From the IMG/VR virus record IMGVR_UViG_3300042389_001739, positions 1 through 64,000 of that record: a stretch of 64,000 nucleotides of DNA; one strand, written 5' to 3'. Of this stretch, positions 1 to 64,000 are shown one piece after another. This DNA is from a virus. The position numbers and the translations under genes were made by a program. Below the pieces are notes generated by a model. The model was not told where the DNA came from. It saw only the letters and a program-made list of their open reading frames with translations, and did no database searches. Position 1 is the stretch's first letter; every line of letters starts with the position of its first letter.

Positions 1-191
1 ACAGCGAACAAACGTAATTCTTTAGCAGGCAGCACACCATCTCGGGTAGCTACCCAAATCAACCAGTCTCCAGGCAACTTCTCCCAGCAATCTTGCATAG
101 ACGAACAGTTAGCAAGTGCCCATTCCCTACCGTCTTCGCATGCTGAGTGCAACTCACAGAACTCTTCGATTGTTAGATCAGGTTCGCTCAT
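1..191 (-). CDS. Paralog-family hypothetical protein (partial, runs off window start)
   Basis: Manual translation from ATG at 191: MSEPDLTIEEFCELHSACEDGREWALANCSSMQDCWEKLPGDWLIWVATRDGVLPAKELRLFA, highly similar to 178..783, 5548..6075 and 6063..6620. Not in the ORF track. Confidence 0.85.
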   Translation of the reverse strand, partial: MSEPDLTIEEFCELHSACEDGREWALANCSSMQDCWEKLPGDWLIWVATRDGVLPAKELRLFA

Positions 192-783
192 GATTTACTT
201 TTCTAAAGTTTGGTTTTGTGTTGGCCCGCAACCAGGCTGCCTGGGTATTCTGTGCCGCAACCTGTGCTGCACGGTATTCCGCATTTCCTGCAACATCATC
301 TGCCGCATCCCTCGCCGCAGCCCCTGCCGCAGCCGCTGCCGCAGTACATGCCGCAGCCCACGCCACATTATACGTTGCAGCCCTTACCGCCCTTGCTGCA
401 TGCCATGCCGCAGCTTCTTCCGTATAAAGTACCACAGCGTCTGCCGCAGTCCATGCCGCATCTAATTCCTCATCAGTTGCTTGGCCGTTAGCGTGTTTTT
501 CCGCAACCTCTACCGCATTTCTACTTCTTTCGTCTGGCATCAAATGCCAGATTTGACGACAGCAAAATACGGCGAACAAACGCAGTTGTTTGTCGGGCAG
601 CACGCCATCTCGGGTAGCTACCCAGATTAACGAGTTTGCATGCAACTTCTCCCAGCACTCCTGCAGCGATTTACAGTTATCGAGTGCCCATTCTCGCCCA
701 TCCTCGCACGCTTCGTGTAACTTGCAAAACTCTTTAATAGTCAAGTCAGATGCAACTGCTTTAGTTTTTGTTTGTTTTTGCAT
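178..783 (-). CDS. Paralog-family hypothetical protein (DLTIxEFCxLHxAC...GRxWAL family), Ala-rich C-terminus
   Basis: ORF 178..819; start moved to MQKQ at 783 (GGGGAG RBS upstream); motifs shared with four other ORFs in the window. Confidence 0.85.
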   Translation of the reverse strand: MQKQTKTKAVASDLTIKEFCKLHEACEDGREWALDNCKSLQECWEKLHANSLIWVATRDGVLPDKQLRLFAVFCCRQIWHLMPDERSRNAVEVAEKHANGQATDEELDAAWTAADAVVLYTEEAAAWHAARAVRAATYNVAWAAACTAAAAAAGAAARDAADDVAGNAEYRAAQVAAQNTQAAWLRANTKPNFRKVNHERT

Positions 784-784
784 T

Positions 785-1198
785 TTACTCTCCCCACACC
801 GGCACCACTTTGTAGCCATCAGCTTTATGCTCTTCCGCGTCCTGCTTACTGAGAAACAAGTAATACCGCATATTCAGCGAAACCTGCTTAAAAGCCCCTC
901 TTTTTTGACGCCAACAATCATCATCCTCATCTGCTGGCACAGCCGCCCAAAGTGGCTTATAGAGCTGTGCAGACTCGTCAGTTGGCTTTTCCGGATCAGT
1001 AGACGTGTCAGTCTGCTTCGATGCGTCCGCCAGTTGATCCACAATTTCGCAGGCAAGCTGATTAATGGTCGAGTTAACAATCGTCATTGCCTGATTTATC
1101 GTGGTTTCCCCGTGCACGTTAGGGTAGAAAACGGCGATATTAGTTAAGACTTCGAAATCTCTTTTAGCTTCTTTGTAATCATCCATCAATTTTCCCAT
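785..1198 (-). CDS. Hypothetical protein
   Basis: ORF 785..1261; likely start MGKLM at 1198 with GGGAG RBS; tight packing. Confidence 0.7.
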   Translation of the reverse strand: MGKLMDDYKEAKRDFEVLTNIAVFYPNVHGETTINQAMTIVNSTINQLACEIVDQLADASKQTDTSTDPEKPTDESAQLYKPLWAAVPADEDDDCWRQKRGAFKQVSLNMRYYLFLSKQDAEEHKADGYKVVPVWGE

Positions 1199-1326
1199 TA
1201 GTTGTCTCCCACTTTTCGTTTTTGTTGGTTCTTTAAATATGGATAGCGTGCACCGGCACATACGTGCTCCAGCACGTGTAAGGCGAACTATTCAGCCGCA
1301 TTTTCCGTAACCATTTTTTTAGCACT

Positions 1327-1662
1327 TCAAGCGTCTATTTTTACGCAAAAAGTTTTATCGCATGATTCACACTTATACCCATCCCAACGCTCTATTGCCG
1401 TCGAGTAATTAGTAGTACTGATAAAACGGTCAACCGGCTGCCTATAACCACAACGCGGACAAAAGTATGTCGCAAATCGTCTATCCGCAGTTGCCTGAGC
1501 TACGATTACAGCATTTTTTTGAACATCTACGTCGATTCTTGCCGTTGGAAACTCCAACGTCATTCTCAAATCACCGCCTTCAGGCATGTTGCTGTCATCG
1601 ATATAACCGGTAAACGGTTGTCCGGTCCTTGCTTTTAGAAGCTCTTCAAAAGATTTAGCCAT
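1327..1662 (-). CDS. Zn-ribbon hypothetical protein
   Basis: CPRC...CESC pair; start MAKSF with AGGAG RBS. Confidence 0.7.
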   Translation of the reverse strand: MAKSFEELLKARTGQPFTGYIDDSNMPEGGDLRMTLEFPTARIDVDVQKNAVIVAQATADRRFATYFCPRCGYRQPVDRFISTTNYSTAIERWDGYKCESCDKTFCVKIDA

Positions 1663-1737
1663 AAATGTTCTCCTGTACAAAGTTGGTCTCAGCACACAAG
1701 CTTAAATTCCAGATTTAAAGCCCCGCGCACGTTTTGT

Positions 1738-2013
1738 TTAACAGTCTGTAACACACTGCACGCAGGTTCGAATAATTTGATAAATTTCATAGCCCACAAT
1801 GCAATTAGGTGTGGCATGATGGGTATTATAGATCGTCACCGCAGCTTTGGCCTCTTTAACAGCGCTATCAAAGCTGCTGGCAGGGTTAGACCGCCAGATA
1901 CCAGATTGCGCTGTAGTTTTATTTGCTACAACAATTCTCCACTCATATGTAATGTGCTCTGAATTAACCCCGAGCGGTGCCGAGAACAACGCATGATCTT
2001 TTTTCGATGACAC
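1738..2013 (-). CDS. Hypothetical protein
   Basis: ORF with GAGGAG RBS upstream, operon packing. Confidence 0.65.
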   Translation of the reverse strand: MSSKKDHALFSAPLGVNSEHITYEWRIVVANKTTAQSGIWRSNPASSFDSAVKEAKAAVTIYNTHHATPNCIVGYEIYQIIRTCVQCVTDC

Positions 2014-2037
2014 AGCTTAACTCCTCAAGTTTCCTGT

Positions 2038-2547
2038 TTACATGTTGTTGAGTGAGTCGAGCACCCGGTCGTAACCTGCCCTATCAACTGCCTGTTCCAA
2101 CGCATCCGCTAGGACACGTTCACGTTCTTCTTCCGCTTCGCGCTGCTTGCGGTCTGCAATAATCTTTTGCGCCCGCTTTGTTTTCGCAATCTCGAGTAAT
2201 TCCGGATAGTCTGGTGCACATTCCGGATTAATCATCAAGAACGGTAACGAACTGCCACTGCCACCCCCGCCAAATTCTAAAGGGTTTGAGTCTCTAGGCC
2301 GCATGCAGCATATATAATCGCCACTAGAATCTTTACAGTATTTATCAATAACTATTTGCTCGTGCTGTGTTTTATCCAAATACAGCAGCACACGTTTAGG
2401 GGAATTTTTGAGATAAAAATCACAATTGTGGGGGTAAGTCTCTTTGACCCGAATATCGTAAATTGTAAACACATCTGCAACGTCGTTCACGTCGATGTAC
2501 TGTAAATACCCAAAGTGCGGTATTCCGCGTATGGCAATTCGATACAT
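2038..2547 (-). CDS. Hypothetical protein
   Basis: 169-aa ORF in minus-strand operon. Confidence 0.7.
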   Translation of the reverse strand: MYRIAIRGIPHFGYLQYIDVNDVADVFTIYDIRVKETYPHNCDFYLKNSPKRVLLYLDKTQHEQIVIDKYCKDSSGDYICCMRPRDSNPLEFGGGGSGSSLPFLMINPECAPDYPELLEIAKTKRAQKIIADRKQREAEEERERVLADALEQAVDRAGYDRVLDSLNNM

Positions 2548-2550
2548 GAT

Positions 2551-3195
2551 TTACCCTGTAATTCCTGCTTGTGCGGCGTGTAAGTGAGCTAACCAGTAAG
2601 ATCGGGATTCTTTTTGTTTTTCTCGCCAGGCTGTTTGCTGCGCTTCCAGGTGGGAAATCAAAAAACTGATTTGATTGTGGTAGGAGACCCAGGCGTCCGC
2701 CTCATGAAAAAACAGATCCTCCACCTTGCAATAAACATTTTGGCTGTACTCTGTGAATTCTCCTCCCAACGTGGGGGCCAAAGCCACGACACGGGAACCA
2801 TTAATTGATTCAATTTTTACCTTGTAAGGTGTTACAGGTTCTATGTTATCCGCTACCGCGGCGTCGGTGGGGGCGACATGCGTCCAGGCCAGGGCACCGA
2901 GTGCCCACACCTGCAAAGGCTTTTCTGGCACACCTTCCATTACGCGCCCGATCAGCTGCTTGGTCTCGAAGTACAAACTGCCAAGCTGATCTGTGCGAGT
3001 GCAACTGTCATCATCCAAACAAGCAACAAACCACTGAAGTGTTTTCAACATTTCAGGAGCTTGAGCAATCAAGTGGGCCTTGGCTTTATCGTCAGACGCA
3101 CAGTAAATTCCGGCCACAGGCGTATTGCCGTCTACGACTTGCCAATGCCCTGGTAATGATTCACGGGCTGTCCAGCGTGATTCTGTAAGATCCAT
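2551..3195 (-). CDS. Phage hypothetical protein (N-terminal W...A.LIA.APEML-type domain)
   Basis: KAKAHLIAQAPEML resembles a motif widespread in phage early proteins. Confidence 0.7.
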   Translation of the reverse strand: MDLTESRWTARESLPGHWQVVDGNTPVAGIYCASDDKAKAHLIAQAPEMLKTLQWFVACLDDDSCTRTDQLGSLYFETKQLIGRVMEGVPEKPLQVWALGALAWTHVAPTDAAVADNIEPVTPYKVKIESINGSRVVALAPTLGGEFTEYSQNVYCKVEDLFFHEADAWVSYHNQISFLISHLEAQQTAWREKQKESRSYWLAHLHAAQAGITG

Positions 3196-3205
3196 TATGT
3201 TTACC

Positions 3206-3769
3206 TTAAATAGTTTCGTCAGAAAAATTCGATTCGCTGCGGATACCGCTCAACCAATCAGGATGATTAGCCCGGAGCCAGGCATACGCTTCCTTGATGT
3301 TGACGTACACTGCAAACCCGTTAGGGTCATCGCTGTGCGGTAGTTTTGGTATATGCTCCAGGTAGGCAAAGAAATCCAGGGCCATCGGATCTTTCACCAC
3401 ATAAGCCATGTAGTCCAAAACGCCGTCTGCAGCATAATCACCGCCCCAGTCCTCATCGGCCAATTCTACCAGCGTGGTGAATTCGGCGCCTTTAAAGTAT
3501 TCCGTGCAATCAAGTTCTACCGTTTTATTGCCGCAATCAGAGCGTACGGTACAAGTCACGCGAACGTCGTCCTCCAATTCCGGTTCGTCGTCATCCTCCG
3601 CCCGTTCAATCACCAGCTTGTAATGCAGCAACTCCAGCGCGTCGCCGTACATGACCAGCTTGTCCTGCGGCGTATTGCCGTCGTATTGTTGGAGTAATTC
3701 AGTGCGCTGGTTTTCATCCAGCGTGCTGACTAACACTGCGTTGTATTTTGGTTTGTTGTGCTGACTCAT
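3206..3769 (-). CDS. Acidic hypothetical protein
   Basis: 187-aa ORF with ATGA coupling to the upstream gene. Confidence 0.7.
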   Translation of the reverse strand: MSQHNKPKYNAVLVSTLDENQRTELLQQYDGNTPQDKLVMYGDALELLHYKLVIERAEDDDEPELEDDVRVTCTVRSDCGNKTVELDCTEYFKGAEFTTLVELADEDWGGDYAADGVLDYMAYVVKDPMALDFFAYLEHIPKLPHSDDPNGFAVYVNIKEAYAWLRANHPDWLSGIRSESNFSDETI

Positions 3770-4644
3770 CGTGATTGAACTTTCTTAAAGTTGGGTTTAA
3801 TGTGTTTTCGTAGCCAGGCGGCTTGTGCGGCCCTGGCTCGTGCGATGGCCGCAAGTTTATCTGCCTCAGTGTCAAAATTTAAGCTGGCGGCCTCTGCTGC
3901 GCGTGCGGCGATACAGGTAATATCGTTTTGTTTGCCAGAAGCGATACAAGCTGCATCTTTCGTATCAGTGCCTAGCTTACTCAACAAACGTTGCGCAATT
4001 TCGGTATCTTCTGTCTGCTCCAAAAAATGCCAGGTGATGTTTAAACAGTACACAGCAAAGCGAAATCGTTCTTTAATTGTCAGCACTTGCGGCTGTGTAG
4101 CAATCACGAGGAGTGCGTGAGGTTCTACCTTGTCCCAACACTCCTGCATTGTTTGGCCCTGCAGCGTCCACGGCATTCCCTGCAGAAAATGTTTGGCACA
4201 AAATTCATCGATTGACATATCACGGTCTTCAGCCGGATCACCGCACTTCGCCTGCAGCTTCCGCATAATTGTGTGCGCCACTCGATCTAACTTATCCACC
4301 AATGTCTGCCGCTGCGTTTTAAATTCTTGTCGCTTTTCCGCAGTGTTAGCGAAAATCTCAAAGTCAGCCGCGGTGTGAATTTTTTCCGAAATCTCCTGAT
4401 ACTCTGCCAACAGTTGACTGACGGCGCGCAACGGCCTTAACACAGCGGCCAGCTGCAGAATTTTGGCAGGGTCGGCAGTCGTAATATGGTTTACAATACG
4501 CGGGTCAAGCTGTTTTACTTCGAACAGTATGTCGTTCTCGTCATCAACTACATACCCTTGACGTGTCTCACGCCAGTTCTTGTTTTGGACGCGGACCGCG
4601 TGATATTGCAGACTTTCCAGCAATTCCTCGAGTTCTGTGATCAT
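3766..4644 (-). CDS. Fusion protein; C-terminal half is a paralog-family domain
   Basis: C-terminal DMSIDEFCAKH...MQECWDK...VLTIKERFRFAVYC...AQAAWLRKHIKPNFKK matches the family. Confidence 0.75.
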   Translation of the reverse strand: MITELEELLESLQYHAVRVQNKNWRETRQGYVVDDENDILFEVKQLDPRIVNHITTADPAKILQLAAVLRPLRAVSQLLAEYQEISEKIHTAADFEIFANTAEKRQEFKTQRQTLVDKLDRVAHTIMRKLQAKCGDPAEDRDMSIDEFCAKHFLQGMPWTLQGQTMQECWDKVEPHALLVIATQPQVLTIKERFRFAVYCLNITWHFLEQTEDTEIAQRLLSKLGTDTKDAACIASGKQNDITCIAARAAEAASLNFDTEADKLAAIARARAAQAAWLRKHIKPNFKKVQSR

Positions 4645-4877
4645 GGTTGGTTTTCCTTAAAACTGGATTTTAAACGATGCGTCCAAACCCCGGGTTTGTC
4701 CCAGAGCTTTAACAGTTTAGTAATATCGTCGCCGTATTTACAGTAAATTGTAAAATGCCGCAACATTTTTGTCCTGTTATGTGTTTTTTCTATCACAACC
4801 GGACGGTAATTTGCAGGCAATAGCGGCAAAGTCGGTCGCTCGTAAGCGGTATAAAAAACGATTCCAGCCTGTTTCAT
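4641..4877 (-). CDS. Hypothetical protein
   Basis: ATGA-coupled at both ends. Confidence 0.6.
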   Translation of the reverse strand: MKQAGIVFYTAYERPTLPLLPANYRPVVIEKTHNRTKMLRHFTIYCKYGDDITKLLKLWDKPGVWTHRLKSSFKENQP

Positions 4878-5134
4878 AATGACACCTTATCTTCAAACGA
4901 GGCTCCGCAGGCAATACGGTTACCCAGCGCATCCATCGCTTTGAGATCAGTATCTTTAGCCACGTCCGTCCATCGCTGTCGAATTTCCGCCACGTCTTCT
5001 TGCAGTTGTGGATCAAAGTATTCCAGAAAGAACTGTAGCGCGTTGACCAGCATGTACCGCTCAGTCTGTGTCACCCGCAGACTGGTGGAAAACTCTGGCA
5101 CTCGTCTTTGCGGTTTTGGTTCAGCTTCACTCAT
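4874..5134 (-). CDS. Hypothetical protein
   Basis: AGGAG RBS, operon packing. Confidence 0.65.
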   Translation of the reverse strand: MSEAEPKPQRRVPEFSTSLRVTQTERYMLVNALQFFLEYFDPQLQEDVAEIRQRWTDVAKDTDLKAMDALGNRIACGASFEDKVSL

Positions 5135-5277
5135 GCATCACTCCTAAACAAAACACCACAGCGACTGTGATGACGTTAAAACCCTCATAAACGGCCGTAA
5201 ATGGCCCTTGGTTGCGTTTACACGCTAAAGTAGATTAAAACCTCTACGTGTGCTGCTAAACGCTAAAAACGCAAATT

Positions 5278-5544
5278 TTATTGCAATACAGCCATGGACT
5301 TCACGTCCATCGTCATCAGCACGTCCATGACGTAGGTTTTGGCCAGCACGGTTTTCGGTCGTGGCTGCTTTGTTTTGTAAATCAGGTTGTAAGCCTTTTC
5401 GCGTGCCTCCAGGCGTGAACTGCTGGATTTCACCAGGATCAAGTGGTGTTTATTTTGCCGGGTTACGCCGATCATCACCGGCACTGTCGTGCGATGCAGC
5501 AATTCCTCAAGCAACTGATCGCGATTTCCAAGGCTTTTTGTCAT
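5278..5544 (-). CDS. Hypothetical protein
   Basis: 88-aa ORF in operon. Confidence 0.6.
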   Translation of the reverse strand: MTKSLGNRDQLLEELLHRTTVPVMIGVTRQNKHHLILVKSSSSRLEAREKAYNLIYKTKQPRPKTVLAKTYVMDVLMTMDVKSMAVLQ

Positions 5545-5547
5545 CGG

Positions 5548-6075
5548 TTAATCCTGTGCTTTTTTGAAATTAGGTTCGGTATTGGCACGCAGCCAGGCCA
5601 TCTGTTTAGTTTTCAGCTCATCCGATTGTAAACCGTTTTCTTTTGATGCCTCGCATGCGTAGGTGGACACCAGGAGCATTGCTTCCGCAGCATAGGAAAA
5701 CAAAGCACACCGAACCGTAGTACGCGCAGAAAATTGCGGCTTTTGTCTAACAGGTGTCTCAGCTACGGCTGTGTAAACGGCAGTCAACTCTTCGGGTTCG
5801 GCCTGTCCGTTGGCATAGCGTTCCAAAAATTCTACAGCATCACGGCATTCTCGGTTCGGTAAGAATTGCCAGATTTCACGACAGCAGAACGCAAAGTAAA
5901 GCCGTATTTCTTTTTCCGTTAAAACGCCATCCCGAGCTGCGACCCAGAGTAAATCGTCATAGGGCAACCGCTCCCAACATTCCTGCATGGAACTACAGTG
6001 CGTAAGCGCCCAGTCGCGACCGCTGGGGCAGGCATCGTGCAATTCACAGAACTCTTCGATGGTTAAGTCGGGCAT
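5548..6075 (-). CDS. Paralog-family hypothetical protein
   Basis: MPDLTIEEFCELHDAC...GRDWAL...QMAWLRANTEPNF. Confidence 0.85.
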   Translation of the reverse strand: MPDLTIEEFCELHDACPSGRDWALTHCSSMQECWERLPYDDLLWVAARDGVLTEKEIRLYFAFCCREIWQFLPNRECRDAVEFLERYANGQAEPEELTAVYTAVAETPVRQKPQFSARTTVRCALFSYAAEAMLLVSTYACEASKENGLQSDELKTKQMAWLRANTEPNFKKAQD

Positions 6076-6620
6076 AGGGCTTCTCGCGTAAAATTGGGTC
6101 TAGTGTTGGCACGCAGCCAGGTCATCTGTTTAAGCTTTAGCTCATTGGACGACAAACCGGCAGCCTCTAGTGCGGCACAAGCGTAACCCGCTGTTGCGTA
6201 TAAAGCGCCCACCGGGCGTGTCGCGCCTGCACAGATCGCTGCAAGTCTCGCGTTGTAGTATTGTTTCGGTAGATTATCCGTATACCGGATCACCGACAAA
6301 GATATAGGCGACACAGCATCAGCTGCTGAAATTAACTCATAAAAGTTCACCTGCTTGTTTGCGTAAAGTTCAGCCAAGTCTACAAGCCGCCGCCAATGTG
6401 GATCTGTCATGAACTGCCAGATTTCACGGCAGCAAAACACACAAAAGAGACGACATTCTACATCAGTTAATACGCCATTACGCACAGCGACCCAGCGTAA
6501 ATAATCATACGGCATTTTGTTCCAGCATTCCTGCATGGAACTACAGTGTGTAAGCGCCCAGTCGCGGCCATCTTCACAGGCATCGTGCAATTCACAAAAC
6601 TCTTCGATGGTTAAGTCCAT
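6063..6620 (-). CDS. Paralog-family hypothetical protein
   Basis: MDLTIEEFCELHDACEDGRDWAL...QMTWLRANTRPNF; nucleotide similarity to its neighbour is visible. Confidence 0.85.
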   Translation of the reverse strand: MDLTIEEFCELHDACEDGRDWALTHCSSMQECWNKMPYDYLRWVAVRNGVLTDVECRLFCVFCCREIWQFMTDPHWRRLVDLAELYANKQVNFYELISAADAVSPISLSVIRYTDNLPKQYYNARLAAICAGATRPVGALYATAGYACAALEAAGLSSNELKLKQMTWLRANTRPNFTREALCPT

Positions 6621-6622
6621 AT

Positions 6623-6901
6623 TTAGCGCTCATTTGCTTTAAAGGCTTTCCAGATCGGCAGCCACCAGTAATTGGATCCCGCCGCCACATAACCGATGAA
6701 ATACCACGTACTGGTATCACCTTCCTTAAAGGATGATTCAGGTCGCGCACAGTACGCCTGGGCCTTTTCCAGCGTATCTACACGTCCGACTACTTCTTCT
6801 TCTGCCGGGTTGTCCGGATGTGGGTACTTAATCAGCAGATAACCCTTAGCATGGTCAGTTTTTTTCCCGACCCCTAACTGATACAGCGGATTCATGGGCA
6901 T
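6623..6901 (-). CDS. Hypothetical protein
   Basis: 92-aa ORF with stop/start overlap. Confidence 0.65.
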   Translation of the reverse strand: MPMNPLYQLGVGKKTDHAKGYLLIKYPHPDNPAEEEVVGRVDTLEKAQAYCARPESSFKEGDTSTWYFIGYVAAGSNYWWLPIWKAFKANER

Positions 6902-7443
6902 TAGGGTGCTCCCCGGCGGCGTAAGCGCCGAAACGTTGGAGGTAAAAGCACAACAGGCGGTGCTTTTTTCGGTGGCAGGGGTGGAACAAAACTTGGATCG
7001 AAGCAGATAGGCTCTTCTTCAAATAGCTCCACATAAGCTTTTCGTGCAGGCACCCATTCGTCTTCATTATCCCAGCAACCATCGCTGCTGATTTTAATCG
7101 CATCGGGTGCGATTGCCAGCACTCGCAGCAGTGTAAGACAGACGGCCAAGTCGTATGGCTTTCGCGCTGTCTTGCAGTACAAATCTACTGGGGGCATCGA
7201 ACTAAGATAATCTTCAGGCCAGCGGAGCAATACAAAATCTTCGCAGCTTAATTTCTTTATTCCGTTAAAGCTGAGAATATCGAAGGCATATCTGGTCGGT
7301 TTATTAGAACCCCGGCTATCTCTCAGCTCAATTTCGTGCTTTTCGCGACAATATTTTTCAATTGCAAGTGTATTTAATTGGATAGCCGACCATTCTTTTG
7401 CCGTAAAATCTCTGGTTTGCGTGTAGTAATGTGTATACCCCAT
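6901..7443 (-). CDS. Conserved phage/MGE hypothetical protein (MGYTHY...CKTARKPYD...SSDG family)
   Basis: Recognisable motif set of a common uncharacterised family. Confidence 0.75.
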   Translation of the reverse strand: MGYTHYYTQTRDFTAKEWSAIQLNTLAIEKYCREKHEIELRDSRGSNKPTRYAFDILSFNGIKKLSCEDFVLLRWPEDYLSSMPPVDLYCKTARKPYDLAVCLTLLRVLAIAPDAIKISSDGCWDNEDEWVPARKAYVELFEEEPICFDPSFVPPLPPKKAPPVVLLPPTFRRLRRRGAP

Positions 7444-7616
7444 AGTTTACTCGCGTAAATGGTGTTATTCCTTTGATTTGAAAATCGTGTCCGTGAGCGT
7501 ATCCCGGGTGATACCCAGAAACCAGATCAGGGAATACGCCCCAACCACGGTAAAAGCCGTCAGCACAAACAGCAAAAACGCCCAGCAGAAGCGCCAGAAT
7601 TCCTGCAGCAATTCTA

Positions 7617-7868
7617 TTACTTTTCGCATGTCGATTCCTTTGCATCAATTCGAATTACCGCCGACAGTCTGCTGGTTCTGTAGTTTTGTGGTGGTACCTT
7701 GTCGTCCAGCACACGGTAACTGCTTTGATTGATTTTTTCACATTTCGTCGCTGTGTTTGGGAATTTGAACAATTCCTGGTCAGCCAGATAATCAAAAAGC
7801 GTAGCATCATCGCCATACAGGCTCTTAGCCCAAAGATAGGCTTCCACGGCTTTTGACTTAAAACTCAT
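7617..7868 (-). CDS. Hypothetical protein
   Basis: ORF in operon. Confidence 0.5.
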   Translation of the reverse strand: MSFKSKAVEAYLWAKSLYGDDATLFDYLADQELFKFPNTATKCEKINQSSYRVLDDKVPPQNYRTSRLSAVIRIDAKESTCEK

Positions 7869-7876
7869 CAGCTAAT

Positions 7877-8194
7877 TCAGACTCCAAAATGAATTTGTTT
7901 CTTGAAAGCCTTAGTTTCAGCGATCTCAGCATAATTTTCAGGGTAGGTGTAACAGAGAATCGCAGGGTAAAAATTTTTACCCTGCTTTTTGTACTGTTTT
8001 CCTACTGCAAAAAATTCGACGTCTTCCGATTCAAGTACTGTGAAGTAAATCCAGTGCTTGTTGTCTTTGGCGTAGCAGGCATCAATCGAAATGCGTGCGA
8101 CAATTTTTATATTTTTATGCCACTTTGGCTTGGTTCGAGATCCTGTGAAAACAGGAAAATTAGCCGTAAAAATCGTACCGAGCACGGCGTTCAT
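7877..8194 (-). CDS. Hypothetical protein
   Basis: 105-aa ORF, lower GC. Confidence 0.65.
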   Translation of the reverse strand: MNAVLGTIFTANFPVFTGSRTKPKWHKNIKIVARISIDACYAKDNKHWIYFTVLESEDVEFFAVGKQYKKQGKNFYPAILCYTYPENYAEIAETKAFKKQIHFGV

Positions 8195-8224
8195 ATGAGA
8201 TTCTTTGTGTTAAAATTCAGCGGA

Positions 8225-8605
8225 TTAAACAATTCTGCTGTATACTGCACCACTGCTTTCCAGCTGCTGTTGTGCGTATTCTGTAGCGAACTCACACACC
8301 AACAGACCTGGCCTAAAATCCGGATTTAGTGGCTTTGAGTTTGTCAGTTCATCCAGTGCAAGATGAGCGCGCTGCCACAATTTTAGAATGTTCAGCACGA
8401 CGATTAAACTTTCATGCGGCGCTGCGGTAACGACCAATGTAGCGCCTTGCTGTAAGTGCCTTGCGTGTGTTGTCAACCGAGTCAGCGTTTCAACCGCGTC
8501 TGCCAATTCTTCCTTACTTACCGGCTCACCGGTCACAGCCCGAAAGAAAACGAAACCAGCCGCGGAGGTTTTTGCGGTATCCCAATCTGTCAAATGCTCT
8601 GCCAT
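8225..8605 (-). CDS. Hypothetical protein
   Basis: AAGGA RBS, operon packing. Confidence 0.65.
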   Translation of the reverse strand: MAEHLTDWDTAKTSAAGFVFFRAVTGEPVSKEELADAVETLTRLTTHARHLQQGATLVVTAAPHESLIVVLNILKLWQRAHLALDELTNSKPLNPDFRPGLLVCEFATEYAQQQLESSGAVYSRIV

Positions 8606-8623
8606 TTTAACTTCCTTGTAAGC

Positions 8624-9376
8624 TTAACCTTCAATTTCCAGTTGTCTAAACACTTCGGGCTTACGCTGTACAACGGTTTCCCAGACTGTGCTGCTCGCAT
8701 ACTTCCGCTGTAAGTCATACACCACATCCTGCCCGTGGGGTCCGGCGTTACCGTCCTGTGGGCTAAAATGGGCGGCGACCATAATTCCCATAGGATAGGC
8801 CCTGGTCGCCCAGTCTTCGATTTTTTCTTCTAGTTCTGGCTTGGTTATTTCTGTTCCTATTTCGTCCTTAACCTGGATTAACCTTATCACGGTAGGCACA
8901 TCCGTGTTGTTGGTTAAGTTCAGTTCAATCCTGGCAATGTCTGCCGCAATTGCAGCGTTGTAGAGCGCAGCTGGTAACGGAACTGCGCCGCCAAGCACGC
9001 GTTCAATTGGGAGACTTGTCAGCTGTAGCTTGGACGCCACTTTTGGGCCGTAAAACCGCCTAGGCAGTTCCTGCCAATCCTGAATCGATTGAGTTTCTTG
9101 CGCGATATCATACGCAACAAGAACTCCTGCACGGACGCCAGGTTGTAAACTGTACCGATAGTTATGCGAAGCCCATTTATAGATTGCTTGTTCAACGGCT
9201 AACTGCCCCTGAAATTCCTGTTCAAATCCGTCTTGCTGACAGAGCAGCTGTAATTCTACCCTTGTGGAATTGCCTGCATTTTCGTGATCTGGTGTAGTAA
9301 TGCGTAAAACTACTTTACTAATTCCGGCTTTTCGGCAAAGAATATACAAATCAGCATCAAACGGCAAAAGTTCCAT
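8624..9376 (-). CDS. Hypothetical protein with internal tandem domain duplication
   Basis: Halves align: LYILCRKAGISKVVLRIT...IYKWA...VAYDI vs LYNAAIAADIARIELNLT...IEDWA...VVYDL. Confidence 0.7.
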   Translation of the reverse strand: MELLPFDADLYILCRKAGISKVVLRITTPDHENAGNSTRVELQLLCQQDGFEQEFQGQLAVEQAIYKWASHNYRYSLQPGVRAGVLVAYDIAQETQSIQDWQELPRRFYGPKVASKLQLTSLPIERVLGGAVPLPAALYNAAIAADIARIELNLTNNTDVPTVIRLIQVKDEIGTEITKPELEEKIEDWATRAYPMGIMVAAHFSPQDGNAGPHGQDVVYDLQRKYASSTVWETVVQRKPEVFRQLEIEG

Positions 9377-9377
9377 A

Positions 9378-9572
9378 TCATTTCATCTTTCGGGATTTAG
9401 AGTAATAGCGGTGAATCAACGCACTGGTTTCTGCTTTTCGCTTTGCCAGTGCACAGTCTGCGTGCGTTGTAAACAGGTTGCTGTAATAACTGGCCGAGTT
9501 TCCGTATTTACGTGCGCGTTCCTCGGCTGAAGGAACGAGTACAATCGGTTTATTGCAGACTGTACAGTTCAT
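9378..9572 (-). CDS. Small Cys/His protein
   Basis: CTVC...HADC, putative Zn finger. Confidence 0.65.
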   Translation of the reverse strand: MNCTVCNKPIVLVPSAEERARKYGNSASYYSNLFTTHADCALAKRKAETSALIHRYYSKSRKMK

Positions 9573-9784
9573 GCGTGTCCAGACCTTATTAAGTCAGTTA
9601 ATTTGAAAAAATTCACAATTTCCCAGCTGGGCATCGTTTTCGAATCGTCCAGCTGGATTAGCGCGTCACGTCTGCCGACGCGGCAATTCCGCACCGCCGC
9701 CGCACAGGGGAGAGCATAACGCGTATCCTTAGGCGGAAAGTGATTGAACTGCAAGTGCCAGTTAATAATGTTTTCCAACAACAT
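9569..9784 (-). CDS. Hypothetical protein
   Basis: ATGA coupling. Confidence 0.6.
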   Translation of the reverse strand: MLLENIINWHLQFNHFPPKDTRYALPCAAAVRNCRVGRRDALIQLDDSKTMPSWEIVNFFKLTDLIRSGHA

Positions 9785-9786
9785 GA

Positions 9787-10104
9787 TTATGATTCTTTCA
9801 CCTTAAATGTGAAATAAGCTACATTACCGCCCGTGTAGTCCAAATCATTGGACCAGGCAAACCACGTATCCTCGCTGATATCCAGCAAGCTGTCCAGTTT
9901 GTGCTTTTCTTTGAAAGCAAGTATTGCCTGCTTTTCAAACTCTTGTACCTCGTAGTCATCCCCGTAGGTAAGGTAATACCCATAAACTTCGGGCAACACA
10001 AAAGTTTCGGTACGCCACTTTTGTGCTGGTACCACGGCCGCAGGTGGCTTAGGGGCAAAAACCAACGCCGCTACTGTCTTGAACCAGCTACGTCGATGCA
10101 TCAT
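9787..10104 (-). CDS. Hypothetical protein with twin-arginine-like N-terminus
   Basis: MHRRSWFKTVAALVFAP resembles an RRxFLK Tat signal. Confidence 0.6.
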   Translation of the reverse strand: MMHRRSWFKTVAALVFAPKPPAAVVPAQKWRTETFVLPEVYGYYLTYGDDYEVQEFEKQAILAFKEKHKLDSLLDISEDTWFAWSNDLDYTGGNVAYFTFKVKES

Positions 10105-10323
10105 TTATCTCCCTTGAAAAAGTCGAGAATTAGTTTGCTTATAAACAACGTCATCCAGCGCGCGCTGCCAGCTTGACCAGCAATCCGGGTAACCTTTTTC
10201 TTCAAACACTTTCATCGCATGCCGACATTCCTGTTTGATTTTTGCTGAATCGCCGGTGTTAATTGCGCGAGTCAGCCTGGCTTTAAGTTGAGTAAGTTCT
10301 TGTTTTGGTAGCTTGTAACTCAC
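10105..10323 (-). CDS. Small phage hypothetical protein (GYPDxWxxWQRAxDD)
   Basis: 72-aa ORF, GGAG RBS. Confidence 0.65.
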   Translation of the reverse strand: MSYKLPKQELTQLKARLTRAINTGDSAKIKQECRHAMKVFEEKGYPDCWSSWQRALDDVVYKQTNSRLFQGR

Positions 10324-10381
10324 AGATTCTCCATCAAAGAATTAGAAAAATTCGGCCCAACCTATTGAGCCAAAAGGGGAA

Positions 10382-10625
10382 AAACCTGCACCACAGATAT
10401 CTCACTGTGATGCAGGTGACCCTGCCTTGCCCTGCCCTACCTTGCCCCGCCGCGCCTCGCCCCGCCAAGAGAAACCTGCACCACAGATATCTCACTGTGA
10501 TGCAGGTGACCCTGCCATGCCTGGCCCGGCCCCGCCACGCCTCGCCTTGCCCCGCCAGGAGAAACCTGCACCACAGGTATTTCACTGTGCTGCAGGTGAC
10601 CCTGCCATGCCTAGCCTTGCCATGC
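10382..10625 (-). ncRNA. Repeat array A: (GGY-NN)n tract + hairpin units, 90-nt period; putative guide-RNA array (VIPR-like)
   Basis: Constant AAACCTGCACCACAGATATCTCACTGTGATGCAGGTGACCCTGCC starts at 10382 and 10472; the copy at 10562 has three substitutions. Between them lie NN-RCC pentamer tracts (GGY-NN on minus): two full (10 GGY) and one partial (5 GGY). Confidence 0.85.
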
Positions 10626-10629
10626 TCTG

Positions 10630-11124
10630 TTAGTTTTTAGGTGGTTTAAAACATCCTACAGGTTTCAGTTTAGGCGGTGGTGCCAGATAGTCCGACTCTG
10701 TCGGATTCGAATGATGTTTAATTTCGCGTAACGATTTTTGCACCGCAACGAGCGACGCGCTGATTTTACGCGACTCAAGTTCATGTTGTCGCCGATCGAC
10801 TTCACCCAGCTGTGAAATGTCAACCTGATCCACGTGCCGTTTGCTGCGGCGGATCTTTTTTACACCCGTGCGAAATCTTTTAGCCTGGAATTCCACCGAT
10901 TCCGCGTCGGTCAAAACATAGACTGCACCTTTTACCGCACGTAAACTCCAACGCTTGCCTTGCGCCCAAAGTGCCTGCTCTAAAATTCCGGCTAACTGCA
11001 ACGCGACAAAATTCAAAGATTCAGGCGTAAAGTCTTCAACGCCAGCTATTTTGCTTACTTCGTCTGCAGGTATACAACTACCCTTTTCAAGGGTATCCAG
11101 AAATTTTAAATCGAAATTGGTCAT
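10630..11124 (-). CDS. Accessory protein of the RAMP/array locus (basic, helical; unknown function)
   Basis: ATGA-coupled (11121-11124) to the RAMP gene; stop codon abuts array A; basic stretch KRFRTGVKKIRRSKRH. Confidence 0.8.
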   Translation of the reverse strand: MTNFDLKFLDTLEKGSCIPADEVSKIAGVEDFTPESLNFVALQLAGILEQALWAQGKRWSLRAVKGAVYVLTDAESVEFQAKRFRTGVKKIRRSKRHVDQVDISQLGEVDRRQHELESRKISASLVAVQKSLREIKHHSNPTESDYLAPPPKLKPVGCFKPPKN

Positions 11125-11714
11125 GTAATCTCCTTAAAATCCGTAACCTCGAACAACCCAAATCGAGGGCGATAATCGCAAATGCCTACCGAACGGCCAG
11201 CAAGATGACAGATTCGTTCAAGATCGTCAACGTTGAAATCATAAAGATTAACTTCTATGTCTGCCGCCCACACATTAAAACGGGGACGATACCGCATAAT
11301 GCGCTTTGTCTGCACTCCAGCGCAGCGTAGATCCACGTATTTGTTGCCTGCATTCCAAAAGTCATCAATAGTTGCCTTCAAACCCACAGGGTGATCGTGA
11401 ATCAACAATGAGTCCTTTGTCACGATAACTCCAGCCAAGGCCTGCTTTTTCATCCGTAACTTAGTTGCCCCTGCGATTATCATTCCTTGTATGCAATCGG
11501 CAGTCAGTATTGGACGACGCTCCTTGTCATAGTAGAAGCCGTTGTACCAATCCAGTCTGGCAATCTCTATATAGTCTTCATCAGTCTTGTTTTTCTTTGA
11601 AGTGACTGCTTTTAACTGCTTACTTTCTTGGCTTAATGGATTAGCGGCACGTGAGGCGTGCATCAGTAGTGCACGCACCCCTTTAATAGAAAAACGAACG
11701 GAAGTTTCGGCCAT
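11121..11714 (-). CDS. Cas7/RAMP-fold RNA-binding protein (Vipr-like), 197 aa
   Basis: Start MAETSV at 11714 with AAGGA RBS. RAMP hallmarks: first strand VRFSIKGVRALLMH, ILTADCIQGMI (IPGSSLKG-equivalent), thumb IMRYRPRF, C-terminal Gly-rich loop AGRSVGICDYRPRFGLFEV. Confidence 0.8.
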   Translation of the reverse strand: MAETSVRFSIKGVRALLMHASRAANPLSQESKQLKAVTSKKNKTDEDYIEIARLDWYNGFYYDKERRPILTADCIQGMIIAGATKLRMKKQALAGVIVTKDSLLIHDHPVGLKATIDDFWNAGNKYVDLRCAGVQTKRIMRYRPRFNVWAADIEVNLYDFNVDDLERICHLAGRSVGICDYRPRFGLFEVTDFKEIT

Positions 11715-11843
11715 TAGCTGATTCCTTATTTTTGTTGCTTCCGCAGAAGCCGTTAAAATGTTTGTTTGTCCTGGCAGTAAAACTACTACCAGCACCTTAC
11801 ATTATCCGCCGCAACTGCATAGAAACCGCTGTTCTATTCAGTT

Positions 11844-12023
11844 AAACCTGCACCACAGATATCTCACTGTGATGCAGGTGACCCTGCCTTGCCCGGCCTT
11901 GCCATGCCGCGCCGTGCCTAGCCCCGCCAAGAGAAACCTGCACCACAGATATCTCACTGTGATGCAGGTGACCCTGCCCCGCCTGGCCCGACCTAGCCAT
12001 GCCTTACCATGCCCCGCCAAGCC
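11844..12023 (-). ncRNA. Repeat array B: two (GGY-NN)n tract + hairpin units, 90-nt period; putative guide-RNA array
   Basis: Same constant segment at 11844 and 11934; tracts at 11881-11928 (10 GGY) and 11971-12023 (11 GGY). Confidence 0.85.
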
Positions 12024-12034
12024 ATGTAATAAAC

Positions 12035-12063
12035 ATATTAACTCTTTAGTGGGACAAATACAA
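12035..12063 (-). promoter_or_regulatory. Sigma70-like promoter for array B and the RAMP operon
   Basis: Minus strand TTGTAT (12063-12058), 17-nt spacer, TAATAT (12040-12035); -10 ends 11 nt upstream of the first GGC. Confidence 0.6.
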
Positions 12064-12080
12064 ACACTTTTAAGTGCATT

Positions 12081-12440
12081 TTAAAGTTGACGGTTAGCCC
12101 CAAAATATTCCGTCGCGCGCGTCATTTCCGCGTCATAATCCTCATCTGGATCGTAATTAAATTTGACAGCCACAGGGTTTAACTGTTCAACGTCACGGCA
12201 ATGTCGGTAATGGCTGAGTTCCAAACTTGCGGAATGCAAATCCGATTCGTCTTCGTCACTTAATGTCTTTTCCGTGTTGAAATACAAAAACTGTAGCCAA
12301 TAGCTGGGAGTAAACTCGCAGACAGCAGTGCGTTTGTCGGCGTCATAAAGAAAAACTTGGGTAAGTTTGCCCGTTTTACGTCGCAGTGCTGGTGTCAGGT
12401 GCTGTGAATTGATGGGTATCTTTACCAGGTGTAGCTGCAT
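12081..12440 (-). CDS. Hypothetical protein
   Basis: Start MQLHL at 12440 with AAGGAG RBS. Confidence 0.7.
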   Translation of the reverse strand: MQLHLVKIPINSQHLTPALRRKTGKLTQVFLYDADKRTAVCEFTPSYWLQFLYFNTEKTLSDEDESDLHSASLELSHYRHCRDVEQLNPVAVKFNYDPDEDYDAEMTRATEYFGANRQL

Positions 12441-13170
12441 CGGAATTCTGCTCCTTTCGGCGTTTGACTCGGAATATTCTGTCCAGAATAGCTTTAGCTT
12501 TAAGCGCAGCAAGCGGTAGCTCGGGGATCCGATCATACGCCAGATATTGTTTTCTGATGACCTTAAATCCGGCGTATTTACGCATGTCGCCCCCAAACTT
12601 GTCCACCAGCTGCGCCCAAATTAGGGCTTTCTCGTTTGCGGTGCAATTATGTAGTTGAATCTTCCAGTAGCGCAAACAATAGAGAACAAAAGGTGATTCT
12701 TCCGGAATGGGCAAATACACAAGATTCTCGGCAATCTTCTGTATGCGGGTAGGCGTCAGAAGTCGATTGACAGCTTTGGGCCGTTTCGATAGTTTTCTTA
12801 AACTAAACGTTCCATCGTTGTGTACTGTTATTCCCGCAAGGCGGAACTGGCGGCGGCGAAAACCGCCTGAATCTACGTGCGAAAGTAATCGACCATACTT
12901 TTGCAGTAACTGCCTGACTTGATCGATATCAAATGTCACAATACCGGGAACAGTGTAAAATTCTACAGAAACATCGTTAACAATACACATGTAACCGTAA
13001 CCAGGCGCAATGTCAGGGTACGAGGCCTTTAAAATTTGTACCAGACATTCAACGTTGTCTACCAAAATTGCGCCGGGCTTGAGCAATTCTTCCCGTGCTT
13101 TTGTATGGACATATTTTACAAAATTAGAGTACTGTACAGGAACAAAACCTTGAAAATCCATCAGTGACAC
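12376..13170 (-). CDS. Hypothetical protein (basic)
   Basis: 264-aa ORF. Confidence 0.65.
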   Translation of the reverse strand: MSLMDFQGFVPVQYSNFVKYVHTKAREELLKPGAILVDNVECLVQILKASYPDIAPGYGYMCIVNDVSVEFYTVPGIVTFDIDQVRQLLQKYGRLLSHVDSGGFRRRQFRLAGITVHNDGTFSLRKLSKRPKAVNRLLTPTRIQKIAENLVYLPIPEESPFVLYCLRYWKIQLHNCTANEKALIWAQLVDKFGGDMRKYAGFKVIRKQYLAYDRIPELPLAALKAKAILDRIFRVKRRKEQNSDAATPGKDTHQFTAPDTSTAT

Positions 13171-13178
13171 TCCTGAAA

Positions 13179-13201
13179 GCTGGAGGGCAGTGCCCTCCAG
13201 C
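13179..13201 (-). terminator. Hairpin, possible terminator
   Basis: GCTGGAGGGCA-G-TGCCCTCCAGC with only a short T run on minus. Confidence 0.45.
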
Positions 13202-13218
13202 AGTAGTGATAAAGAAAT

Positions 13219-13866
13219 TTACTCAGGTAACGCCAGTACCTTTTGCACCAGACTCGACTTGATTGAGTCGAGGATTGCCACGCCTTGATCACCCATAGAC
13301 TGAAGCTTGGCTTCCGCCAACTGGGCGGTGGTGATTCGCTGTAGTGCCGGAATATCCGTGCGCTTGCGGCGCAGCGTCAATATTTCGTCTGTTAAATTTG
13401 AGATGGTTGATTCCACTCCTTGACATTTAATGTGCATTGCAGAGATATCAAGCTCAGCGAAACCTGCGAATACCTGTGTTAATATGTTAAACCCGTAAAT
13501 CGATTGCGTAGTTGGTTGAGTCACGCGCAAGCACACGCGATGTTTGTCGCGATCAACGATGTAATCCAGTTTCAGCGGCAGCCCCAAGGTGCGGCCGGTT
13601 TCGCAAAAAGATTCAGCGGCCGACCGCAGGTGTACGGGAAAATTACGCTCGGCCGTTTGACGCATTTCCAGCAGAATCTTCTCTTTCTTTTGTGTTGCTT
13701 CATTCATCTGGGTGGTTTTCCCCTGCTCCAGCTTTTTCAGATTTTCTTCAATGTGGGTTACACCAATTGCGACGATGTCGCTGATATTCAGCTCGGCCTG
13801 CAGGTTAATCGCAGGCATTGCAGCTTCAACGACACCAGTAACCTTGTTGTTCTTGCGCTTAGCCAT
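13219..13866 (-). CDS. Coiled-coil hypothetical protein
   Basis: 215-aa ORF, GAGG RBS. Confidence 0.7.
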   Translation of the reverse strand: MAKRKNNKVTGVVEAAMPAINLQAELNISDIVAIGVTHIEENLKKLEQGKTTQMNEATQKKEKILLEMRQTAERNFPVHLRSAAESFCETGRTLGLPLKLDYIVDRDKHRVCLRVTQPTTQSIYGFNILTQVFAGFAELDISAMHIKCQGVESTISNLTDEILTLRRKRTDIPALQRITTAQLAEAKLQSMGDQGVAILDSIKSSLVQKVLALPE

Positions 13867-13912
13867 CTTTTGTTCCTCACTCGAAAGGGATGAATTACCG
13901 ACCTGAATCGTC

Positions 13913-14179
13913 TCAAACCAGCGAGACGATTAACACGACTCCGACAAGGGCCGCAGCACCAAAAAGAATAAGCTGGATCAACCGAATATAACCACGCTCC
14001 AGCTCTTTTAAGCTTTGCTCACGTAACTCCTGCATTTCACGCTCGTGTCGGGCTTGTTCCGCCTGCATTTGCGCTAACGCCTTCGCTCGCTCTCGCTCAG
14101 TATCATAAACCAGTACATTGCGGGTGACCCGCACATCAGCGATGAAACCTTGCACTGGGTCTGTATTGTTTGCTGACAT
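13913..14179 (-). CDS. Small protein with C-terminal membrane anchor
   Basis: Coiled coil followed by hydrophobic LIQLILFGAAALVGVVLIVSLV. Confidence 0.65.
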   Translation of the reverse strand: MSANNTDPVQGFIADVRVTRNVLVYDTERERAKALAQMQAEQARHEREMQELREQSLKELERGYIRLIQLILFGAAALVGVVLIVSLV

Positions 14180-14497
14180 TTAGATCCTTTCCTGGGGTAG
14201 AGTGATCTGACCACGGTCGATTTTTCGCCAACACCGGTTTAAGATTCTTTGCTCTTCATCTGCCGTTGGCATGTAGGCACGCCACAAATTACACCGGTTT
14301 TGCTGCCTGGCTGCAATCAGGGCATAACCACTGACTGGTACCTCGGAAGCGTAGAATCTTGTTTTATTTTCCTGTTCAAACTCCTCCAGCCACGGTCCAG
14401 TCACCGGATTGCCGTAGCAAGTCACGTCGCTGAACCGGTAAATGCCTACGTTACCCGGTACCAGACACGCAAGCAGGTGCGGTACAGTCAGGATCAT
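14180..14497 (-). CDS. Hypothetical protein
   Basis: Operon packing. Confidence 0.6.
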   Translation of the reverse strand: MILTVPHLLACLVPGNVGIYRFSDVTCYGNPVTGPWLEEFEQENKTRFYASEVPVSGYALIAARQQNRCNLWRAYMPTADEEQRILNRCWRKIDRGQITLPQERI

Positions 14498-15048
14498 TTA
14501 GCTTCATCCTCCAGTTCAATTTGGGTTGCCACCTCAAGTAGTTGTGTCGCCAGCTGGAATAGCTCGGCTACTGACAAATCCAAGACACCGTCCGTAGACA
14601 TGACTTTTAAACTCCAGATTTCATTCACACCGCCGTCACCGGCGAGCTCAAGTAAACGATTACCGTCCTCCGCAGAATAAAAGCTGTAAGTCTTGCGTAC
14701 GGCATAAGCAACCAACTCTTCGTTTTGTGCGGGTTTAACGCTACTGGGTTTAATATCGTCTTTAAATTTATTAATAATCTCAGCATGTATGGCTGAGTTC
14801 AAATCAGCTGAAAGCGATTTTGTAGGCGGATGGAGTGGAGATACTTTCTCGCTATTTTCTGCAAATGGCGCATCAGTCTCAACTTCCAGTAATAATTGTA
14901 GTCCTGCTTTTAATTCCGCAATCTTAACGGAAAGCGGAGTACCTGCGATATCGGTTAAAAAGTAGGTGCAAACGGCTCGTATGACGTCCAGGTCCGCAAT
15001 GCACTTTTTAAGTTGTTGAATTTTTTCTGCATTTAACGATTCGGCCAC
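14494..15048 (-). CDS. Hypothetical protein
   Basis: AAGGAG RBS. Confidence 0.7.
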   Translation of the reverse strand: MAESLNAEKIQQLKKCIADLDVIRAVCTYFLTDIAGTPLSVKIAELKAGLQLLLEVETDAPFAENSEKVSPLHPPTKSLSADLNSAIHAEIINKFKDDIKPSSVKPAQNEELVAYAVRKTYSFYSAEDGNRLLELAGDGGVNEIWSLKVMSTDGVLDLSVAELFQLATQLLEVATQIELEDEAK

Positions 15049-15064
15049 AAGTTGCTCCTTGAAT

Positions 15065-15100
15065 AAAAAAGCCGGTTTAAATTCTGGAATTTAAACCGGC
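15065..15100 (-). terminator. Rho-independent terminator built on the dispersed palindrome
   Basis: GCCGGTTTAAATTC-TG-GAATTTAAACCGGC (14-bp arms) followed by T6 on minus. Confidence 0.7.
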
Positions 15101-15125
15101 CACACAAAGTTTCGTCACAACCCGC

Positions 15126-15455
15126 TCAAATCGAGATCGAGTTGTCCGGCCCAGCCATTGCGCCGGTACCGGTAGTTGTGCCCGGTACGTTCGGACACAA
15201 CTGCACACGTCTGCCGTTTGTCAGCTGGATGCCGTAGTTATTATCCACGGCAAACACCTCAACCGGACGATTGCTCGTCAATTGTTGGGTTGCCCAGCCA
15301 ATAAAGTGTTCTGCCGCTTTTAACTGATCTGCTGTAGCCACTGTGGCAAATTCTGCTGCCAGGTACTGAAGCAAATCCGGTAAGCTGCCTTGCGGTTCAA
15401 ACAACGTTCTCTCCTTTACTGAAGAACGGTGAATTTTTGAAATCGGGTTAGTCAT
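15126..15455 (-). CDS. Hypothetical protein downstream of tubulin
   Basis: Overlaps the tubulin stop codon. Confidence 0.65.
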   Translation of the reverse strand: MTNPISKIHRSSVKERTLFEPQGSLPDLLQYLAAEFATVATADQLKAAEHFIGWATQQLTSNRPVEVFAVDNNYGIQLTNGRRVQLCPNVPGTTTGTGAMAGPDNSISI

Positions 15456-16710
15456 TCACACCCAGAAACTGAGCCAATCCGCCGCCCAGTTGTTCGGAGG
15501 TGATGTTAGCGGCCTTGGCCAGCCGAGTCAACGTAGCTACCGGTGGTTTGAGATCACTGACCATGGCATAGACCTGCAAACCTTCCGAAGCGCCGATGTA
15601 CACGCCACGGTGGACCACCGACGTACCGCCCTTGAGCGTACGATTCATCTGGGTAAAGCCTGCATCGAAGAAATCCAGGCTCAAGTTATCAAGATGGTTC
15701 TGATCACCGACGAACAAACAGGCCCCCTTGGTGCCCTGCGTCAGATCCACCTCCGCCAGCACGTTGTTGGTCAGCTGGTCCCGAATCGCGGCGCTGATGT
15801 CCGCCGGACTGGTTACCGTCGAGATACTGGCGGCACCCATGACACAGATGCCGTTATCCAGCAGCTGCGCCAGCTCACTGCGGTCAAAGGTAATCAGCGG
15901 ACTATGTACGGCCGCCAATTGGTTGAACAGGTGAAACAGCAAGCTGATCGTGTTGTTGGCCACCGGATACAGCTGGGTCATACCAGGCTTGTACAGTGCG
16001 TTAATTCGCGCATTGTCAATCAGGATCAGCGGACTGACCTTGAGCTCCAGCAGTTTCTGGAAGGCCGTGACCGCATTGCGACAAACCTGCTGTCCTTCGT
16101 TTGGACTGGGAATCGAGGCGATCACACCTACCCGTGGTGGTTTACCTTTGGATTCCATGTATTGCCGGGCAATCTGCACCAGCTTAGCCGCCGTACCGGA
16201 ACCGGTGCCGCCGCCCAGCCCAACACAGATCAGACCGTAATCCATATTGTTACCCCAGGACCGCTGCAGCAAATCCCAGATTTCTTCTTCGTGTCCGCTC
16301 AGGCTCTGCTCGGCAAACCGGGCGTCCTTGGCAGCACCACCCAGCTGCAAGGTGTGCCGCTGAATTTCTTCCGGCAAACCTTGAAAATCACTTTCGGCGG
16401 TGTTGAATAAACCGACGCGGCGATACCCCAGCCGGTGAAAGCTGGCAGCCAGTCGTGCGCCTCCCTGGCCTGAACCCAAAAACGCCATATTAAATGCAAC
16501 GTCATAAGGGAACTGATCGTCCACGACAACCTGCGTCATGGCTTGCCGGTGTGACCCTGGATGCAGCGTCGCCGCCACATTACCGATCGGAACCACGCCT
16601 GGCGGTGGTGCGGCCACTGGAATTACATTCACTGCTTCTGGTTTCGGCTTTCGTTTACCGGACGCTTGATCCAGGGATTGAGCCAGGCGGGCATTCAGAT
16701 CGTCACTCAT
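15448..16710 (-). CDS. Tubulin/FtsZ-family GTPase (PhuZ/TubZ-like)
   Basis: GSGQGGARLA (T1), LGGAAKD (T3), signature GLGGGTGSG, LIDN, T7-like FDRSEL; start at 16710 by ATGA coupling. Confidence 0.9.
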   Translation of the reverse strand: MSDDLNARLAQSLDQASGKRKPKPEAVNVIPVAAPPPGVVPIGNVAATLHPGSHRQAMTQVVVDDQFPYDVAFNMAFLGSGQGGARLAASFHRLGYRRVGLFNTAESDFQGLPEEIQRHTLQLGGAAKDARFAEQSLSGHEEEIWDLLQRSWGNNMDYGLICVGLGGGTGSGTAAKLVQIARQYMESKGKPPRVGVIASIPSPNEGQQVCRNAVTAFQKLLELKVSPLILIDNARINALYKPGMTQLYPVANNTISLLFHLFNQLAAVHSPLITFDRSELAQLLDNGICVMGAASISTVTSPADISAAIRDQLTNNVLAEVDLTQGTKGACLFVGDQNHLDNLSLDFFDAGFTQMNRTLKGGTSVVHRGVYIGASEGLQVYAMVSDLKPPVATLTRLAKAANITSEQLGGGLAQFLGVND

Positions 16711-17297
16711 CGACTGTTCTCGCATAAAGACTTCAGGGCTTCAAACCGCAGATTCCTGACGTCCGTATTTGTCATTGGGAAAATCTGCGGAAACTGTTTA
16801 CGCTGTTCATTGTACCGTGCGATATAATGCTGCCGTATAGCTTTTAGCTGGTCCACCGTATAACTTCCTTTAGACCAGTGGGACAAAACCGTCAAGTCTT
16901 CCGCTTCCGTGGCTTGTATATCGACCACGATTGCGGCAACCGGGCGCCAAATCTCCAGAAACGGTGGCAAGGTCGGTGCGGAGATGACTACCTTGAGTGG
17001 AATCACGTCTGTAAACCGCCGAATAAACTCACTCGGCCCTGGGTACGGTATCTCGTAATAGACCGGCAACTGATCGGAGAGCGGATGCACGTTGGCTTGT
17101 ACGCAGATCGCTTCGTGAATCCGCTGTGCTTCAAAGTTTTGGTAATTTGTTTCATAAACGTGTCGCCCGTTGGCCACATCAATATCCTGACCAGGCCAAA
17201 GGACAGACCAACCCTGCTGCAAAAGATACTTTGAAACATAATGCGTGTAGGCTCCAGGCGTCCCGGCAATCAGCACATTGTCGGTATGATGCTTCAT
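16707..17297 (-). CDS. Hypothetical protein, possibly a degenerate sulfotransferase/P-loop fold
   Basis: N-terminal VLIAGTPGAYT; located in the glycosylation cluster. Confidence 0.5.
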   Translation of the reverse strand: MKHHTDNVLIAGTPGAYTHYVSKYLLQQGWSVLWPGQDIDVANGRHVYETNYQNFEAQRIHEAICVQANVHPLSDQLPVYYEIPYPGPSEFIRRFTDVIPLKVVISAPTLPPFLEIWRPVAAIVVDIQATEAEDLTVLSHWSKGSYTVDQLKAIRQHYIARYNEQRKQFPQIFPMTNTDVRNLRFEALKSLCENSR

Positions 17298-18358
17298 CGC
17301 ATAAATTCCTGCTGCAGAAATTCTGCAAACTTTTGTTGTCGCTGCCGCAGCACGATAACGGAAGCTGCTTGTAATTGTTGTAACCAGGTTTCAGATTTAG
17401 CCAATACCATATCTAGCGTGTCTCTGACATCCTGCTGCTGCAGTTCAGCCACAGGTAATGGCTGGTATAAAGTCTTACACGGTAAAAGCACGCCAGTCTT
17501 TGTTGCCATAATGTGTTCAGATGCCGGAGAAACGTTTGCTGTAATCACGGGGGTTGTGCCCGGGAGTAACGCGGCCAGCGTCGAACCATACGGATGACGA
17601 GTGCTGACCAGATAAGTCCAGTCGCAGTTTCGGGACAGCTGCGAGTATTTTGTGTAATCGGGTTTCAGGTGTAGCTGGGTGCGCGGGTGCTGTAACAAAG
17701 TCTTCAGCTGCTTGCGATACGTTTTAGATAGCGATCGTTCCATTAAAAACTGAAGATGCAATCCGGAATACTGCTGCAACAATTCATTAAATAACGGCAA
17801 AAAGTTGCGACCGAGATCCCGCTCAAGTTGTTGTGGCAGCACCACCAGCAGGCTGGTTTGATCCTGACGCAGTCGTCCGTAACGACCTTGCAACACTTCT
17901 ACCGGCGAAGTCAGCACACCCCAGGTTCGCTGCGTCGTGTTCAATCCGTACCGGTGATCGAGCCAATCCGCCATTTGACGCGAAAAGACGATGGTACGAT
18001 CCACCGCTTGCAGAAAATCTTCGTGTTGCGTCTGCCAGGAACCCCAGCGAGGGAAGAATAAATGGCGGGTACGCCGACGACGACTACTGGTGGTTACCAG
18101 CTGCGCCTCGGCAAAGGCAAAATGACTGGGCTCAAACCAGCACAAATGTGTACAACCATAGGCCCAGTTATAGACCTGCTCCGGTTTAAGCGCTCGCACC
18201 ACTTGCCGATCCCAATAAGGATGAATGTTGCGCGAAACCACACCATCCGACAAAAACCTGACTTTGACGCCCAGCCGCAGCAGCCAGTCCGCCAGCATCG
18301 TAGCGGCCAATGCGGCTTCGCCTCGAACATAGTTGACATAAATGCCTACTGTCAGCAC
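17294..18358 (-). CDS. GT-B (GT4-like) glycosyltransferase, divergent
   Basis: C-terminal CDWTYLVSTRHPYGSTLAALLPGTTPVIT...TGVLL resembles the GT4 ExFG...G.PVI region. Confidence 0.65.
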   Translation of the reverse strand: MLTVGIYVNYVRGEAALAATMLADWLLRLGVKVRFLSDGVVSRNIHPYWDRQVVRALKPEQVYNWAYGCTHLCWFEPSHFAFAEAQLVTTSSRRRRTRHLFFPRWGSWQTQHEDFLQAVDRTIVFSRQMADWLDHRYGLNTTQRTWGVLTSPVEVLQGRYGRLRQDQTSLLVVLPQQLERDLGRNFLPLFNELLQQYSGLHLQFLMERSLSKTYRKQLKTLLQHPRTQLHLKPDYTKYSQLSRNCDWTYLVSTRHPYGSTLAALLPGTTPVITANVSPASEHIMATKTGVLLPCKTLYQPLPVAELQQQDVRDTLDMVLAKSETWLQQLQAASVIVLRQRQQKFAEFLQQEFMR

Positions 18359-18376
18359 GCCCAGCCTCCGGAAAAT

Positions 18377-19081
18377 TCAGGCCGGATGCGGTACAAAATC
18401 ACAAAATCCAGATTTTGCGCGACAGCCCGGCATAGTATAGTACCGCTGTTTTAAGCGCCACGCGACATAATTAAAACTGAGTTGATCCCGATAACTGTGA
18501 TTTTCGATCTGCTGCCACCAGTATTGGTTAAAGGCTTGAATAAGTTCCGTCGATTTACGCACCAGACAAGCCGTCTCTACCAACCCGTGATACGTCGGGT
18601 AACCTTCTGCCTGGTAACGCTGCAGCTGCTGCCGCATCAGTTCCGCGTTATCTTTGCGAAGGCGGATACAAGCCTGCAGTTCCTGATACACACAAACCCG
18701 CTGCGGATGTTTAAACGTAGCCAAAGTGCACCTGGCCGGTAGCAGATCCAGCAGTGTCGCCCGCAAACTCACCGGTTTAAGCCGCTGCGAACCATCCAGC
18801 CAAACCGTAATGTCTGCCTGATCGGGTAATAAATGCGTATTGATTTTGTGCCAGCGGGCTGTGCGTCGACGGCACATCGGGTGCTGCCAGACGAGTGGCT
18901 TTAATTCCCAGTCCAGGTAACCCGTTGCCCGTCGCTGCGGAGTTGTCACCTGATCCGTATAGATCAGGTACCGGATATCTAATTCCGGGAGCATTTCCGA
19001 GGCCAGCAGCGAGCGTTCCAACTGATCATAGTGTCCGGTTACACAGCTATAGACTAAGACGCTGGGCATTGGCGATACCAC
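18377..19081 (-). CDS. GT-A glycosyltransferase-like protein (DUF616/TOD1-MUCI70 type)
   Basis: VYSCVTGHYD, WLDGS, FKHPQRVCVYQE, RDQLSFNY motifs. Confidence 0.8.
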   Translation of the reverse strand: MVSPMPSVLVYSCVTGHYDQLERSLLASEMLPELDIRYLIYTDQVTTPQRRATGYLDWELKPLVWQHPMCRRRTARWHKINTHLLPDQADITVWLDGSQRLKPVSLRATLLDLLPARCTLATFKHPQRVCVYQELQACIRLRKDNAELMRQQLQRYQAEGYPTYHGLVETACLVRKSTELIQAFNQYWWQQIENHSYRDQLSFNYVAWRLKQRYYTMPGCRAKSGFCDFVPHPA

Positions 19082-19863
19082 TTTCCTTTGTTATAGCGTG
19101 GCCCGCGCGACACCGAACGGTAGTGAAATATAAAACTGCCCGGGACCACCGCAGCCTTTTTACCTGCCGCCCGCCACCGTGCCTGCAATTCGTCTTCGTT
19201 CAGTGTCATCAGCGGCGTTGGATTACGCTTGCCCTTGGAAGTATGCGTATTGACCGGGCAGTAATAATGCGTGGCATCATACTTACCTTGCCGCCAGGCC
19301 GTCATGGTCGCCAGCTGAAAAAAGCCGTTAATCGGGCTTTCGATAAATCTACCGTTTTGGGTTTTTTGCAAGCGGGAAGCTACCTGATTGATCTGGCCGA
19401 TGTCGTCCGTCAGATAATAGTTTGGTAAGTACGTCGTAATATCCTGCTTGCCCTTGGCCGTTGATCCGGGGGCATTGGAGACCGGGCCCACTAAATCATA
19501 GCCGTGGTCCAACGCGGCCAGTAGTGCTTTATAATAACCGCTGGAAAACACAAGATCATTGTTCCCGGCAATGACATAAGCCAGGTCGAGGGCGTCCGCA
19601 ATGGCCAATCCCTGATTCCAACTGCGGGTCAACCCGCCGGTTGTCGGAAAATGATAAAGCTCCAGCCGCGCATCCATATGCATTTCCGCCAACTCAAAAA
19701 GCGACTGAACATAAGCGTCTGTCCAGCCCGTCGAGCCGTCATCCACGACGATGGCAACACCGTCAGGGGTGTAAGTAAAGAAGGTGTCTAACGCTTTACG
19801 GGTATAACCATCCAGCACAATAGCGTTATAGGTAGGACAAATGAAACCAATTTGTCCGCCCAT
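19054..19863 (-). CDS. GT2-family glycosyltransferase
   Basis: FICPTYN, IVVDDGS, GLTRSWNQG, NND, ED and IFHY motifs. Confidence 0.85.
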   Translation of the reverse strand: MGGQIGFICPTYNAIVLDGYTRKALDTFFTYTPDGVAIVVDDGSTGWTDAYVQSLFELAEMHMDARLELYHFPTTGGLTRSWNQGLAIADALDLAYVIAGNNDLVFSSGYYKALLAALDHGYDLVGPVSNAPGSTAKGKQDITTYLPNYYLTDDIGQINQVASRLQKTQNGRFIESPINGFFQLATMTAWRQGKYDATHYYCPVNTHTSKGKRNPTPLMTLNEDELQARWRAAGKKAAVVPGSFIFHYRSVSRGPRYNKGKWYRQCPAS

Positions 19864-19865
19864 GA

Positions 19866-21764
19866 TTACACTCCAAACTGCTGCTGCATCATCATCGCAC
19901 CTCCCTGGGTGCGCGCTGACTGACGAATCTCATCCATCTTTGCCCGCGTGATCGAGTGCAGCGTCGGGTTCCACTGGCGCAGTTGACGCAGCTGGGAATC
20001 CTTTACGGACTCAGGTAGGCCCAGCAGTTCGCTGGCCAGCTGCGAAGCGGCGGCTTGCAGATCGTTCGGTGTGACGGCGGCGTTAGGTCCCATGTTTTGA
20101 ATGTAATCGGATACCGGTGCCATCGTCGCACCACCCATACCGGGTTGCGGCGGCTGTCCGCCTGCCGGTGCCCCTCCCTGGTTAGGATCTGCCGGTGCAC
20201 CACCTCCGCCTGCAGGTGCCATTGGATTGACCCCCTTGGCGACCTGTGCGGCAAACCCGGACTGTTCCATCAACTCCTGGTTGCGTGCCTGCATTTCCTG
20301 CTGTTTACGCGCTTCGTCGGCAATCCGTTTCTGTTCGGTTTCCCAGTCGTAACCGATTGCGGCCAGGCCTGACGTACCGGAAAGCTGTTGCCCCATCATC
20401 AGCTGCAGCGCAGACATCTGTTTCTGGACATCGTCGGCAATTGTTACACGCTTGAGGCTGGCCTTTACCGGTTCCCAGCTCTTGATCCGGCTGATGCTGC
20501 TTACCATCCACTGCACAAACAAGTTAGCGTCGCTCACCAATGGGCGGTGAGTGCTTTCAAACAAGCGCAAACCGACCGGTGCGGCCTGCACTGCCATGCT
20601 GCCGTTATAAAAATCCACCGGCGTGCCTGCTTCATTGAGCAAGGTTTCGTAACCCTGCTGAATCAGCTCGGTCGGTGCCAGTTGTTTGGCGTCACCGCCC
20701 AGCACCTGATAGTTCACAGGAAAGGGTAGCATTTGCCAGCTGGCCGGATCACGTCGTCGGCGATTGATCATATTACGCACCTGGGCGCGAAAGTCCCCGG
20801 CGGCATAAATCGACATCGGGTCCTGGGTGGAGATACCCCCGGCAGCTGTTCCGTTACGACTCTCGGGTGTGATCAGTCGAAACGGAATCACGTAGTCCAT
20901 GGCGATGGCTTCATTGAACCGCCGCAACACCTGGACATACCAAATCTGGCGGTAGTTCACCAGGCTCCGGGGAATTCCCCAGCCCATATTGCGAATCCCA
21001 GCCAGGGTCGGCTCTTTCATATGAAAAATTGCGTCTTTGTTAAACCGAAACAGCTTGTTGTAGCGCACCGCTTCCAGCACCTGCTTACTGGCGCGTTCAA
21101 GATGGTAAAGATTACCTTCGCGCACCATGCGCTTGTAATACTCAGGAATACGCCAGAGATAAGCCACTTCGTCCGTGTACGGATCGTGCAGCAATTCCAT
21201 CTCGTGCGGATTCCATCGCTTTAAAATCAATTGATCTGATTCTTCTCGTGGTTTGTCTACGACCTGCCAGGCACCACGCCAGCCGGTTTGAGGACAACTG
21301 GCCACAAATTCAAAATCACCATTGAACTCAAAATTAAAGTTGTCGTAAACCACTTTAAGTGGATACATCGCGCCAGTCTTAGGGCACTGCAAATACCGCC
21401 GAAACGGCACCATCACACTGGCGAACCCGTTACCATAGCATAACCTGTCCCGCAGCAACTGCCCGAGAAACGTGGTGGCATGCAGCGTGTCGTCCAGAAA
21501 ATCTTTGTATTTTTTCTTCTCGTCATCGTTGGCATCACCGCCCAGCTCAATATCAGTCACGAAGTAACTGACCAGGCGTTCCATCGCCATCCGGTATGTA
21601 CCCTGTACCATCCAGATATATTCCGACCACCAAAGCGCTGAGCGCATCGTGGTCGGCATCTGCGTTGTGGCAATGTCGTTAAACGGATCAGCAAATCCTA
21701 CATCACCGGAAGCCGTGGCGGCTCCGCGGTTAAAAAACGGACTACTGGTACCGTACAGGGACAT
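19866..21764 (-). CDS. Phage portal protein
   Basis: 632 aa; WNPHEMELLHDP, IFHMKEPTLAG...WGIPRSL, Gly/Pro/Gln-rich tail typical of large-phage portals. Confidence 0.75.
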   Translation of the reverse strand: MSLYGTSSPFFNRGAATASGDVGFADPFNDIATTQMPTTMRSALWWSEYIWMVQGTYRMAMERLVSYFVTDIELGGDANDDEKKKYKDFLDDTLHATTFLGQLLRDRLCYGNGFASVMVPFRRYLQCPKTGAMYPLKVVYDNFNFEFNGDFEFVASCPQTGWRGAWQVVDKPREESDQLILKRWNPHEMELLHDPYTDEVAYLWRIPEYYKRMVREGNLYHLERASKQVLEAVRYNKLFRFNKDAIFHMKEPTLAGIRNMGWGIPRSLVNYRQIWYVQVLRRFNEAIAMDYVIPFRLITPESRNGTAAGGISTQDPMSIYAAGDFRAQVRNMINRRRRDPASWQMLPFPVNYQVLGGDAKQLAPTELIQQGYETLLNEAGTPVDFYNGSMAVQAAPVGLRLFESTHRPLVSDANLFVQWMVSSISRIKSWEPVKASLKRVTIADDVQKQMSALQLMMGQQLSGTSGLAAIGYDWETEQKRIADEARKQQEMQARNQELMEQSGFAAQVAKGVNPMAPAGGGGAPADPNQGGAPAGGQPPQPGMGGATMAPVSDYIQNMGPNAAVTPNDLQAAASQLASELLGLPESVKDSQLRQLRQWNPTLHSITRAKMDEIRQSARTQGGAMMMQQQFGV

Positions 21765-21784
21765 TGCAAATTCTCCGTGCTGGC

Positions 21785-21970
21785 TTATTTGATTTTACTG
21801 GCCTGCTTTACCCAGTCAGTGGCCTGTTTCAGCAGGTCGTTATCCATATCGTCAGCCTGACGTTCTGTTTCAGGATAAACAGCGTCTGCCTGTGCGGCTT
21901 TTTCTGCCTGGCATTTGCCGGTGCAGCGGTGCTTCGGCGTGCAGCTGCTAATAGCGCCATTTTTTTCCAT
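21785..21970 (-). CDS. Small hypothetical protein
   Basis: Stop/start overlap with upstream gene. Confidence 0.6.
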   Translation of the reverse strand: MEKNGAISSCTPKHRCTGKCQAEKAAQADAVYPETERQADDMDNDLLKQATDWVKQASKIK

Positions 21971-22875
21971 TATACCGGTTCTCCATTGTGCTTGAGTAAG
22001 ATCACAATATCCAATCGTCCCAGTGGTAGATGCAGATTGAGTGACGAGCAGGTAAAGCGAGTTTTCAGCTGAGGTACCGTGACACTGAGTTGTTCTTCGC
22101 CCAAGTATGGCGGCAAGTACTGAAACCCGTCTTCAAATCGTGTGTCATACACCAGCGCCAGACAGTCTTGCCCGACGACTACCGCATGATACCTTGCTGC
22201 TATTGTACCCAGCTGCCCGAGGGTAAAGTAGACTTCGTACTGTGGCTTTTGGGGCGATCCGATCAAAAAGGAAATACCCAGATCCAGGCTGGGTGGTGGT
22301 TCGGATGGCGCGCGAACGGCAACACGCTGATCCAGCCGATCGTGTAATTCCATGAGCAGCTGGGTCTGGTTTGTGAGCTGCTGCAGCAAAGCCTCGGACT
22401 GCACATTCGAGGTTTTCACGGGAGAACTCGGATTTACTTCGGCTTCTTGGGGTACCGGCGCAACCGCAGGCGGACGAGCAAAATACTGCTGATGCACTTC
22501 AGCGGCCTTTACCGCTTCCTGTTGCATCAAATCTGCGAGCTGTGTCGCAACTTTCTGCTGCCGCATCGGGCTAACCGGAGCCGCCAGCCGCGCGGTTGCC
22601 TGCTGCTGGATCTGGCGAAAAAATTCAGTGACATCGCCACCGTACTGCTTGGGCGACTGATTTTTAAACTCCGGTGAATCTCGAAGCTGTTCCAGGTCAA
22701 GTTCAAATCCGCCGCCTTCCACCCCCGGATCCACGATCACTTTTTGCGGGCGATTGGCATCAAACCCCAAAGACACACCTTCACTGTCCGAACGTGGTAG
22801 CATTGTGCCGGGACGAGGGCCGCCTTCCGGAAAATACTTGGTCGGGTCAGGCGTATCGGCTCGCACTTTATCCAT
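21970..22875 (-). CDS. Hypothetical protein
   Basis: 301-aa ORF. Confidence 0.75.
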   Translation of the reverse strand: MDKVRADTPDPTKYFPEGGPRPGTMLPRSDSEGVSLGFDANRPQKVIVDPGVEGGGFELDLEQLRDSPEFKNQSPKQYGGDVTEFFRQIQQQATARLAAPVSPMRQQKVATQLADLMQQEAVKAAEVHQQYFARPPAVAPVPQEAEVNPSSPVKTSNVQSEALLQQLTNQTQLLMELHDRLDQRVAVRAPSEPPPSLDLGISFLIGSPQKPQYEVYFTLGQLGTIAARYHAVVVGQDCLALVYDTRFEDGFQYLPPYLGEEQLSVTVPQLKTRFTCSSLNLHLPLGRLDIVILLKHNGEPV

Positions 22876-23449
22876 GAGAATCTCCGTTGGTGGATTCCGC
22901 GTCTACGTAATAGTCACTGCCCAGCTCTTCCGGATCACCCAACCAGTGGTGTGGCTGCAACAAGAGCGGTTCCGGCAAAAGACTCTGTTCAATCACCTGA
23001 AAGGGTTCGTCGACTCCCGCCAGTGTCGCGGTACTGTTCGGCAGCAGTACGTAACGAAACGATTTACCGTTGGGTTTCTGAATAGGCACGGAAAACGGAA
23101 TGATCGCACCGTAGGTGATGACGGCAGCGGTTTCCTGATTTTCTAATGCCGCCAGCGCCTGCAAGAGCTCCGGTAAAGTCTCAAAGTCGTGCACCAGAGG
23201 GTACTGCCCTGCGGGCATTTCGCACAGAATCCACCGATGCGGTAACCCGCGACTCCACTGTTTAGGATCCTGATCTCGCTGGGCTTCCGCCAGTTTTGCA
23301 CTGATGTCCGCAGGTAGTTGCTGCTTCAGCTCACTGAATTCTGCCGAATAGTCTGTAAAGATCTCGGGCGGCCCGGCCATGAATTCTTCCAGGCCCGGCA
23401 CAGTCTGGCAAAACTGCTGATAGCGCTCGCCTTTTTCAGCTACTGCCAT
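22868..23449 (-). CDS. Hypothetical protein
   Basis: 193-aa acidic ORF, GGAGG RBS. Confidence 0.75.
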   Translation of the reverse strand: MAVAEKGERYQQFCQTVPGLEEFMAGPPEIFTDYSAEFSELKQQLPADISAKLAEAQRDQDPKQWSRGLPHRWILCEMPAGQYPLVHDFETLPELLQALAALENQETAAVITYGAIIPFSVPIQKPNGKSFRYVLLPNSTATLAGVDEPFQVIEQSLLPEPLLLQPHHWLGDPEELGSDYYVDAESTNGDSHG

Positions 23450-23672
23450 GATTACCCTCCTCCACTGCCGGAACGTAGGTTAACGCCAGCGAAACCTCGT
23501 CCGACGTTTTAACAACACTGCCCACTACCGCAATAATTGCCTGCGTTGCCTGTACCCACTCGTTGATCGTCTGTTCCAGTTGCACCGAGTCCGGTGCGGT
23601 AAAGATGCGCAGCTTTACGGTCTGATCCGGTAAAAGAAACTGGCGAAGTGAAGGCAGGGGAAACTCGGACAC
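23436..23672 (-). CDS. Hypothetical protein
   Basis: KLRIF...LEQTINEW small alpha/beta domain. Confidence 0.6.
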   Translation of the reverse strand: MSEFPLPSLRQFLLPDQTVKLRIFTAPDSVQLEQTINEWVQATQAIIAVVGSVVKTSDEVSLALTYVPAVEEGNHGSS

Positions 23673-23678
23673 GGCAAT

Positions 23679-24368
23679 TCACTTTCGATATTGTTCAATG
23701 CGTTTTTGATGTTCCAGATCCTGTGCCCGCGTCATGATTTCCTTATACTGTGCAAACGCATTATCCTGCGTCAACCGGGGCAGCGAAAACAGAGAATTCG
23801 CGGCCTCCACGTGTAGCTTGCTGGGGCGAAAACTTACAATCGATGGCGTCGACTGCACCTGCTCCTGGCGGGTATCAAAGGCGTATTGCCGCTCGTTTGT
23901 CAGCACCGCAAATACATTTACTTCCACTAACGGCATTCCGGGTGTCAGCACTTTACGTGCGTCATGCACCAGGGGATCGTAAATGTTTAACTTCTGTAAG
24001 GCATACTGATACAGCCGTTTGTTCGGCAGATCAAACTGCACGGTCTCTAAAATCGCGTCCACCAGCTGATTCCACTGATCCTGCCGCGCCGCCCAGAGTG
24101 AATGATTCCAGGCCGGATCGTTCGGCAGTTGCAAGCCCTGAAACACGGGCTGCTCAAACTGATACCAGAAAATCTGCAGGTTGCAGCGCTGCACCAGATC
24201 CGCCAGATTGATTTCCGAAAACCGACCCCAGAGATAGATCGGTGCGGGGGTGTACCAGACATAACCAGCCACATCGGCCAGCTGGTGTGCGCGCTCAAAC
24301 TTGATCCGGTACTTGGGCACCGTAAATGGTTTGAACAGGTAATACTGATCTTCTGCAACTTGCGACAC
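23679..24368 (-). CDS. Hypothetical protein
   Basis: 229-aa ORF. Confidence 0.7.
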   Translation of the reverse strand: MSQVAEDQYYLFKPFTVPKYRIKFERAHQLADVAGYVWYTPAPIYLWGRFSEINLADLVQRCNLQIFWYQFEQPVFQGLQLPNDPAWNHSLWAARQDQWNQLVDAILETVQFDLPNKRLYQYALQKLNIYDPLVHDARKVLTPGMPLVEVNVFAVLTNERQYAFDTRQEQVQSTPSIVSFRPSKLHVEAANSLFSLPRLTQDNAFAQYKEIMTRAQDLEHQKRIEQYRK

Positions 24369-24378
24369 GTTCAGGACC

Positions 24379-24981
24379 TCAAGCGAAAAATCGCCAGGAA
24401 GCGGTGACCAGCACCGTACCGTCCAACTCAGCGCTGAGTCCAGGTTTCAACCATTGCTGGGACAACTGCTTGTACTGTTCGGCCGCCGGTCCGGTTGTCG
24501 TTTCGCTGCACGCTTGCAATAACGCGCGTAACAGTTCCGAGTTCGGCAGTATTTCGATTTGAGGTGAGTCACGCCAGAAATCAAACGGCAGCGGTTGCGC
24601 CAGTGCGGCACAGGCGCAGGCCCAGTACGGCAAAAAGTCGCGCAGGCCCGGTAACCCGTACAGCTCAATCGAGTTGGCTGGGCGCTTATCCGGTAACTTA
24701 CTGAGCAGATAATTGCGCGCTGCGACTGCCGGTAACAGCTGCTTGCTGCCAGGTAATCGCTTGGATAACCGAAAAGTTGCCGCTTCCTGCAGTTCAGGAA
24801 TCACCAGGCGCAGTGCCAGGATATTCGCGTTAATTACATCCAGATTCTTGACCGGCTTCTTGTCCGTCATTTCCCGGTACTCGAAAAGCTCCGGCAACAT
24901 TTCGGCTTTGGCGGCTTTACCCAGTTCACCTGCAGCGGCTTCGGCCAGGTCCCGGTAAGCCCAGCTGATATGGACTTTCAT
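24379..24981 (-). CDS. Hypothetical protein
   Basis: 200-aa ORF. Confidence 0.7.
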   Translation of the reverse strand: MKVHISWAYRDLAEAAAGELGKAAKAEMLPELFEYREMTDKKPVKNLDVINANILALRLVIPELQEAATFRLSKRLPGSKQLLPAVAARNYLLSKLPDKRPANSIELYGLPGLRDFLPYWACACAALAQPLPFDFWRDSPQIEILPNSELLRALLQACSETTTGPAAEQYKQLSQQWLKPGLSAELDGTVLVTASWRFFA

Positions 24982-24984
24982 GAA

Positions 24985-25986
24985 TCAGCTCCCGGTAATG
25001 ATCAACTTGTCTTTAAACGGGTTCAATGCGTCAGCAGGCACTTGCTTGACGCATTGACCACCCACGCGCACCTCAAACAGCGACGGATCGTCCGTTTTAC
25101 AAAACTCGACCAGCCGCAAAATGTTGAACTCATTCAAGGTTTGGTATTTCTCCTGCTCGAGTTCGTTTGCACTGGGCGGTGTGGTCAGCTGCAGCCCACT
25201 GATAAGCAGTGTGTTCTTCGTTTCAGCCCACTGCTGCAACAACATCTGCGCCCGGTCGGCCATGCTGGTTGGCATGAAACCACTGGTAGCATGGCAGATA
25301 TCCGAGACCAGCATCACATCCGGCGGCGCATACAACAGTGGTTGAATGGTTGTATCGTAAAGCTGGGCAAAGCTGTTTCGACTGCGTGCACAATTTTTCC
25401 AGGTTTGCCCTGGGAGATGCACCAGGTTAGTTGCCTGGATTTGCGGTGCCCGGTCTGCCAGGTGCAGCAGCTGTAAAGGCTTGTCTTGCAAAAATTCCAT
25501 GATATGGTTCAGCAACCAACGCACTACGGCTGCCTCCCCGACAAACATGACGCGATCCTGCCGATTAAGCGCAGTTGCGCCACCATCCAGCTGCAAGTCG
25601 AACCCCAGCTCAATTTGCGCGGCTGCCTGCTGTTGGGCTGTGTGGGTTTTCACCACCTCAAGCAGCCAGGGAAATACTGTTTCGGTTAACCCTTTAAACA
25701 GCACCAGATGTTCAAACGGCTTTTGACCTTCAGCGGCGATTGATCGTACCAACACCTCGGTGACGACCTTGCGCTGCTCGTCTGTCAACTCCGGGGCGGT
25801 CGGGTCGATTGTGTTTAACTCCCCAAGTTTCAGTCCCAGATCATACATCGCCACGTGATACAGCTGCCGTGCCGCCAGCATGGCCGCCATGATGCTGCGA
25901 AACTTTTCGTGGTTGGTCACCAGCGACTCAGCCAACTGTGCCAGTCGGAACAACTCGGCTTGCTGCTCATCCTGCTCGTCTGCCAT
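24985..25986 (-). CDS. Hypothetical protein (possibly a degenerate RecA-like fold in the C-terminal half)
   Basis: 333-aa ORF; PDVMLVSDI resembles Walker B, no intact Walker A. Confidence 0.6.
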   Translation of the reverse strand: MADEQDEQQAELFRLAQLAESLVTNHEKFRSIMAAMLAARQLYHVAMYDLGLKLGELNTIDPTAPELTDEQRKVVTEVLVRSIAAEGQKPFEHLVLFKGLTETVFPWLLEVVKTHTAQQQAAAQIELGFDLQLDGGATALNRQDRVMFVGEAAVVRWLLNHIMEFLQDKPLQLLHLADRAPQIQATNLVHLPGQTWKNCARSRNSFAQLYDTTIQPLLYAPPDVMLVSDICHATSGFMPTSMADRAQMLLQQWAETKNTLLISGLQLTTPPSANELEQEKYQTLNEFNILRLVEFCKTDDPSLFEVRVGGQCVKQVPADALNPFKDKLIITGS

Positions 25987-25999
25987 GATTGCTGCTTTC

Positions 26000-26015
26000 T
26001 AAATTCCGGAATTTA
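26000..26015. repeat. Perfect copy of dispersed palindrome TAAATTCCGGAATTTA
   Basis: Variants at 1702, 8314, 15076, 30953, 39102, 49667 and 55803. Confidence 0.7.
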
Positions 26016-26366
26016 AACTTCAACCTTCTCAGCCGCAGCTAACAGGTTTCCAAACCGGGCAACAAAAATCTCGACATCATCCAGCTCAAGGGTTACCAGC
26101 CAGTTTCGCCGGTTTTTGCGGTGAAACACGACCGGGATTTCACCTTCCTTGGCGTCGCGCTTGGCCTGTAGCACTGCGGTATCAATATTGAGCTTTTCCA
26201 CGCGCTTGCACTCTACGTGCACGCCCGGTAAGCCCACAACATCGTCACCTTCGATGCCGTTATACTGCTGCCCTCTGCGGGCATTGACGTTAAAAAGCCT
26301 GCGAAACTCGGCAGCCAGCTCGCGTTCGCCGACCTTACCTTTTCGATTACCGTTAATCCGTGCCAT
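26013..26366 (-). CDS. Holliday junction resolvase (PD-(D/E)XK, Hjc-like)
   Basis: NGNRKGKVGERELA, DVV, HVECKRVE motifs. Confidence 0.85.
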   Translation of the reverse strand: MARINGNRKGKVGERELAAEFRRLFNVNARRGQQYNGIEGDDVVGLPGVHVECKRVEKLNIDTAVLQAKRDAKEGEIPVVFHRKNRRNWLVTLELDDVEIFVARFGNLLAAAEKVEV

Positions 26367-26375
26367 GTTGATTCC

Positions 26376-27275
26376 TTAAATCAAACGTTGTTTCCGCCTC
26401 GGGTGGTGTGATTGTACGGAAGTTTCCAAGTTTACACCAGGCAATAGCTCAGGATCGAGTGCTTTTACCGGTTCCGTTGCGCTCGCTTGCGTTGTGCCTG
26501 CAATTTTTAACGGGTCAGTACACTGCAAAAGCTTATGATATTCAGCCATTACCCAGTGCAAACACAGCGAGTCATAACCGGCATTATGCATACTGTTGAC
26601 ATCCACATTATGCTGCTTGATCAGGTCATAGTGCTCCAGTATGTACTTCAAACCCCACTTGACGCCGCTGATCCTTAACTGGCAAACACGCTGAAAATAG
26701 GCTTTAAGCGTCTCGTTACGCTGCGGCAAGATTGACGAGCGGTAGGAGGCCAGCCGGGACTCGCGTGAATTCCAGATTTGATCTGCTTTGAAAATGGCGC
26801 CGGTGTCGAAATAATTGTCTTTCGGTAAATCGAAAGTTTTACGAAGGAACCTTGCAAAATTACCGCGAATTAAACGCTCGTCAGCCGCTTGACCGTTTTG
26901 TGCCACAAAGGGCAAATTACGTTGACGCCAGGTATCAAACAATGTGCTGTAGAACTTCAGTACGTGAACAGGGTCTTGACCTTCGGACTGCAACACGTGC
27001 GGTAATAACCGCCAGCTTGGTCCTACGATCGCGCGCATATTGTTTAACTTATAGTCTAACCAGTGGGACTGAACCTGCGGATGCTTGTACCAGTTAAGCA
27101 CCAGATTTAAACGATCCACCACAACTCCGTCTTCCACCAGTGTGTGGCCGATCTCAACAATCAAATCGTTACCAGCGTCGCTACCGGTAAATTCTGTATC
27201 GAAACAAAGGTAAGAAGGCGGAAATTGATGACCATACTGGGCTGTAAAGCTACGCTGCCATGCGCTGATGATCAT
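26376..27275 (-). CDS. DEDDh 3'-5' exonuclease (DnaQ-like)
   Basis: YLCFDTEFTG (ExoI), AQNGQAADE (ExoII), HNAGYD (ExoIII). Confidence 0.85.
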   Translation of the reverse strand: MIISAWQRSFTAQYGHQFPPSYLCFDTEFTGSDAGNDLIVEIGHTLVEDGVVVDRLNLVLNWYKHPQVQSHWLDYKLNNMRAIVGPSWRLLPHVLQSEGQDPVHVLKFYSTLFDTWRQRNLPFVAQNGQAADERLIRGNFARFLRKTFDLPKDNYFDTGAIFKADQIWNSRESRLASYRSSILPQRNETLKAYFQRVCQLRISGVKWGLKYILEHYDLIKQHNVDVNSMHNAGYDSLCLHWVMAEYHKLLQCTDPLKIAGTTQASATEPVKALDPELLPGVNLETSVQSHHPRRKQRLI

Positions 27276-27291
27276 ACAATTTCCCTGAATT

Positions 27292-27801
27292 TTAGCCTCG
27301 TAAAGTGCGCAACGCAGTGCGGAACTTTGACTTCAACCGCTCAAACCGGCGTCGGCGTCGTGACATACCAGCGTACCGCCGAAATTGCTCGGCGTAAACC
27401 AGCAACTGCTCAACAGTCAACAAAGGACCTTCACCGTTGACGGTGGCTTCGCGCACCCCGGCATACTGGATTCCGGCATAACACGCGCCAATGTGGGCCA
27501 GAACAGCCACCTGAGCTGCTGGTTTGCAATCCAGAAATCCCGATTTACGTAAGCTATCGAACAGGGTGATTTGTAGTTCGGTTGCAGCGGAAGCCAGGTA
27601 ACGACAATATGCCCCACAAGCCTCACCCAGCTCGTCCATCGTAATACGTTCTCGTTCCAGGATGCTATCCAATTCTGGCCAGGTATGATCTTCTAATCGA
27701 CCCGCCACGATTTCCATCACTTGTTGAAAGTTATGTGCGACATCCCGCGAAGGATTATACAGCCGATTATCACCGGCGCTCATGCGTGCCTGCATCGTCA
27801 T
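27292..27801 (-). CDS. Hypothetical protein
   Basis: Start at 27801 by ATGA coupling. Confidence 0.7.
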   Translation of the reverse strand: MTMQARMSAGDNRLYNPSRDVAHNFQQVMEIVAGRLEDHTWPELDSILERERITMDELGEACGAYCRYLASAATELQITLFDSLRKSGFLDCKPAAQVAVLAHIGACYAGIQYAGVREATVNGEGPLLTVEQLLVYAEQFRRYAGMSRRRRRFERLKSKFRTALRTLRG

Positions 27802-28700
27802 AGTTTCTTTAGCTCCATTGTGCACCGTAGACATTTTCCGGGATATTCCAGCTCAGCAGGATCTACGTATTCCGGCTGCTTGCATCGGGTACAGGACTGC
27901 TTTCGATAAGTTAATGCATGGGTGGCCAAAACACAGTCTTTTGCGCCAAACGGACAAACATAGCATTCCAGATCAAAGCCTTTAAGACAAGGATTTTGTG
28001 TTCGGTCCCGCAGGGTAATCAGTTCTTTGTTGTAAGCGGTCGTTGCTGCAGTGTGTCCCACCTCGATCGCAAACGGAACATTTTTGGAACGAGCCGGGTC
28101 CAGCAGCAACCAGCAACGCAAATTGTAAAATTGTCGGGAATCGAGGTAAAGTCCTTTACCAAGCTGCGTGCCCCGCCGATTCACGCGAGACCGGCCAAAC
28201 CCGAACCCAAAATTCTTTTCGGTGCGGTACTTGGCCAGGTAATTGGTCTTTTTTACAGACCAGCTTTGTACCAGCGTTTGCGGCACAACCGAACCGGCCA
28301 GCGCCTGGAACGTAAAAACATTTTGCAATTCTTTATCTTTGCGCTGTGTTTCCACGCCGCAAATCTGCACCGGAATCCATTCGTAAGCCTTCTGACGTTC
28401 CCAGGGTAATACCGGACGTACCGAACGCAACTCTTCCACATTGGCCACCAGCCGCCAGCAAATTTCAAAAAGTTGCCGAGACGAAAGCCGCTGCTTGAGC
28501 AGAAGCTGCACACTGTCATGAATCACACATCGCAGGATGCCGTCCGGCAACTCCTGATGCAAGCGGTCGACGAAGTCGTGATAGGTTTGCGCCACCAGTT
28601 CCTTACCGACAAAATCATTCAGGTTTTCAACCAGACTATCTCGCTGTTTAAACAACCGCGTGAGCGAAATGGAAGGTATAGGCGGATGTTCGTCCATCAC
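27798..28700 (-). CDS. Hypothetical protein with Cys-rich C-terminus
   Basis: CYVC, CTRC and CLRC motifs. Confidence 0.75.
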   Translation of the reverse strand: MMDEHPPIPSISLTRLFKQRDSLVENLNDFVGKELVAQTYHDFVDRLHQELPDGILRCVIHDSVQLLLKQRLSSRQLFEICWRLVANVEELRSVRPVLPWERQKAYEWIPVQICGVETQRKDKELQNVFTFQALAGSVVPQTLVQSWSVKKTNYLAKYRTEKNFGFGFGRSRVNRRGTQLGKGLYLDSRQFYNLRCWLLLDPARSKNVPFAIEVGHTAATTAYNKELITLRDRTQNPCLKGFDLECYVCPFGAKDCVLATHALTYRKQSCTRCKQPEYVDPAELEYPGKCLRCTMELKKL

Positions 28701-29158
28701 TCCTCCAGGATTTTGTCGGCGTTCAGACCTGTCAGGATGTATTCGTTTTGGACCCAGCGGACAAACCGGGTGTAATCAGGATTAGCAAACTCATGCACCG
28801 CGTTGCCGGTTTCAGACAGGCCGCAGTCAAAATAAGTCCAACCCGGAAACACCAGACCGCCGCTGACGTTACAGGCCTTCAACATTGCCTCGGCTTCAGC
28901 GGGTGAACCGCCTGCGTTGAGGTAGGCGGCAAAAGCGCGCAACAAACCGAGCAAGCGTTTCTGCGCCGCCACCTGTGCGGCCGTAGGTTCCTTGAGCTGC
29001 TGCAGTGTATCGTACTGAATCACCTGCGCATGCTCCGGTGCACGCAGGCCAAAGACGATACTGCTGTAAACATTATGCACGTCATGCTTGCGCTCGGCGT
29101 AATACCCAGCACGCGGCGTCATCTTATCCCAGTTAAACATCTGATACAGCTCCGCCAT
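28697..29158 (-). CDS. Hypothetical protein
   Basis: Coupled ORF. Confidence 0.7.
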   Translation of the reverse strand: MAELYQMFNWDKMTPRAGYYAERKHDVHNVYSSIVFGLRAPEHAQVIQYDTLQQLKEPTAAQVAAQKRLLGLLRAFAAYLNAGGSPAEAEAMLKACNVSGGLVFPGWTYFDCGLSETGNAVHEFANPDYTRFVRWVQNEYILTGLNADKILEE

Positions 29159-29996
29159 TACAAATTACCAGGGTGTCTCGTACACGCTTACTTATGAACT
29201 TGGTTATTTCCAGCTGAAAATTTCCATATTGACGCGTGATGTCACCGTCTTCCCAGATGTAGACTTCATTTTGTCTACCCAACCCGCGACGACCCTTGCG
29301 ACCGCCGACATTAATATGCACAACGGGAAAACGATAATCATACAGCTCTTTCTGGATATGCGCTTCACAATGACAACGCGCTCCTTCCGGAAAACTGTGT
29401 AAAGTACGGTTCTGCTGCCGGATTAATTCGCCCAGGATCGAGTCGCCCCCGTTGTGATGCAACCCTTTAAAAGGGTAATCCCACCGGCGTAAAAACGCAG
29501 CATCAGCTACCCACCAACCCCCGGTGATAAAACGATAGTGATGGGATTTACTTACAGGGTATTGATACCAGGGCTGCTGCCTAATTGCCGCATATTGTTC
29601 TCCGCGTTGCCGGATTGCATGCGGTATCCCAAGTTGCACGAAATCAGGACCGGCGGCACAAACTTTATCGGCAACCAATTGCCACCAAGACGCACCTGAA
29701 TCCAAAAAACTGTCGTCGTCAAACCACATGAGATGCGTGGCCGTTTTAGGCTGCAGCATCTGTCGCATCATGGGATACTTACCTGGATTTTGCTCGGTTT
29801 TAAACACTGTAACAGGCCAGTGTTCTGCTTGTCTGGCTGCCCAGCGCTGCACCAGTGTTTCGGTCGCAGTTGACACTGCGTTTAAACCGATTCGAAATTC
29901 TTCAATTACAGAACAATTCTGTTGTGGTAACGAAGACAGCAGCCGTTCAGCCAGTGCCGGGTAATCGCCGTAAAGCAAAGCACATACTGTAAACAT
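29133..29996 (-). CDS. GT2-like glycosyltransferase
   Basis: NPGKYPMMR, LMWFDDDS (DxD), FITGGWW, HHNGGD. Confidence 0.75.
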   Translation of the reverse strand: MFTVCALLYGDYPALAERLLSSLPQQNCSVIEEFRIGLNAVSTATETLVQRWAARQAEHWPVTVFKTEQNPGKYPMMRQMLQPKTATHLMWFDDDSFLDSGASWWQLVADKVCAAGPDFVQLGIPHAIRQRGEQYAAIRQQPWYQYPVSKSHHYRFITGGWWVADAAFLRRWDYPFKGLHHNGGDSILGELIRQQNRTLHSFPEGARCHCEAHIQKELYDYRFPVVHINVGGRKGRRGLGRQNEVYIWEDGDITRQYGNFQLEITKFISKRVRDTLVICNGGAVSDV

Positions 29997-30009
29997 AAAC
30001 GCTCCAATG

Positions 30010-30037
30010 AAAAAGCCCGCAAAACCAGTTTGCGGGC
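30010..30037 (-). terminator. Rho-independent terminator
   Basis: Minus strand GCCCGCAAA-CTGGT-TTTGCGGGC-TTTTT downstream of 30060..30941. Confidence 0.75.
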
Positions 30038-30059
30038 GGGTACCATATTAACGGCTAAA

Positions 30060-30941
30060 TCAGGCTTTGGACCGCCGCGGGAGCTGCCGCTTTTTGGCGG
30101 CCACCACGATATCCGGCTGAATTTGAGGTGGACCTTCATCAAACACGTCTTCTTCAAGGTCCGGCTGTACTGCGGGTTTGGCTTCTCCGCCCAACACCCG
30201 CTTAGCGCGGCTAATTGCCGCATCCAGTTTCGGCTGCATGCTGTTTAGATGTTCCTGCATCACCAGCATGCGTGCCCGGGTGTTTTCCAGATTCTCCAGG
30301 AATCTGTCATTAATCTTGGCCGGAGGCAAATCCGCCAGATCGGCTTCAAGCGGATCAGCTACCTGCAGGACATAGTTATCCACATGCTGGAGACTGGTGA
30401 ACAACTTGTACAACTTGGCATCGACCGACGAGGGAATCGTCGGCTTACGCCCACCTTCCCGGTGGATTACGGCATCCTTTTTGCCTTGCAGCTCAAGCGC
30501 CAATTCGTTGGCTGACCAGCTGTTTTGCCTGATCTTTTTAAGATAAGCCAGCTGCTTTTTCGACTCGACCTTCTGTAGCTGGACAAAATGCGTCCAGGTC
30601 AAATAGGTTCCGTTGGCCATCGGCTCGGTGGCCTGATCCTGCACAAACTGCCGATCAAAGGCAGTCGCAACATTGCGCATGTCGTACAGTGTCGTCAGAT
30701 TGATATTAGGCTGGCCCCAGTATGCCGCCAACTTTTTGACCTCGCTTTTACGCTGATGGTCGTTCAAGTCGTCGTTTTCCAGCACCTGATCGACCAACAA
30801 CCCCAGATCATAAAACACCGTCAAGGATATCTTGGCCGCTGCTTTGAGTTTTTCAACTCCAGCCAACGCCACCTGCCGAGTCACATCGGCCATGTCATCA
30901 AAAATTTCCTGTTGATGCGCTGTGCGCGCTAATTCACCCAT
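30060..30941 (-). CDS. Putative helical DNA-binding protein
   Basis: YDLG...TLYDMRNVA...LTWTHFVQL...WSANEL pattern reminiscent of DUF1016-N/ParB-like HTH proteins. Confidence 0.55.
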   Translation of the reverse strand: MGELARTAHQQEIFDDMADVTRQVALAGVEKLKAAAKISLTVFYDLGLLVDQVLENDDLNDHQRKSEVKKLAAYWGQPNINLTTLYDMRNVATAFDRQFVQDQATEPMANGTYLTWTHFVQLQKVESKKQLAYLKKIRQNSWSANELALELQGKKDAVIHREGGRKPTIPSSVDAKLYKLFTSLQHVDNYVLQVADPLEADLADLPPAKINDRFLENLENTRARMLVMQEHLNSMQPKLDAAISRAKRVLGGEAKPAVQPDLEEDVFDEGPPQIQPDIVVAAKKRQLPRRSKA

Positions 30942-30971
30942 TGTTGAATTCCTTTAAATCCAGAATTTAAA

Positions 30972-31532
30972 TCACAACCGCCAGGCCAGCCCTGTCTGGA
31001 TGTGGTCGATGAGCGCGGTGTACGGCTGCACAACCAGCTGCATCGCATGCTTTTTACCACCCTTATGTACATGGCAACTGGACTGCGGCGGCACAAACAT
31101 TTCCCAGTTACCGTTATGGATCACCATCCCCTGTGCGAACCCTCGCCGCGGAAAAATCATTGCCAGCGGACGATCCGGGTACCGCTTGTACAGCTCTTCA
31201 AACCGAGATTCATAGCGCTGCACTAGCGGCAAGCTGCGAAAGGTTTTAAACCAGAGCGGATGAATTGACCGCTGATCCTTATGAATCGGCGGTTCATCCG
31301 TCATGGCATCAGCAAACAGGTAAACCGGAAAAGTATTCACCACAGTATTGAAAGCTTCACAGGTGAAGTGGTCCGTAGTCGACAATTTCCTGATTTCCTG
31401 CTTGCAAGCCATGGACAGTTTCAGACGATTGGCTGTCCACTCAATACGAGCCGATTCCCACTGGCTGACCCGCCGTTCGGCCTGCTCGTAACGTGTAATT
31501 TTACTCAGTAATGGATGAAATGGATGATCCAT
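30972..31532 (-). CDS. Hypothetical protein
   Basis: 186-aa ORF next to recA. Confidence 0.7.
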   Translation of the reverse strand: MDHPFHPLLSKITRYEQAERRVSQWESARIEWTANRLKLSMACKQEIRKLSTTDHFTCEAFNTVVNTFPVYLFADAMTDEPPIHKDQRSIHPLWFKTFRSLPLVQRYESRFEELYKRYPDRPLAMIFPRRGFAQGMVIHNGNWEMFVPPQSSCHVHKGGKKHAMQLVVQPYTALIDHIQTGLAWRL

Positions 31533-31533
31533 G

Positions 31534-33066
31534 TCACTTCGACTTTTTACGAGTTTTATGCTCCAGCTGCATTGCCTCGTACGGTAAAGGCAATACCTTG
31601 CGCCGCTTGATATTCAGCGCATCGCGAATCCGATCACAGACCTCGGGATTATCCTGAATCATCTGGCCGACCTCAGAAAACGGCAGATATTCTTTACCCA
31701 TCCCCAGCGCCGGGAAATTTGCCAGGCACTCCAAATCCGCTTTTGGACTTTGACAATTGATGTGCAGATCGCGCGCTTTGAGTCGTTGCTGTCCTGTACC
31801 CTCCAGCTCGTGGAGCAAAGTTACCAGCGCCCAGTTCCAGTCCCACAAAAACACATCGCGAGGATCGCCTGTCTCGGGGTCGTCTTCGACCCACCAGATA
31901 AACCGGGTCTTAATTCGTCGCCCGGTAGGTCCGAACGAATTCTTGGAACACCGCAGTTCGATACCGATACCCTCAAATTGGGCATTCTTAATTTTTGAAC
32001 GCCAGACTCCGGTCTGGACCTCAAAACTTTCGTGGAAATTAAACGCCTGACCCCCCAGCGTATACCGATGCGCGTTACCCTGTTGATCAGTCTTTTCCTT
32101 GAGGTGATTAATCAGCAGCAATGTAAAAGGCCAGTCATCCAGCTCGCTTTTGATCGCAGGCAGATAGTTGGAATTCATCAGTGCGGTGATCGGGTGCACG
32201 CGTCCGGCGGTACCGTCCTTTTGTACCTTCTCCAGCACTTCCTGCGACTGGGTGCCACCGATCGAGTCGACACAGCAACAAACCGGAATTTTTTTCCCGG
32301 GGCCTACCTCGTTATCGGAAACACGCACCATATCGCGCTGAAGTTCGCGAACATAGTGCGTCAGCATCTGCTGCCAAACCTCCGTACTGTCGGCTTTATT
32401 CGATATGATTGGCATATGATTGCGCGCAACCCGCATGATGTCACACGCAAAATCCGCATCAAATTTGAACTCCGTATCAATATGTACGGAGATGCCCTGC
32501 CTTTCATAAAACCAGCGAAATATTTCGTACGACAGCGCGGACTTGCAGGTGCCCCAGGTACCCGCCAGCATCATCACACTGGATAAAGGGAAAACGTCGT
32601 TCGCCAATAAGTACTCAAATGCCAGCGAAGGCATGGGAATCCCGATGGCCAGCTGCTGGAGTTCTTCCCGCGAAGCAAACACATGGTTTTGCCCGAATTT
32701 ATCCCGTGCCCGGTTCAGCAGACTGGTCATCATTTCGGACCGCGTTGCTGCGGCGTTGACATCAGACCAACGCGTCACAAGTGCTTCCTGCTGCTTCTGA
32801 TTCAGTCGCCGCTTATCTGGCAAAATAATATGATTTTTGCGCGGAGTTGCGGCAACGGCGATCTGCTGCGGGAATTCTTCGCCTTCAGCTTCAAGTTGCA
32901 CTGTCGGCGGCGGAGGCTGAGCCGCGGATCGGCGTGGTAACTTCTTTGCCGGTTGAGCTTTTTTCTTGGTTTCCGCTTTTTTCACCCGCGGTGGGGCATC
33001 GCCTAACATATCTTCGTATTCGCTCATGAGATCCTCGATTGTGGTTGGGGAACCGACGTGAGGCAA
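31534..33066 (-). CDS. recA: RecA/UvsX-like recombinase
   Basis: Walker A variant AGTWGTCKS, HIDTE, CVDSIG, INHLK, GGQAFNFHES, KNSFGP. Confidence 0.85.
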   Translation of the reverse strand: MPHVGSPTTIEDLMSEYEDMLGDAPPRVKKAETKKKAQPAKKLPRRSAAQPPPPTVQLEAEGEEFPQQIAVAATPRKNHIILPDKRRLNQKQQEALVTRWSDVNAAATRSEMMTSLLNRARDKFGQNHVFASREELQQLAIGIPMPSLAFEYLLANDVFPLSSVMMLAGTWGTCKSALSYEIFRWFYERQGISVHIDTEFKFDADFACDIMRVARNHMPIISNKADSTEVWQQMLTHYVRELQRDMVRVSDNEVGPGKKIPVCCCVDSIGGTQSQEVLEKVQKDGTAGRVHPITALMNSNYLPAIKSELDDWPFTLLLINHLKEKTDQQGNAHRYTLGGQAFNFHESFEVQTGVWRSKIKNAQFEGIGIELRCSKNSFGPTGRRIKTRFIWWVEDDPETGDPRDVFLWDWNWALVTLLHELEGTGQQRLKARDLHINCQSPKADLECLANFPALGMGKEYLPFSEVGQMIQDNPEVCDRIRDALNIKRRKVLPLPYEAMQLEHKTRKKSK

Positions 33067-33093
33067 TTATACCTCACGTCGGCGTGAAAACAA

Positions 33094-34761
33094 TCAACTG
33101 GACCGTCTTGGCTTTTTACCGCTGGCCGGAGCTTGCGGCTTTTTGTCGCTGGGCGGTTCGCTTACTCGCTTATGCGAGCGTGCGATTGCCTTGGCTTTAG
33201 CCAGGCTATTCACCTGATTCTGATCGAACTCAGGCTCGTCATCAAAGTTGGCGAACTTGTCTTCTTCGTCAGGTAACGACTCTTCGTCAAACTCGTCGTC
33301 ATCCGGATTGACCTGCTGCTGCGTGGCCGCAGGCGGGAAATCATCCTCGAAGTCAACGTCTTCGAACTCGTCCGCAAGTTCTGCCGCAGTTTTCTTCGGT
33401 GCTGCTAGTGCGGTAGATTGACGACGTGGTGGCACTTCCGCTTCGTCCTCAAACTCATCTTCGGGTTGTGGCTGTGTAACCCGCGGTTTACGCGTCGGCG
33501 CTACACCCATATCCACGACCGTTCGCGCCTGTAAGATCGATTGCACACAGTCGTAATTGAGATATTCCGGATGGGACATCCAGGAAAATCGCAATAGATT
33601 TGGAATTTGCTGGAACCCGCGGGCGATCCATTCGCACCGCTGCTCGATAGATGGTTCGAACAGCAGAAAAGTGTTGGCCGGGTCCTGTGGGGACTCGCGC
33701 CAGAAGAATAGGTGCTTATCCAATATGTTCTGCACCTGCTCTGCGGACAAATCGGGTGTTAGCACACCGTTTGGTCCTTGAAACCGCGTGGAAATTGCCG
33801 CTTCATACTCGACAATTTCCGTACCGCGCGGTGTACCTGTAAACGTGGTATTTGTCGGTATTGTCAAATTTAGCGGGTTGTACAGCGTGAAGAACAAACC
33901 GCCCTTTACTGTCCCGGTGGTTGGGTTAAATCGACCACACGGATCGCCGAATTTGAACGGAGCGCTCGGATTGACCGACTCGTCCCCCGACCAATCCTGC
34001 TTTTCTTCGTTACACAGTTGCAGTATTCGTCTGCCTGCGGACTGACTCATCTCGAAGACATACAGCGGATCACCCGCCTTTTCACCGTAGGGAATACCCT
34101 CGCGCGGAATATCCTTGATTACGGTCTTTGACCCTTTGGTGTATTCGATGTGTTCGCGGGTCAAGTCAAAGTCCGGCCCGTTTTGCAGCATAGACGCTAC
34201 GACGAAGTAGCGGCTGTTAAAAGGCGGCAAAGCCTTGTATGACCCTGAAAAGAGTTTATTCCACTGATTGTCCCACTGTCGACCCTGCGAAAATTGGCCT
34301 GCATCGAAGGCCTTTTTTGCGCTCATGTAGAGCTTGACATAAGGCTCGTCCCAGAACGAAACACCTTCCACTGTGCTGATCTTGTTACGCCCGATGATAT
34401 ACGAGAACTGATTCGCGTCTTCACCTGCCAGCAACGGCTTACTGGCGTCAGTACCAAGACCAGCAAACGCGACAGTTGGTACTGGCTGGCTGATGGACAT
34501 ACCGCCCAGGCCTGCCGAACCTTCCGCATTTAAACGACCATTCAGCAGCTGCTCGTGTGGATTCTCAGGATCGAGCATATTCCAGATGCGCAGAACCGTT
34601 GAGCCTTTCTTGTAGCAGCGAAGTCGGTCAAGGCGCACATCCTTTACCTCAGGATTCAGGTAATGAACCCCCTTAGGACCGTTGTAGGTCCGTTCATCAT
34701 TAGATTCCATTTGACGGTTGATTGATTCACGAGTGCGGGGGATAAAACTTCTCTTAGCCAT
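33094..34761 (-). CDS. Putative single-stranded DNA-binding protein with acidic tail
   Basis: Lies between recA and the polymerase; long D/E-rich C-terminal region (inference from context). Confidence 0.5.
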   Translation of the reverse strand: MAKRSFIPRTRESINRQMESNDERTYNGPKGVHYLNPEVKDVRLDRLRCYKKGSTVLRIWNMLDPENPHEQLLNGRLNAEGSAGLGGMSISQPVPTVAFAGLGTDASKPLLAGEDANQFSYIIGRNKISTVEGVSFWDEPYVKLYMSAKKAFDAGQFSQGRQWDNQWNKLFSGSYKALPPFNSRYFVVASMLQNGPDFDLTREHIEYTKGSKTVIKDIPREGIPYGEKAGDPLYVFEMSQSAGRRILQLCNEEKQDWSGDESVNPSAPFKFGDPCGRFNPTTGTVKGGLFFTLYNPLNLTIPTNTTFTGTPRGTEIVEYEAAISTRFQGPNGVLTPDLSAEQVQNILDKHLFFWRESPQDPANTFLLFEPSIEQRCEWIARGFQQIPNLLRFSWMSHPEYLNYDCVQSILQARTVVDMGVAPTRKPRVTQPQPEDEFEDEAEVPPRRQSTALAAPKKTAAELADEFEDVDFEDDFPPAATQQQVNPDDDEFDEESLPDEEDKFANFDDEPEFDQNQVNSLAKAKAIARSHKRVSEPPSDKKPQAPASGKKPRRSS

Positions 34762-35413
34762 TGTTACTCCTAGTGGGAATATAGTTCACAATCTCATCTA
34801 CAATCCGCTCTGGTTCAACCAGCGCGTTGTCTTTAACGCAGCAAATTCGCACCGATTTTACGGTGGGTTGATATTCTATCAGACGATCCCGGTAAAAAGC
34901 ATTCACCTTTTCCAGAAGCGTCCGATCACGCTCATGCACGTCCAGTTTGCCGTCACGTTTTGCAACATTTTTTATTGCAAAATCCACCGGCATATCCAGG
35001 TAAACTAAAAGATCCGGTACGGGCAAACCAAACGTACCGTGTTCCAGTTTATCCAGGTATTTCAATAACCGATCCTGTTCTGCTCCTTCCGTTTTTGCGG
35101 CCAGATAGGCCAGGTTTGAGGCGACATACCGGTCCACAATCGCGATCGACTGTCCGTCTGCCGCCGCCTGCAGCTGATGCTGATCGGAATCAAATCGATT
35201 GATTGCCCACAGGGTACTACAAAACTCGGGAGTAATCGCCTGATGATACTTGTTATCCAAAATACGGCGAATCAACTGACCGCTGGCTGATTGATATTCC
35301 GGATACTTGACTACATACACCGGTAAACTCATTCGCTGGCGCAAACGCCACAATAAACGGTTAGCCGCGGTGGTTTTACCAGAACCGTCAATTCCCTCCA
35401 GATTAATGATCAC
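34754..35413 (-). CDS. tmk: Thymidylate kinase
   Basis: IINLEGIDGSGKTT, VDRYVASNLAY, PDLLVYLD. Confidence 0.93.
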   Translation of the reverse strand: MIINLEGIDGSGKTTAANRLLWRLRQRMSLPVYVVKYPEYQSASGQLIRRILDNKYHQAITPEFCSTLWAINRFDSDQHQLQAAADGQSIAIVDRYVASNLAYLAAKTEGAEQDRLLKYLDKLEHGTFGLPVPDLLVYLDMPVDFAIKNVAKRDGKLDVHERDRTLLEKVNAFYRDRLIEYQPTVKSVRICCVKDNALVEPERIVDEIVNYIPTRSNNG

Positions 35414-38400
35414 GCTTTGCCTTTCCGCTTACGCCATAGCTCATAGGACTTGTCCTCCAGGTTTCGTTGTGGTCTGACTTTGGTTGCCGCCACGATCGAT
35501 CGTTGCGGCTTTGTTGGGGCATCTTTGCTGTACGTTACCACACAACCCTCCGCCCCGCCGTGTCCGGTCGGCAGGCCGCGTTCTACCGCCTCGGCATAAA
35601 CTAGCTTTTCGCCCCAATAGTTCATCACCTCGGCTTCGATACCAAGATAATACGGACCGTCTCCTGTCGGAATCCCCTCCAAAGTACTGGGGTAAATCGG
35701 CACGGCCTTCCGCATGTAAGTCGGCAAAACATATTCGCAGACGTGTTTAACGTACCTGTCCGGCACTTCCAATAAAATGGCGTCATGAATCTGCAGCACG
35801 ACGTTAAAGAGATTATGCCCCTTTTTAGCCTGGCGTAGCTTGTAATCATAAAGATAAGCCAACGCACGCGACACCGCACTGGCGATCATGGACTGAATCG
35901 GGAAGTTCATGGCTTGGCGCCCAAACTCCGCCCGCAGAGCCTGATCCCGACTGGAATCCGGAAACCGCCGGAAGCGGCCGTAGCAGTTACAAAGCCAGCG
36001 ACTTTTAACTTGTTCCTGCGTGTTTTCGTCCGTGTAGGTACCTGCGGCCCGGTCCTGACACTCCTGAAAGAAAGGTCGCAGTTTAGGATACATTTCGAAA
36101 ATAGCGTTGATCACGGCTTGCGCTTCATCAACAGAAATGTCAATTTTCTGCTCCTTTGCGGCCACGGCAATCGCCTTAGCCCCTCGCCCGTAGGCGATTC
36201 CGAAAATCACGGACTTGGCCACAATCCGGATATGCTTTTTGCCAATGGCTTCCAGCCCACTTTTGGTGGGCGGACACTGCAGTTTAAAAGCAAAAACCGC
36301 CACATTGCTGTGGATGTCGTAGTAATCCGGATGATCTTCCGGCAACTGATTCCGCTGCGCGTGCGCAATCATATTCGGATCACCCGACATTACCGCCATC
36401 CCGAACAGTTCGGCGCCGACATAGTCGGCTTCCACCAGCACATGTCCCGGTGACGCTTTAAGCACGCTTCTCAGACTATATTTGTAATGCTCGCCAAGCA
36501 ACCGCTTGTAGTCCGGATCGCGTTGCTTGGAGATATTCTGCAGATTCGGTCGAGCACTGGACCAACGGCCAGTTTCCTTAGTCTGATAAATGTGGGTTCG
36601 TACTTTACCGTCATCGCAAACCAGTGAAGCCAACCCATCCTCGTATTCCATGTAACCGTCTTCGTTGTACTTTGCCTCCTCGGTCTTGTCGTCACGGCTG
36701 GGCGGACGCAGTACTGTCTTTAATACCTGATCAAGAAACCGATAATCCCGCAGCATGTCGATCAGACGCGCCTGATGCTCGTGTTCGGCGTCTTGTGCCA
36801 GTAGCGACAGCGCCTGTTTATTGGTAGAAGGCGAGTGGTTGTACTCCTGCTGCTGTCGCTTAATCTCCAGCCAGGGTCGCGGTGGTTTGGAGGTGTCAAA
36901 AACCGGGGTCAGTTTAAGCGAAGTTGCCCCTGGTGGTCGAATCTTGACCTCTTTCCCGGTTTCCTTGTTAATCCGGCCGTTGAGTTTTTCTCCGAATAAA
37001 AACTCCCGAACGTGCTGTGTCGAACGCACGTTGAACTCTGGCCAGTTAATTTCCGCTTTAAGTCGATTTTCCAGGTCTGCCCGTGCGTCCATAAACCGGG
37101 CCGTAAGAAAATCCACGCGGGAGCGGTCGACCATGATCCCGGTGCGGTGAATTTCCAACACCGCCGGGGTAGCAATCTGAGATTCCCAAAAGGCCTCCCG
37201 GCAGTTATTACCTTCGTAATCTTCATCCAGCAACAAGTCGAATTTGTAGAACAACCGCAAGGTTACGTCCGCGTCGTACATACCGTACGGCAGAAGAATT
37301 TCGTCAGGGCACATGCCGTACCCTTCGAGATCGCTGCTGCTCAGACCCTGCTGGCGACAGTAATCAATCTTCCACTTATCCAGCTCCCGGTCATAACGCG
37401 GTGCAGTGGTGTAACGCATGGCAAGCGTTTCCAGATTGTACTTGGCCGTCTCCTCGATAGCATGTGCCATCAAACCAGTGTCAGCACCGCCCTCGTATTT
37501 GGTGCGATACCAGGCGGGAACAACTTCACCCGCTTTGAAACCATCCTCCGCATACAACTTATGCAGCTTGGTGCCAGGCACCAGCGTGTAGTCGTAGAGC
37601 GGTGCCATGAAACATTCCTGCAGGTCGATGCCATAATCAACCAGCCACTCCAAGTCCGCGTTAAAGAAGTGCCCAATCACGCGTTTGCGGCGAAATTCAA
37701 CAGCACCGTTTGCATGCTCGTAACGGCCGCCCTTGAAAAAAACGTTAAGGAGTTTAATCGTTTCCTGCAAAATACCGCGTGCATTGGTTTCCTGCGGTGT
37801 GCCGCAAAAACCAAGCGTTACGTCACCCCCGGCGTCATGCAGTTTGATCCCGATCGCATGTTTTGGTCGCCAGGCAAACTGAATTGTGCGCATGTAGGTG
37901 TCGTGGTTGACCGGATGCTGACCGTGCCACTCCGCATCCACCGCAATCACATCGTCAGACTTTTCAGGATCCTGCTCGATGTTTACCAGCAGATCAAACA
38001 ACTGTGCGTGATTATCGACCACTACGTGATTGACCGTTTCGGTTTCGCCTAAATCTGCGCCTCGCAGCAAAGCCGCAAACCGGGCTAAACCACTTTCCAG
38101 CTGACGGAGTGCGGATTGATCACGGATGACCTGTTTGGGATGGACCACGGTAATGACTTTGGCTTCCTGCCAGCTGGTTTCAGCCAGTTCCGCAGTGTAC
38201 GCCGTGTTATACCGAAAAGTACCAACTTGACCCAGCATATCCGTAACGCTGGCTTGCGGACCAAGTATGGCTTTACTGGCATCTGTGCCCAGACAGAGAA
38301 TGTACTTGGGCTGTACGATTTTAATTTCCTGCATCAACAGGTGCATGCCGTCGTTGACCCAGGAAGCTTTTAACGTTGTCTTGAAGTTTGGGGGCTTAAA

Positions 38401-38976
38401 CTTGACCAGGTGTGTCAGGTAAAAGTCATCCAGCCGCTCAATCTTCAACCGCTGCATTAAATCGAACAGGAGCTCGCCGTCTGCGTCGCTGAGGCAGGCT
38501 TTATACTCCAGTTCCGTATCCCAGGGGTTTTTATTGATAATCATCACGCGTGCGGGGCGAGGTCCCGCGATGTCCAAGTGTTTAAGCGATTGCCCTCGCA
38601 AGTGACCCGGTAAAAACTTTGCGATTTTTTCCTGATGCGGTCCGACTTCCACCGGCATGGAAAAGTCGACCGTCCGCAATGCCCGCTGAATCAGGCGCTG
38701 CAAATCTTCGCTGTACTCCAGCTGCCGCACCTTTTTATCCTGCGCGTTTTTAACCTCTACAATTTTGCTCTTAGTGTCACCCAGCGCGTTGACGTGCGAA
38801 ACAAATGACGAATTGGGGGGCAGTACCGGCAGTCCAGGAGCATCCAGCGGAAAGATTGCGTCGCCCGTATGCATTGCCGCAATACGGGCCGCCTGGCGCT
38901 GCTCTAGCAGCAGCGTATTCTTTACAGGCGGTAAACTACCGTCCCGCATTCCTTTCAATTTACGTGGCGGAATCAT
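35410..38976 (-). CDS. polA: Family A DNA polymerase with N-terminal uracil-DNA-glycosylase-like domain and 3'-5' exonuclease
   Basis: UDG-like YLTHLVKFKPP...EIKIVQPKYILCLG...VVHP; exonuclease AVDAE, FNADL, YGMYD; polymerase TGRWSSARPNLQN, ADYVGAEL, AKSVIFGIAYG, NFPIQS, QIHDA. Confidence 0.95.
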   Translation of the reverse strand: MIPPRKLKGMRDGSLPPVKNTLLLEQRQAARIAAMHTGDAIFPLDAPGLPVLPPNSSFVSHVNALGDTKSKIVEVKNAQDKKVRQLEYSEDLQRLIQRALRTVDFSMPVEVGPHQEKIAKFLPGHLRGQSLKHLDIAGPRPARVMIINKNPWDTELEYKACLSDADGELLFDLMQRLKIERLDDFYLTHLVKFKPPNFKTTLKASWVNDGMHLLMQEIKIVQPKYILCLGTDASKAILGPQASVTDMLGQVGTFRYNTAYTAELAETSWQEAKVITVVHPKQVIRDQSALRQLESGLARFAALLRGADLGETETVNHVVVDNHAQLFDLLVNIEQDPEKSDDVIAVDAEWHGQHPVNHDTYMRTIQFAWRPKHAIGIKLHDAGGDVTLGFCGTPQETNARGILQETIKLLNVFFKGGRYEHANGAVEFRRKRVIGHFFNADLEWLVDYGIDLQECFMAPLYDYTLVPGTKLHKLYAEDGFKAGEVVPAWYRTKYEGGADTGLMAHAIEETAKYNLETLAMRYTTAPRYDRELDKWKIDYCRQQGLSSSDLEGYGMCPDEILLPYGMYDADVTLRLFYKFDLLLDEDYEGNNCREAFWESQIATPAVLEIHRTGIMVDRSRVDFLTARFMDARADLENRLKAEINWPEFNVRSTQHVREFLFGEKLNGRINKETGKEVKIRPPGATSLKLTPVFDTSKPPRPWLEIKRQQQEYNHSPSTNKQALSLLAQDAEHEHQARLIDMLRDYRFLDQVLKTVLRPPSRDDKTEEAKYNEDGYMEYEDGLASLVCDDGKVRTHIYQTKETGRWSSARPNLQNISKQRDPDYKRLLGEHYKYSLRSVLKASPGHVLVEADYVGAELFGMAVMSGDPNMIAHAQRNQLPEDHPDYYDIHSNVAVFAFKLQCPPTKSGLEAIGKKHIRIVAKSVIFGIAYGRGAKAIAVAAKEQKIDISVDEAQAVINAIFEMYPKLRPFFQECQDRAAGTYTDENTQEQVKSRWLCNCYGRFRRFPDSSRDQALRAEFGRQAMNFPIQSMIASAVSRALAYLYDYKLRQAKKGHNLFNVVLQIHDAILLEVPDRYVKHVCEYVLPTYMRKAVPIYPSTLEGIPTGDGPYYLGIEAEVMNYWGEKLVYAEAVERGLPTGHGGAEGCVVTYSKDAPTKPQRSIVAATKVRPQRNLEDKSYELWRKRKGKA

Positions 38977-38982
38977 TCAACG

Positions 38983-40071
38983 TTATCTCCTTTGTGCCGA
39001 AACTTGTACATTTTGCTCACGTGCCTGCTGCATAATGCACTGCCAGATGTGTGATCTTAACGACTCGCCTGGGTCACAATCACCTGGCAGCTGCACAATG
39101 CAAAATCCGGAATTTAAATCTGCGTTAAGCCTGGCGGCAATTTCTTTGAGGTTTTCTCCTTTTTGCGCATTATTGGGTTTGGCAAAGATATCCGGATCGT
39201 AAATCAACACCCCGGAATACTCGTTGAAATTTTGTTTGAACAAAGCTTGTTGTTGTGGTGTAAACGAAGCGCCCAAGGTGCAAACCGCTTGCGGACCCAC
39301 TCGCCACACGTCTGTTACGCCTTCAACGATTACACCGGTTCTGTACTGCCGAGCCTTGCCCAGATTGTACAAAAGCTGACGCCTCGGCGTACCAGGGGCT
39401 GTGTAATATTTCGGTTCGTTGGAAACTTTCCAGTCGATGTCGTAAGGCGGACGTGTCTGCCACCCTACCATTTTTTTCTGGCGGTAAATCGGGATGACCA
39501 TACGGTCTGCACAAAACGGTCGGGAACTTTCATGGCACCAGTGCACATTATAAAACCGCCCAATTTGTTCGGGATCAAACTGGCGGCTTTCTAAATAAAC
39601 TCGTGCCTTATGATCTGCCGGTAAACGATCCAGGCGAGTTACCTTGCCCGGCCAGTTCATCCGGATTGAATCCACATCGATAGTCTTACCCGGTTGAATA
39701 ACAGCCTTGTTGAGTTGAACAAGACTGTGTCCGCACAGCCATTCGTACAGCTGTTCATACGATTTGGAATCTTTGAGGTTGAGGGGACACCCGGCGTTGA
39801 AGCAGGTGGCCAGAAATTTCTGTGGTCGGCCGAATTCGTCGTCCGTACCGTAACGGTGGTTAATGTAGCAACGGTTACGCGTATCGTTGCAGAAGGGACA
39901 ACAAACCGCATAATACTCACCAGGGTGAGTGATCACGGGCACACGCCGCCCAGTAGCGATATCCAGCTGAAGTTTACGCTGCTGGTTTTCTCCTTCGTTC
40001 CGAATTTTAACGTGCTTGAACGTAGTGACGCACCGTCTGTACAGCAGAGAATTTAACGCCTTATTATTCAT
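38983..40071 (-). CDS. DNA primase (Zn finger + TOPRIM)
   Basis: CPFCND...CFNAGC, IVEGVTD, YDPD, DPG. Confidence 0.9.
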   Translation of the reverse strand: MNNKALNSLLYRRCVTTFKHVKIRNEGENQQRKLQLDIATGRRVPVITHPGEYYAVCCPFCNDTRNRCYINHRYGTDDEFGRPQKFLATCFNAGCPLNLKDSKSYEQLYEWLCGHSLVQLNKAVIQPGKTIDVDSIRMNWPGKVTRLDRLPADHKARVYLESRQFDPEQIGRFYNVHWCHESSRPFCADRMVIPIYRQKKMVGWQTRPPYDIDWKVSNEPKYYTAPGTPRRQLLYNLGKARQYRTGVIVEGVTDVWRVGPQAVCTLGASFTPQQQALFKQNFNEYSGVLIYDPDIFAKPNNAQKGENLKEIAARLNADLNSGFCIVQLPGDCDPGESLRSHIWQCIMQQAREQNVQVSAQRR

Positions 40072-41725
40072 GGAATTCTAGTTCTTCATCCGAATCCTCA
40101 TCAAACATACCGGTTTGATTAACATTTACTGCGATATTGGGCACTGCAGCGCCGACCAAGTTTGCGGTGGCTTTATCCACAATATTTCCACGGCTATCGA
40201 TGTGGTAATTATCGGGGGATAATACCAAGTTAAACTCACCGTCCACTTTGATAATCGTAGGCGGCAATCGGCGATAGCGACGATGCTTGGTACACATAAT
40301 CTGGCCCAAGCCTTCCAGGTTTAAGTTACCAACCACAAACGCAAAGCTAAGATTTTCAGCAAATGACTTGCTACCTTTCGCGTCGGTGTGATGGAGTTTG
40401 GCCGTCACGCTTTGTTGTGAATTGGCTTCACCGCTTAACTGATGCATCAGCCAGGCGTGACAGTTAAACGGTTTACAAATTTGTTTGACACACAGCTCGC
40501 CTGCCTGCTGGTAGGACCGATGTGTTTCCATGGGATTTTTTGTATTTTTAAGTTTTGAGTCGTTATCGATCATCAGGCCCAAGTAATCGATAATTACGTT
40601 CTTGATATAGTACTCCGGACCCCGTTGCTGTAGTTCTTGTTTAATCCGCTGGACGATCTCGGCCACGCCGCCGTTACCCGCCGTGGGATGTAGCGGATCG
40701 GCCCCAGAAAAATCCAAACAAAGTGTATGCGCGTTGACCCAGTGCTCGATTTCCGCGACTCGTACCCGTTCGGGTTTAAAAACCCCGTCACGAATTTCTG
40801 TGGTAAACAACCGCTGCTCGTAACTCAGCGGATCGTTTTCGTTATTGTTCAGGGCATCAATCCCGTCTAATCCCATTCGCTCCAGGCTGTAACGACTAAC
40901 TCGCGAAGAATACATGACCAACCGGTGTAGAATTTCTGGTGCCAGTGGTGCCTCGTACGTAACCAGTACGGACAACCCTTTGCGCTGATCCCAGTCCTCT
41001 GCCAGTGTGTCTTCGTAACATTGCTGTGCCGCAGTGGCCCAAAGCATTACCGCTACGGTAGTTTTACAGGTACCGTAAGGTGCCATGAAGCCGTAAGCCT
41101 CACCGGCTACCGTACCTCCACCCAAATAATTGTCCAGAAAACCCAATCCCGTGGAGCGAATCAGCATGGGATTGGTACGAGACCAATCCGGTTTCATCGT
41201 CAACGTTGGTCCGGTTTTCTCCTGCAGCAGGCCGACCAGATCCAACTTAACCTGATGTTGCTGCAACAGAAATGGCAAGTCGTCCAGCGAGGTCTGACGA
41301 ATATTCTGTTCAAGTGCCTGCCGCTCATGCTGCAGCATCAGCATGCGACCGACTTTTAGCCCAAACCGATGCATTTTTTGGCCGGTTGCCGGTGACGTAG
41401 CAAACAGCTCGGGGTCATAAGCATATTCAAAGAAGTCTTCCAGCTCTGCCCGATCCTCTACAGGAATCAGTTCAGGGTCGTCTTCAAAATAACTGGCGAT
41501 TTCCGTCCAGAGTTCAGGCTGTGCCGGTATGCTCTGATTCTCTTCGTACAAATTAATCAGTGCACGGAACAGCAATCGATTACTGTCCGTAGTGAAATGT
41601 TCAACTGTCAATTTTCCCCAGTATTCCTGGAAAAGTGCTTCATTGTGAAGCAGGATTGCCAGAAATAAACGTAAATGGGCAGTTGACAGTCTGGTTGCCG
41701 ACTGTCTCATACTAATTCCTTTCAC
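40064..41725 (-). CDS. dnaB: Replicative DNA helicase (DnaB/SF4)
   Basis: STGLGFLDNYLGGG, MAPYGTCKT, TYE, IIDYLGLM, HQL, KHR. Confidence 0.88.
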   Translation of the reverse strand: MKGISMRQSATRLSTAHLRLFLAILLHNEALFQEYWGKLTVEHFTTDSNRLLFRALINLYEENQSIPAQPELWTEIASYFEDDPELIPVEDRAELEDFFEYAYDPELFATSPATGQKMHRFGLKVGRMLMLQHERQALEQNIRQTSLDDLPFLLQQHQVKLDLVGLLQEKTGPTLTMKPDWSRTNPMLIRSTGLGFLDNYLGGGTVAGEAYGFMAPYGTCKTTVAVMLWATAAQQCYEDTLAEDWDQRKGLSVLVTYEAPLAPEILHRLVMYSSRVSRYSLERMGLDGIDALNNNENDPLSYEQRLFTTEIRDGVFKPERVRVAEIEHWVNAHTLCLDFSGADPLHPTAGNGGVAEIVQRIKQELQQRGPEYYIKNVIIDYLGLMIDNDSKLKNTKNPMETHRSYQQAGELCVKQICKPFNCHAWLMHQLSGEANSQQSVTAKLHHTDAKGSKSFAENLSFAFVVGNLNLEGLGQIMCTKHRRYRRLPPTIIKVDGEFNLVLSPDNYHIDSRGNIVDKATANLVGAAVPNIAVNVNQTGMFDEDSDEELEFHE

Positions 41726-42507
41726 ACGCCACTTACTGCAAGGATGGACTCCTCGAGAAGTCTGTTCGCCGCCGCACGAAACCCTGGTGGAATAACGCTA
41801 CCCCAGGCCTCGTCATAGAGATCCGGAAATAGTGTGTAATCCATCGCCGCCAGGAACTTGTACCGCTCGCCAAGCTTTTCCAGCTTGGCGCAGTGCAAAT
41901 CGTTTTTGTCGGTTGCCTGAATTTTCTCGCTTGTCGATATTGCCAGGCAATAGCGAAAAAGCGGTGATAACTCCAGTCGGTCATCCGCAATGGCGTAATA
42001 TACCGACAAAGAGAGCGTATGACCAGCCCCCTTTTGCAGCCGCACAACCGCCGAGCGCGCACGCTGGCTTTCGGCGATGTACTGCTGCCGCAATTCAGTT
42101 TTGCTCGCATTTACATGCTCACGCACCAGATCGAACCAGACCGAACTGGCTAACTGTTGCACCGTGGGTACGGTTAAAGCGGAACCGCGCAAAACTCGAA
42201 ACAGCAGCCGCAGGTAATACGCAGGCGCAATGGATTGCGCGCTTTGAATCTTGGCGTAAGCTTTGATCCAGGCGTTCTGCCGTTCCGGTTCTTCTGGCGT
42301 GTTAAATTGCTTTAATCCATCGAAATTGGGCGAAGGCGTGTAATGAGATACCCCGCCATGGCGAAACTGCTCTAAAACTCGCCTTTCTAAAATGTAGGTG
42401 TTTTTAAACCCTTGAATTTCCGGCGTCAGTTGGTGTGATCCGCGCAGCGATCGTTGGCCGGGCTTGGAATAAAGTCCCGGGATCGGTTGGCGTCTGAAGT
42501 TTCGCAT
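41722..42507 (-). CDS. Hypothetical protein in the replication module
   Basis: 261-aa ORF between the two helicases. Confidence 0.7.
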   Translation of the reverse strand: MRNFRRQPIPGLYSKPGQRSLRGSHQLTPEIQGFKNTYILERRVLEQFRHGGVSHYTPSPNFDGLKQFNTPEEPERQNAWIKAYAKIQSAQSIAPAYYLRLLFRVLRGSALTVPTVQQLASSVWFDLVREHVNASKTELRQQYIAESQRARSAVVRLQKGAGHTLSLSVYYAIADDRLELSPLFRYCLAISTSEKIQATDKNDLHCAKLEKLGERYKFLAAMDYTLFPDLYDEAWGSVIPPGFRAAANRLLEESILAVSGV

Positions 42508-42514
42508 AAGTCCC

Positions 42515-44011
42515 TCACATCAATTGACTATCCAGTGCGGTTGTCGGCGGCTTGATCTGCTCAAACCCCATGGCAACATAAGTCGATTCACGACCTTTTG
42601 CCTGACTGGCCATTTTTGGATTGAATTGATCCCGATAGTCATGGACGATGCCGTATTCTTTCCCTTCCGCCACGCGAGAAACCCGGCCAGGAATTTGGAT
42701 ATCACCAATAACGCTTGAACCTCCGGCGGCCCTGATCAACACAGTCAGTTGGTTAAAACTGACACCCACATTCCAAACTGTCGTACAGATTACTTTTTTC
42801 AATCTACCTTTTTCAAAATCTTGAGTCAGCTGAATTCGCCGATCGACATCCATCAGCGGTTCATCCTGACTGCAACAACCACGATTTACATAGTCTTGAC
42901 GAGTCTTTGGTGTCAGCCCGCTTTCCCTATATACAAGTGTAAACTCTGGAAGCCGCTTTTTTAACTGCATTGCGTGCTCCAGCGTATCGACAGTAATCAA
43001 CACTTGTGTATTTCGATCATAAAGCCGCGCATCCCGTGCAATCGTGTCGTTACGGAAATCATTACACCAGATACCGTAGCGTTTCTTTTCAATGTCTTCC
43101 CGTGACTCGCACGGATCGTAATCGCTTCGCACGTTGGACCAGATGACGTGTATGGGTACCACCAACTTGGCCTGCTGTGCCTGTTGATAACTCACCGAAA
43201 AAATAATCGGACCAAAGATTCCGTGCATACGGAGATCTCTGCCGTCAAACCGCTTGTCGTGACTGGCTGACAACCCAAAGTTTCGACTGTTCTGCCACCG
43301 TACCAGCTGCGCGGCAGTCCGATCGGTAGCCAATTCCTGTATTTCGTCGCCAATCATGATGTCGGCAGTAGCCGGAGAGTGGTGGGCAGAATCTGCCGTG
43401 TAACACATCACTCGCCTGTTTAATTCTTTTTTAGATCCGCCCACGATTCCAACATCACCTACCATCTGCACTAACTCCGGATAAATCCGATCTCGCAGCA
43501 CAGACACCCGGCGAGTAATCACATCAATCTTGGCACGCGGAAACAACGAAGCAATCAAGCCGATCATAAAAGATTTGCCAAAACCAGGCGCGCAATCAAA
43601 ACGGCCGCAGCGATGCGTCAACACTTTCTGCAAAAATTCAGGCTGACCTTCTCGCAGCTGGTAACCTTGAATGTTCTCCCAATGTGGTTCAAATTTTTTA
43701 GCGTCCCCTGGCATCTGATCTTTCAGGCGGACTTCGTAACCATGCTGCCGCAGCTCGTCGCGAATCAGCTTCCAAAAGCCAAACGTAGTCGTCAACCGCT
43801 GATGGCGGTCTGCCTCAAATAACACATGGTTGATGAACTCGATCGGAGACAAATTCAGCCGTTTTCGCTGTTTGGCTTCATACCCGTAGAAAATCTTCTT
43901 TTCTTGAAATGTTAAAACCGGCTGCAGAATCCGAACTATGCGGTCTGTCGTGGGTTCCAGGCAAAGCATGTTGCCATGCTTCAGCATTGTTACAACAGGC
44001 TTTGTGCTCAT
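42515..44011 (-). CDS. SF2 DExD/H helicase (UvsW-like)
   Basis: LREGQ, CAPGFGKS, GDEIQE, GLSAS, QIPGRVSR. Confidence 0.9.
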   Translation of the reverse strand: MSTKPVVTMLKHGNMLCLEPTTDRIVRILQPVLTFQEKKIFYGYEAKQRKRLNLSPIEFINHVLFEADRHQRLTTTFGFWKLIRDELRQHGYEVRLKDQMPGDAKKFEPHWENIQGYQLREGQPEFLQKVLTHRCGRFDCAPGFGKSFMIGLIASLFPRAKIDVITRRVSVLRDRIYPELVQMVGDVGIVGGSKKELNRRVMCYTADSAHHSPATADIMIGDEIQELATDRTAAQLVRWQNSRNFGLSASHDKRFDGRDLRMHGIFGPIIFSVSYQQAQQAKLVVPIHVIWSNVRSDYDPCESREDIEKKRYGIWCNDFRNDTIARDARLYDRNTQVLITVDTLEHAMQLKKRLPEFTLVYRESGLTPKTRQDYVNRGCCSQDEPLMDVDRRIQLTQDFEKGRLKKVICTTVWNVGVSFNQLTVLIRAAGGSSVIGDIQIPGRVSRVAEGKEYGIVHDYRDQFNPKMASQAKGRESTYVAMGFEQIKPPTTALDSQLM

Positions 44012-44121
44012 TTTTACCTTCCAATTGCTTTATTTTAGATGTTGAGTTACAATATGCATCGGTTGAGCGAAACGCCCTACCGCTGCACGATTATACCGTC
44101 CAGGTTTCGCCGCCTGGACGG

Positions 44122-44601
44122 CTATTCTTTAAATTTTTGACGGCGCAAATGAAATTCAACTACCTGATAATGCCCGTACTGCCCCGGCTGCCAGGGTGAT
44201 AATCCTTTGTATTTTCCTGCAATCTGTAATAACGACCAAAAATCAGCATCGTCAATTTCACTGGGCACAATGCAATTCAGCCCAATGGTTTGCCCGGTTT
44301 TAAGTGATTCATGCACACTCCACCGTTCTTTACCGTTATTGGTTTTCGGATAATAATGGCGGGCGAAGCAGTTTGGATGCAACTTGGCATCAATCTCGAT
44401 ATCCCAGCAAATTTTTTTAACTGTTTCCTGATGTCTGCCCAGCATATCCGCAGCAAGCACCATGTTGCTGTAGTGCCACGTAGGTAAAAACAAAATCTTG
44501 TTATCCAGGCTGCGCTGAAACGTATATCGGCCGTTTGGACCTTTTTGATTGCCCAGACTCGGATTTGTAAACTGGATTTTTACCGTCAGCTCACGCATCA
44601 T
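44122..44601 (-). CDS. Second small RAMP/Cas7-like protein
   Basis: ELTVKIQFTNPSLG first strand; HESLKTGQTI; Gly-rich loop AGKYKGLSPWQPGQYGHYQV. Confidence 0.6.
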   Translation of the reverse strand: MMRELTVKIQFTNPSLGNQKGPNGRYTFQRSLDNKILFLPTWHYSNMVLAADMLGRHQETVKKICWDIEIDAKLHPNCFARHYYPKTNNGKERWSVHESLKTGQTIGLNCIVPSEIDDADFWSLLQIAGKYKGLSPWQPGQYGHYQVVEFHLRRQKFKE

Positions 44602-45404
44602 CAGCTCCTGAATAACTCGGCATAGCGTTGCCTGACTTTGCGGCTCTGAAAAAACAGCGCCGGATCAAACTGAACGCTCTGGTTGTTCAGTTGTTGTAAC
44701 CAATTATAGGCCAGAAAATTTAATAATTTCCTGCACGCCTGCAGCGCATACCGAGAATTTGGCTTAGACCTGCCAAGCTCTTCCATCAACCAAGTCGTGG
44801 GTTCCATCTCCGAAAGAATGTTCATCAGCAACCGGTTACGTTTATGCTGTCCATCCGTGATGGATTTCAGTTGATTCGGTAAAACTTTGAAATAGCTGTG
44901 CAGCCGGTTGACGCGATCCGGCCGTTCCGGGTTGATATACCAGCGCGGATCACCAATTTCTGCCAGTAACTCAATCCCCAGCTCAATGGAGCGAATTCCA
45001 CTGAATTTCAGGTAACGATGCAGACAATGTTGACTGTAAAGTGCATGCAGATTATCGGTATAGCCCTTTGTTTTAAACGTATGTAACAAAAGAAAATGGT
45101 TATACACCTGACTGTCCATTCGATGCCAACACTGGGGCAAGTTGTCCTGCACCTGCAACAAAGTCAGCCGCTGTAAAATTGCGGCAGGATCGGCTTCGTT
45201 CAGCGGTTTACCAACTAATACCTGGGCCTGAATATCGTGTTGCTTGATGGCTGAATACAGGTCAAGCAACAAACGGTAGTTACAAGGTGTGCCTAACACG
45301 CGGTAAATTCCAGGCGAAAACGACGACGTAATCGCCCGAGTCAAGCCCTGCGAAGAATAGCTGTAAACTGAATCATTTGCAGCGTGCAGGCAAATTTGCA
45401 TCAT
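44601..45404 (-). CDS. IS110/Nop-domain-like protein (degenerate)
   Basis: FSGIRSIELGIELLAEIGDPRW...RLHSYF and ACRKLLNFLAYNW resemble the IS110 (Transposase_20)/Nop C-terminal region. Confidence 0.55.
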   Translation of the reverse strand: MMQICLHAANDSVYSYSSQGLTRAITSSFSPGIYRVLGTPCNYRLLLDLYSAIKQHDIQAQVLVGKPLNEADPAAILQRLTLLQVQDNLPQCWHRMDSQVYNHFLLLHTFKTKGYTDNLHALYSQHCLHRYLKFSGIRSIELGIELLAEIGDPRWYINPERPDRVNRLHSYFKVLPNQLKSITDGQHKRNRLLMNILSEMEPTTWLMEELGRSKPNSRYALQACRKLLNFLAYNWLQQLNNQSVQFDPALFFQSRKVRQRYAELFRS

Positions 45405-47500
45405 TTGCGGATTTCTATGCTTTGTTCGAACACCTCTTGAAGATCATGCACATGCGTGATGATCACCATCTGTTGCTGTGTTCCCATTTTACTGGCCAAC
45501 TGCTGCAACGCGCTATGGAAGTATGTCACGTTATCGGCATCCAGGCCACTGGCGGGCTCGTCCAGGAACAGCATGCCGACGTCATGCCCGAACACACGAC
45601 CTAACGCGGTACGGAAAGCAACCGCCAGGATAACCTTCTGTCCACCTGAGAGTTGACTGGCCTTAACGGAGTATTGCCCGGGAAATGTGACCTGGAAAGT
45701 CAAATCCTGGTCTGCCTGCACGGTGAAGGGAGTACCGAACAATTCCAGATTCTCATTAACCCCTTGTACCAACAAGCCAAGATTAGCCTGGGCTACGGCT
45801 TTTGGTAAATTGCTCCAGTGAAATAAATTACCGGCTTCTTCCACAATTTTAAGCAACTCCTGAGTTTTTCTGTGTTTCTCCAGTCGCTTGCGCAACGTGT
45901 GCAAGTTGGCTTCAATACGCTGTTTTGTCTGCTCCAGTACCCGCAGTGCACCATCCAGCTGGTTAACGGCCGCCACGGCATCGTAATGAAGCTTTAAGCT
46001 GGAGGTGGCGCTTTCCAGCTCTCTTTTTGTCGGTCGCTGTTTAATTTTCTCCTGCTGTTTCTCTAGTTCAACGGTATTGTGCTGCAGGTCACTGGTGGTT
46101 TTGGCTTTTGTTTTTTCCAGCTGTGCAATTTCCGTGTTCACGGTGGCCAGCTCTTGTGTCAACTGCTGACGATTGTTTAGAAATTCTCGGGCTTTTGTGT
46201 CGGCACCAGGATCTTCTGCACCAACCAACACATCCAGCTGCGCCCGTATTTCGTTAATCCCGGCAGTCATACGATTGACTTGCGTGTCGTAAGCCGCCTT
46301 TTCTTTGTCGTAGCTTTGCGAAAATTGCACTCGCTGCTTCAGTGCATCGAACTCCTGCTGGGTGGTTTCAATTTCCTTGAGCAGTTTCTTTCTGTGTTTT
46401 TCCGAAATTTCCTGCTGACAATACCGGCAAACCGAATCAGCCAGACTTTCGGGCTCGGCAGCTTCCAGGATAGCGCGTAGTTCGCTTAACCGCTGTGCCG
46501 CGGTCTCCCGCTCATCAGCTTTAAGATAAAGTTGCGAATCCATTGCAGGCGGGAGTAACGACTGAACGCAGTCCATCTTTTTCTGCATACTGTCAGTCAG
46601 TTCATTGATCTGGGCCTTGGCTCTACGGTAAGCCGCCACGGCATTGATCTTGGCATGCGCCAGTTCAACCTTGGGTAAAGTGCGTTCTAGTTGTGCCTGG
46701 ATCTGCCCGCAACGCCCGTACAAACTTAACCCGGAAGTTTCAAGCTGATCCGCCTGAGACTTTAACAACTTAACCTTGGTTTGCTGTGCTTCAATCCCCT
46801 GCTCGGCGTCGCAGGCGACTTCTTCACGGCGGACAATCTTTTGTAAATTTACTACCGTATCGGGTGTTAAAATCTGCTTTTTAGACTCTTCTGCCTGCTC
46901 GCTTGTTTGCCGTATTTCTGTGTTAGTCTTTTCCAGGTCGTCGGTTAACTCAAGCGAGTTATCAACGATTTCAACGCCTTTTTGCTTGTTGACGTAATCG
47001 TTGCACACTTTATGGATTTGAGCCGCAATCTCTACACCACACAAATATTGGAACGTCTTCGCTCGTTCACTATCCCGTGCGTCGATAAAGTCAAACATTT
47101 TCCACTGGTCGACAAAGACGTATTTATCGATTACGGTTTTTGAAATGTTCAGCTCGGCGACAACGGCATCGTTAACGTCGTTTGCCTTTTCATAAGTTTT
47201 TCCTCCAATCTTGAACTCGTTGCGGTTCGGTCTTAACCAGCGTGTGAGTGTAAACTCCTGGTTACGATGTATGCCCGTTAGACGGATATAACTTTCACCG
47301 CTCGAGCCGTTGGTGATGATATCGGCTTTCGTGCCGCTAAACCGCCCGAAGTCGTTTGTGAGTGCCGCGTAAATACTGTTGACTAGCGTTGACTTACCGG
47401 CACCATTCGCGCCCGTCAAACCAATAAGCCCGCTCGCCAGTTCGACTACGAGTTGTCTATGGGGACCGATATTTTGAAGTTCGACTGTTCTGATTTGCAT
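45401..47500 (-). CDS. sbcC: SbcC/Rad50-like ATPase
   Basis: GANGAGKST, CRYC zinc hook, LSGGQ, FLDEP, IITH. Confidence 0.93.
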   Translation of the reverse strand: MQIRTVELQNIGPHRQLVVELASGLIGLTGANGAGKSTLVNSIYAALTNDFGRFSGTKADIITNGSSGESYIRLTGIHRNQEFTLTRWLRPNRNEFKIGGKTYEKANDVNDAVVAELNISKTVIDKYVFVDQWKMFDFIDARDSERAKTFQYLCGVEIAAQIHKVCNDYVNKQKGVEIVDNSLELTDDLEKTNTEIRQTSEQAEESKKQILTPDTVVNLQKIVRREEVACDAEQGIEAQQTKVKLLKSQADQLETSGLSLYGRCGQIQAQLERTLPKVELAHAKINAVAAYRRAKAQINELTDSMQKKMDCVQSLLPPAMDSQLYLKADERETAAQRLSELRAILEAAEPESLADSVCRYCQQEISEKHRKKLLKEIETTQQEFDALKQRVQFSQSYDKEKAAYDTQVNRMTAGINEIRAQLDVLVGAEDPGADTKAREFLNNRQQLTQELATVNTEIAQLEKTKAKTTSDLQHNTVELEKQQEKIKQRPTKRELESATSSLKLHYDAVAAVNQLDGALRVLEQTKQRIEANLHTLRKRLEKHRKTQELLKIVEEAGNLFHWSNLPKAVAQANLGLLVQGVNENLELFGTPFTVQADQDLTFQVTFPGQYSVKASQLSGGQKVILAVAFRTALGRVFGHDVGMLFLDEPASGLDADNVTYFHSALQQLASKMGTQQQMVIITHVHDLQEVFEQSIEIRK

Positions 47501-48213
47501 TTTTTATACCTTAGAATGACTTCCCACTCCGCAACAATCGGGCGGGGAAATGAAAAGTTTGTAGGTTTTTTGCCCAGACTGGGATGATACTTTACAGTAT
47601 CCACCGGAGCATCAATTGGCACGATACGCGGATCTTCGATCGATACCATCTGCTGACCCGGCCGTACTATCAATTCGTAGGGCCGATCTTGGTTTTGCTT
47701 GGTCCAGCTCGAAATAGCCCGCCTGGCATCTTCCAGCAACCAACGCGTCGGATGCCCGGTCCAGTTTGTCCAGGTAAACCGACAACCCTGCCGAAGTAAC
47801 ACGCCTTCCCCGCAAATATCGTCTGGCTCAAAGCTGGGTAGCCGAAACCAGACGAGCTCTGTAGCGTTGGTCAGTGCCGTGTGGGTTACCATGTAAGCGT
47901 GATTTTTACTGGGCAGATGCTCCAGAAAGTGCCACGATAAGTAAACATTGCCGGGCGGTAGCTGTTTAAGCTGGCGTTCATCACTGCAGTCGATAAGTTC
48001 AAAGCAGTACCCTTTATCCGTCACGATGCGTCGATAATTTTCTGCTTGGGGTCTTTCAACCCCCAGGCAGCGGTGCGGTAACCAAAGATCGTTTGACCGC
48101 TCCGGCAAGGTCAGGGCGAGACCGCGTTTACGAAACTCGTCGATGGCGTTGCCGTGTTTTGTGCCTAAGTCCACGACGTCATAGGTTACGGTTTTGCGTT
48201 TTCCTCTACCCAT
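47446..48213 (-). CDS. Class I SAM-dependent methyltransferase-like protein
   Basis: VVDLGTKHG, SWHFLEHLP. Confidence 0.65.
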   Translation of the reverse strand: MGRGKRKTVTYDVVDLGTKHGNAIDEFRKRGLALTLPERSNDLWLPHRCLGVERPQAENYRRIVTDKGYCFELIDCSDERQLKQLPPGNVYLSWHFLEHLPSKNHAYMVTHTALTNATELVWFRLPSFEPDDICGEGVLLRQGCRFTWTNWTGHPTRWLLEDARRAISSWTKQNQDRPYELIVRPGQQMVSIEDPRIVPIDAPVDTVKYHPSLGKKPTNFSFPRPIVAEWEVILRYKKCKSEQSNFKISVPIDNS

Positions 48214-49370
48214 CGTCTCAGCGTTTGCTCCGGATCCGGGTTTTGCAAAAAAGCTACTGCCAATTTATTTGTAGCAGGTTGTACCACAAACGAATCAAGA
48301 CAGTCGAGTAGACCAACACGTTGATCGGTATCATAGCTTCCTTCCTCGGATAATTCATCCACCTGTTTTGCGCGTTTACACTTAAAGAACAGATGAGCCT
48401 GCTCGTGAAAAGTACGTTTCCAGTCTTCTACGATACTTTCTTCACCTTCCCGGTAAGTCAACTCAATTAAGGGCATGTGGAGTTCGGGAGGTAAATTCAC
48501 AGAATACGCGGAGGCTTTCTGTAACTCCGCTTCCGTGTTTGTCCGCAGCCGAAGCTGTTTTTGTAAATCCAGCTCATCAAGGGCGGCAAAATCCAGTTCA
48601 GCAACCGTAGGCACAGTTAACCGAATACATTGCCGCGAAAATAACTGATGGCTTCTCACGGTAAACTCGTGGTTATCCCCCAGAGTCAGCAACAAACAAA
48701 AATGGTTTTCAGGTTCGGCGATTGATCGCATATGTGTGCTGCCGGGAGACAACACCATAAAAGGAATTTCGTCTGTTGCCTGCAACACTTTCGATTCGTG
48801 AAAATCACCAGTAATCAAAATTTTTACATTATCCGGTACGTCGGAAAACGCGGCCTGTGGTCGAGCAAGCTCGCCCATAAAGTCCTGCCACACCTGATGG
48901 CAAACTAAAACATCAGCTGACTTGGCCAAGTCAGACTGTAAGAATACCTGAAAATTTTCCTGATTTTGATAATCACAGCCTACCAGATTCCAGCCGTTGG
49001 CTGTGGTATGTCGGCTTTCGTGCAGCCAGTGAGTCTCAGGCACCAGCTGCATCCAGGGCACGTTTTGATATTCGTGCTGACCTTGGTTGTATAGCACATC
49101 GATGCCGTGCTGCTGCAGCTGCTGGACTCCTTCCACCAGTTTCTGCACCGGCAACGACACATTACTCTGCTTGTCCAGAATATCGCCAGCCAGGATCACA
49201 CCGTGTGCCTTAGCCGCGATGGCCGCCGCCACAATCTGCTGCCAGGCAAAAAAAGAATCGCCCTCTATCGGTCGATGCCGCCAAACCCGCGTGGATAAAT
49301 GCAAGTCGCTGGCTACAATGTAGCGGCGACGATTTTCCGGAGAAACAAAAGAACCAGTCTTTATAGCCAT
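48186..49370 (-). CDS. sbcD: SbcD/Mre11-like metallophosphoesterase nuclease
   Basis: SDLH, AGDILD, GQHE, CHQ, GDFH, PGS. Confidence 0.9.
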   Translation of the reverse strand: MAIKTGSFVSPENRRRYIVASDLHLSTRVWRHRPIEGDSFFAWQQIVAAAIAAKAHGVILAGDILDKQSNVSLPVQKLVEGVQQLQQHGIDVLYNQGQHEYQNVPWMQLVPETHWLHESRHTTANGWNLVGCDYQNQENFQVFLQSDLAKSADVLVCHQVWQDFMGELARPQAAFSDVPDNVKILITGDFHESKVLQATDEIPFMVLSPGSTHMRSIAEPENHFCLLLTLGDNHEFTVRSHQLFSRQCIRLTVPTVAELDFAALDELDLQKQLRLRTNTEAELQKASAYSVNLPPELHMPLIELTYREGEESIVEDWKRTFHEQAHLFFKCKRAKQVDELSEEGSYDTDQRVGLLDCLDSFVVQPATNKLAVAFLQNPDPEQTLRRWVEENAKP

Positions 49371-49392
49371 ATCTACCTTTCAGGGGTTTCGC

Positions 49393-49794
49393 ATGCAGCC
49401 TATCCACATGCCAATTTGCGAAGTTTGTGATCGCTATACAATCGCGCTGCTAAAGCACGAACGCCTGGCCGATACCGAAATTGACAAAACTCAGCTGTTG
49501 CGTCAAATCACATACTACCGGGCAGGCATTAATTTGGAGTGCGCTAAATTACAACAACTGGTCGAAAATTTAAAGCACATCAATGGTGAAATCTGGGACG
49601 CGGAAAGTGCTATTCGGCAGGGACAGGATGCCAGACTAGGACTGGAAGAGATTGGCCGACGCGCACTAAAAATCCGGAATTTAAACCGCATTCGCGTGCA
49701 GGTTAAAAACCAGATCACCCGGCTCGTCGGCCAACCAGAATTTACAGACTGCAAGATGAATCACGCATCCGCAGACTTTGCTCCGGACGCTTGA
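49393..49794 (+). CDS. Helical hypothetical protein (DUF6165-like), lone plus-strand gene
   Basis: CDRYTIALLK...LKHINGEIWDAESAIR...NRIRVQVKNQI. Confidence 0.75.
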   Translation: MQPIHMPICEVCDRYTIALLKHERLADTEIDKTQLLRQITYYRAGINLECAKLQQLVENLKHINGEIWDAESAIRQGQDARLGLEEIGRRALKIRNLNRIRVQVKNQITRLVGQPEFTDCKMNHASADFAPDA

Positions 49795-50025
49795 TCAGCA
49801 ATACGACGACGTGTCGATCGGCGTATCCATGTTGATGATATTCAGAGGCGGATCAAGCAGAAAGTCGTAAATAGGCGTCTGTTGCAGTGGGCCTGGGTCA
49901 GGTTCGCGTTCGCCCTTCGGATCGAAAACAACAACCGAAGGGGCGTAAGGGTAAGTGATAATCGCCGGAACCGCACGATTGTCTAAATTCTCTACAGTTG
50001 GCTGGATGTTGCGAGACTTGCGCAT
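49795..50025 (-). CDS. Small protein with LEPRxLL/Planctomycete-extracellular-like N-terminal motif
   Basis: MRKSRNIQPTVENLDNRAVPA; start at 50025 with GGAG RBS. Confidence 0.6.
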   Translation of the reverse strand: MRKSRNIQPTVENLDNRAVPAIITYPYAPSVVVFDPKGEREPDPGPLQQTPIYDFLLDPPLNIINMDTPIDTSSYC

Positions 50026-50044
50026 ATCAAACTCCACGTGTGGA

Positions 50045-50076
50045 AAAAGAAAACTCAAACCACAGTGGTTTGAGTT
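50045..50076 (-). terminator. Rho-independent terminator
   Basis: AACTCAAACCAC-A-GTGGTTTGAGTT with T-rich tail on minus. Confidence 0.55.
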
Positions 50077-50088
50077 GTTAAAATCTAC

Positions 50089-50337
50089 TTAATTTGGCGT
50101 ATTAGCTTTTTCAAGGTCTTCGCTAATTTGCGCCAAATTAAGAACAGATACGCCTAGATTACGCCATTCGCTTGCCTTGGGAAGTTGGGGGAACTTGGGG
50201 CGAAGAATGGTAGCCTGTGTCTCTCTTCGACGACAGACCTCGGCAATTTGTTCCAAGACAGTTGTAATGCCCTGGTGCTCAATAATTTTTGTCAGCTGCT
50301 CGGTTGTGATTTCCGGAAGTTTTTCAGCGTAATGCAT
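50089..50337 (-). CDS. Hypothetical protein
   Basis: Stop/start overlap. Confidence 0.65.
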   Translation of the reverse strand: MHYAEKLPEITTEQLTKIIEHQGITTVLEQIAEVCRRRETQATILRPKFPQLPKASEWRNLGVSVLNLAQISEDLEKANTPN

Positions 50338-50894
50338 TATTTGTCCTCGTCAACGTCGTCAGGGGGTTCAAAATGAAAGTCAAAAGCATCCAACTCTTCG
50401 GCATCTACTATTTTAATATTTTCCGCCCCAAACATTTTCTGAAAGAACGAGATGATCTCTTTCTTTTTCGACTTTATCTGTTTCTCCGCGCGAGCTTCGC
50501 GTGTCTCGTGCGGCAGGAACGCCTGTGACAGTAGTGCCTCTCCGGCGTGGACCAGGTTAATTCGATGAAAAATAGCGGCATCAGAGCTCCACTCGTCCTG
50601 AGTTTCATAGTTACGAACGACCTCGTCGTGTCGTTCCCGAATGGCTCGCAAAATCGTATAGGACAAAAACATGTCCGGAACAGACAGGTTTAGGTAACGT
50701 TCCACGCTGTTAGGCCGCGGAACAAGTAGTGGAACAAACGGCGTATCCGGCGCGCCCAGACGTTCCGCTTCAATGTTTGCCCAGTCTCGCTGGTCTGCCA
50801 CCCAGTCATACAGCTCCAGCAGGCTGTTAAACAGCAGCGAAGGACTGGTGTTCTTACGGGGAAAGGGAGGGGAATAGATCGAATTGTCGTTCAA
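50337..50894 (-). CDS. Hypothetical protein
   Basis: AGGAG RBS, TTG start. Confidence 0.7.
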   Translation of the reverse strand: MNDNSIYSPPFPRKNTSPSLLFNSLLELYDWVADQRDWANIEAERLGAPDTPFVPLLVPRPNSVERYLNLSVPDMFLSYTILRAIRERHDEVVRNYETQDEWSSDAAIFHRINLVHAGEALLSQAFLPHETREARAEKQIKSKKKEIISFFQKMFGAENIKIVDAEELDAFDFHFEPPDDVDEDK

Positions 50895-50895
50895 G

Positions 50896-51684
50896 TTAAT
50901 CTCCTTTGTACTTGTTTACCCGGTACATCCGGGTTTTTTCTGTGAAATGGACCATTTGCTGGTAATGAATCAGACAATCCTGGTTAAGAATCACCAGCCA
51001 GTCCAGCTTACCAAGGTCAGTCAAGGCATCCAGTAGTGTCGTATCGCTTGCGTCCGAAAATATCTTGCTGGCCAGCGGCGGATAGAACTCAAAAGTATGA
51101 AAAACCTTCTGATCCGTTTTCGGTATAAGCTGCAAGCCACAATGTTGCAGCACCAACTCGCCTTTAAGATTAATCACCGGCGTCGCAAATTGCACCGTTA
51201 CGTGTGCCTTCAGCAAAACATGAGGACCTCTGCGAGAATCGAAAAAAGGCAACGATGCCCCAAGCGGCCAATGCCTCTTCCAGATCGCTATGCAACTGGC
51301 GTCACGCACATCAGCTGGAACCTGCATGATCGCATCATACATGGGCCTGATACGGCTGCGTACGTAACACCATGGGCACGTAAGAGGGCGATTGCACACC
51401 CGCGAGCGTGGTCTCATGTAAAAACCAAGCGGCGGACAGTGCATGCGGTACGTGTACTCCAGCCGCTTTTCCGGACTGCACTCTATCAACCGGTAATACT
51501 GCTGGCGTAAACGCTTCTGCAAGTGTGCTGCCTTGGTCAGGTCAGTCTTCTGGTGCGATTCATAATTCGCTGGCAGCACACATCGACGTACCAGGTCAAG
51601 GTCTAAGGATTCCTTTACTTTTAACAGCTTCGGCACGGTTTTAAGTGTCGGGTAGCTTGTGTCGAAATCAGGGGTTTTACCCAT
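50896..51684 (-). CDS. Zn-binding protein resembling the N-terminus of HUH Rep/IS91-type initiators
   Basis: HCPPLG...RVCNRPLTCPWCYVR; AAGGAG RBS; adjacent to the giant inverted repeat. Confidence 0.5.
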   Translation of the reverse strand: MGKTPDFDTSYPTLKTVPKLLKVKESLDLDLVRRCVLPANYESHQKTDLTKAAHLQKRLRQQYYRLIECSPEKRLEYTYRMHCPPLGFYMRPRSRVCNRPLTCPWCYVRSRIRPMYDAIMQVPADVRDASCIAIWKRHWPLGASLPFFDSRRGPHVLLKAHVTVQFATPVINLKGELVLQHCGLQLIPKTDQKVFHTFEFYPPLASKIFSDASDTTLLDALTDLGKLDWLVILNQDCLIHYQQMVHFTEKTRMYRVNKYKGD

Positions 51685-51781
51685 TGAAATCTCCTTCGGT
51701 TATAACGGGGGTGCTAAACCGCAAAATCGTAGCAAAATTAACTGTTGTTTAAAATAGTTGGTAACTTTATCAAACATAAGC

Positions 51782-52137
51782 GTTTATAAAAAATATCAAT
51801 TTTGTTGAGATAAAGTTACGTTACTGCTGTCTTTTTCCTACGGAAAAGACAGAATGTAAGGCTTTTAAGAGCCTTACATATGTTCAGTATAAAAAGATAA
51901 ATTAAAATAGATTATTAACTATTCACGGCGGCCCTACTGGGCTAGTCGCAGCTAACTTGGTTGTTTGCTCTGATTAACCCCACAGGGCACGCCGTAAATA
52001 GATGGTTCTTTATTTGTTTTTATTTTTATTAAAACATAACAAGCGTTTCTATCAAACGCTTGTATTCTATCTTTTCCGTAGGAAAAAGATAGCAGTAACG
52101 TAACTTTATCTCAACAAAATTGATATTTTCTATAAAC
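51782..52137. repeat. Giant AT-rich inverted repeat with nested hairpins (candidate replication origin)
   Basis: 74-bp arms at 51782-51855 and 52064-52137 with 3 mismatches, in the largest non-coding gap of the window. Confidence 0.85.
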
Positions 52138-52215
52138 TTTTTTGATTATGTAATTTAGCCGCTGTTTATCGCAACAGGTAAATTACAGAGCCTATCAGCT
52201 TAATTATGCGCGATG

Positions 52216-52497
52216 CTAGGTAGCATCAGGTGTACTTTGGCTGATCGCAGCTATCACCTGTTCTGGTAGTATGCTTTGAACTGTCACGTGCTTTTCTTCA
52301 TCTGCTATCTTGCCTTGCCCTGCAGCCTGGAGCGTATAGATCAAGGCTGCGCCCAGTAGTGCTAACGCCTTGATGTGCGACGGGTCAGGCACAGCACCAC
52401 CGTAGAGGTCCAGGTTGCACAGGCACCTGGTTTCGTCATCAACGTCGCTGAACTTGGCAAATACGTTCTCTGCCAGCTGGTAGTATTCACAACTCAT
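52216..52497 (-). CDS. Hypothetical protein
   Basis: 93-aa ORF. Confidence 0.6.
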   Translation of the reverse strand: MSCEYYQLAENVFAKFSDVDDETRCLCNLDLYGGAVPDPSHIKALALLGAALIYTLQAAGQGKIADEEKHVTVQSILPEQVIAAISQSTPDAT

Positions 52498-52537
52498 TCT
52501 TGCCCTGCTTTCTTTTAATTTTCTTTATCAGGCGTAA

Positions 52538-52900
52538 TCACGTTTCTAAATCTACCAAGCAATCAGGGCCTAACCCGTTTAATCTATCAATTACAGTCTG
52601 CATTTGTCTTTTTGTTTCTTCACGTTTTCTTTCTAACTGAACACTGGATAAAATTTGCAAGATGAACGCGGCTTTGACAAGAGAATGTTCGTTGTCACCC
52701 CAAGCCTCTAATTGTAGTTGAGCGTCAAAAATCTTAAACGCTTTGTCGCAACTTTTGAATAGTTCAGAACGTTTAATAAAGACTTTCTTTTCAAGCTTTA
52801 AGAGTTCTAGTTCACCTCTTACCCAAACCGTAGTGAAGTGCTTAAAGTCAAATACAGCGGAGTCAGGTTTTAATGCGTTTTCTTTTTTCTGTTTGTCCAT
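52538..52900 (-). CDS. Hypothetical protein
   Basis: 120-aa ORF. Confidence 0.6.
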   Translation of the reverse strand: MDKQKKENALKPDSAVFDFKHFTTVWVRGELELLKLEKKVFIKRSELFKSCDKAFKIFDAQLQLEAWGDNEHSLVKAAFILQILSSVQLERKREETKRQMQTVIDRLNGLGPDCLVDLET

Positions 52901-52946
52901 CGTGCAGACCTTTCATTAGCTATGGTCAGGTTTAATTTTCGATGCC

Positions 52947-53270
52947 TCAACGATAAAACGTTGCGTTAGGTAGTAGTTTTCTTATTTCGCTTTTCGCTTC
53001 GGCACGGTTATGCACCCGTACAAAAACGCGTATTGTCTGGTCGGCGTTTGCAGCAACGTATACGGTTGGTGTACTTACCCAATTTCTTGCGCTATTAAAT
53101 CCCCAAATTGGTCCACCCCAGTAAGCGCCGCCTTCGTCGTAGTCATGGTCATACCACCGAATCTTTTGTAAATAAAGCTTTACTGCTTTATTTGAGTCTT
53201 CAGGTAATTTACTTGGTCGCCCCATGGGCGCGCCAAGTTTAGAATCTACCTTCTCAAGAATTATTTTCAT
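52947..53270 (-). CDS. Conserved phage hypothetical protein (GAPMGR...YDxGGAYWG family)
   Basis: Recognisable motifs. Confidence 0.75.
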   Translation of the reverse strand: MKIILEKVDSKLGAPMGRPSKLPEDSNKAVKLYLQKIRWYDHDYDEGGAYWGGPIWGFNSARNWVSTPTVYVAANADQTIRVFVRVHNRAEAKSEIRKLLPNATFYR

Positions 53271-53286
53271 CTCGTTTGCCTGGTCT

Positions 53287-53514
53287 TCAATAGCTAATGT
53301 TAACTACCTGTTCGTACACTATTTCAGTATCAGGAGTTTTTTCAAAAAGCACTTCTTTCCATACGTCGTCGTTTTCTTTGTAGCGATACGCTTCTATTAC
53401 TTCAATTTTCCCTGCAGTCTTTCCGTTGGCTAACTCGTTATATCCCATGTTGACTACTACTCGCAACTTAGGGTCAAGCTTTGCCAAAGTGGCCATTACG
53501 CCTTCAACCGTCAT
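53287..53514 (-). CDS. Small phage hypothetical protein
   Basis: MTVEGVMATLAKLDPKLRVVV, a common phage N-terminal pattern. Confidence 0.65.
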   Translation of the reverse strand: MTVEGVMATLAKLDPKLRVVVNMGYNELANGKTAGKIEVIEAYRYKENDDVWKEVLFEKTPDTEIVYEQVVNISY

Positions 53515-53545
53515 ATTTTTTCTCTATTAACTAAGAGTGTGTATA

Positions 53546-53953
53546 TTACTGATCAGCCCAACAGCCGTTTTGTCTGCAAAAATTGGCAATTTCCTCTGGC
53601 CAAGGGCACCGAAAGTTCAAGCTTTTCACCCATGCTGCAAATTTTTCCATGTCCTCCCTTGCTGCATCAATTTTTTCCCTTGGTGGGTAATGAAAAACGA
53701 TATAATCGTCATCGATGCTGTTGATGGCCGCCCGTAGCCAATATTTTTTAGCTTCAAGATCTTCCTCAATGCCTCCGTGCACAAGCAATGCTGGACGCCC
53801 ATAGCTGAATATTAGACTCTGCGAATCGGGACGCAGCAGTCCGGAAAAGCGGTCTCCTGATATTTTTAACTGAAACAGTTCTGTGGCTGTTTCAATTCCG
53901 GTCGGCCAACTCAGTAAATTGTCTTCTGGTTTTGCCAGTATGATTTGGCTCAT
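53546..53953 (-). CDS. Hypothetical protein
   Basis: AAGGA RBS. Confidence 0.65.
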   Translation of the reverse strand: MSQIILAKPEDNLLSWPTGIETATELFQLKISGDRFSGLLRPDSQSLIFSYGRPALLVHGGIEEDLEAKKYWLRAAINSIDDDYIVFHYPPREKIDAAREDMEKFAAWVKSLNFRCPWPEEIANFCRQNGCWADQ

Positions 53954-54384
53954 GTTTTTCCTTTTTAACTAAACTCTGTCCAACCACAGGCTCAAACGCG
54001 ATCCTCGTTCGATCCCTTGGGTACTTGCGGTTACAAGATTTATCCTGGCCTGGGATGTTGTACCAGGTCAGGATGCACGCTGAAGCAGAGAGACTTCAGG
54101 CACCTGGGCTACCACCATACTTAACGTCTTTTGACTATATGGTGGATGGACAAGAGTGTTGTCTGCTTAACTGGTTAAAAGTTTACCAAGCTGATTCAGC
54201 GTTTCCACTGGTAAATTTAATTTTGCTATATTTTGCTTCAGCCACACTATTGTTTCTGGCTTGCTCGCGTCACAGCGTTCCCTCGGTATCTGTGGTAACG
54301 AGATTAACAACGATTGCAGTGCTGCCTGGTGGCGATGTTTTGCATTTTGCCTTTTATAGAAAACTGTTTCTTTTTCTTTTATAT

Positions 54385-54696
54385 TCATATTTCTTCTTTA
54401 ATTGGCAGTTTTAGCTCTACAAGGAGTTGTCTGCATTTTTTCATGGTAATTTCTCCCAGGTTAGGGATTTCCGCCAATTCGTTTAACGATACTTTGGTTA
54501 AATCACCAACCGTCAAAATTCCGTACTGTTCCAAGTTATTTGCTAACCGCACTGGAATACCGACGTCCGTTAACGAAACCGTGTGCCAGTATGCGATCCG
54601 CTGGTTTTCCCGGTCTGTTGCTGTGTAATACTTAGCCCAATAAGGCTCCGGTTTGCAACGCCTCTTGCGTTTGGCAGGGCCTCCATGCTCTTCCAT
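54385..54696 (-). CDS. Stand-alone RNA polymerase alpha-subunit C-terminal-domain-like protein
   Basis: SLTDVGIPVRLANNLEQYGILTVGDL...ELAEIPNLGEITM matches the alpha-CTD consensus (LSVRxxNxL...I.T.GDL...L..PN.G). Confidence 0.85.
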   Translation of the reverse strand: MEEHGGPAKRKRRCKPEPYWAKYYTATDRENQRIAYWHTVSLTDVGIPVRLANNLEQYGILTVGDLTKVSLNELAEIPNLGEITMKKCRQLLVELKLPIKEEI

Positions 54697-54791
54697 TTTT
54701 GTGTAATCTCGCAGTTAAAGCCTGCCCGGTTAGCGCTATGATACCAGGCTTGGGCCATAACGCCAGACCGGGTAGAGCTCGACCACAAGAT

Positions 54792-55340
54792 TTATGTATG
54801 CAGCTGCCAGAATTTTGGCTTGGTGAGCGACGTCGTAAACGTCTCACCGGCGCCTGGCCCATGGTAGATCAGGCCGCCGTTGTATCCAAATTTGTACCCG
54901 ATGCTGTCGGTAGCATTTTCTTCGGTTAAAAATCTTTCAATAGGGTCGTCTATGCGCAGCCGTATTTGAAAAACCGCTTTCTTTGTTGGTTTTTCCGGGT
55001 AATAAAACGATACGGCAAAGCCATGTAGCGTGCCATCATCGTTTAATATGACTTTTCTTAGCGGTACTTTGAATGTCTGTCCAGTACTGTCCGTAATCTC
55101 TTTATCGGACTCGTCTACAATCCATTTTAGCTGTTCTTCTAAATCCGCGAGCATTGCTCGCGCTTGCTCCACCTTTCCTGCATGCGACAGTCCAAGTATA
55201 TAACCCAGGATAGAAGACATTCGCAGGGTAGCTGGTTGTGTCAGCAACAAGCGATTAACCCAGTGCGCTGGAATAAGCGAATTGTTTGCAGCACTACCGT
55301 ACATTTGATCGGTCACCGCTTCCAGTTTTGATTCACTCAT
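54792..55340 (-). CDS. Hypothetical protein (YNGGLIYHG...WQLHT family)
   Basis: C-terminal motif common in phage/MGE proteins. Confidence 0.7.
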   Translation of the reverse strand: MSESKLEAVTDQMYGSAANNSLIPAHWVNRLLLTQPATLRMSSILGYILGLSHAGKVEQARAMLADLEEQLKWIVDESDKEITDSTGQTFKVPLRKVILNDDGTLHGFAVSFYYPEKPTKKAVFQIRLRIDDPIERFLTEENATDSIGYKFGYNGGLIYHGPGAGETFTTSLTKPKFWQLHT

Positions 55341-55444
55341 TTAATTTTCCTTGTAGTTGTTTTTCAAACCGTGCTGATTCCTGGCAAGACTCCAGACACA
55401 GCACACAAAACGCCAATAAACAGAACCAGAACACAACTGCCGAT

Positions 55445-55774
55445 TCACTGTTTTGATTTTTTGACATACTTGCCTACTTTACGACATAGCCGGTTCATTG
55501 ACTTTGTAAACTTGGGGGCATAGCCCTTTTCTAATGCAATTGTGTACGACAACGTACTCGTAAGCTGTAGCACTTGCACCGCCGCCCACGCGATATAGAA
55601 GTCCGCAGAGTTGGGTTTACCTGCGCGTATCCAGGCTTCTCTGCCTGTATATCCCTTGGCCCACCCGTCTGGCCCAACGCAAAGTACAATAAAACCTGGG
55701 TGTATTTGTCCTTCTTTTATCATAGATGGCGTGATTTGAGCTAACTCTGATTTTTTATAAAGTTTTTCGGTCAT
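55445..55774 (-). CDS. Hypothetical protein
   Basis: 109-aa ORF, AGGA RBS. Confidence 0.65.
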   Translation of the reverse strand: MTEKLYKKSELAQITPSMIKEGQIHPGFIVLCVGPDGWAKGYTGREAWIRAGKPNSADFYIAWAAVQVLQLTSTLSYTIALEKGYAPKFTKSMNRLCRKVGKYVKKSKQ

Positions 55775-55816
55775 GCTATTTCCTGTTTACACGACCAACT
55801 GCTTTAAATCTGGAAT

Positions 55817-56353
55817 TTAACGCAACCACTCGTCACGTTCATTCCAAATTCGGCTTGGTCGTGGTCGTTGTTGTCCTGTGTACTTACCTTTATAAAGATC
55901 TTCCGGTTTAACGTCAGAGCAGGTTTCAAAGAAAATCTGGCATATTCGCATGTTGGCGTAGATTCGCAGCGGCTTGATTACCGTCACTTCCAGCGTCCAG
56001 GTGCCATCAAATCCGATGTCGCCGAACCCTGCTGTAACATGCACACTCAGCCCCAATCGTCCGGTGGACGAGCGACCTTCCACGCCCGGTACGTACTTAC
56101 TGGTGCTTGTACGTTCCTTGGTTGCCATGAGATACAGTTGATGTGGTTGCAGTACTAATCCGCCAGGCGGAATCTCATAGCTGATCGTTGGATTTTCAAT
56201 TGCTGCATCCAGGATCTCTGCGGTGTACTGCGTAACGTGACTGGCCAGGCGCAAATCGTAACTATTCGGGTTAATCTGTGCCGGATCAAACGGGTCAATC
56301 AGAATATCTCCGTTTTCCACTGACTGCCGGATTGCGCTGCCTGTCAGGATCAT
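55817..56353 (-). CDS. dcd: dCTP deaminase
   Basis: INPNSYDLRL, EGRSSTGRLGL, AGFGDIGFDGTWTLE, RICQI. Confidence 0.95.
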   Translation of the reverse strand: MILTGSAIRQSVENGDILIDPFDPAQINPNSYDLRLASHVTQYTAEILDAAIENPTISYEIPPGGLVLQPHQLYLMATKERTSTSKYVPGVEGRSSTGRLGLSVHVTAGFGDIGFDGTWTLEVTVIKPLRIYANMRICQIFFETCSDVKPEDLYKGKYTGQQRPRPSRIWNERDEWLR

Positions 56354-56370
56354 TGCTTTGACTTTCTGGC

Positions 56371-56583
56371 TTAACCGTGAATTTGACTCAGGGTTTTTAT
56401 TTTGGGATCTTCGAAGGCCGCAATCAAGCCCTGTTTAACGGCCTCCGCCATTTCTTCCGTTGTTTTACAAAAAACCGGCTGCGCGCAGCCGCGGATGACA
56501 AATCCATTGGCAATCTGCTGCACGCGTATTTGCGCGCCAATATCGTTCTGCTCTTCACGGACAATGAACTTTGGTACTATCAT
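56371..56583 (-). CDS. Small hypothetical protein
   Basis: IRVQQIANGFVI motif. Confidence 0.6.
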   Translation of the reverse strand: MIVPKFIVREEQNDIGAQIRVQQIANGFVIRGCAQPVFCKTTEEMAEAVKQGLIAAFEDPKIKTLSQIHG

Positions 56584-56814
56584 TTTTTTCCTTTAGGCGG
56601 GTAGAGCCCGCAACATGTTTGCATGCAGCGACAACAAAACCACACACGAGAGGTAGCGTCGCTGTAATACCAGGCAAGACTACCTGGTTGAATTCTATTG
56701 TTACAAGTACCGCAACTCACCGGTTTGGCCGGTGTGCGGTACTTCATGTCAGTTTTAACACTTACAGTTCTTTGCGGTATTGCTTGCACAAACTGGGATA
56801 CAAGCGACTCCAGA

Positions 56815-57393
56815 TCATCGGAAATAGGGTCCCTCCATCCAGCTTACCAGCGAATAACGTAATCCAGCGGTTACCGGAGTTACGCGGTGCCTTAGAAAAG
56901 ACGGAAACACGATAACCGTTCCCTGTTGTTTCAGCTCGGTCGGATTCGGCAGATGCGTGCAATCCGCTTCCGCCAGTTCCAGCTCCCCGCCTTCGTAGTT
57001 GGCAGGATCGCTCAGCTGGATCACCATCGACAACTTGCGGCGAAAAAGCTGACTACTGACCCAGGTGGTGTCGTGGTGCCAGTCGTAGTGCCCGGCTGTC
57101 GTTGCGGGGTATTCTGTGAATTGGATTTCGTGAAACTCAGTCACATCGAAACCAAAGGCATTCCGGTTGGCTTCTGCAAACAAAGTAGCCATACGGCCAA
57201 ACAAGTTTGCAAACCGCTGGTCAAACCGCGGGATCCAGCGGATCTGACTGCGACGTACCGTCGGGTTATAAACAGTCACCCCACCATGACCGACTTGCCC
57301 TTCCACCGGTGGATATTTTTTACACGCCTCGACAATATCAGCACAATCTTGCGCAGATAAATGTCCTTTCCAGTATTGCCACCACTGGTTCAT
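56815..57393 (-). CDS. 2OG-Fe(II) oxygenase (PKHD/P4H-like)
   Basis: YDWHHD, RKLSMVIQL, YEGGEL, FPSFLRHRVTPV, RYSLVSW. Confidence 0.92.
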   Translation of the reverse strand: MNQWWQYWKGHLSAQDCADIVEACKKYPPVEGQVGHGGVTVYNPTVRRSQIRWIPRFDQRFANLFGRMATLFAEANRNAFGFDVTEFHEIQFTEYPATTAGHYDWHHDTTWVSSQLFRRKLSMVIQLSDPANYEGGELELAEADCTHLPNPTELKQQGTVIVFPSFLRHRVTPVTAGLRYSLVSWMEGPYFR

Positions 57394-57394
57394 C

Positions 57395-57730
57395 TTAGTT
57401 TCCCTGTGCCAAGGCGGTACGAGCCGCCAATAATTTTTTACTGGTCTCAGTTAACTCGGTTTGCATGTTGGCATGATGCGCAAAAAGCACATCCAGAATC
57501 TCTGCGGCTGTCTGCAGGACCATGCCGTAACTACCCATAGCCACGTCCACGGGTTTTATTTGATTCTCGGTGCTGTTGTTGGACCACAACCCGTGGCTGA
57601 TGTCCGGTGTATCGTTTAACGCACCGTGGTAATCGTAAATTACCAGGACGCTTCTTAGTTCCGGTACGGCATTTAATGCGTGCTGACAAACCGGTTGAAA
57701 TATGTCATCAAGTTTTTGATCAAACCTCAT
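57395..57730 (-). CDS. Hypothetical protein
   Basis: Coupled ORF. Confidence 0.65.
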   Translation of the reverse strand: MRFDQKLDDIFQPVCQHALNAVPELRSVLVIYDYHGALNDTPDISHGLWSNNSTENQIKPVDVAMGSYGMVLQTAAEILDVLFAHHANMQTELTETSKKLLAARTALAQGN

Positions 57731-58052
57731 TATCCGCTACCTCTTCTAGTTTGAACCGCGGGGTGCGACAAGCAGAATAGCACAAGTCATTACCAAGGTT
57801 GGCCAGTCGGGCGCAGGCGAAACCGAACAGTATCGCCTGCAGCACGGAACTGACTTGCCACGTGGGCGGAAGCTGAAAGATTCCGCTGCAACCGAATCCC
57901 ACCCAGACAGACAAGCAAAACGGGCAACACAACAGCTCCCCCAGCTTATTTGTCCAAAGCTCAACTCGGCTGCGCCATGCAGCAAATAATGACGAATGGT
58001 GCCAGATCTCAACAATTTGCCACGTTGCAAGACCGGCAATAAGCAAATTCAT
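57720..58052 (-). CDS. Membrane protein (DUF1360-like)
   Basis: GELLCCPFCLSVWVG plus hydrophobic helices. Confidence 0.7.
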   Translation of the reverse strand: MNLLIAGLATWQIVEIWHHSSLFAAWRSRVELWTNKLGELLCCPFCLSVWVGFGCSGIFQLPPTWQVSSVLQAILFGFACARLANLGNDLCYSACRTPRFKLEEVADNEV

Positions 58053-58061
58053 GGGACAGTG

Positions 58062-58196
58062 TTAACCTCCACCGATTTTTAGTATGGCAAAAAGAAATAC
58101 CAGACTGAACATGCCAAGTCCAATATGTCCTTCCATAAATAGTAAAATCGTTGAGATCAGAAAACACAACGCCCATGTTGCTATTGCTTTATCCAC
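58062..58196 (-). CDS. Small 44-aa membrane protein (not in ORF track)
   Basis: GTG start with GGAGGA RBS: MDKAIATWALCFLISTILLFMEGHIGLGMFSLVFLFAILKIGGG. Confidence 0.55.
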   Translation of the reverse strand: MDKAIATWALCFLISTILLFMEGHIGLGMFSLVFLFAILKIGGG

Positions 58197-58410
58197 CTGT
58201 TTCCTCCTGGGGTGGAGGAGACCAATCGTTTAACATTACACGATCGGGAGGGGGTGCCCCTTCACCGACAACCAGTTCCGCTATCGGTTTCCCTGTCGGG
58301 TCCGGATATTGATGAACTAAAAGTTGTCCTGGCGCAAACGTCGGCGATGGCCAATGCAGCGATCGTAATTGTTTGCGCCGCTCGTAGGCGAACGGACTCC
58401 TGGACGGCAT
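58189..58410 (-). CDS. Hypothetical protein
   Basis: GGAGG RBS; first gene of the leftward operon. Confidence 0.6.
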   Translation of the reverse strand: MPSRSPFAYERRKQLRSLHWPSPTFAPGQLLVHQYPDPTGKPIAELVVGEGAPPPDRVMLNDWSPPPQEETGG

Positions 58411-58577
58411 GTTGGCCTCCCTCCTGTAATCTTGTTATCTTAATCTAGTTACGCGTGTAACCAGATTTCTACACCCGACGTACGCCAGTCGCGCTGGAGT
58501 GACAATCACCAGCATTACAACTGTTCCCAGTATACCTAGTACTATATCGCTAGGCTTGTCCAAGTTACTGCTCTCCT

Positions 58578-60542
58578 ATGGATTATCTTGAACTACAAAA
58601 TTCCCGTAAAACAACAAGCCAACGGTTGGCCGAAAACATGGCCAACGTCAGCCAGTTCGACATCGAACTGGCGGATTTATTAAAGTCGCCACTGCTTGAA
58701 GGCTTTAAAATGCCACTCACCGATGATCCGGTGATTCAGCGGCTGCACGTTGTGAACCATGTCATGAAGCAGTCCGGCAGTCTTACGCTTAAACCGTTAC
58801 TGCCACTACTGCTTTCGATTCGAGGAAAACCTTACCATCTTGCTGACCATTTTCCGTTTGCTCCTTTCTTTCGCACACGGATGCCGACCAAAACTGTCTT
58901 GAAAACCGGTCGGCAGGTTTCCAAGTCAACGTCCCTGGCCGCCCAGGGTGTATTGTTTTCTAATTGTATTCCGTATTTCTCCACGCTGTATCTGACCCCG
59001 CTTTTTGAAATGATCCGGCGGTTCTCCCAGAACTATGTGGCGCCGTTTATTGAAACCAGTCCGGTTGCTCGCCTCTTCAGCGGGACAAACACAACAAACA
59101 ACGTACTGCAGCGCAGCTTCAAAAATCGCTCGCAGATGATTTTTAGTTTTGCCTATCTGGATGCAGAACGTACACGCGGTATCAGCGCAGATAAGAACGT
59201 TATCGACGAAATCCAGGACATGGATATTTCGTTTTTGCCAATCATCCATGAAACCATATCGGCATCGCGTGACTGGGGAATCATCCAGTATGCCGGGACG
59301 CCCAAGTCACTGGACAACACCATTGAGCGACTGTGGATCGACTCTTCCATGGCCGAGTGGGTGATTCGCTGTCCACACATGGGCTGTAATTACTGGAACA
59401 TACCAGCCCTGGAACACGACCTGCTCAAGATGATCGGACCGGTGCATAACGACATCAGCAACGAGTGCCCGGGTGTCATTTGTGCCAAGTGCGCCAAACC
59501 AATAAACCCACGACCACCATCCCAGGGTGGAACCGGCCGCTGGGTTCACCGTCACCCGGATCGTCGCTGGGCATTTGCCGGATATCACGTGCCGCAGATC
59601 ATCATGCCGATGCATTACGCCAGCATCGAAAAATGGCAAAAGCTAGTGGATAAAATGAACGGCAAAGGCAACACGCCGGTGCACGTTTTCTACAACGAAG
59701 TTTGCGGCGAAAGTTGGGATTCCGGTTCCAAGCTGGTATCCGTTACCGACCTGAAACGGGCGGCCTGTCTGCCCTGGCAAAACCGACTGGAAGACGCCAA
59801 GCCGCACATCAATCAGTACATTTACCGGTTTGTGGCGGTGGACTGGGGCGGTGGTGGGGTCAGCAAGGGCCGCAGTGATCTGGCGTTACAGTCCTACACC
59901 TCGATCGCCGTGTGCGGGTTACTGCCGAACGGCCAGGTTGACGTGATGTATGGTTTTCGCAGTTTGACGCCGCACGAGCATGTGCGGGAAGCGCAGATTA
60001 TCCTGGGGCTGATGAGCACGTTTCGCTGCAGTCATGTGGTGCACGACTATACGGGTGCCGGTACGGTGCGTGAGACCATTCTGGTTCAGTCGGGTCTGCA
60101 TCCGAACAACATTCTTCCGGTGGCTTATGTCGGGCCGGTAAAAGGCAGTTTGATTAATTTTAAACCCGCCACCCGGATACACCCGCGTAACCACTACACG
60201 ATGGATCGTAACCGAGCTTTGTCTTACTGCTGCCAGTTTATCAAATCCGGTATTCTGCGTTTCTTCCAGTACGACTACAAGGGATCAGAAGACCCGGGAT
60301 TGCTGCACGACTTTTTGCACCTGATTGAAGACAAGAAAGAAACCGGATTTGCCAAGGATAAATACAAGATCCTGCGAGACCCGGCCGGTCCTGACGACTT
60401 TGCGCAGGCGGTGACGATCGGCACCATGATGTTATTTCAAATGCACGGCGCCTGGCCAAATATGGCAGCGTACGAGGACGTGGAGATTGACGAAGATGCC
60501 GTCATTTCTGCAAGGGGCGTTAACCCGATTGACTGGATTTAG
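58578..60542 (+). CDS. terL: Terminase large subunit (lambda GpA-like)
   Basis: LKTGRQVSKST (Walker A), RGISAD...IDEIQD (Walker B), AGTPK, CxxxxC/CxxC insert, NEVCGE, nuclease VAVDWG and DDFAQA. Confidence 0.9.
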   Translation: MDYLELQNSRKTTSQRLAENMANVSQFDIELADLLKSPLLEGFKMPLTDDPVIQRLHVVNHVMKQSGSLTLKPLLPLLLSIRGKPYHLADHFPFAPFFRTRMPTKTVLKTGRQVSKSTSLAAQGVLFSNCIPYFSTLYLTPLFEMIRRFSQNYVAPFIETSPVARLFSGTNTTNNVLQRSFKNRSQMIFSFAYLDAERTRGISADKNVIDEIQDMDISFLPIIHETISASRDWGIIQYAGTPKSLDNTIERLWIDSSMAEWVIRCPHMGCNYWNIPALEHDLLKMIGPVHNDISNECPGVICAKCAKPINPRPPSQGGTGRWVHRHPDRRWAFAGYHVPQIIMPMHYASIEKWQKLVDKMNGKGNTPVHVFYNEVCGESWDSGSKLVSVTDLKRAACLPWQNRLEDAKPHINQYIYRFVAVDWGGGGVSKGRSDLALQSYTSIAVCGLLPNGQVDVMYGFRSLTPHEHVREAQIILGLMSTFRCSHVVHDYTGAGTVRETILVQSGLHPNNILPVAYVGPVKGSLINFKPATRIHPRNHYTMDRNRALSYCCQFIKSGILRFFQYDYKGSEDPGLLHDFLHLIEDKKETGFAKDKYKILRDPAGPDDFAQAVTIGTMMLFQMHGAWPNMAAYEDVEIDEDAVISARGVNPIDWI

Positions 60543-62775
60543 CGATAGACACCCGCTTTTGCGCGGCTTGCATCATCTTTTTCGGGACAAATGGAAACAG
60601 GGACTGCATTCGCACCGCCGTCTGTTCCAGCCAGGCCGTCCAGTTGACTTCGGTTTTCGGTAAGTCTTGACTAAACCCGCGTAAATAGTGCATTACGGCT
60701 TTATCCGCACTGTGCGTCAATGCCCGTGGAGATAGCTCCTCTTTTCCGCCATCCACCACAATAGTGCCGTATTTCTCTGGCTGGGAGTCAAGGGCCAGAC
60801 GGGCTACGAAAAAGCCTGTATCGTCCACGCGTACAGCCCTGGCGTAAGAATCAATCCAGCGTGGCCAGCGGTGCGGCCAATGTTCTGTGTCGCGTCCGGT
60901 AATGTTAAAGCGGGTGTACAGGACCGGCAGAAACGCATCGCCGTGCGGTCGTTTGACGCCGATGCAGTAGGGCTCCAGCTCCAGCACCGGCGCCGTAATT
61001 TGTGCGCACAGCGCAATAGCGAATGCCCACATCACTTCCATTTCCTGTGTGTCTTTTTGCAGGGCTTCCTGGACTTCCTCTTTCAACTGCGCGAAATGCT
61101 GCTTTGGTCCCGGCGCGTCGTCCGGCATCGTAAAATCCGGATTTTGCCGAAAGACCCCGTCTTGCAGATAAGCATTTCGAAACTGAAAACCGCTGCCGTC
61201 CCAACCGATGCGTTCTTTCCCCACCACCATTGTTGGGTATTCCAACCGACAGGCTGCATCAAACGGGCAGAAGCTGTCACGTGTGGTATCTTGCTGGTAA
61301 GTAATCTGATCTGTCTGCATAAAAACGCCGCTGTTGACTGCGAACTCTCGCAACCAGTGCCAATTGGCCTTATCTTTATCGACTCGAAATTCATGACGCA
61401 CACCGTCGGATTCCAGAAAACCAATATATTCTTTCTGCCCATTAGGCCGGACCACGATATGCGTGATACGCAGAACGGCCGGTAACCGAATCTGTCCGCT
61501 GGTGTTATACCACTTACCTTCACGTTCGATGACTGTGCTGTATCCGCCGATAACACCGTTCTTGTCATACCTTGCCGCGCGTACCCGCATGCCGACCGTA
61601 GCTTTGAGCTTAGGATCTACGACCTCACGCACTAGCTCTGCTGCTCTTGCGGAATACTGCTCAGCATCCTGCAACAATTTGGCTTTGTCTGCCGGAGCCG
61701 CTGTCTCGGCCCAGTTTCGCAAGGCCTGTTCGTACGGACGCGATGCTCGAATTACGCGATTAATTACTTCCGGTGCGGGATGATTGTGAATCCAGGCACG
61801 CCACCGCGGTCCGCTAACTTCTTGCGGTTGCTGGTGATCTGTTTCCGGACCGACAAACGACAGGTTAGCACTCATCAGACTGGCATGATGCAGAATTGCT
61901 GCCGTGGGGGCGCGTTCCCACAATACCAGCCGCCGTCCCCCCAGAATCGACCACTGCCGATCGACACCTGCGGCTTGGTGCTGTCGCCAGGCCAACAACG
62001 GCAACGGCGAATTATCGTAACTGAAGTTATGCGCATGCATCTGCAGCATGACATGCAGCATTGAAGTCACAACCAGCGAGTTGGATTGCATTGAGGTAAG
62101 AAACGGCAAACCGGCAAATCCATACTCTCCAACGGCAAAGGCATTCATGCCCGAATGGGGTGGAGCAAAAAAGTATTCCTGCTTGTCGGTATAGCAGTTA
62201 AACGCACCAACCTGTGCCAGTGATTTGAAGAAAGGCACTACAGCCGTCAGCTTATTTTTACCAGCCGCATGCCGGTTTAGATTTTGCTTGAGATGAATAA
62301 ACGGCAGGATGCCGTAGAGTTGTCCCAGCCCTGCCTGGAATCGTTCGCTACTCATTTGCACCGAAGGTTGCCAACCCAGCTGACTGATCAGCTGATGTTC
62401 TTCACGGCTGAGTTTGGTTTTCTGCGCGGTTTGCCATATCTCCTGATACCGGCGGGCGTAATCGATACTTTTGTGATAAACTTTAATATGATCAAACGTC
62501 AGACTCATGTTGAGTCTGTCGGCCAAATACTTTACGGTGTCCTCCAGGGACATCTCCAGCCGTTCAGCTGCCATTGCCAAAATACTGCCAGCCGCTTTAC
62601 ACTGAGAGCAATAATGCCATTCTTCAAGGTTTCTGCTATCTTGGTGGATGGTCCACGCATGTGCGGTACAGTACGGACAACGATTAAGTACCGCGTATTT
62701 CGTAACCGGCTCCAAACCCAGAATTGGAGCAATTGCCGCATACGTCAAACCTGCATGGATGTCTAGGAGACTCAC
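60520..62775 (-). CDS. Large protein with N-terminal primase-type Zn finger (second, divergent primase/helicase-associated protein)
   Basis: CPYC...WHYCSQCKAAGSIL...VKYL resembles a CHC2 Zn finger; no intact TOPRIM acidic motifs seen. Confidence 0.6.
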   Translation of the reverse strand: MSLLDIHAGLTYAAIAPILGLEPVTKYAVLNRCPYCTAHAWTIHQDSRNLEEWHYCSQCKAAGSILAMAAERLEMSLEDTVKYLADRLNMSLTFDHIKVYHKSIDYARRYQEIWQTAQKTKLSREEHQLISQLGWQPSVQMSSERFQAGLGQLYGILPFIHLKQNLNRHAAGKNKLTAVVPFFKSLAQVGAFNCYTDKQEYFFAPPHSGMNAFAVGEYGFAGLPFLTSMQSNSLVVTSMLHVMLQMHAHNFSYDNSPLPLLAWRQHQAAGVDRQWSILGGRRLVLWERAPTAAILHHASLMSANLSFVGPETDHQQPQEVSGPRWRAWIHNHPAPEVINRVIRASRPYEQALRNWAETAAPADKAKLLQDAEQYSARAAELVREVVDPKLKATVGMRVRAARYDKNGVIGGYSTVIEREGKWYNTSGQIRLPAVLRITHIVVRPNGQKEYIGFLESDGVRHEFRVDKDKANWHWLREFAVNSGVFMQTDQITYQQDTTRDSFCPFDAACRLEYPTMVVGKERIGWDGSGFQFRNAYLQDGVFRQNPDFTMPDDAPGPKQHFAQLKEEVQEALQKDTQEMEVMWAFAIALCAQITAPVLELEPYCIGVKRPHGDAFLPVLYTRFNITGRDTEHWPHRWPRWIDSYARAVRVDDTGFFVARLALDSQPEKYGTIVVDGGKEELSPRALTHSADKAVMHYLRGFSQDLPKTEVNWTAWLEQTAVRMQSLFPFVPKKMMQAAQKRVSIAKSSQSG

Positions 62776-62776
62776 A

Positions 62777-63946
62777 ATGCCAAATCCTTCCGTTATCGTT
62801 GATCCAACTCAAGACCGGGCGCAGACGGAACTGGTAAAGATCGCCAGCCGCTATTCTTTCCCGGATTTCGTACGCTCGGCTGATTTGCACGATACGATGA
62901 ACCCGGCGGATATCGCCATTACAGCTTACGCTGACCCGGTGCAGAAGAAATACGCCTGCCACAACGCCGCCGCAACGTGGTTGTCTGCTGTTTATTTCCA
63001 CGAAAAAGCGGCAGAATACCATCCTAAACAGCAAGCACGGATTTGTGAACGCCTTACCCGCTTTGCGGATTATTTTGGGATTCGTCCGGAATATGACAAA
63101 ATCGTCAAGCGAGCTGAAGACTTGCGCGGCTCAGACCAGTTACCGGACAGTAGTTATGCCTACGTATGGCAGGGTAAAGACGGGAGCAAGGAACGCTATT
63201 ACCCGCTAACCAATTCCGTACAGGTTAAAGCCGCAGCTGAGTGGCTATTTGCAAATCGCGACCGAATTCCTTTTGCAGACCGCAACGTAATTGCAACTAA
63301 AATCCTGGAAAAGGCTGCCGCGTTTAACGCAAACCCCGGCGAAGAGCTGATTACTTTTATTGAGCGACAAGTCGGCCGCGGTTGGCCCGACAAGGCTGAA
63401 TTACAGTCCGCGCTGGACTATCGGGTCAAGCTGGCCCGAACCGAAGAACAACGTACGGCGATTACTAAACTGGCGCAGGCGCTGCAAAACACACCACCGC
63501 TGGCGTTACAGCAGCCCGAACTAGTTAAGCTGGCAACAACGCTGGACATGGTGGATTACTCAATCGGCTTGAAAGGCAAATACACCGAGCTGCTGCAACG
63601 ACCGGAGGATGTAATTTTCCGGCAGACGTACACGAAGACGGCGGCAGAGCACAGTCGTTTGTGTAACCTTACAACCGGTAATGTCTACAGCAAAACCCAG
63701 CTGGCCAAGCTGGCCCGGGAAGATATGGTCAATCTGTTCGGGCCAGACTTTGCCAGCGAAGTTTGTACCGGATTTGAAATTAATCCGGAGAAGCTTGCCG
63801 CTGTGGCACACACCCTGCCTCGACCTGATGCCGAATTACTCGAGCAGCTGTTAGCCGAAGCAGGGCAGTATCCGCAACAAAAAACCGCCTCAGCGCTTGA
63901 GCTTGACCCTCAAGCACTGGAAGAACTTGCTGCGGCCTACGCTTAA
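62777..63946 (+). CDS. Hypothetical protein, possibly virion/head morphogenesis
   Basis: Start MPNPSV at 62777 with AGGAG RBS; internal repeat KYACHNAAATWLSAVYF / RYYPLTNSVQVKAAAEW; same strand as terL. Confidence 0.65.
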   Translation: MPNPSVIVDPTQDRAQTELVKIASRYSFPDFVRSADLHDTMNPADIAITAYADPVQKKYACHNAAATWLSAVYFHEKAAEYHPKQQARICERLTRFADYFGIRPEYDKIVKRAEDLRGSDQLPDSSYAYVWQGKDGSKERYYPLTNSVQVKAAAEWLFANRDRIPFADRNVIATKILEKAAAFNANPGEELITFIERQVGRGWPDKAELQSALDYRVKLARTEEQRTAITKLAQALQNTPPLALQQPELVKLATTLDMVDYSIGLKGKYTELLQRPEDVIFRQTYTKTAAEHSRLCNLTTGNVYSKTQLAKLAREDMVNLFGPDFASEVCTGFEINPEKLAAVAHTLPRPDAELLEQLLAEAGQYPQQKTASALELDPQALEELAAAYA

Positions 63947-64000
63947 AAAATTTTATTGGCATTTTCTGAAAGAAATTGCACAGAGAACACCGGAACTCCA

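Follow-up and report, generated by a model that had tools for sequence, protein, structure and literature searches.

An uncultured freshwater phage very probably carries a VIPR (Viral Interference Programmable Repeat) system, in a compact 1.7-kb locus that we assign to type II by its layout of two genes flanked by arrays. The locus lies within the first 64,000 nucleotides of IMG/VR virus record IMGVR_UViG_3300042389_001739, a stretch referred to here as the window, to which all coordinates refer. VIPR systems have been described as combining a RAMP protein (Vipr), a vap accessory gene, and guide RNAs with GGY and NN units (vrRNAs) (bioRxiv 10.64898/2026.04.26.720920, 10.64898/2026.04.26.720927, 10.64898/2026.10.15.759431), and those of type II, such as SUSP1, have two genes flanked by arrays (bioRxiv 10.64898/2026.04.26.720920, 10.64898/2026.04.26.720927). 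The class is known and already published, and the locus encodes a divergent Vipr, with 29 to 34% identity to known phage Viprs. We regard it as a divergent instance of this published kind because the defining VIPR features that can be tested are present, the vap link and natural targets aside. The initial annotation of the locus had likened it to VIPR systems, a name that is in use in three 2026 bioRxiv preprints.

Reading of the sequence and its list of open reading frames (ORFs) places every element of the locus on the minus strand, in the order of two cassettes (B1 and B2, forming array B), a gene for a 197-aa protein (P0001), a gene for a 164-aa protein (P0002) coupled to it by an ATGA overlap, three cassettes (A1, A2, and A3, forming array A), and terminator-like hairpins. 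A 125-nt spacer, whose 3' end is the ribosome-binding site AAGGAA, precedes the 197-aa ORF. The start of the 164-aa ORF overlaps the end of the 197-aa ORF, both ORFs are intact, and array A begins 6 bases past the stop codon of the second. The initial annotation had proposed the same order, which stands except that the first of its three array A units is truncated and degenerate, with 5 pentamers. The T-rich tail that it described is present, and a further terminator-like hairpin with a T-run is found 3' of it at the operon end (10341..10374, minus strand; stem 10374..10351, followed by TTTTTCTAAT). Its sigma-70-like promoter did not hold up to the same degree. The hexamers TTGTAT and TAATAT, separated by a 17-nt spacer 5' of array B (12035..12063, minus strand), match 3/6 and 4/6 positions of the Escherichia coli consensus, which may not be that of the host, and a consensus promoter scan made no call, so that we list this element as a tentative candidate.

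The five cassettes have the anatomy of vrRNAs: GGY is conserved, NN is hypervariable, and the 3' tail is structured. A full cassette is composed of 10 YNNGG pentamers (11 in B1), a 34-nt hairpin, and a 5-nt linker. All five are on the minus strand. Cassette B1 (11932..12026) has 11 pentamers at 12026..11972, a hairpin at 11969..11936, and the linker TTTCT; its guide dinucleotides (NN) are AT, TT, GG, AT, AA, AT, TA, CG, CA, GG, and AG. Cassette B2 (11842..11931), with 10 pentamers (11931..11882) and a hairpin at 11879..11846, has the dinucleotides TT, GG, TA, AC, GC, AT, AA, CG, AA, and AG. Downstream of the genes, the short and degenerate A1 (10560..10624) has 5 pentamers (10624..10600; AT, AA, TA, AT, and AG) and a variant hairpin (10597..10564). 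It is followed by A2 (10470..10559), with 10 pentamers (10559..10510; CT, GG, AA, GA, GT, GG, CG, CA, AT, and AG) and a hairpin at 10507..10474, and by A3 (10380..10469), with 10 pentamers (10469..10420; TT, GG, GA, GC, GG, AA, AG, AG, AA, and AG), a hairpin at 10417..10384, and then a T-run.

Tandem Repeats Finder gave a period of exactly 90 with zero indels for arrays A and B alike, as the initial annotation had claimed. Its description of each unit as a pentamer tract plus a 34-nt hairpin identical in four of five copies was also borne out. The hairpin has a 13-bp stem and an 8-nt loop (about -23 kcal/mol), and the fifth copy, that of A1, differs by three substitutions, one of which gives a G-G mismatch. 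The stem contains a U-G wobble pair in its minus-strand form only, from which the orientation of the RNA follows. A pseudoknot like that of the SUSP1 clade is not evident in the tail, which is a plain hairpin, and an Rfam search returned two sub-threshold chance matches.

When the four full cassettes were aligned without gaps, variable columns were found at 15 of 20 N positions, 2 of 10 Y positions (C/T only), none of 20 G positions, and 2 of 40 tail positions. The NN positions thus account for 15/19 variable columns and GG for 0/19 (Fisher p 1e-9). Among these four cassettes, the first two and the last NN hardly vary. Variation that is concentrated at NN and leaves GG intact reads, on the sequence evidence, as a signature of selection on guides. 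In both the window and the entire 79.7-kb contig, searched on either strand, runs of at least four YNNGG occur only in the five tracts, and 100 shuffles produced not one; the pattern is not due to chance.

P0001, the product of the first gene (11121..11714, minus strand), is a Vipr-family RAMP of minimal, Cas7-like form. A phmmer search against PDB sequences returned a single significant match, 36pp_D, which is annotated as "SUSP1 Vipr protein" (E 7.1e-19) and aligns nearly end to end (residues 8 to 191 against 6 to 188). In PHROGs the protein belongs to phrog_4652 (E 1e-36), whose function is not annotated, and no family, nuclease or other, was matched in Pfam, NCBIfam, or PADLOC. Its AlphaFold2 model, made from an alignment of 13 homologs, has a pLDDT of 90.7. 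In a Foldseek search against the PDB, the top 40 matches were all backbone RAMPs of the Cmr4, Csm3, or type VII Cas7 kind, with probability 1.0, E values from 6.5e-5, and TM scores of about 0.5. The RAMP/Cas7 character proposed in the initial annotation is thus confirmed by the structural comparison that it had named beforehand, with all top matches being type III and VII backbone RAMPs, and by sequence homology to the solved SUSP1 Vipr. Among all ORFs of the contig, only P0001 matches a Vipr profile.

The contacts of SUSP1 Vipr have been reported: H17 and D177 bind the first G, R138 and W178 the second G, R179 the pyrimidine, and K33 the target backbone (bioRxiv 10.64898/2026.04.26.720927). 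In an alignment of 73 sequences, SUSP1 H17, K33, R138, D177, W178, and R179 correspond to P0001 H19, K35, R143, D180, Y181, and R182. R143 is invariant across the 73 family members, and tyrosine, as at Y181, is the commonest residue in the W178 column. The C-terminal G-loop of P0001, GRSVGICDYRPRFG, aligns with the G-loop of SUSP1.

P0002, encoded by the second gene (10630..11124, minus strand), had no match in Pfam, PHROG, NCBIfam, or PADLOC. Its only close relatives (about 60% identity) are encoded at the corresponding place in the nearest loci; tblastn against phages gave nothing, and the single match in a genome collection is a metagenome-assembled genome (MAG) labelled uncultured Geobacter sp. 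We collected the ORFs directly 3' of 81 Vipr homologs, of which 42 constitute one family of 150 to 179 aa. The profile of this family matches the vipr neighbour in Pseudomonas phage LESphi2 (E 2.5e-50) and in Felix O1-like Escherichia phage tootiki (E 3.5e-31). Among all ORFs of the contig it matches P0002 alone, in a weak, collinear alignment (hhalign probability 79.6, E 1.5e-5; hmmsearch 16.8 bits), which suggests that P0002 may be distantly related to the accessory family most often found beside vipr. The AlphaFold2 model (pLDDT 69.6) begins with three helices and a beta-hairpin, continues into a long helical hairpin, and ends in a disordered tail rich in proline and basic residues. Fold and sequence searches (PDB sequences, Foldseek, and the VIA wide search) returned only generic helical-hairpin matches, and the matches in a protein atlas were all to unnamed viral clusters that resemble P0002 in size and shape (TM 0.66 to 0.78). 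We annotate the gene, with moderate confidence, as a divergent vap1-like gene. The type II vap1 product is a predicted DNA binder (2026 VIPR preprints).

We investigated the distribution of the system by scanning IMG/VR, which yielded 175 loci encoding Vipr homologs, and kept the best 80 of the 175. In these best 80 loci, tracts of at least five perfect YNNGG units were counted 150 times on the strand of the gene and twice on the opposite strand, in 61/80 loci. This survey of homolog neighbourhoods, called for in the initial annotation, shows that GGY-NN arrays adjoin the homologs on the gene's strand. The nearest clade comprises four viral contigs (L005 to L008) with 57% Vipr identity and a MAG contig labelled uncultured Geobacter sp. 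(L085). Its members are organised like the locus: arrays flank the genes, the accessory gene is the same, and the tails are hairpins. These hairpins have the loop motif TGAAA... in common, while their 12- to 13-bp stems differ in sequence and are paired at every level, as counted from individual folds. Farther away, tblastn with P0001 showed 34% identity to Pseudomonas phages LESphi2 and Medea1 and Gordonia phage Trine, and about 29% identity to Felix O1-like phages. No nucleotide match to phages was found by megablast with the locus or with 25 kb of the window.

The locus recurs in metagenome runs from lakes and other freshwater under 24 study codes, with no RNA runs listed among the sequencing runs that contain it. 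In contigs from four lake runs, the assemblies break at the arrays. A metagenomic variant of A2 has 8/8 in-tract differences at N positions, the first two units included, with GGY unchanged; the chance of such an outcome is ~0.4^8. Loose contig ends in the lake assemblies hold other CCNNR tracts, and array content therefore differs between populations. The variant lake cassettes may be paralogous units rather than alleles, and either way the changes are confined to NN.

The source record has 79,722 bp, a GC content of 50%, and a CheckV completeness of 38%, which gives an estimate of about 200 kb for the genome of the carrier. A portal homolog is present, with 26% identity to the portals of 180-kb Vibrio and Salmonella phages. 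Profiles of Cas1 and Cas2 had no match in the contig, while controls were detected. No CRISPR-like array was found in the contig; apart from the 90-nt cassettes, its one tandem repeat has a 12-nt unit and lies at 300-364. The initial annotation had noted that cas1, cas2, and contiguous spacers were missing from the window, and the profile and repeat searches extend this to the entire contig. These results do not fit a class 1 CRISPR-Cas system, which would have a CRISPR array with contiguous spacers together with cas1 and cas2 or effector partners.

How the system may work can be proposed from SUSP1. By this analogy, the minus-strand operon would be transcribed and cut into RNAs of ~90 nt, and one Vipr protomer would bind each pentamer, so that about 10 protomers would form a helical filament on each RNA. 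H19 and D180 would read the first G, R143 and Y181 the second, and R182 together with the pocket of the neighbouring protomer the pyrimidine. The displayed NN would pair with double-stranded DNA in the pattern NNxNNx..., covering a 29-bp site with 20 informative bases per full guide. The initial annotation had proposed that each protomer holds one GGY and presents NN for target pairing. The SUSP1 cryo-EM preprint describes a mechanism that agrees with this, and refines it: each GGY is shared between two neighbouring protomers, and reading of the target skips one base per dinucleotide (bioRxiv 10.64898/2026.04.26.720927). A gapped R-loop triplex would be formed, and the bound filament would block transcription, as judged from SUSP1 and the P. 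fulva prophage. A competing mobile element would be expected to be silenced and not cleaved, because neither protein has a match in Pfam, NCBIfam, or PADLOC and published type II systems repress and do not cut.

Targets were searched with the published rule (NNxNNx..., with 1 base skipped per unit) and the published threshold of 80%. No self-target of at least 80% was found in the 79.7-kb contig, which covers ~38% of the genome; the best scores were 68 to 75%, no better than with other skip lengths. Natural VIPR systems likewise have no self-match (2026 VIPR preprint). Exact 1-nt-skip patterns of B2, A2, A3, and B1 (10 units) had 0 matches in IMG/VR, and those of B1 (11 units) and A2 had 0 matches in JGI metagenomes. 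A 16-base core of B2 had 14 matches in IMG/VR at 8 independent sites, about the number expected by chance in a collection estimated at a few times 10^10 bases. At one of these sites, in a CI-like repressor ORF of contig L089, B2 matched at 19/20 positions, where ~1 such match is expected by chance. We treated this match as chance because the skipped base falls at codon position 1 and not at the wobble position, and because no second guide supports it; none of the other guides matched that contig within 3 mismatches. Against the 81 Vipr loci, the guides scored no better than shuffled guides, and the guides of the relatives gave chance-level scores against the 79.7-kb contig. No guide target was found in these searches, and we therefore infer the anti-competitor function from other VIPR systems.

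A working Vipr-vrRNA system might instead be aimed at genes of the host, such as those for defence, or control the timing of genes of the phage itself. The IMG/VR searches gave no mobile-element target and the self-target search covered 38% of the phage genome, both of which leave room for such a role; however, in the two experimentally studied clades most assignable targets are satellites or prophages (2026 VIPR preprint), and a self-match of at least 80% is absent from the 79.7 kb. We consider this role unlikely. Still less probable, in our judgment, is that the locus is in decay or retains only part of its function, with cassettes that arose by recent duplication and serve at most as decoys for the Vipr proteins of other elements. 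The 5 pentamers and mismatched hairpin of A1 would fit such a history, as would the identical cassette tails, the near-constancy of the first two and last NN in the four full cassettes, and the lack of a found target, but both ORFs are intact and coupled, and the contact residues are all kept. In addition, variation falls at NN with GG untouched, in the manner of selection on guides, and the locus recurs with variant guides in lake metagenomes under 24 study codes.

That the repeats are protein-coding sequences or G+C-rich satellite repeats that happen to lie beside an RRM-fold protein, and not RNA genes, is extremely improbable. On both strands, ORFs of 83 to 111 aa run through the arrays, as such a reading would have it, but frames stay open on both strands because GGYNN tracts contain no stop codons, and the variation has a period of 5 nt and not 3 nt. 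The hairpin shows wobble pairing on one strand only, its stem covaries in relatives, and the same tracts accompany homologs in 61/80 of the best loci, 150 on the gene's strand and 2 opposite.

Compared with the SUSP1 type II system, the locus has in common an operon of two genes with vrRNAs on either side, YNNGG counts in the published range of 9 to 16, a conserved structured tail cap, a Vipr of ~200 aa with the same GGY-contact residues, an accessory protein of about 150 to 165 aa that may belong to the same distant family, a phage carrier, and no cas genes. It differs in that W178 is replaced by Y181, the Vipr is ~29% identical to those of Felix O1-like phages, and the accessory protein is very divergent. 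Its tail is a simple 13-bp hairpin in which a pseudoknot is not evident, its cassettes are fixed at 90 nt, two before the genes and three (one short, two full) after them, and its carrier is a large freshwater phage. With Csm3, Cmr4, and type VII Cas7, P0001 shares the RRM core, the thumb, and the glycine-rich loop and, by published analogy, would share polymerisation along the guide with periodic base flipping, although sequence identity to class 1 backbone RAMPs is only 8 to 13%. Unlike class 1 CRISPR systems, the locus has no CRISPR array, Cas1, Cas2, Cas6, large subunit, or contiguous spacer, and its guides have a period of 5 nt with 2 informative bases, whereas those of class 1 CRISPR have a period of 6 nt with 5.

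The locus leaves the understanding of the VIPR class unchanged. It adds to the family an uncultured ~200-kb phage from a lake, whose Vipr has ~30% identity to those studied so far. The residues that contact GGY and the RNA plan of tract plus tail are conserved at that identity. With its uniform 90-nt cassettes and simple hairpin tail, the compact locus could serve as a second, convenient system in which to test the noncontiguous code. It is improbable, if less so than the alternatives weighed above, that the freshwater clade (the window, L005 to L008, and L085) represents a distinct VIPR subtype, defined by a hairpin-only tail, a divergent accessory protein, fixed 90-nt cassettes, and near-constant end NN. 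The last NN is AG in the freshwater clade, and the first two are TT or CT and GG in this contig. If there were such a subtype, the constant units might serve as a handle for assembly or as an anchor resembling a PAM, only about 7 programmable dinucleotides would be left, and the targets might be of a new class.

The loci of LESphi2, Medea1, and Trine resemble this one in that YNNGG tracts adjoin vipr and the downstream gene matches the accessory profile, while array positions and tails differ and no nucleotide similarity was found. In LESphi2, a temperate phage, vipr adjoins a gene for a CI repressor.

In four lake metagenome runs (X4, X5, X6, and X10), the short-read assemblies end at the vrRNA arrays (window positions 10420 to 10560 and 11885 to 12026), and differing CCNNR tracts continue from the broken contig ends. 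Because the loose ends run into different CCNNR tracts, guide content appears to differ among lake populations in which the vipr gene and the adjoining vap gene are near-identical.

The guide formed by the NN dinucleotides of cassette B2 agrees with an ORF at positions 2887 to 3420 of locus L089 (IMGVR_UViG_3300001525_000531) at 19 of 20 positions under the 1-nt-skip rule, a match for which the chance expectation is about one and which has its skipped base at codon position 1. From a by-eye reading of its translation, which has an HTH and an S24-like C-terminal part, we labeled the ORF a CI-like repressor.

Within the whole contig, the sole match to the Vipr-family profile was the ORF at 11.1 to 11.8 kb. 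A 159-aa minus-strand ORF (window positions 44122 to 44601) is a candidate second RAMP-like protein; BLASTP found no similarity between it and P0001, the 197-aa Vipr-family protein. Should this ORF encode a RAMP, its sequence would place it outside the Vipr family.

The window also holds a 12-nt tandem repeat in five copies (positions 300 to 364; CTGCCGCAGCCC), which has no relation to the pentamer arrays.

In Gordonia phage Trine (MH271318.1, locus L004), the annotated gp40 CDS (positions 2585 to 3388; 267 aa) directly follows the Vipr homolog, and its first part runs over a 13-unit YNNGG tract (positions 2625 to 2689). The match to the Vipr-adjacent accessory profile is limited to the C-terminal half of gp40 (residues 119 to 233; E value, 8e-14). 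The start annotated for gp40 probably lies too far upstream, which extends the CDS over a vrRNA.

What the first reader, a model, noticed from the sequence alone, without database searches (positions are those of the whole stretch)
10418..12023. The information lies in the dinucleotides: decoded non-contiguous guide code of five units
NN series on the minus strand, 5'->3', omitting the final invariant GGT-CA. Unit 12023-11971: TT,GG,AT,AA,AT,TA,CG,CA,GG,AG. Unit 11928-11881: GG,TA,AC,GC,AT,AA,CG,AA,AG. Partial unit next to the accessory stop: AA,TA,AT,AG. Unit 10556-10509: GG,AA,GA,GT,GG,CG,CA,AT,AG. Unit 10466-10419: GG,GA,GC,GG,AA,AG,AG,AA,AG. The GG is invariant across all 46 pentamers and its third base only toggles C/T, while the NN differ between units. 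In the four full units a leading GG and final AG are fixed, leaving 7 free dinucleotides (14 nt). A fixed scaffold with hypervariable interleaved positions is expected for a guide rather than for a slippage microsatellite. If one target base is skipped per dinucleotide, the targets would be codon-periodic and could tolerate wobble-position mutations (inference). I found no self-target by eye, but that search was not exhaustive.
Basis: partly seen in the sequence, partly recalled or inferred. Interest (0 to 1): 0.88.

Follow-up and report, generated by a model that had tools for sequence, protein, structure and literature searches.

The report
VIPR guide-RNA locus in lake phage

Summary
A strict GG[C/T]NN caller finds five arrays in the whole 79.7-kb virus record, all on the minus strand at this locus: 11, 10, 5, 10 and 10 units, 46 pentamers. 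Markov surrogates never exceed five units.

The arrays flank a two-gene cassette:
- **vipr (11714-11121):** matches the solved SUSP1 Vipr protein (PDB 36pp, E 1e-18) and keeps its GGY-binding residues. The model has a Cas7/Csm3 fold.
- **Accessory gene (11124-10630):** translationally coupled to vipr.

Each array ends in a conserved 13-bp hairpin. This is a VIPR system (Viral Interference Programmable Repeat; bioRxiv 10.64898/2026.04.26.720920, .720927 and 2026.10.15.759431).

Features particular to this locus:
- A plain hairpin tail instead of the SUSP1 pseudoknot.
- Exactly seven variable dinucleotides per guide, bracketed by constant GG and AG.
- Guide turnover between strains in lake metagenomes.
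- A sister cassette in otherwise unrelated phages.

No target was found. There is no self-target. Exact gapped scans of the viral, metagenome and genome collections gave only chance-like hits. This scan has noted VIPR-like loci before in at least 284 other genomes. Verdict: new member of a known kind, low interest.

The parts
11933..12023 (-). vrRNA unit 1. GGYNN array 12023-11969 (11 units; NN = TT GG AT AA AT TA CG CA GG AG CA), then the tail hairpin 11969-11936 and UUUCUC.
   Evidence: Caller. Hairpin hits. RNA fold -48.8 kcal/mol, z -5.95.
11844..11928 (-). vrRNA unit 2. Array 11928-11879 (10 units; NN = GG TA AC GC AT AA CG AA AG CA), then hairpin 11878-11847 and UUU.
11121..11714 (-). 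vipr gene, 197 aa from the ATG at 11714. The longer GTG frame from 11795 is probably not used: AAGGA lies 9 nt before the ATG and homologues begin there.
   Evidence: PDB 36pp 'SUSP1 Vipr protein' E 9.6e-19 with H17, K33, R138, D177, R179 and PRFG conserved and W178 as Y. phrog_4652 E 1.8e-36. Model pLDDT 90. Best folds are Csm3/Cmr4 Cas7 RAMPs, probability 1.00.
10630..11124 (-). vap-like accessory gene, 164 aa. Its ATG overlaps the vipr TGA (ATGA). The model shows a small helix-helix-beta-hairpin N-terminal domain and a long helical hairpin.
   Evidence: Homologues at 57-60% identity. Syntenic next to vipr in L001 and L010-L013. Weak match to the LESphi2 vap-position gene (E 0.005). Model pLDDT 76. 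Only weak winged-helix fold matches.
10562..10621 (-). Truncated vrRNA unit 3. It has five GGYNN units (NN = AA TA AT AG CA) starting 9 nt after the vap stop. Its tail hairpin 10596-10565 is a variant with a G-G mismatch and a changed loop.
10472..10556 (-). vrRNA unit 4. Array 10556-10507 (NN = GG AA GA GT GG CG CA AT AG CA), then hairpin 10506-10475.
10380..10466 (-). vrRNA unit 5. Array 10466-10417 (NN = GG GA GC GG AA AG AG AA AG CA), then hairpin 10416-10385 and UUUUU.
   Evidence: Strain variants are confined to NN/Y positions and the neighbouring tail.
10351..10374 (-). Terminator-like hairpin with a T run, just downstream of the last unit. It is a possible end of the VIPR transcription unit.
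   Evidence: Consensus scan only.

Best explanation
Window 10380-12023 (minus strand) is a complete VIPR locus of an uncultivated freshwater-lake phage. It holds vipr (a minimal Cas7-like RAMP), a coupled accessory gene (vap-like) and five vrRNA genes, two upstream and three downstream, one of them truncated.

Shown here:
- The repeat anatomy.
- Homology and fold of the protein.
- Conservation of the residues that bind G1, G2 and Y3 in the solved SUSP1 complex.
- A stable conserved tail hairpin.
- Co-occurrence of vipr homologues with GGYNN arrays in seven other phage loci.
- Guide turnover between strains.

Inferred from the published SUSP1 and P. fulva work:
- One Vipr protomer binds each pentamer and sequesters GGY.
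- The protomer presents the two N bases, which pair with one DNA strand while every third target base is skipped.
- The filament forms an R-loop triplex that grows from the tail-proximal end and blocks transcription of the target.
- The target is most likely a gene of a competing phage, satellite or prophage in the same host.

Here each full guide carries seven programmable dinucleotides (14 nt), or nine (18 nt) if the constant GG and AG also pair.
For: - **Arrays:**. There are 46 perfect GGY units in five arrays and nowhere else in the genome; the null maximum is 5 units.
- **Protein sequence:** PDB 36pp Vipr E 9.6e-19 with the GGY-contact residues conserved. phrog_4652 E 1.8e-36.
- **Protein fold:** AlphaFold pLDDT 90, and the top 40 or more Foldseek hits are Cas7-family subunits (Csm3, Cmr4, type VII Cas7) at probability 1.00.
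- **Tail:** five copies of a 13-bp stem with an 8-nt loop. The sister loci keep a hairpin with a conserved loop on different, complementary stems.
- **Association across phages:** GGYNN arrays flank vipr homologues in L001, L002, L003, L006 (Pseudomonas phage LESphi2), L007 (Escherichia phage tootiki) and L010-L013.
- **Viral context:** the record is a virus record with terminase, PolA-UDG and SbcC genes.
- **No self-target:** nothing at or above 80%, as the VIPR papers report for their systems.
- **Population data:** a strain contig (X7, record 26) is identical over 10167-10426 but differs at 13 listed positions within 10427-10491. Nine are NN positions, one is a Y position, one is in the leader and two are in the neighbouring tail loop. 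Other contigs join the same leader and tail across different GGY/NN content.
- **Published mechanism:**
Against: - No natural target was identified. Exact 1-nt-skip scans gave 0 hits in viral contigs for vr1, vr2 and vr4, and two unrelated hits for the purine-rich vr5 with the skipped base at codon position 2.
- The 30 metagenome hits for vr4 fall in unrelated housekeeping genes and mixed frames.
- The 8 genome hits for vr2 fall in eight unrelated taxa and mixed registers.
- Expression, processing and RNP formation are untested.
- No sigma-70-like promoter passed the consensus scan upstream of either array block.
- The accessory protein matches the LESphi2 gene in the vap position only weakly, and does not detectably match the SUSP1-type one.
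- The tail is a plain hairpin, not the pseudoknot of the SUSP1 clade.
Confidence: 0.87

Rival explanations
1. The RNAs bind the RAMP protein but act in cis as a protein-dependent attenuator, like TRAP on spaced GAG/UAG triplets. Vipr coats the GGY triplets and controls formation of the following hairpin-U tract, which regulates read-through into vipr/vap and the downstream genes. There would be no DNA target.
For: Each array is followed by a strong hairpin plus a U run, and two copies score as terminator-like. The arrays lie in the same orientation as the operon, directly before and after the genes. No target was found.
Against: An attenuator has no need for NN to differ between units or to turn over between strains while GGY stays fixed. 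The homologous SUSP1 and P. fulva systems are shown to bind DNA by the NN code. The GGY-contact and DNA-backbone residues K33 and K88 are conserved.
Confidence: 0.05
2. Some or all units are decoys or leftovers rather than working guides. The truncated unit 3 would be a decaying copy. The purine-rich full units could redirect or soak up rival Vipr proteins, as satellite solo vrRNAs do, rather than silence a specific rival gene.
For: Unit 3 has only four NN plus CA and a hairpin with a G-G mismatch. Solo vrRNAs that redirect VIPR to decoy sites are published. No target was found for any guide.
Against: The locus carries its own intact vipr with conserved functional residues. The four full units are perfect in scaffold and tail, and strain-level replacement of guides argues for selection on their content.
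Confidence: 0.06
3. The repeats are a slippage microsatellite or minisatellite, or encode a repetitive peptide, and sit next to the RAMP gene by accident.
For: Tandem Repeats Finder reports period-5, -10, -15, -20 and -90 repeats. Open frames of 60-111 aa run through the arrays on both strands.
Against: Slippage copies whole units, whereas here the GG and Y columns are fixed and the NN columns vary. A 5-nt period cannot keep a reading frame. The overlapping ORFs match no Pfam family. The same array type flanks vipr homologues in nine other phage loci with quite different sequences.
Confidence: 0.01

Closest known systems
Type II VIPR systems of Escherichia phage SUSP1 and the Pseudomonas fulva prophage (bioRxiv 10.64898/2026.04.26.720920 and 10.64898/2026.04.26.720927)
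   Same: A two-gene vipr-vap cassette in a phage. vrRNA genes lie both upstream and downstream. Each vrRNA has 10-11 GGYNN repeats, within the published 9-16 range. GGY is invariant, NN is variable and each vrRNA has an invariant structured 3' tail. Vipr is about 20 kDa with the same GGY-contact residues. There is no self-target.
   Different: Vipr is only about 29% identical to the SUSP1-type protein and 34% to the Pseudomonas LESphi2 one. The tail is a simple 13-bp hairpin plus U tract, not a pseudoknot. Every full guide has the same length, with constant first (GG) and last (AG) dinucleotides. The accessory protein is barely or not alignable with theirs. Host and targets are unknown. Type assignment was not tested against the authors' tree.
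Sister VIPR cassettes in IMG/VR contigs L010-L013
   Same: Vipr is 54% and vap 58% identical. The order is the same, with arrays on both sides and hairpin tails.
   Different: They sit in otherwise unrelated phage genomes, with only one further shared gene. Their arrays have 9-18 units with degenerate units. Their tails have a different, conserved loop on varying stems followed by GGATTG. Their guides are not purine-rich.
Class 1 CRISPR-Cas effector backbones (Cas7/Csm3/Cmr4 on crRNA)
   Same: The same RAMP fold. One protomer binds per fixed RNA step, with thumb-driven periodic base flipping (published).
   Different: There is no CRISPR array with contiguous spacers and no cas1/cas2 or other cas genes in the 79.7-kb record. 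The step is 5 nt with only 2 pairing bases, not 6 nt with 5 pairing bases. The system is phage-borne.
TRAP-trp leader RNA (Bacillus): protein binding to spaced triplet repeats
   Same: Conserved triplets separated by 2-nt spacers lie in front of a terminator-like hairpin.
   Different: The protein is a RAMP, not a TRAP beta-wheel. The spacers are the informative part here, and the published output is DNA binding rather than attenuation.

Membership tests
VIPR system | Vipr protein: a minimal RAMP (RRM core, G-loop, thumb) homologous to the Vipr family | tested here: met
   phmmer to PDB 36pp_D 'SUSP1 Vipr protein' E 9.6e-19 over residues 35-218. phrog_4652 E 1.8e-36. Model pLDDT 90, pTM 0.84. 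Foldseek top hits are Csm3/Cmr4/Cas7 at probability 1.00, E 5e-5 to 1e-3.
VIPR system | Residues that read G1, G2 and Y3 and hold the DNA backbone in the solved SUSP1 complex (H17, R138, D177, W178, R179; K33, K88) | tested here: met
   Alignment: H17=H, K33=K, K88=K, R138=R, D177=D, W178 is Y (still aromatic), R179=R, and the PRFG motif is identical. K82 aligns to T with K at the next position, and R39 aligns to K.
VIPR system | vrRNA genes: at least 4 (typically 9-16) tandem YNNGG/GGYNN units with conserved GGY and variable NN, beside vipr | tested here: met
   Five arrays of 11, 10, 5, 10 and 10 perfect units flank the cassette and none occurs elsewhere in the genome. The null maximum is 5.
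VIPR system | Invariable, structured 3' tail after the repeat tract | tested here: met
   The same 32-nt hairpin follows all five arrays and folds are stable. It is a plain stem-loop, not the SUSP1-clade pseudoknot. Sister loci keep the hairpin with changed stems.
VIPR system | Adjacent vipr-accessory (vap) gene | tested here: met
   A 164-aa ORF overlaps the vipr stop by ATGA. It is conserved next to vipr in L001 and L010-L013. Which vap class it belongs to is inconclusive: a weak match to the LESphi2 gene (E 0.005), none to the tootiki gene, and only weak winged-helix fold hits.
VIPR system | Carried by a virus or provirus | tested here: met
   The genome is held as a virus record. It carries terminase gpA, a PolA-UDG fusion and SbcC. 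It is found in lake-water and freshwater metagenomes.
VIPR system | No self-target at or above 80% NN match on the source contig | tested here: met
   The best 1-nt-skip scores are 13-15 of 18-22 positions, and the core-only best is 12 of 14.
VIPR system | Natural targets that obey the 1-nt-skip rule in competing mobile elements | tested here: inconclusive
   Exact-match scans of viral contigs (all four guides), metagenome contigs (vr4) and genome contigs (vr2) gave none or chance-like hits. Mismatch-tolerant scans of 133 kb of related loci were at the null level for all skip lengths. The host is unknown, and no mismatch-tolerant search of large collections was possible.
VIPR system | vrRNAs are expressed as roughly 100-nt RNAs and co-purify with Vipr | not testable with these tools
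   No run holding the locus is on record as RNA. This needs sRNA-seq and pull-down.
VIPR type II (SUSP1 / P. fulva type) | Placement in the type II clade of the authors' Vipr phylogeny, with a vap1-type DNA-binding accessory gene | not tested
   Reference sequences for the seven types were not available. The only indirect support is the two-gene architecture with flanking arrays and 29-34% identity to type II-like phage proteins.
CRISPR-Cas | CRISPR array of identical repeats separated by contiguous spacers, plus cas1/cas2 or a multi-subunit effector | tested here: not met
   The repeated unit is itself a 5-nt periodic array. Rfam gives no CRISPR repeat above threshold. No other cas-like family turned up in the ORFs scanned.

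The most novel reading that the evidence does not exclude
In this clade the programmable part of the guide may be only seven dinucleotides (14 nt). The constant tail-proximal AG (and GGT-CA) and the constant leader-proximal GG would then act as fixed anchors. They could be a built-in seed or PAM-like requirement at the end where R-loop formation starts, or non-pairing caps for filament assembly. That would be a shorter and differently organised guide than the 9-16 fully programmable repeats described, with a plain terminator-like hairpin replacing the pseudoknot cap.
Probability: 0.2. Interest if true: 0.4.

Novelty: new member of a known kind. Interest (0 to 1): 0.24.

Why it matters
It extends VIPR, so far characterised in enterobacterial and Pseudomonas phages, to an abundant uncultivated freshwater-lake phage that recurs in lake metagenomes from 2016 to 2024. 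It shows guide turnover between natural strains. It also shows the same cassette type moving between unrelated phages.

The compact, uniform design could be a convenient minimal variant for engineering. That design is a 197-aa protein, RNA units of about 90 nt, seven variable dinucleotides and a simple hairpin tail.

Tried and rejected
- **Rfam:** nothing at gathering thresholds in the whole window. At E up to 1 in the locus there were only two chance-level rows.
- **Pfam:** nothing for vipr, vap, the neighbouring ORFs or the four ORFs overlapping the arrays.
- **Exact tail pattern:** 0 hits in viral contigs and metagenome contigs.
- **Exact 1-nt-skip target scans, viral contigs:** vr1 with TT (20 specified bases) and without (18), vr2 and vr4 all gave 0. 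vr5 gave 2 hits, L008 (portal C-terminus) and L009. The two proteins are unrelated, the skipped base is at codon position 2 and the pattern is purine-rich, so I read them as chance.
- **Exact scan, metagenome contigs, vr4:** 30 stretches, about 18 distinct. They fall in a glycosyl hydrolase, an aminotransferase, a TctA transporter, a GAF protein, Met-tRNA synthetase and unknowns, in mixed frames. I read them as chance.
- **Exact scan, genome contigs, vr2:** 8 hits in 8 unrelated taxa, in mixed registers.
- **Mismatch-tolerant scans:** our guides at skips 0-3 against 133 kb of fetched loci with shuffled-NN nulls showed no excess. 27 guides from other VIPR loci against this genome and 21 guides against all related loci also showed no excess.
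- **Guides read as codons by eye:** for example vr4 as G-[KN]-[DE]-V-G-R-[HQ]-[IM]-S and vr5 as G-[DE]-A-G-[NK]-[SR]. No family could be assigned.
- **Promoters:** the sigma-70 consensus scan found none upstream of the arrays. By eye, TTGTAT-17-TAATAT before unit 1 matches only 7 of 12.
- **vap fold search:** Foldseek gave only E above 0.2 (Z-alpha, PadR and GntR winged helices). The VIA wide search was dominated by generic helical hairpins.
- **Expression:** no RNA holder was listed among the sequencing runs.
- **Host:** I could not test this.
Full report
**What is in the sequence**

On the minus strand, window 12023-10380 holds five units of one design. Each unit has four parts:
- a short leader, (C)YTGGC;
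- a run of pentamers of the form GG-[C/T]-NN;
- the invariant end GGC-AG-GGT-CA;
- a 32-nt inverted repeat followed by a short U/T run.

A strict caller applied to the whole 79,722-bp record finds exactly five arrays, all here (for the record, for the caller). The window is the first 64 kb of that record. The arrays are 12023-11969 (11 units), 11928-11879 (10), 10621-10597 (5), 10556-10507 (10) and 10466-10417 (10), 46 pentamers in all.

In 200 Markov surrogates of the genome the longest such run was 5 units and the mean maximum was 3.1. The hairpin pattern occurs five times against zero expected.

**The genes between the arrays**

Two units lie upstream and three downstream of a two-gene cassette.

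The first gene matches PHROG 4652 at E 1.8e-36. It also matches one solved structure, PDB 36pp 'SUSP1 Vipr protein', at E 9.6e-19. I place its start at the ATG at 11714, which gives 197 aa. An AAGGA lies 9 nt upstream of that ATG, and homologues start there.

Taking residue roles from the cryo-EM paper, the alignment shows these equivalences:

| SUSP1 residue | Role in the solved complex | Here |
|---|---|---|
| H17 | reads G1 | H |
| D177 | reads G1 | D |
| R138 | holds G2 | R |
| W178 | stacks on G2 | Y (aromatic kept) |
| R179 | holds Y3 | R |
| PRFG motif | G-loop | identical |
| K33 | target-strand backbone contact | K |
| K88 | non-target-strand backbone contact | K |

An AlphaFold model built on 12 homologues has pLDDT 90 and pTM 0.84. 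Its best structural matches are all Cas7-type RAMP subunits (Csm3, Cmr4, type VII Cas7) at Foldseek probability 1.00.

The second gene (164 aa) starts with an ATG that overlaps the vipr stop codon. It has 57-60% identical relatives and lies next to vipr in five other loci. Its model (pLDDT 76) shows a small helix-helix-beta-hairpin domain followed by a long helical hairpin. Fold searches gave only weak winged-helix hits. It therefore fits the published description of DNA-binding vap genes only loosely.

**What it is**

The literature search on the PDB name led to three 2026 preprints on VIPR (Viral Interference Programmable Repeat) systems. They define the system as follows:
- a phage-borne Vipr RAMP, usually with a vap gene;
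- flanking vrRNAs made of 9-16 YNNGG repeats followed by an invariant structured tail;
- one Vipr protomer per repeat, which hides the GGY and presents the NN;
- NN pairing with double-stranded DNA while one target base is skipped per repeat;
- an R-loop triplex that silences transcription.

Natural targets are competing satellites, prophages and other VIPR systems. The skipped base usually falls on the codon wobble position, and no self-targets reach 80%. The locus meets every defining feature I could test; the membership table gives the details.

I confirmed the link between vipr homologues and GGYNN arrays independently of the papers. Arrays flank the homologue in these loci:
- IMG/VR loci L001, L002 and L003;
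- Pseudomonas phage LESphi2;
- Escherichia phage tootiki;
- the four sister loci L010-L013.

**The tail**

Each unit ends in a 13-bp stem with an 8-nt loop and a U run. Whole-unit folds give z-scores of -3.3 to -6 for the four full units and -2.15 for the truncated unit 3. Two copies score as terminator-like.

The sister clade also uses a hairpin. Its loop is conserved (CUGAAAUUA-like) and sits on four different but internally complementary stems. This argues that the stem-loop itself is the selected feature. It differs from the pseudoknot described for the SUSP1 clade.

Unit 3 starts 9 nt after the vap stop. It has only four NN plus CA, and its hairpin carries a G-G mismatch and a changed loop. 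I read it as a truncated unit with too few informative positions to target anything uniquely.

**Population evidence**

The locus is present in lake-water and freshwater metagenome runs from 24 studies between 2016 and 2024.

Laying contigs from four of those runs gave a strain contig (X7, record 26, 366 nt). It is identical to the window over 10167-10426 but differs at 13 listed positions within 10427-10491. Nine are NN positions of unit 5, one is a Y position, one is in the leader and two are in the neighbouring tail loop. The two loop changes convert that loop to the unit-3 variant.

Other contigs join the same leader and tail across different GGY/NN content. Many loose ends carry further GCC-NN arrays. 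So guides are replaced between strains while the scaffold and flanks stay fixed, and such arrays are common in these lakes.

One caveat applies. Short contigs laid at 80% likeness align through the shared scaffold, so the concentration of differences on NN columns is partly built in. The identical 260-nt flank of record 26 is the stronger point.

**Mobility**

L010-L013 carry vipr (54% identity) and vap (58%) in the same order with arrays on both sides. They share only one other gene with this phage, the homologue of ORF 785-1261. The cassette therefore moves between unrelated phages.

**Targets**

I applied the published rule (NN, one wildcard, NN) on both strands.
- **Own genome:** no match reaches 80%.
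- **Viral collection:** exact scans gave nothing for vr1 (two versions), vr2 and vr4. The purine-rich vr5 gave two hits, in unrelated proteins and with the skipped base at codon position 2.
- **Metagenome collection, vr4:** the 30 exact hits fall in unrelated housekeeping genes and mixed frames.
- **Genome collection, vr2:** the eight hits fall in eight unrelated taxa.
- **Fetched relatives:** mismatch-tolerant scans of all fetched loci, at skips 0-3 and with shuffled-NN nulls, showed no excess.
- **Other phages' guides:** guides from other VIPR loci do not match this genome or each other's loci.

The target is therefore unknown. This does not count against the system. The host is unknown, the large collections could only be searched for perfect matches, and it is unclear whether the constant GG and AG dinucleotides pair at all.

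The 28 variable dinucleotides are purine-rich at both positions: 75% at the first and 71% at the second (my count). This would fit guides that read like the mRNA-sense strand of coding targets, but that is inference only.

**Comparison and verdict**

The locus works like, and by all testable criteria is, a VIPR system. It is closest in architecture to the type II systems of SUSP1 and P. fulva, though I could not place it in the authors' typology. Its own features are:
- a divergent protein (29-34% identity to characterised relatives);
- a plain hairpin tail;
- guides of uniform length, with seven variable dinucleotides between constant ones;
- a divergent accessory protein.

This scan has also noted VIPR-like loci in at least 284 other genomes. 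I rate it a new member of a known kind, of low interest unless its targets or the role of the constant end dinucleotides turn out to be unusual.

Noticed in passing
window 44122-44601 (-): This 159-aa protein has a weak C-terminal resemblance to the Vipr G-loop region (phrog_4652 E 0.006; hhalign against the Vipr alignment gives probability 40% over 39 columns). It lacks the D-[WY]-R motif. It could be a second, very divergent RAMP-like protein, with no GGY array nearby.
   Followed up: partly
window 785-1261 (-); L010:8907-9723, L011:12258-12611, L012:3378-3731: This is the only gene besides vipr and vap that the phage shares with the sister VIPR phages (31-33% identity). There it lies 1.6-2.4 kb downstream of vap and is duplicated in L010; here it is about 9.4 kb from the cassette. 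Its function is unknown, and it might be a further VIPR-associated gene.
   Followed up: no
window 35410-38976 (-): A 1188-aa protein combines a uracil-DNA-glycosylase-superfamily domain, a 3'-5' exonuclease domain and a family A DNA polymerase in one frame.
   Followed up: no
window 10420-10560 and 11885-12026 (read laying loose ends): Contigs from the same lake metagenomes carry many other GCC-NN / GGY-NN arrays attached to different flanks. VIPR-type arrays therefore seem common in these freshwater communities.
   Followed up: partly
L009:3213-3238 (-): The exact vr5 match in this 43.7-kb viral contig covers the AAGGAG ribosome-binding site and ends right at the ATG of a phrog_28375 gene. 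The 3' half of vr5 (AA AG AG AA AG) reads like a Shine-Dalgarno-rich tract under the skip rule. It is a single hit at chance level.
   Followed up: partly
window 10351-10374 (-): A separate terminator-like hairpin with a T run lies immediately after the last vrRNA unit and before the next gene (GTG at 10323).
   Followed up: no

Follow-up and report, generated by a model that had tools for sequence, protein, structure and literature searches.

The window, the whole 64,000-nucleotide stretch of phage DNA that was analysed, carries at 44122..44601 on its minus strand an open reading frame for a protein of 159 amino acids, which we call the mini-RAMP. Directly upstream lies the gene of a TasR/IS110-like partner of 267 amino acids (44601..45404, minus strand), whose stop codon TGA shares its A with the ATG of the mini-RAMP, an overlap of one base. 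Next come an SbcC/Rad50-type ATPase (45401..47500, minus strand; NCBIfam Rad50 models, E 6e-29) and an SbcD/Mre11-type nuclease (48186..49370, minus strand; NCBIfam Mre11 models), with which the conserved block begins; a UvsX-like recombinase belongs to the same gene block. On the other side, after 110 nt, follows an SF2 helicase of XPB-II-like type (42515..44011, minus strand), which matches Pfam Helicase_C and the DNA helicase family phrog_16 and has XPBII as its best PDB sequence match (E 4e-5). The preliminary description had placed the mini-RAMP between SbcC and the SF2 helicase, and this is its position, with the partner gene intervening on the SbcC side. Two further features matter for what follows: a candidate small RNA gene on the plus strand of the spacer between the mini-RAMP and the helicase (44060..44137), and the window's own Vipr at 11121-11714 (G-loop GICDYRPRFG), part of a type II-like VIPR locus.

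The sequence comes from an uncultured lake phage, and the sequencing runs that carry the locus are lake-water DNA metagenomes, with no RNA run among them. The mini-RAMP has 43 close homologues at 50-70% identity, and its family comprises 198 representative clusters (50% identity, E<=1e-3) that are viral throughout and annotated in none; for the distant members P0150 and P0185 viral loci were not found. The carriers are uncultured freshwater phages that form a large clade, with genomes of roughly 150-235 kb. A tblastn search with the mini-RAMP and a second-clade member against 50,697 phage records gave no match, and the phage polymerase matched the same records at 24-31% only, so that a cultured relative of the phage appears to be absent from them.

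A constant place in a replication operon

The conserved order of genes is SbcD, SbcC, the TasR/IS110-like gene with its dead RuvC domain, RAMP, XPB-like helicase, DnaB, primase and PolA. It is identical in all 87 RAMP-anchored loci, even where DnaB and SbcC share just 25-30% identity, and the helicase is immediately downstream of the mini-RAMP in every locus. The synteny in related phages that the preliminary description had proposed to examine is constant in these RAMP-anchored loci, and judged by its homologues and this position the mini-RAMP frame is a real gene. The partner, present in 78 of 80 helicase-anchored loci, precedes the mini-RAMP directly, with a gap within ~10 nt in most loci.

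By sequence comparison, the mini-RAMP is as well conserved as the DNA polymerase: in the near clade the mini-RAMP scores 1.11 bits per residue and PolA 1.16, in the far clade 0.51 and 0.53. The gene is nonetheless missing from 15 of the 80 loci anchored on the helicase. It was not found either in seven records searched as a whole, of which two are 91-93% complete, and its presence changes at least 4 times on the helicase tree. Since it is absent from these loci and from several whole records, it is not essential to the replication module, and its repeated loss suggests a role that is helpful yet dispensable. The earlier placing of the gene in a core replication module thus holds for its fixed place in the operon, but not for "core" in the sense of a gene that every such operon keeps. 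In the complete relative the GC skew runs monotonically and points to no replication origin near the locus.

Fold of the mini-RAMP

The AF2 model of the mini-RAMP has high confidence (pLDDT 93, pTM 0.84). It consists of a strand at residues 2-11, a helix at 40-54, a short strand at 65-71, a β-hairpin at 79-100, a strand at 105-113, a helix at 118-131, a G-rich loop at 132-144, and a last strand at 145-152, while residues 12-39 are predicted to form an extended loop with short bridges and no helices. In this model the protein is the ferredoxin-like/RRM core (βαββαβ) of the RAMP superfamily, that is, the Cas5/6/7 fold, with the G-rich loop before the last strand; a predicted fold of another kind, by which the preliminary description had offered to be refuted, was not obtained. 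The three motifs quoted in the preliminary description are all present, namely ELTVKIQFTNPSLG at residues 4-17, HESLKTGQTIGLNCIVP at 97-113 and AGKYKGLSPWQPGQYGHYQV at 128-147, and its view of a minimal RAMP/Cas7-like protein is borne out by the structural matches. A Foldseek search of the PDB put type VII Cas7, Csm3 and Cmr4 on top (E 1e-6, prob 1.0), and the best 32 entries in VIA were CRISPR RAMPs without exception (32/32), with Cmr4 6s6b_I reaching Z 11.2 over 153 of 159 residues; Cas7-type structures scored Z 9-11, as against Z 6-8 for Cas6 structures. A PF03787 RAMP cluster was found at TM 0.73 by a structure search of the ESM Atlas, and the top BFVD matches are viral RAMP proteins. No match at E<=1 was obtained with Pfam (including RAMPs PF03787), NCBIfam or PADLOC; membership in the RAMPs is assigned because of the fold and the profile-profile evidence, matches to curated models being absent. 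At 159 amino acids, the mini-RAMP is the smallest RAMP-like fold among the structural matches examined.

Conservation is strongest in and around the G-rich loop, KGLSPWQPGQYG, where residues 129-143 read G-K-Y-K-G-L-S-P-W-Q-P-G-Q-Y-G: across 112 family sequences G133 and G143 never vary, and G129, S135 and P136 hardly do. H97 and E98 are also nearly invariant in these 112 members. No invariant acidic residue occurs at residues 12-39 in the family alignment. The predicted hairpin at 79-100 is basic and aromatic and may correspond to a thumb; hhalign sets the RxRPxF thumb of Vipr against a gap.

Relation to Vipr

VIPR systems, whose RAMP is Vipr, were reported in 2026 (bioRxiv 10.64898/2026.04.26.720920 and.720927) in a study with a Vipr set of 2,664 sequences, and Vipr was put forward in that year as the ancestral RAMP lineage from which the CRISPR backbone proteins arose. 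The preliminary description had likened the Gly-rich loop of the mini-RAMP to that of 11121..11714, and profile comparison of the two families agrees: hhalign gave 89.7% over the C-terminal 38 columns and, with a deeper alignment, 95.7% (E 1e-8) over 147 columns, that is, full length, with a gap of ~40 residues on the mini-RAMP side opposite the helical insertion of Vipr. The best PDB sequence match of the mini-RAMP is the SUSP1 Vipr 36pp_D (E 0.023). Plain BLASTP of the mini-RAMP against the window's Vipr gave no match, and phrog_4652, which hits that Vipr at E 1e-36, finds the mini-RAMP family only in weak C-terminal matches (E 0.006-0.02; three members tested, plus the genomes of four relatives). 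By sequence profile, Vipr is thus the closest described relative of the mini-RAMP.

The arrays that accompany Vipr were searched for near the mini-RAMP in their YNNGG pentamer form, and none was found near the gene in 87 related loci. Among 25 loci from the window's own clade, 24 have none within 10 kb of it, and 9 of 10 large related records that carry the gene, three of them at least 93% complete, have no such array; no canonical Vipr was seen in the five array-less large records scanned. In 2 of the 87 loci there is a homologue of Vipr no more than 10 kb from the mini-RAMP. In the window the sole YNNGG/GGY arrays (10382-10624 and 11844-12026) are ~32 kb away, just as the preliminary description's remark that no GGY array is nearby would have it; there is no tandem array near the mini-RAMP gene, and no CRISPR-like tandem repeat and no Rfam family anywhere in the window. 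In the relative with a complete genome of 204.8 kb, TRF found no non-coding tandem array, whatever the period. As far as profiles and gene content can tell, the mini-RAMP is a distant, bundle-less homologue of Vipr and not a VIPR system.

The TasR/IS110-like partner

The partner was modelled by AF2 with a pLDDT of 91.7, and its predicted architecture is an N-terminal RuvC/RNase H-like domain followed by a C-terminal Nop-like helical domain. VIA aligned 226 of its 267 residues with TIGR-TasR 9mty_B (Z 11.8), and gave Z 8.3 for TasH (residues 101-265) and Z 7.9 for IS110 ISCro4; Foldseek found 9mty_A at E 1.2e-3 (prob 1.0). Among 33 homologues the RuvC-like domain has no invariant or nearly invariant Asp or Glu, and D152, within a later DPRW motif, is nearly invariant. 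From the alignment, the partner is a nuclease-dead TasR/IS110-like protein that lacks the acidic tetrad. No TIGR array lies beside it in the window or in the complete relative.

TasRs with a dead RuvC domain are known, but they bear arrays (Faure 2025, PMC12045711; bioRxiv 10.64898/2026.09.09.750476), and an array-less "divergent tas clade" has been described, consisting of compact TasR proteins from viral genomes packed too densely to accommodate an array (Xu et al., bioRxiv 10.64898/2026.09.09.750476). A RAMP is mentioned in neither of these two TIGR-Tas papers, and the one also checked for the word "replication" does not contain it; in the literature searched, we found no description of a RAMP as the companion of a TasR-like protein.

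A candidate antisense small RNA

The candidate small RNA gene (44060..44137, plus strand, for an RNA of ~78 nt) is antisense to the operon, and its 3' end overlaps the stop codon of the mini-RAMP. It is preceded by a sigma-70-like promoter on the same strand (-35 TTGCTT at 44025-44030, -10 TACAAT at 44048-44053), and consists of a 5' hairpin, a single-stranded CCGCUGCAC motif and, at 44096-44121, the stem of a terminator, behind which comes a U-run; a terminator-like site was found on the plus strand. The terminator stem has compensatory changes in 8 of 10 pairs, and on the antisense strand the pattern TTGnnn, 16-18 nt, TAnAAT is kept in 13 loci. A covariance model, R1, gives one match per locus, in the window's clade only (18 of 81 sources). 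Judged comparatively, by its promoter, its covarying terminator and its single copy per genome at this spot, the small RNA gene is real, and as read from the DNA it is a possible ligand of the mini-RAMP. In many loci of the second clade, the start codon of the helicase follows directly on the mini-RAMP stop, with no space for such an RNA.

The spacer also shares a word of 9-14 nt with the 150 nt before DnaB, and the word differs from subclade to subclade, the longest being a 14-mer (in locus L005). In the window the shared word is GGCGGCGAA, which has just two minus-strand copies window-wide, one in the terminator region of the small RNA and one 40-48 nt before the DnaB start. When candidate targets were ranked, the DnaB leader came 1-3 of ~800 windows in six loci (L002, L004, L009, L011, L012 and L024), and 39 of 808 in the window. 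A GTGYAGCGG site before DnaB is part of this likeness between spacer and leader. That second site had been considered as a repeated promoter, which we rejected, as it is coding sequence (GFRVAA motif). The hairpin downstream of the mini-RAMP was likewise considered as a ligand resembling a vrRNA or a tigRNA. This was rejected, as the loop measures just ~8 nt, neither box C/D nor pentamer periodicity is present, and the hairpin is the terminator of the antisense RNA.

Possible function of the mini-RAMP

Because the mini-RAMP has no array and is an inherited operon gene, a guide-RNA fold seems here to have been put to a built-in job. The reading that we favour, at a probability of roughly 0.5, is that the mini-RAMP is a non-programmable nucleic-acid binder that works with its TasR-like partner in recombination-dependent replication; the gene is inherited as a member of the replication/recombination operon and, on this reading, not as part of a programmable guide-RNA system. 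This is close to the domesticated RAMP with a replication or recombination role that the preliminary description had offered, which of the roles named there best fits the fixed position, the polymerase-like conservation and the lack of an array. The mini-RAMP would bind single-stranded nucleic acid through the face of its RRM, together with helix 1, the putative thumb hairpin and the G-loop with W137, and it would probably act as an oligomer, like Cas7 and Vipr. The mini-RAMP and its TasR-like partner would jointly hold a non-programmable substrate, or present it, while recombination-dependent replication is under way, alongside Mre11/Rad50, the UvsX-like recombinase and the helicase; an R-loop, a primer RNA, an ssDNA intermediate or one fixed small RNA are candidate substrates.

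Against the favoured reading, the mini-RAMP and its partner both descend from guide-RNA-binding families, so that a guide encoded elsewhere, or one whose form is not recognised, is conceivable, and in the window's clade a conserved small RNA gene indeed adjoins the mini-RAMP. It is unlikely, in our view, that the dead TasR-like protein and the mini-RAMP make up a new two-protein RNP whose hard-wired RNA (the adjacent antisense small RNA, a nascent primer or an R-loop transcript) marks the phage's own DNA or mRNA and controls initiation of replication or expression of replication genes. A specific form, in which both proteins bind the small RNA at 44060-44137, find the DnaB leader and tune its expression, strikes us as rather more doubtful. 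Its promoter, covarying terminator and single copy per genome, the subclade-specific words of 9-14 nt common to spacer and leader, and the rank of 1-3 of ~800 in six loci speak for it; the window's leader, however, ranks just 39/808, a lone 9-mer is weak, and some of the shared word is coding, since the protein upstream has its GFRVAA motif there. The modelled RNA is, moreover, confined to the window's clade (18/81 sources), has no room in many second-clade loci, and as an ordinary antisense RNA would not need a RAMP. The mini-RAMP could also be a Cas6- or Cas5-like processing factor or handle binder, a Cas6-like factor being among the roles named in the preliminary description; it would cut or cap a structured RNA via His97-Glu98, for instance the operon mRNA at the hairpin behind the gene. 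The nearly invariant H97 and E98 in 112 members, Cas6 structures among the fold matches (Z 6-8) and the covarying hairpin 3' of the gene in the window's clade are in line with this. We think it improbable, as Cas7-type matches are clearly better (Z 9-11), many loci with the gene lack the hairpin, and termination of the antisense RNA accounts better for the hairpin.

Three further readings look to the phage's other systems. With a type II-like VIPR locus present in the window and a Vipr homologous to the mini-RAMP, the latter might load in trans, as a second subunit, on the GGY/NN vrRNAs of the 10-12 kb locus, as the preliminary description had suggested; as a general mechanism this lacks support, and even for the window we give it very little credence. 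The distribution largely refutes it, the YNNGG array being absent in 9 of 10 gene-bearing large records, Vipr in the five of those records scanned, and a Vipr homologue lying within 10 kb in just 2/87 loci; the GGY contacts D177 and R179 and the strand-histidine position are replaced, and the mini-RAMP lacks the helical bundle by which the target strand is held. A solitary phage-encoded RAMP that retains a filament-type fold and the G-loop aromatic, has lost the guide-reading residues and is repeatedly lost like an accessory gene could also be an anti-defence decoy, imitating Cas7 or Vipr so as to poison the class 1 CRISPR complexes of the host or to cap Vipr filaments made by rival phages. 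Conservation at the level of a polymerase is unlike that of arms-race genes, however, and the constant place in a replication operon, the coupling with the TasR-like gene that persists between very distant phages, and the lack of a PADLOC match and of any link to a defence or anti-defence island make a decoy improbable as well. Equally remote as loading on the vrRNAs is an unconventional single-stranded DNA-binding protein of the replisome. Its filament-type, single-strand-binding fold within a replication operon would suit, and three relatives at least 93% complete have no PF00436 SSB and no gp32 family match (the gp32 search being one without a positive control); but the SSB of a phage often escapes recognition, lineages that retain the rest of the replisome do without the gene, and the conserved polar residues of the mini-RAMP suggest a specific, not a generic, ligand.

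Reduced versions of two unrelated families of guide-RNA holders, RAMP and TasR/IS110, are thus vertically inherited, array-less neighbours in a phage replication and recombination operon. If the favoured reading of a non-programmable binder is right, and the pair acts on replication intermediates or on one fixed RNA, RNA-guide scaffolds can be turned to, or may derive from, non-programmable housekeeping; this would bear directly on the origin of RAMPs, and the question raised by Xu et al. on array-less TasR becomes testable. Should a hard-wired RNP turn out to be true instead, guide-RNA scaffolds would have served virus replication as housekeeping components, from the outset or secondarily, and the bundle-less RAMP could be near the ancestral state behind Vipr and the CRISPR RAMPs.

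Comparison with known systems

In structure, the mini-RAMP is best matched by the Cas7-family backbone (Csm3, Cmr4, type VII Cas7, Csf2 and gRAMP domains), with ~150 of 159 residues aligned, and the model has the layout of these subunits, with RRM, G-loop and a hairpin at the place of the thumb, while significant sequence similarity to them is absent. It is shorter than every Cas7-family subunit compared, and unlike them it has no CRISPR array and no further cas genes. The catalytic Asp of Csm3 and Cmr4 sits in the loop that follows strand 1; at this place the mini-RAMP has no conserved acidic residue.

The partner resembles the TasR of TIGR-Tas systems with an inactive RuvC, in that it combines RuvC-like and Nop-like domains and the acidic tetrad is gone. 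It also resembles the "divergent tas clade" by description, as an array-less protein of a dense viral genome. A TasR/IS110-like neighbour is a kind not named among the vap types (accessory genes vap1-6) in the text of the VIPR paper.

The closest comparison is with the type II Vipr of Escherichia phage SUSP1 (PDB 36pp). Both are phage-encoded minimal RAMPs with a single RRM core, to which the mini-RAMP adds a hairpin that may be a thumb, and the G-loops of both fit the pattern AG-x3-G-[LIV]-x-x-[WYF]-x-P...[FY]G-x-[FY]-x-V. In SUSP1 Vipr the GGY is read by H17, R138, C173, D177, W178 and R179 (bioRxiv 10.64898/2026.04.26.720927). The stacking aromatic W178 is retained as W137 in the mini-RAMP, whereas in the alignment to 36pp D177 is replaced by P136, R179 by Q138 and C173 by K132, and hhalign sets N18 against the strand His of Vipr. 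The α-helical bundle, which in Vipr cradles the skipped target base and holds the target strand, is lacking in the mini-RAMP, which is ~40 residues shorter. Unlike Vipr, it has no vrRNA array and is paired with a TasR-like protein, and while Vipr is sporadic, the mini-RAMP is strongly conserved and fixed in its replication operon.

A replication-operon gene that is conserved where it is kept

The mini-RAMP (44122..44601, minus strand) is a 159-aa open reading frame that contains all three motifs quoted in the preliminary description. It is one gene of an unbroken minus-strand run from the primase (38983-40071) to SbcD/Mre11 (48186-49370), which also comprises a DnaB-type helicase (40064-41725), a 261-aa protein without family match (41722-42507), an XPB-like SF2 helicase (42515-44011), the 267-aa partner (44601-45404), whose stop overlaps the mini-RAMP start by one base, SbcC/Rad50 (45401-47500) and, between SbcC/Rad50 and SbcD/Mre11, a 255-aa protein without assignment. 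The mini-RAMP does lie between the SbcC region and the SF2 helicase, as described, with the 267-aa gene intervening before SbcC. On the primase side, the replication block is extended by a 1188-aa polymerase (35410-38976; its closest phage match is annotated as DNA polymerase), thymidylate kinase (34754-35413) and a UvsX/RecA-like recombinase (31534-33066), all on the minus strand; a 555-aa protein without family match (33094-34761) separates the latter two.

The synteny check in related phages returned one order, SbcD-SbcC-267-aa family-RAMP-SF2 helicase-(261-aa family)-DnaB-primase-PolA, in 25/25 loci of the window's clade and 62/62 loci of a second, deeper clade, even though DnaB and SbcC identity falls to ~25-30%. 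In most loci the mini-RAMP starts no more than ~10 nt from the end of the upstream gene. In alignments to the window's proteins, scored as bits per residue, the RAMP (1.11 in the near clade, 0.51 in the far clade) is conserved close to PolA (1.16 and 0.53) and the SF2 helicase (1.16 and 0.54); in each clade it also scores above DnaB, primase and SbcCD.

A word-indexed search gave 43 homologues at 50-70% identity, none of them annotated, and an exhaustive profile search extended the family to 198 representative clusters, nearly all of 140-200 aa; the nearest clusters in the ESM Atlas are 96-100% viral. Pfam, NCBIfam and PADLOC gave no match, PHROGs a single weak one (phrog_4652, on the C-terminal loop), and neither the mini-RAMP nor a close polymerase was found in cultured phages. 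The only cellular-genome contigs holding the gene are two MAG contigs, JBDNHI010000020.1 and JBDNFH010000093.1, from Gemmataceae and Candidatus Nanopelagicales bins; they are probably of phage origin and binned by accident, and hint at the host weakly at best.

Of 80 fresh loci anchored on the SF2 helicase alone, 78 carry the TasR-like partner gene and 65 the RAMP. The word "core" of the preliminary description is thus to be qualified for the RAMP, which is missing from 15/80 of these loci. A whole-record search with the family profile found no RAMP copy anywhere in eight records lacking it at the locus, two of which are 91% and 93% complete, while each of two control genomes gave a single copy. 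In seven of the eight the TasR-like gene still stands beside the helicase, and in the eighth it lies ~1.9 kb upstream. On the helicase tree, a quick maximum-likelihood search with several long branches, RAMP presence has to change seven times, well-supported branches forcing at least four of these changes, and the RAMP occurs in both deep halves. From this pattern, together with the conservation, we conclude that the group's ancestor already had the RAMP, that the gene is under strong constraint in the lineages retaining it, and that some lineages can do without it. Three loci (L011, L077, L106) retain the RAMP without the TasR-like gene, with SbcC directly upstream, and one (L135) has neither within 4 kb; each gene can therefore be lost separately.

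Predicted folds of the mini-RAMP and its neighbour

The AlphaFold2 model of the mini-RAMP, built with 25 homologues (pLDDT 93, pTM 0.84), runs from a strand (2-11) through a long irregular segment, a helix (40-54), a short strand, a hairpin (79-100), a strand (105-113), a helix (118-131) and the Gly-rich loop to a last strand (145-152), in agreement with the RAMP-like first strand, central strand and terminal Gly-rich loop originally read from the sequence. Its best PDB matches in Foldseek are type VII Cas7, Csm3 and Cmr4 (E 1e-6, probability 1.0). With a Foldseek-independent aligner, all first 32 entries are CRISPR RAMPs, with Cmr4 6s6b_I at Z 11.2 (153 residues aligned, rmsd 3.4); an Atlas structure search matched a PF03787 RAMP cluster (TM 0.73), and the BFVD matches are viral RAMP proteins. 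The ferredoxin-like RRM/RAMP fold on which the preliminary description depended is therefore what these searches returned.

The 267-aa partner was aligned with 33 homologues taken from the loci. The best structural match of its model (pLDDT 91.7) is TIGR-TasR 9mty_B (Z 11.8 over 226 aligned residues); TasH (Z 8.3, confined to the C-terminal domain) and two bridge recombinases of the IS110 family, ISCro4 (Z 7.9) and IS621, are also among the best matches, and because of these the partner is predicted to consist of a RuvC-like and a Nop-like domain. TasR has four acidic residues near the catalytic metal (PMC12045711), whereas the 33 homologues have no conserved acidic residue in the N-terminal domain, so that the partner's nuclease is in all likelihood inactive. 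TasRs with a dead RuvC domain are on record as RNA-guided repressors, and Xu et al. (bioRxiv 10.64898/2026.09.09.750476) mention a divergent clade of compact TasRs in dense viral genomes without an array, leaving the guide source open; the partner may belong to this clade. Neither of the two TIGR-Tas papers mentions a RAMP.

Arrays and a putative antisense RNA

GGY/NN arrays in the window are confined to 10382-10624 and 11844-12026, in line with the earlier remark that none is near the mini-RAMP. A run of at least five YNNGG units within 10 kb of the gene was not found in 24/25 loci of the window's clade, and a whole-record scan found no array in 9/10 large mini-RAMP-bearing records, including records 94%, 93% and 100% complete. 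Scanning five array-less large records with phrog_4652 returned the mini-RAMP itself as the only match, one record giving no match. In the complete 204.8-kb relative, TRF found tandem repeats only with units that read as collagen-like or pentapeptide-type coding; its only large ones are long coding arrays of collagen-like (period 9/18) or pentapeptide (period 15) repeats at 159.5-160.3, 168.1-169.2 and 197.7-197.9 kb. A homologue of Vipr stands no more than 10 kb from the mini-RAMP in 2/87 loci.

The window's own arrays (90-nt units with YNNGG tracts) flank the 11121-11714 protein, which on this basis, on its phrog_4652 score (E 1e-36) and on its published G-loop contacts (C..DYR, within GICDYRPRFG) we assign to Vipr. 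With the coupled 164-aa accessory gene (10630-11124) they form a type II-like VIPR locus (10382-12026). Such loci are sporadic in the phage group (further cases L001 and G009), and this one looks like separate, sporadic cargo.

The 110-nt gap between RAMP and helicase (44012-44121) contains a stem-loop with compensatory changes in 8/10 pairs, which on the plus strand has the form of an intrinsic terminator and leads into a T-run. Two conserved plus-strand boxes, TTGnnn and TAnAAT, stand 16-18 nt apart in 13 loci (TTGCTT 44025-44030 and TACAAT 44048-44053 in the window); a consensus promoter scanner left the window promoter uncalled because its -35 box matches only 3/6 positions. Promoter boxes and covarying terminator point to a candidate small RNA gene of ~78 nt (44060-44137, plus) antisense to the operon, its parts (44012-44137) being the promoter, a 5' hairpin, a CCGCUGCAC motif and the terminator. 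A covariance model finds one site per locus, in the window's clade only, and many second-clade loci have no spacer after the RAMP at all; the RNA therefore cannot be the family's general ligand, and is a candidate ligand in the window's clade.

Short words of the spacer recur in the 150 nt preceding DnaB; the word differs from subclade to subclade, the longest being a 14-mer, and the DnaB leader is the spacer's best or near-best duplex partner in six loci. In the window the two share one 9-mer (leader copy at 41765-41773), of which the minus strand has only these two copies, and the leader ranks 39 of 808 as duplex partner, so that the window's evidence for such pairing is thin. The C-terminal GFRVAA coding motif of the 261-aa protein carries GTGTAGCGG, a word also found in the spacer, so that coding constraint is intertwined with RNA complementarity at this site.

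A possible role in recombination-dependent replication

The mini-RAMP has a Cas7/Vipr fold with intact G-loop and stacking aromatic, has lost guide-reading residues and the helical bundle, has no array, and is tightly linked to Mre11/Rad50, an XPB-like helicase and the TasR-like protein with its probably inactive nuclease; a UvsX-like recombinase is in the same gene block. We suggest that it binds single-stranded nucleic acid in the manner of Cas7, probably cooperatively, and that with its TasR-like neighbour it would assist recombination-dependent replication, a reading to which we give a probability of about 0.5. Of the domesticated RAMP with a replication or recombination role proposed earlier, the domestication agrees with the fixed operon place, the conservation near that of PolA and the lack of an array; the function we infer. 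Residues H97, E98 and S135 are near-invariant in the family, as is W66-D67 in both main clades, and this suggests that binding is not purely generic but involves a defined ligand or partner.

An RNP in which the antisense RNA serves as a fixed guide would account for the DnaB leader's high rank in six loci, but seems unlikely given the spacer-less second-clade loci and the leader's low rank in the window. We consider it improbable that the protein is a decoy, and similarly doubtful that it is a Cas6-like processing enzyme. Use of the 10-12 kb RNAs in trans fails as a general mechanism, since 9/10 large RAMP-bearing records are array-less, the phrog_4652 scan of five of these found no further match, GGY-reading residues are replaced and the bundle is absent; we regard it as very improbable. 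The same applies to an SSB substitute: bacterial SSB (PF00436) and gp32 families gave no match in three relatives that are at least 93% complete (G001, G006, G008), but the losses of the gene speak against this role.

Comparison with VIPR

Neither the RAMP fold family nor its nearest relatives are new (VIPR, 2026); in the literature searched we found no description of an array-less, bundle-less RAMP fixed in a replication operon with a TasR-like partner. Vipr is a minimal phage RAMP that polymerises on vrRNAs of YNNGG units and silences the DNA of competing elements (bioRxiv 10.64898/2026.04.26.720920, 10.64898/2026.04.26.720927). The claimed likeness of the Gly-rich loop to that of 11121..11714 was borne out by hhalign (89.7% from a shallow alignment, covering the last 38 columns at the C-terminus), and with 112 diverse sequences the match rose to 95.7% (E 1e-8) and extended through both proteins, over 147 columns. 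Against all PDB sequences, the best match of the family profile is SUSP1 Vipr (36pp_D, E 0.023), and no Cas7 was returned. These profile comparisons indicate that Vipr is homologous to the mini-RAMP and its closest described family.

The two nonetheless differ in several features. Opposite Vipr's helical insertion the mini-RAMP family has a gap of ~40 residues, and residues 12-39 of the model contain no helix. In SUSP1 Vipr, D177 reads G1, R179 holds Y3 and W178 stacks (bioRxiv 10.64898/2026.04.26.720927); the mini-RAMP has P136, nearly invariant in the family, in place of D177, Q138 in place of R179 and K132 in place of C173, and of these four residues only the stacking tryptophan is kept, as W137. 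N18 aligns with Vipr's strand histidine. The mini-RAMP is thus a relative of Vipr that departs from the features by which VIPR systems are defined.

Follow-up and report, generated by a model that had tools for sequence, protein, structure and literature searches.

The DNA analyzed here, called the window, covers the first 64 kb of an IMG/VR phage record that is 79.7 kb long and has an estimated completeness of 38%. On its minus strand lies an operon that starts with an SbcD-like gene, a 255-aa ORF, an SbcC-like gene, ORF267, ORF159, an SF2 helicase gene, and a 261-aa ORF, and continues with genes for a DnaB-like helicase, a primase, a PolA fused to a UDG domain, a thymidylate kinase, and a RecA-like protein. 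The gene of interest is ORF267, whose product we call TasL, and the positions of its domains, motifs, and neighbors are given in Table 1. The two segments that had been singled out in the earlier note do lie in this minus-strand ORF, where they correspond to residues 126-174 and 220-235. ORF267 overlaps its neighbors at both ends. Its start codon lies within the overlap with the stop of the SbcC-like gene and its TGA stop (44601-44603) shares an A with the ATG (44599-44601) of ORF159, with an AGGAG at 44604-44608 just upstream of this ATG; the earlier note was correct that the stop of ORF267 overlaps the start of the 159-aa gene, the shared nucleotide being the A at 44601. There is translational coupling of TasL on both sides, with SbcC upstream and with the 159-aa RAMP-fold gene downstream. 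A sequence bearing ORF267 without any difference was found on DNA contigs from four other lake-water runs and therefore the locus is not an assembly artefact; no RNA run was among the sequencing runs listed as carrying this phage.

Table 1. Features at the TasL locus, in the numbering of the window
Feature	Position	Strand	Basis
SbcD-like gene	48186-49370	-	operon member
SbcC/Rad50-like ATPase, upstream neighbor	45401..47500	-	PF02463, phrog_77
ATGA overlap, SbcC-like stop / ORF267 start	45401..45404	-	sequence
ORF267, compact TasR-like protein, TasL	44601..45404	-	267 aa; 308 relatives, AF2 model, fold matches
N-terminal RuvC/RNase H-like domain, aa 1-113, predicted catalytically dead	45066..45404	-	strand/helix order, fold matches, residues
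Nop/Tas C-terminal RNA-binding-type domain, aa 114-267, joined without a coiled coil	44604..45065	-	TasH 21kl, hhalign
First motif, aa 126-174, HP...LLxxIxDPRW...R.xRL..YxxL	44883..45029	-	alignment; most conserved part of the family
Second motif, aa 220-235, A..RK...F...W helix	44700..44747	-	alignment
AGGAG and TGATG, ORF267 stop over ORF159 start	44599..44608	-	sequence
ORF159, well-conserved mini RAMP-fold protein, downstream partner gene	44122..44601	-	cluster conservation, Atlas fold match
Hairpin directly after the ORF159 stop	44096..44121	.	conserved; reads as a terminator on the + (antisense) strand
CGTGCAGCGG box (CGTGYAGCGG) and second predicted hairpin	44040..44089	-	conserved; box recurs upstream of the DnaB gene
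SF2 helicase, XPB-like, downstream neighbor	42515..44011	-	phrog_16; XPBII E 4e-5 (PDB sequence search)

When ORF267 alone was used as the query, no match was found to any Pfam, PHROG, or NCBIfam model, and this includes the IS110 models PF02371, PF01548, and NF033542 as well as PF01798. A word-index search for homologues returned only ORF267 itself, tblastn against phage GenBank records returned nothing for ORF267 or for its relative P0038, sequence and profile searches of the PDB gave nothing relevant, and a locus search with P0001 and P0008 recovered no locus. An exhaustive HMMER search gave 308 relatives at E<=1e-3, most of them 270-325 aa long, and 130 of these make up the family alignment that was used for AF2 and for the profile work. 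The NCBIfam model NF052498 (TIGR_Tas_endo) was weakly matched by 61 of the 130 relatives, with a best E of 6e-7, compared to only 3 of 130 that matched the IS110 model NF033542; phrog_4285, annotated as 'transposase', was matched by 15 relatives and PF02371 by one (E 0.028). The relative P0038 scored 15 bits against NF052498 and the relatives are far under the cut-off of 100 bits, which the positive control, SpTasH of Salicola phage CGphi29, exceeded with 118.9 bits; we take the matches of the TasL family to this model to indicate remote homology only. When the family profile was aligned by hhalign to TaTasR, the sequence of which was obtained via its exact array motif, aa 115-178 aligned to residues 157-215 of TaTasR with an E of 5.5e-4. 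In this alignment the first motif falls on 'HPVY..LISLIGDIDRF..LWAYAG' of TaTasR, and H126 is paired with the His of 'HP', D152 with the Asp of 'GD', and L168 and G173 with 'LW.YAG'. The alignments to SpTasH alone (E 0.02) and to a TasH profile (E 0.009) were weak, with a probability below 5%, and lay on the right segment. The pattern of the second motif is also found in the Tas proteins of Table S1 of PMC12045711, and among the seed sequences from which the original Tas HMM was built (Data S1, PMC12045711) there is a protein with the hallmark motifs of the TasL family, namely HPxY, DPRWF, Y.GLLP, FL.R, and ...WL..FDP.

The AF2 model of ORF267 built with the 130 relatives had a pLDDT of 93.4 and a pTM of 0.91, whereas AF2 on the single sequence gave a pLDDT of 37 and was of no use. 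ESM Atlas was uninformative for ORF267, its own model of this protein being poor. The top Foldseek match of the AF2 model was the TIGR-TasR structure 9MTY with a probability of 0.99-1.0, followed by IS110 structures of the IS621 and ISCro4 type (PDB 8WT6, 8WT9, and 9T56) with probabilities of 0.85-0.93. In VIA, an aligner that is independent of Foldseek, TasR 9MTY aligned with a Z of 12.2 over 225 residues (rmsd 4.7), TasH 21kl with a Z of 8.4 over residues 101-264, and ISCro4 with a Z of 7.9, and aa 1-113 matched RuvX/YqgF, a poxvirus resolvase, and the RuvC domains of TnpB/Cas12 at a Z of 4-6. Nop5 (3id6) reached a Foldseek probability of only 0.10, and in BFVD no match was found at E<=0.001, the best one being a 'Transposase' with a probability of 0.63. 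The structural comparison with Nop and IS110 domains, which had been put forward as a check, therefore matched TasR, TasH, and IS110 structures, and the proposed relationship to the Nop domain of the TIGR-Tas proteins is borne out by the Foldseek and VIA values for TasR together with the hhalign result. The resemblance to Transposase_20 of IS110 that the earlier note had pointed to is real at the level of profile and fold, but TasR is nearer than IS110; since the profile, seed-alignment, and fold evidence agree, the nearest relatives of TasL are Tas proteins.

Within the Nop/IS110 superfamily, ORF267 belongs to the Tas (TIGR-associated) branch as a compact protein, made up of a RuvC-like domain that is without the acidic catalytic set and is fused directly to a Nop/Tas C-terminal domain. 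There are about 12 residues between the last RuvC helix and H126, whereas TaTasR has a coiled coil of about 50 aa at this place, and in hhalign residues from about 106 to 156 of TaTasR have no counterpart in the TasL family. In TasR the coiled coil carries the duplex of guide and target and makes the dimer, and Nop5 is also dimerized by it; because it is missing here, guiding in the manner of TasR is not to be assumed for TasL. TaTasR (9MTY; Faure et al. 2025, PMC12045711) shares with TasL the order of the domains and the HP...GD...YAG and A.RK..F...W motifs, but it has four conserved acidic residues, cuts DNA, forms a dimer through its coiled coil, and is flanked by TIGR arrays with units of 36 nt. 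The dead stem-loop TasRs, PateTasR and CsTasR, also have a RuvC scaffold without the catalytic residues, and they bind and do not cut; these proteins, however, keep the coiled-coil dimer, have arrays of stem-loop tigRNAs, and come mostly from CPR bacteria.

When conservation was examined in the 130-relative alignment it was found that P153 and R154 are invariant in the TasL family, that H126, F134, D152, W155, P162, L168, and the consensus G173 are present in at least 90% of the sequences (residue 173 being Lys in the query), and that W235 is present in all 129 sequences with a residue at that column. Together with F246 and F252 these are the best-conserved residues of the family and all of them are in the Nop/Tas domain. 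It is known for active TasR that four acidic residues are highly conserved and that the D11A change abolishes cutting. No acidic column in the N-terminal domain of the TasL family reached 80%. At the β1 position ('CLHTD' compared to 'ILAVD11' in TaTasR) only 69 of 121 relatives have Asp and the query has Ala9, the query has Val100 in place of the Asp or Glu with which the helix following the last strand begins, and 120 of 130 relatives have Gly where the strand-end Glu is mapped; this mapping of the catalytic site follows the order of the secondary structure and the position of the motifs and is not a residue-level structural superposition. By the same kind of mapping, through strand order, the DEDD set of the IS110 RuvC domain would not be conserved in the TasL family. 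The conserved catalytic Ser after 'GL.P' was not found, positions 177-186 being variable or gapped, and the acidic metal-binding residues of the RuvC/RuvX resolvases are not conserved in TasL, with the similarity to these in fold amounting to a Z of only 4.5-5.7. We infer that TasL does not cut DNA. The statement in the earlier note that no DEDD RuvC motif is visible holds for the catalytic residues, but a whole degenerate RuvC-like domain, which could not be seen from the sequence, is present. The RuvC-like fold of TasL and its place beside SbcCD, a helicase, and a RecA-like gene would suit an active Holliday junction resolvase of the RuvC type that belongs to the recombination module, but such a role is highly improbable considering that both of the partly conserved acidic positions are occupied otherwise in the query, by Ala and by Val, and that the family has no conserved acidic set.

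The order of the genes around TasL was compared in 25 IMG/VR loci, which were retrieved via the better-conserved ORF159 family and were therefore not sampled independently of ORF159. Leaving TasL apart, the ten-gene order was identical in all 25 loci, and in 24 of the 25 the TasL gene ends at or overlaps the start of ORF159, so the gene pair is conserved across phages as had been proposed for checking. The two outcomes that the earlier note had named as refuting, a lack of structural similarity and a pair that is not conserved, were thus both looked for and neither was seen. A clade of uncultured phages from lakes and the sea, of about 180-210 kb, has kept the block SbcD-(orf255)-SbcC-TasL-miniRAMP-SF2 helicase-orf261-DnaB-primase-PolA. 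The adjacency of TasL and the RAMP gene is only weak evidence for a complex because the entire ten-gene operon is syntenic. In the one remaining locus, L013, SbcC abuts ORF159 with no TasL between them, and ORF159 and the RNA-like element downstream of it are kept; neither of the two therefore depends on TasL. Within the block it is TasL that has diverged the most, its identity to the window copy being 21-45% compared to 43-69% for ORF159 and the helicase. Four relatives that are near-complete, at 179-208 kb, were each found to have exactly one copy of TasL, and the dN/dS of TasL in close pairs was 0.03-0.10, which shows that it is a single-copy gene under purifying selection.

These values bear on whether ORF267 could be the decaying transposase gene of an IS110 remnant. 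The resemblance of the motifs to Transposase_20 and the 15 relatives that matched phrog_4285 would fit such an origin, and IS110/IS621 bridge-RNA recombinases do share with TasL a RuvC-like domain and a Nop-related domain (Z 7.9 as given above for ISCro4). We nevertheless find this scarcely credible, since the gene is under the selection just described, since it is present as a single copy at one syntenic position in all the genomes checked, and since a search of the whole record with PF02371 gave nothing even at an E of 10. TasL also differs from IS110/IS621 in being without the DEDD set, the catalytic Ser, the coiled coil, a bridge RNA, and mobility. No features of a mobile element (ends, a flanking bridge RNA, or multiple or variable sites) were found for TasL, and because both ends of the gene overlap its neighbors neither element ends nor a bridge RNA could be accommodated. 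The absence of the DEDD residues, of the conserved Ser, and of ends, together with the single syntenic copy, upholds the view in the earlier note that this is not an intact IS.

ORF159, the downstream partner, falls into 43 clusters at 50-70% identity. It had no match in Pfam and no sequence match in the PDB, and its RAMP assignment is for this reason at the level of the fold only. The ESM Atlas model of the exact sequence (pTM 0.79) matched a PF03787 RAMPs cluster with a TM of 0.73/0.58 over 157 aa, and to this extent the neighbor is RAMP-like as had been claimed. The C-terminal G-loop of ORF159 aligned in hhalign to the Vipr-like protein of this same phage with an E of 0.006, and BLAST of ORF159 against this Vipr gave nothing. 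Vipr of the VIPR system (bioRxiv 10.64898/2026.04.26.720920) is, like ORF159, a small phage-encoded protein with a single-RRM RAMP fold to which the C-terminal G-loop can be matched. The two differ in that ORF159 has no adjacent GGY-NN vrRNA, neither this signal nor a 5-nt periodicity being found in or after the gene, and in that ORF159 lies in a replication operon and not in a two-gene vipr-vap locus.

What the place in the operon allows is an explanation without RNA, namely that TasL has been exapted as a protein-only binder of DNA structures such as hairpins, forks, junctions, or ends that aids or restrains SbcCD and the SF2 helicase, with ORF159 being an independent replication protein. 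In keeping with this explanation, 24 of 25 loci have TasL in the fixed place after SbcC and before the helicase, and the TasL start codon is coupled to the SbcC stop. The RuvC/RNase H fold is typical of junction binders, as the matches to RuvX, YqgF, and the poxvirus resolvase at a Z of 4.5-5.7 illustrate, neither an array nor a coiled coil is present, and L013 has ORF159 without TasL. What speaks against it is that conservation peaks not in the RuvC-like domain but in the motif that is homologous to the RNA-gripping part of the Nop/Tas proteins, and that the co-translated neighbor has an RNA-binding RAMP fold. We regard an RNA-free role as rather unlikely, though it is the alternative to be taken most seriously.

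Searches for guide RNAs were made in the record and in G004, a complete relative of 204.8 kb with terminal repeats. Neither TRF nor a self-match scan with periods of 24-69 detected a TIGR-type array in the whole 79.7-kb record, and a self-match scan of G004 with periods of 24-99 detected no dual-repeat periodicity, which agrees with the earlier note that no TIGR-type array is visible. Array scans of this kind could miss stem-loop units without repeats. The hairpin-cluster scan of the record gave no tigRNA-like cluster and only coding repeats and VIPR arrays, and in G004 it gave four clusters of three hairpins, none of them near TasL, compared to 0-2 in shuffled sequences. No large-loop hairpin was found in or beside the TasL gene and Rfam gave no match in the window or around this gene. 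Two TIGR-like signals were rejected as coding repeats, the first, with a period of 36 and of collagen-like type, lying at 79405-79722 in the record and the second at 101162-101475 in G004. The VIPR arrays, which are 5-nt-periodic, lie at 10382-12063 of this phage and are also present in G004.

A working RNA-guided Tas system whose guides went undetected, these being either hidden stem-loop tigRNAs or RNAs borrowed from the VIPR arrays, would be compatible with several of these observations. Stem-loop tigRNAs have no conserved repeats and can sit inside genes, the record is 38% of a genome of about 200 kb, VIPR arrays are at hand in both phages, and for the array-less branch this possibility is left open in the preprint by Xu et al. 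(bioRxiv 10.64898/2026.09.09.750476). We consider it improbable, however, given that dual-repeat periodicity was seen neither in the record nor in the complete G004, that the record had no hairpin cluster and the gene no large-loop hairpin in or near it, that dual-spacer targeting of the TasR type needs the coiled-coil dimer that is absent here, and that the VIPR locus is 33 kb away and has its own Vipr and accessory gene.

The same preprint describes a compact TasR branch without array and coiled coil in dense viral genomes and asks whether this array-less clade uses an alternative source of guides. By description only, TasL matches this 'divergent, array-less, coiled-coil-less TasR clade', the likeness being in the compact RuvC and Nop domains, the lack of a coiled coil and of an array, and the densely packed viral genome that leaves no space between genes. 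In the text available, the preprint gives no function, RAMP neighbor, or SbcCD-helicase operon for the clade. That the folds are related and that there is a compact TasR branch without arrays has been published; the constant pairing of TasL with a RAMP-fold gene inside an SbcCD-helicase-replisome operon was not found in the literature that can be searched.

The reading that we prefer, with a probability of about 0.5, is that TasL is a non-cutting nucleic-acid-binding adaptor for structured RNA or an RNA:DNA hybrid, probably working with the mini-RAMP. The HP...DPRW...R.xRL..YLGL motif is the most conserved surface of TasL and it aligns to the segment of TasR that contains R198, a residue that is reported by Xu et al. 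to stabilize a box D uracil. It would be this surface that holds the structured RNA or the RNA:DNA hybrid, and the co-translated ORF159 would probably share in the holding. The degenerate RuvC-like domain may then be the scaffold through which TasL faces DNA or the neighboring enzymes, and the role of TasL would be fixed in phage replication, recombination, or the regulation of these and would not be array-programmed interference. There is a precedent in dead TasR and TasA, which work as RNA-guided repressors. The question of Xu et al. on the function of array-less TasRs without a coiled coil is given a concrete setting by this locus: here the protein has lost its nuclease residues, its gene is a core gene that is present once, is under selection, and lies in the SbcCD-helicase-replisome operon of a phage, and the gene of a mini-RAMP stands beside it. 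Such a setting points to the handling of a fixed RNA or of R-loops, or else to the full exaptation for DNA metabolism of two folds that hold guide RNAs.

A more specific proposal, which we consider improbable, is that of an RNP without an array, in which two proteins, TasL and the mini-RAMP, come together with one hard-wired RNA and which controls replication or recombination. The RNP would recognize the leaders of phage replication genes or R-loops, and candidates for the hard-wired RNA are the element at 44040-44121 or an origin or primer transcript. If this is true, the RNP would be the first hybrid effector of Tas and RAMP proteins, and the source of the RNA of array-less TasRs would be explained. 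The element is a candidate ligand of TasL only; it could be a leader or operator shared by the two helicase genes, and it could be the gene of an antisense small RNA. Its first hairpin, at 44096-44121, is present as a single copy in the record, has the appearance of an intrinsic terminator on the opposite (+) strand, and shows compensatory changes at 9 of 12 pairs across eight loci. For the second predicted hairpin (44040..44089) the consensus fold was not recovered. Five near relatives have the CGTGYAGCGG box again at 22-75 nt upstream of the start of DnaB, in the window itself it recurs with one mismatch, and a lineage-specific second segment also recurs by DnaB in the loci L004 and L007.

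In one related phage fragment, L013, SbcC abuts ORF159, the mini RAMP-fold partner gene, at positions 6981-7001 and the gene for TasL, the compact TasR-like protein, is absent. Despite the absence of TasL this locus retains ORF159 and the RNA-like element downstream of it, and it looks like a natural deletion variant. The 255-aa gene of the operon is absent in about half of the related loci.

In near relatives the CGTGYAGCGG box of the element behind ORF159 occurs again 22-75 nt ahead of the start of the DnaB gene, and two related loci, L004 and L007, also repeat a further, lineage-specific segment there. The hairpin resembles a terminator that would act on the antisense strand. Together, the hairpin and box may serve as a shared leader or operator, or they may encode an antisense sRNA.

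Features and their coordinates (window positions unless the whole record, G000, is named)
Feature	Coordinates	Strand	Remark
255-aa ORF	47446-48213		conserved operon member, no family assignment
Single-copy hairpin and CGTGYAGCGG box	44040-44121		behind ORF159
Recurrence site	about 41769-41790		upstream of DnaB
261-aa ORF	41722-42507		conserved operon member, no family assignment
Two arrays of 90-nt units	10382-10616 and 11844-12021		flanking small genes
Collagen-like Gly-X-Y repeat protein	G000 79405-79722	minus	beyond the window

Each 90-nt unit of the two arrays consists of a hairpin and runs of 5-nt GGY-NN repeats, and the arrays with their small genes are a VIPR locus (mini-RAMP plus vrRNA). 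In G004, the complete relative, similar arrays with 5-nt periodicity span about 168.0-169.3 kb and about 197.6-198.0 kb. A 36-nt periodicity near the end of the whole record was rejected as a false signal that comes from the Gly-X-Y coding repeat, whose product is probably a fibre. A tandem coding repeat of 12/24 nt (CTGCCGCAGCCC) occupies positions 300-364, at the window's left edge. Finally, the product of a single 1188-aa ORF at 35410-38976 is a family A DNA polymerase whose N-terminus carries a uracil-DNA-glycosylase-superfamily domain.
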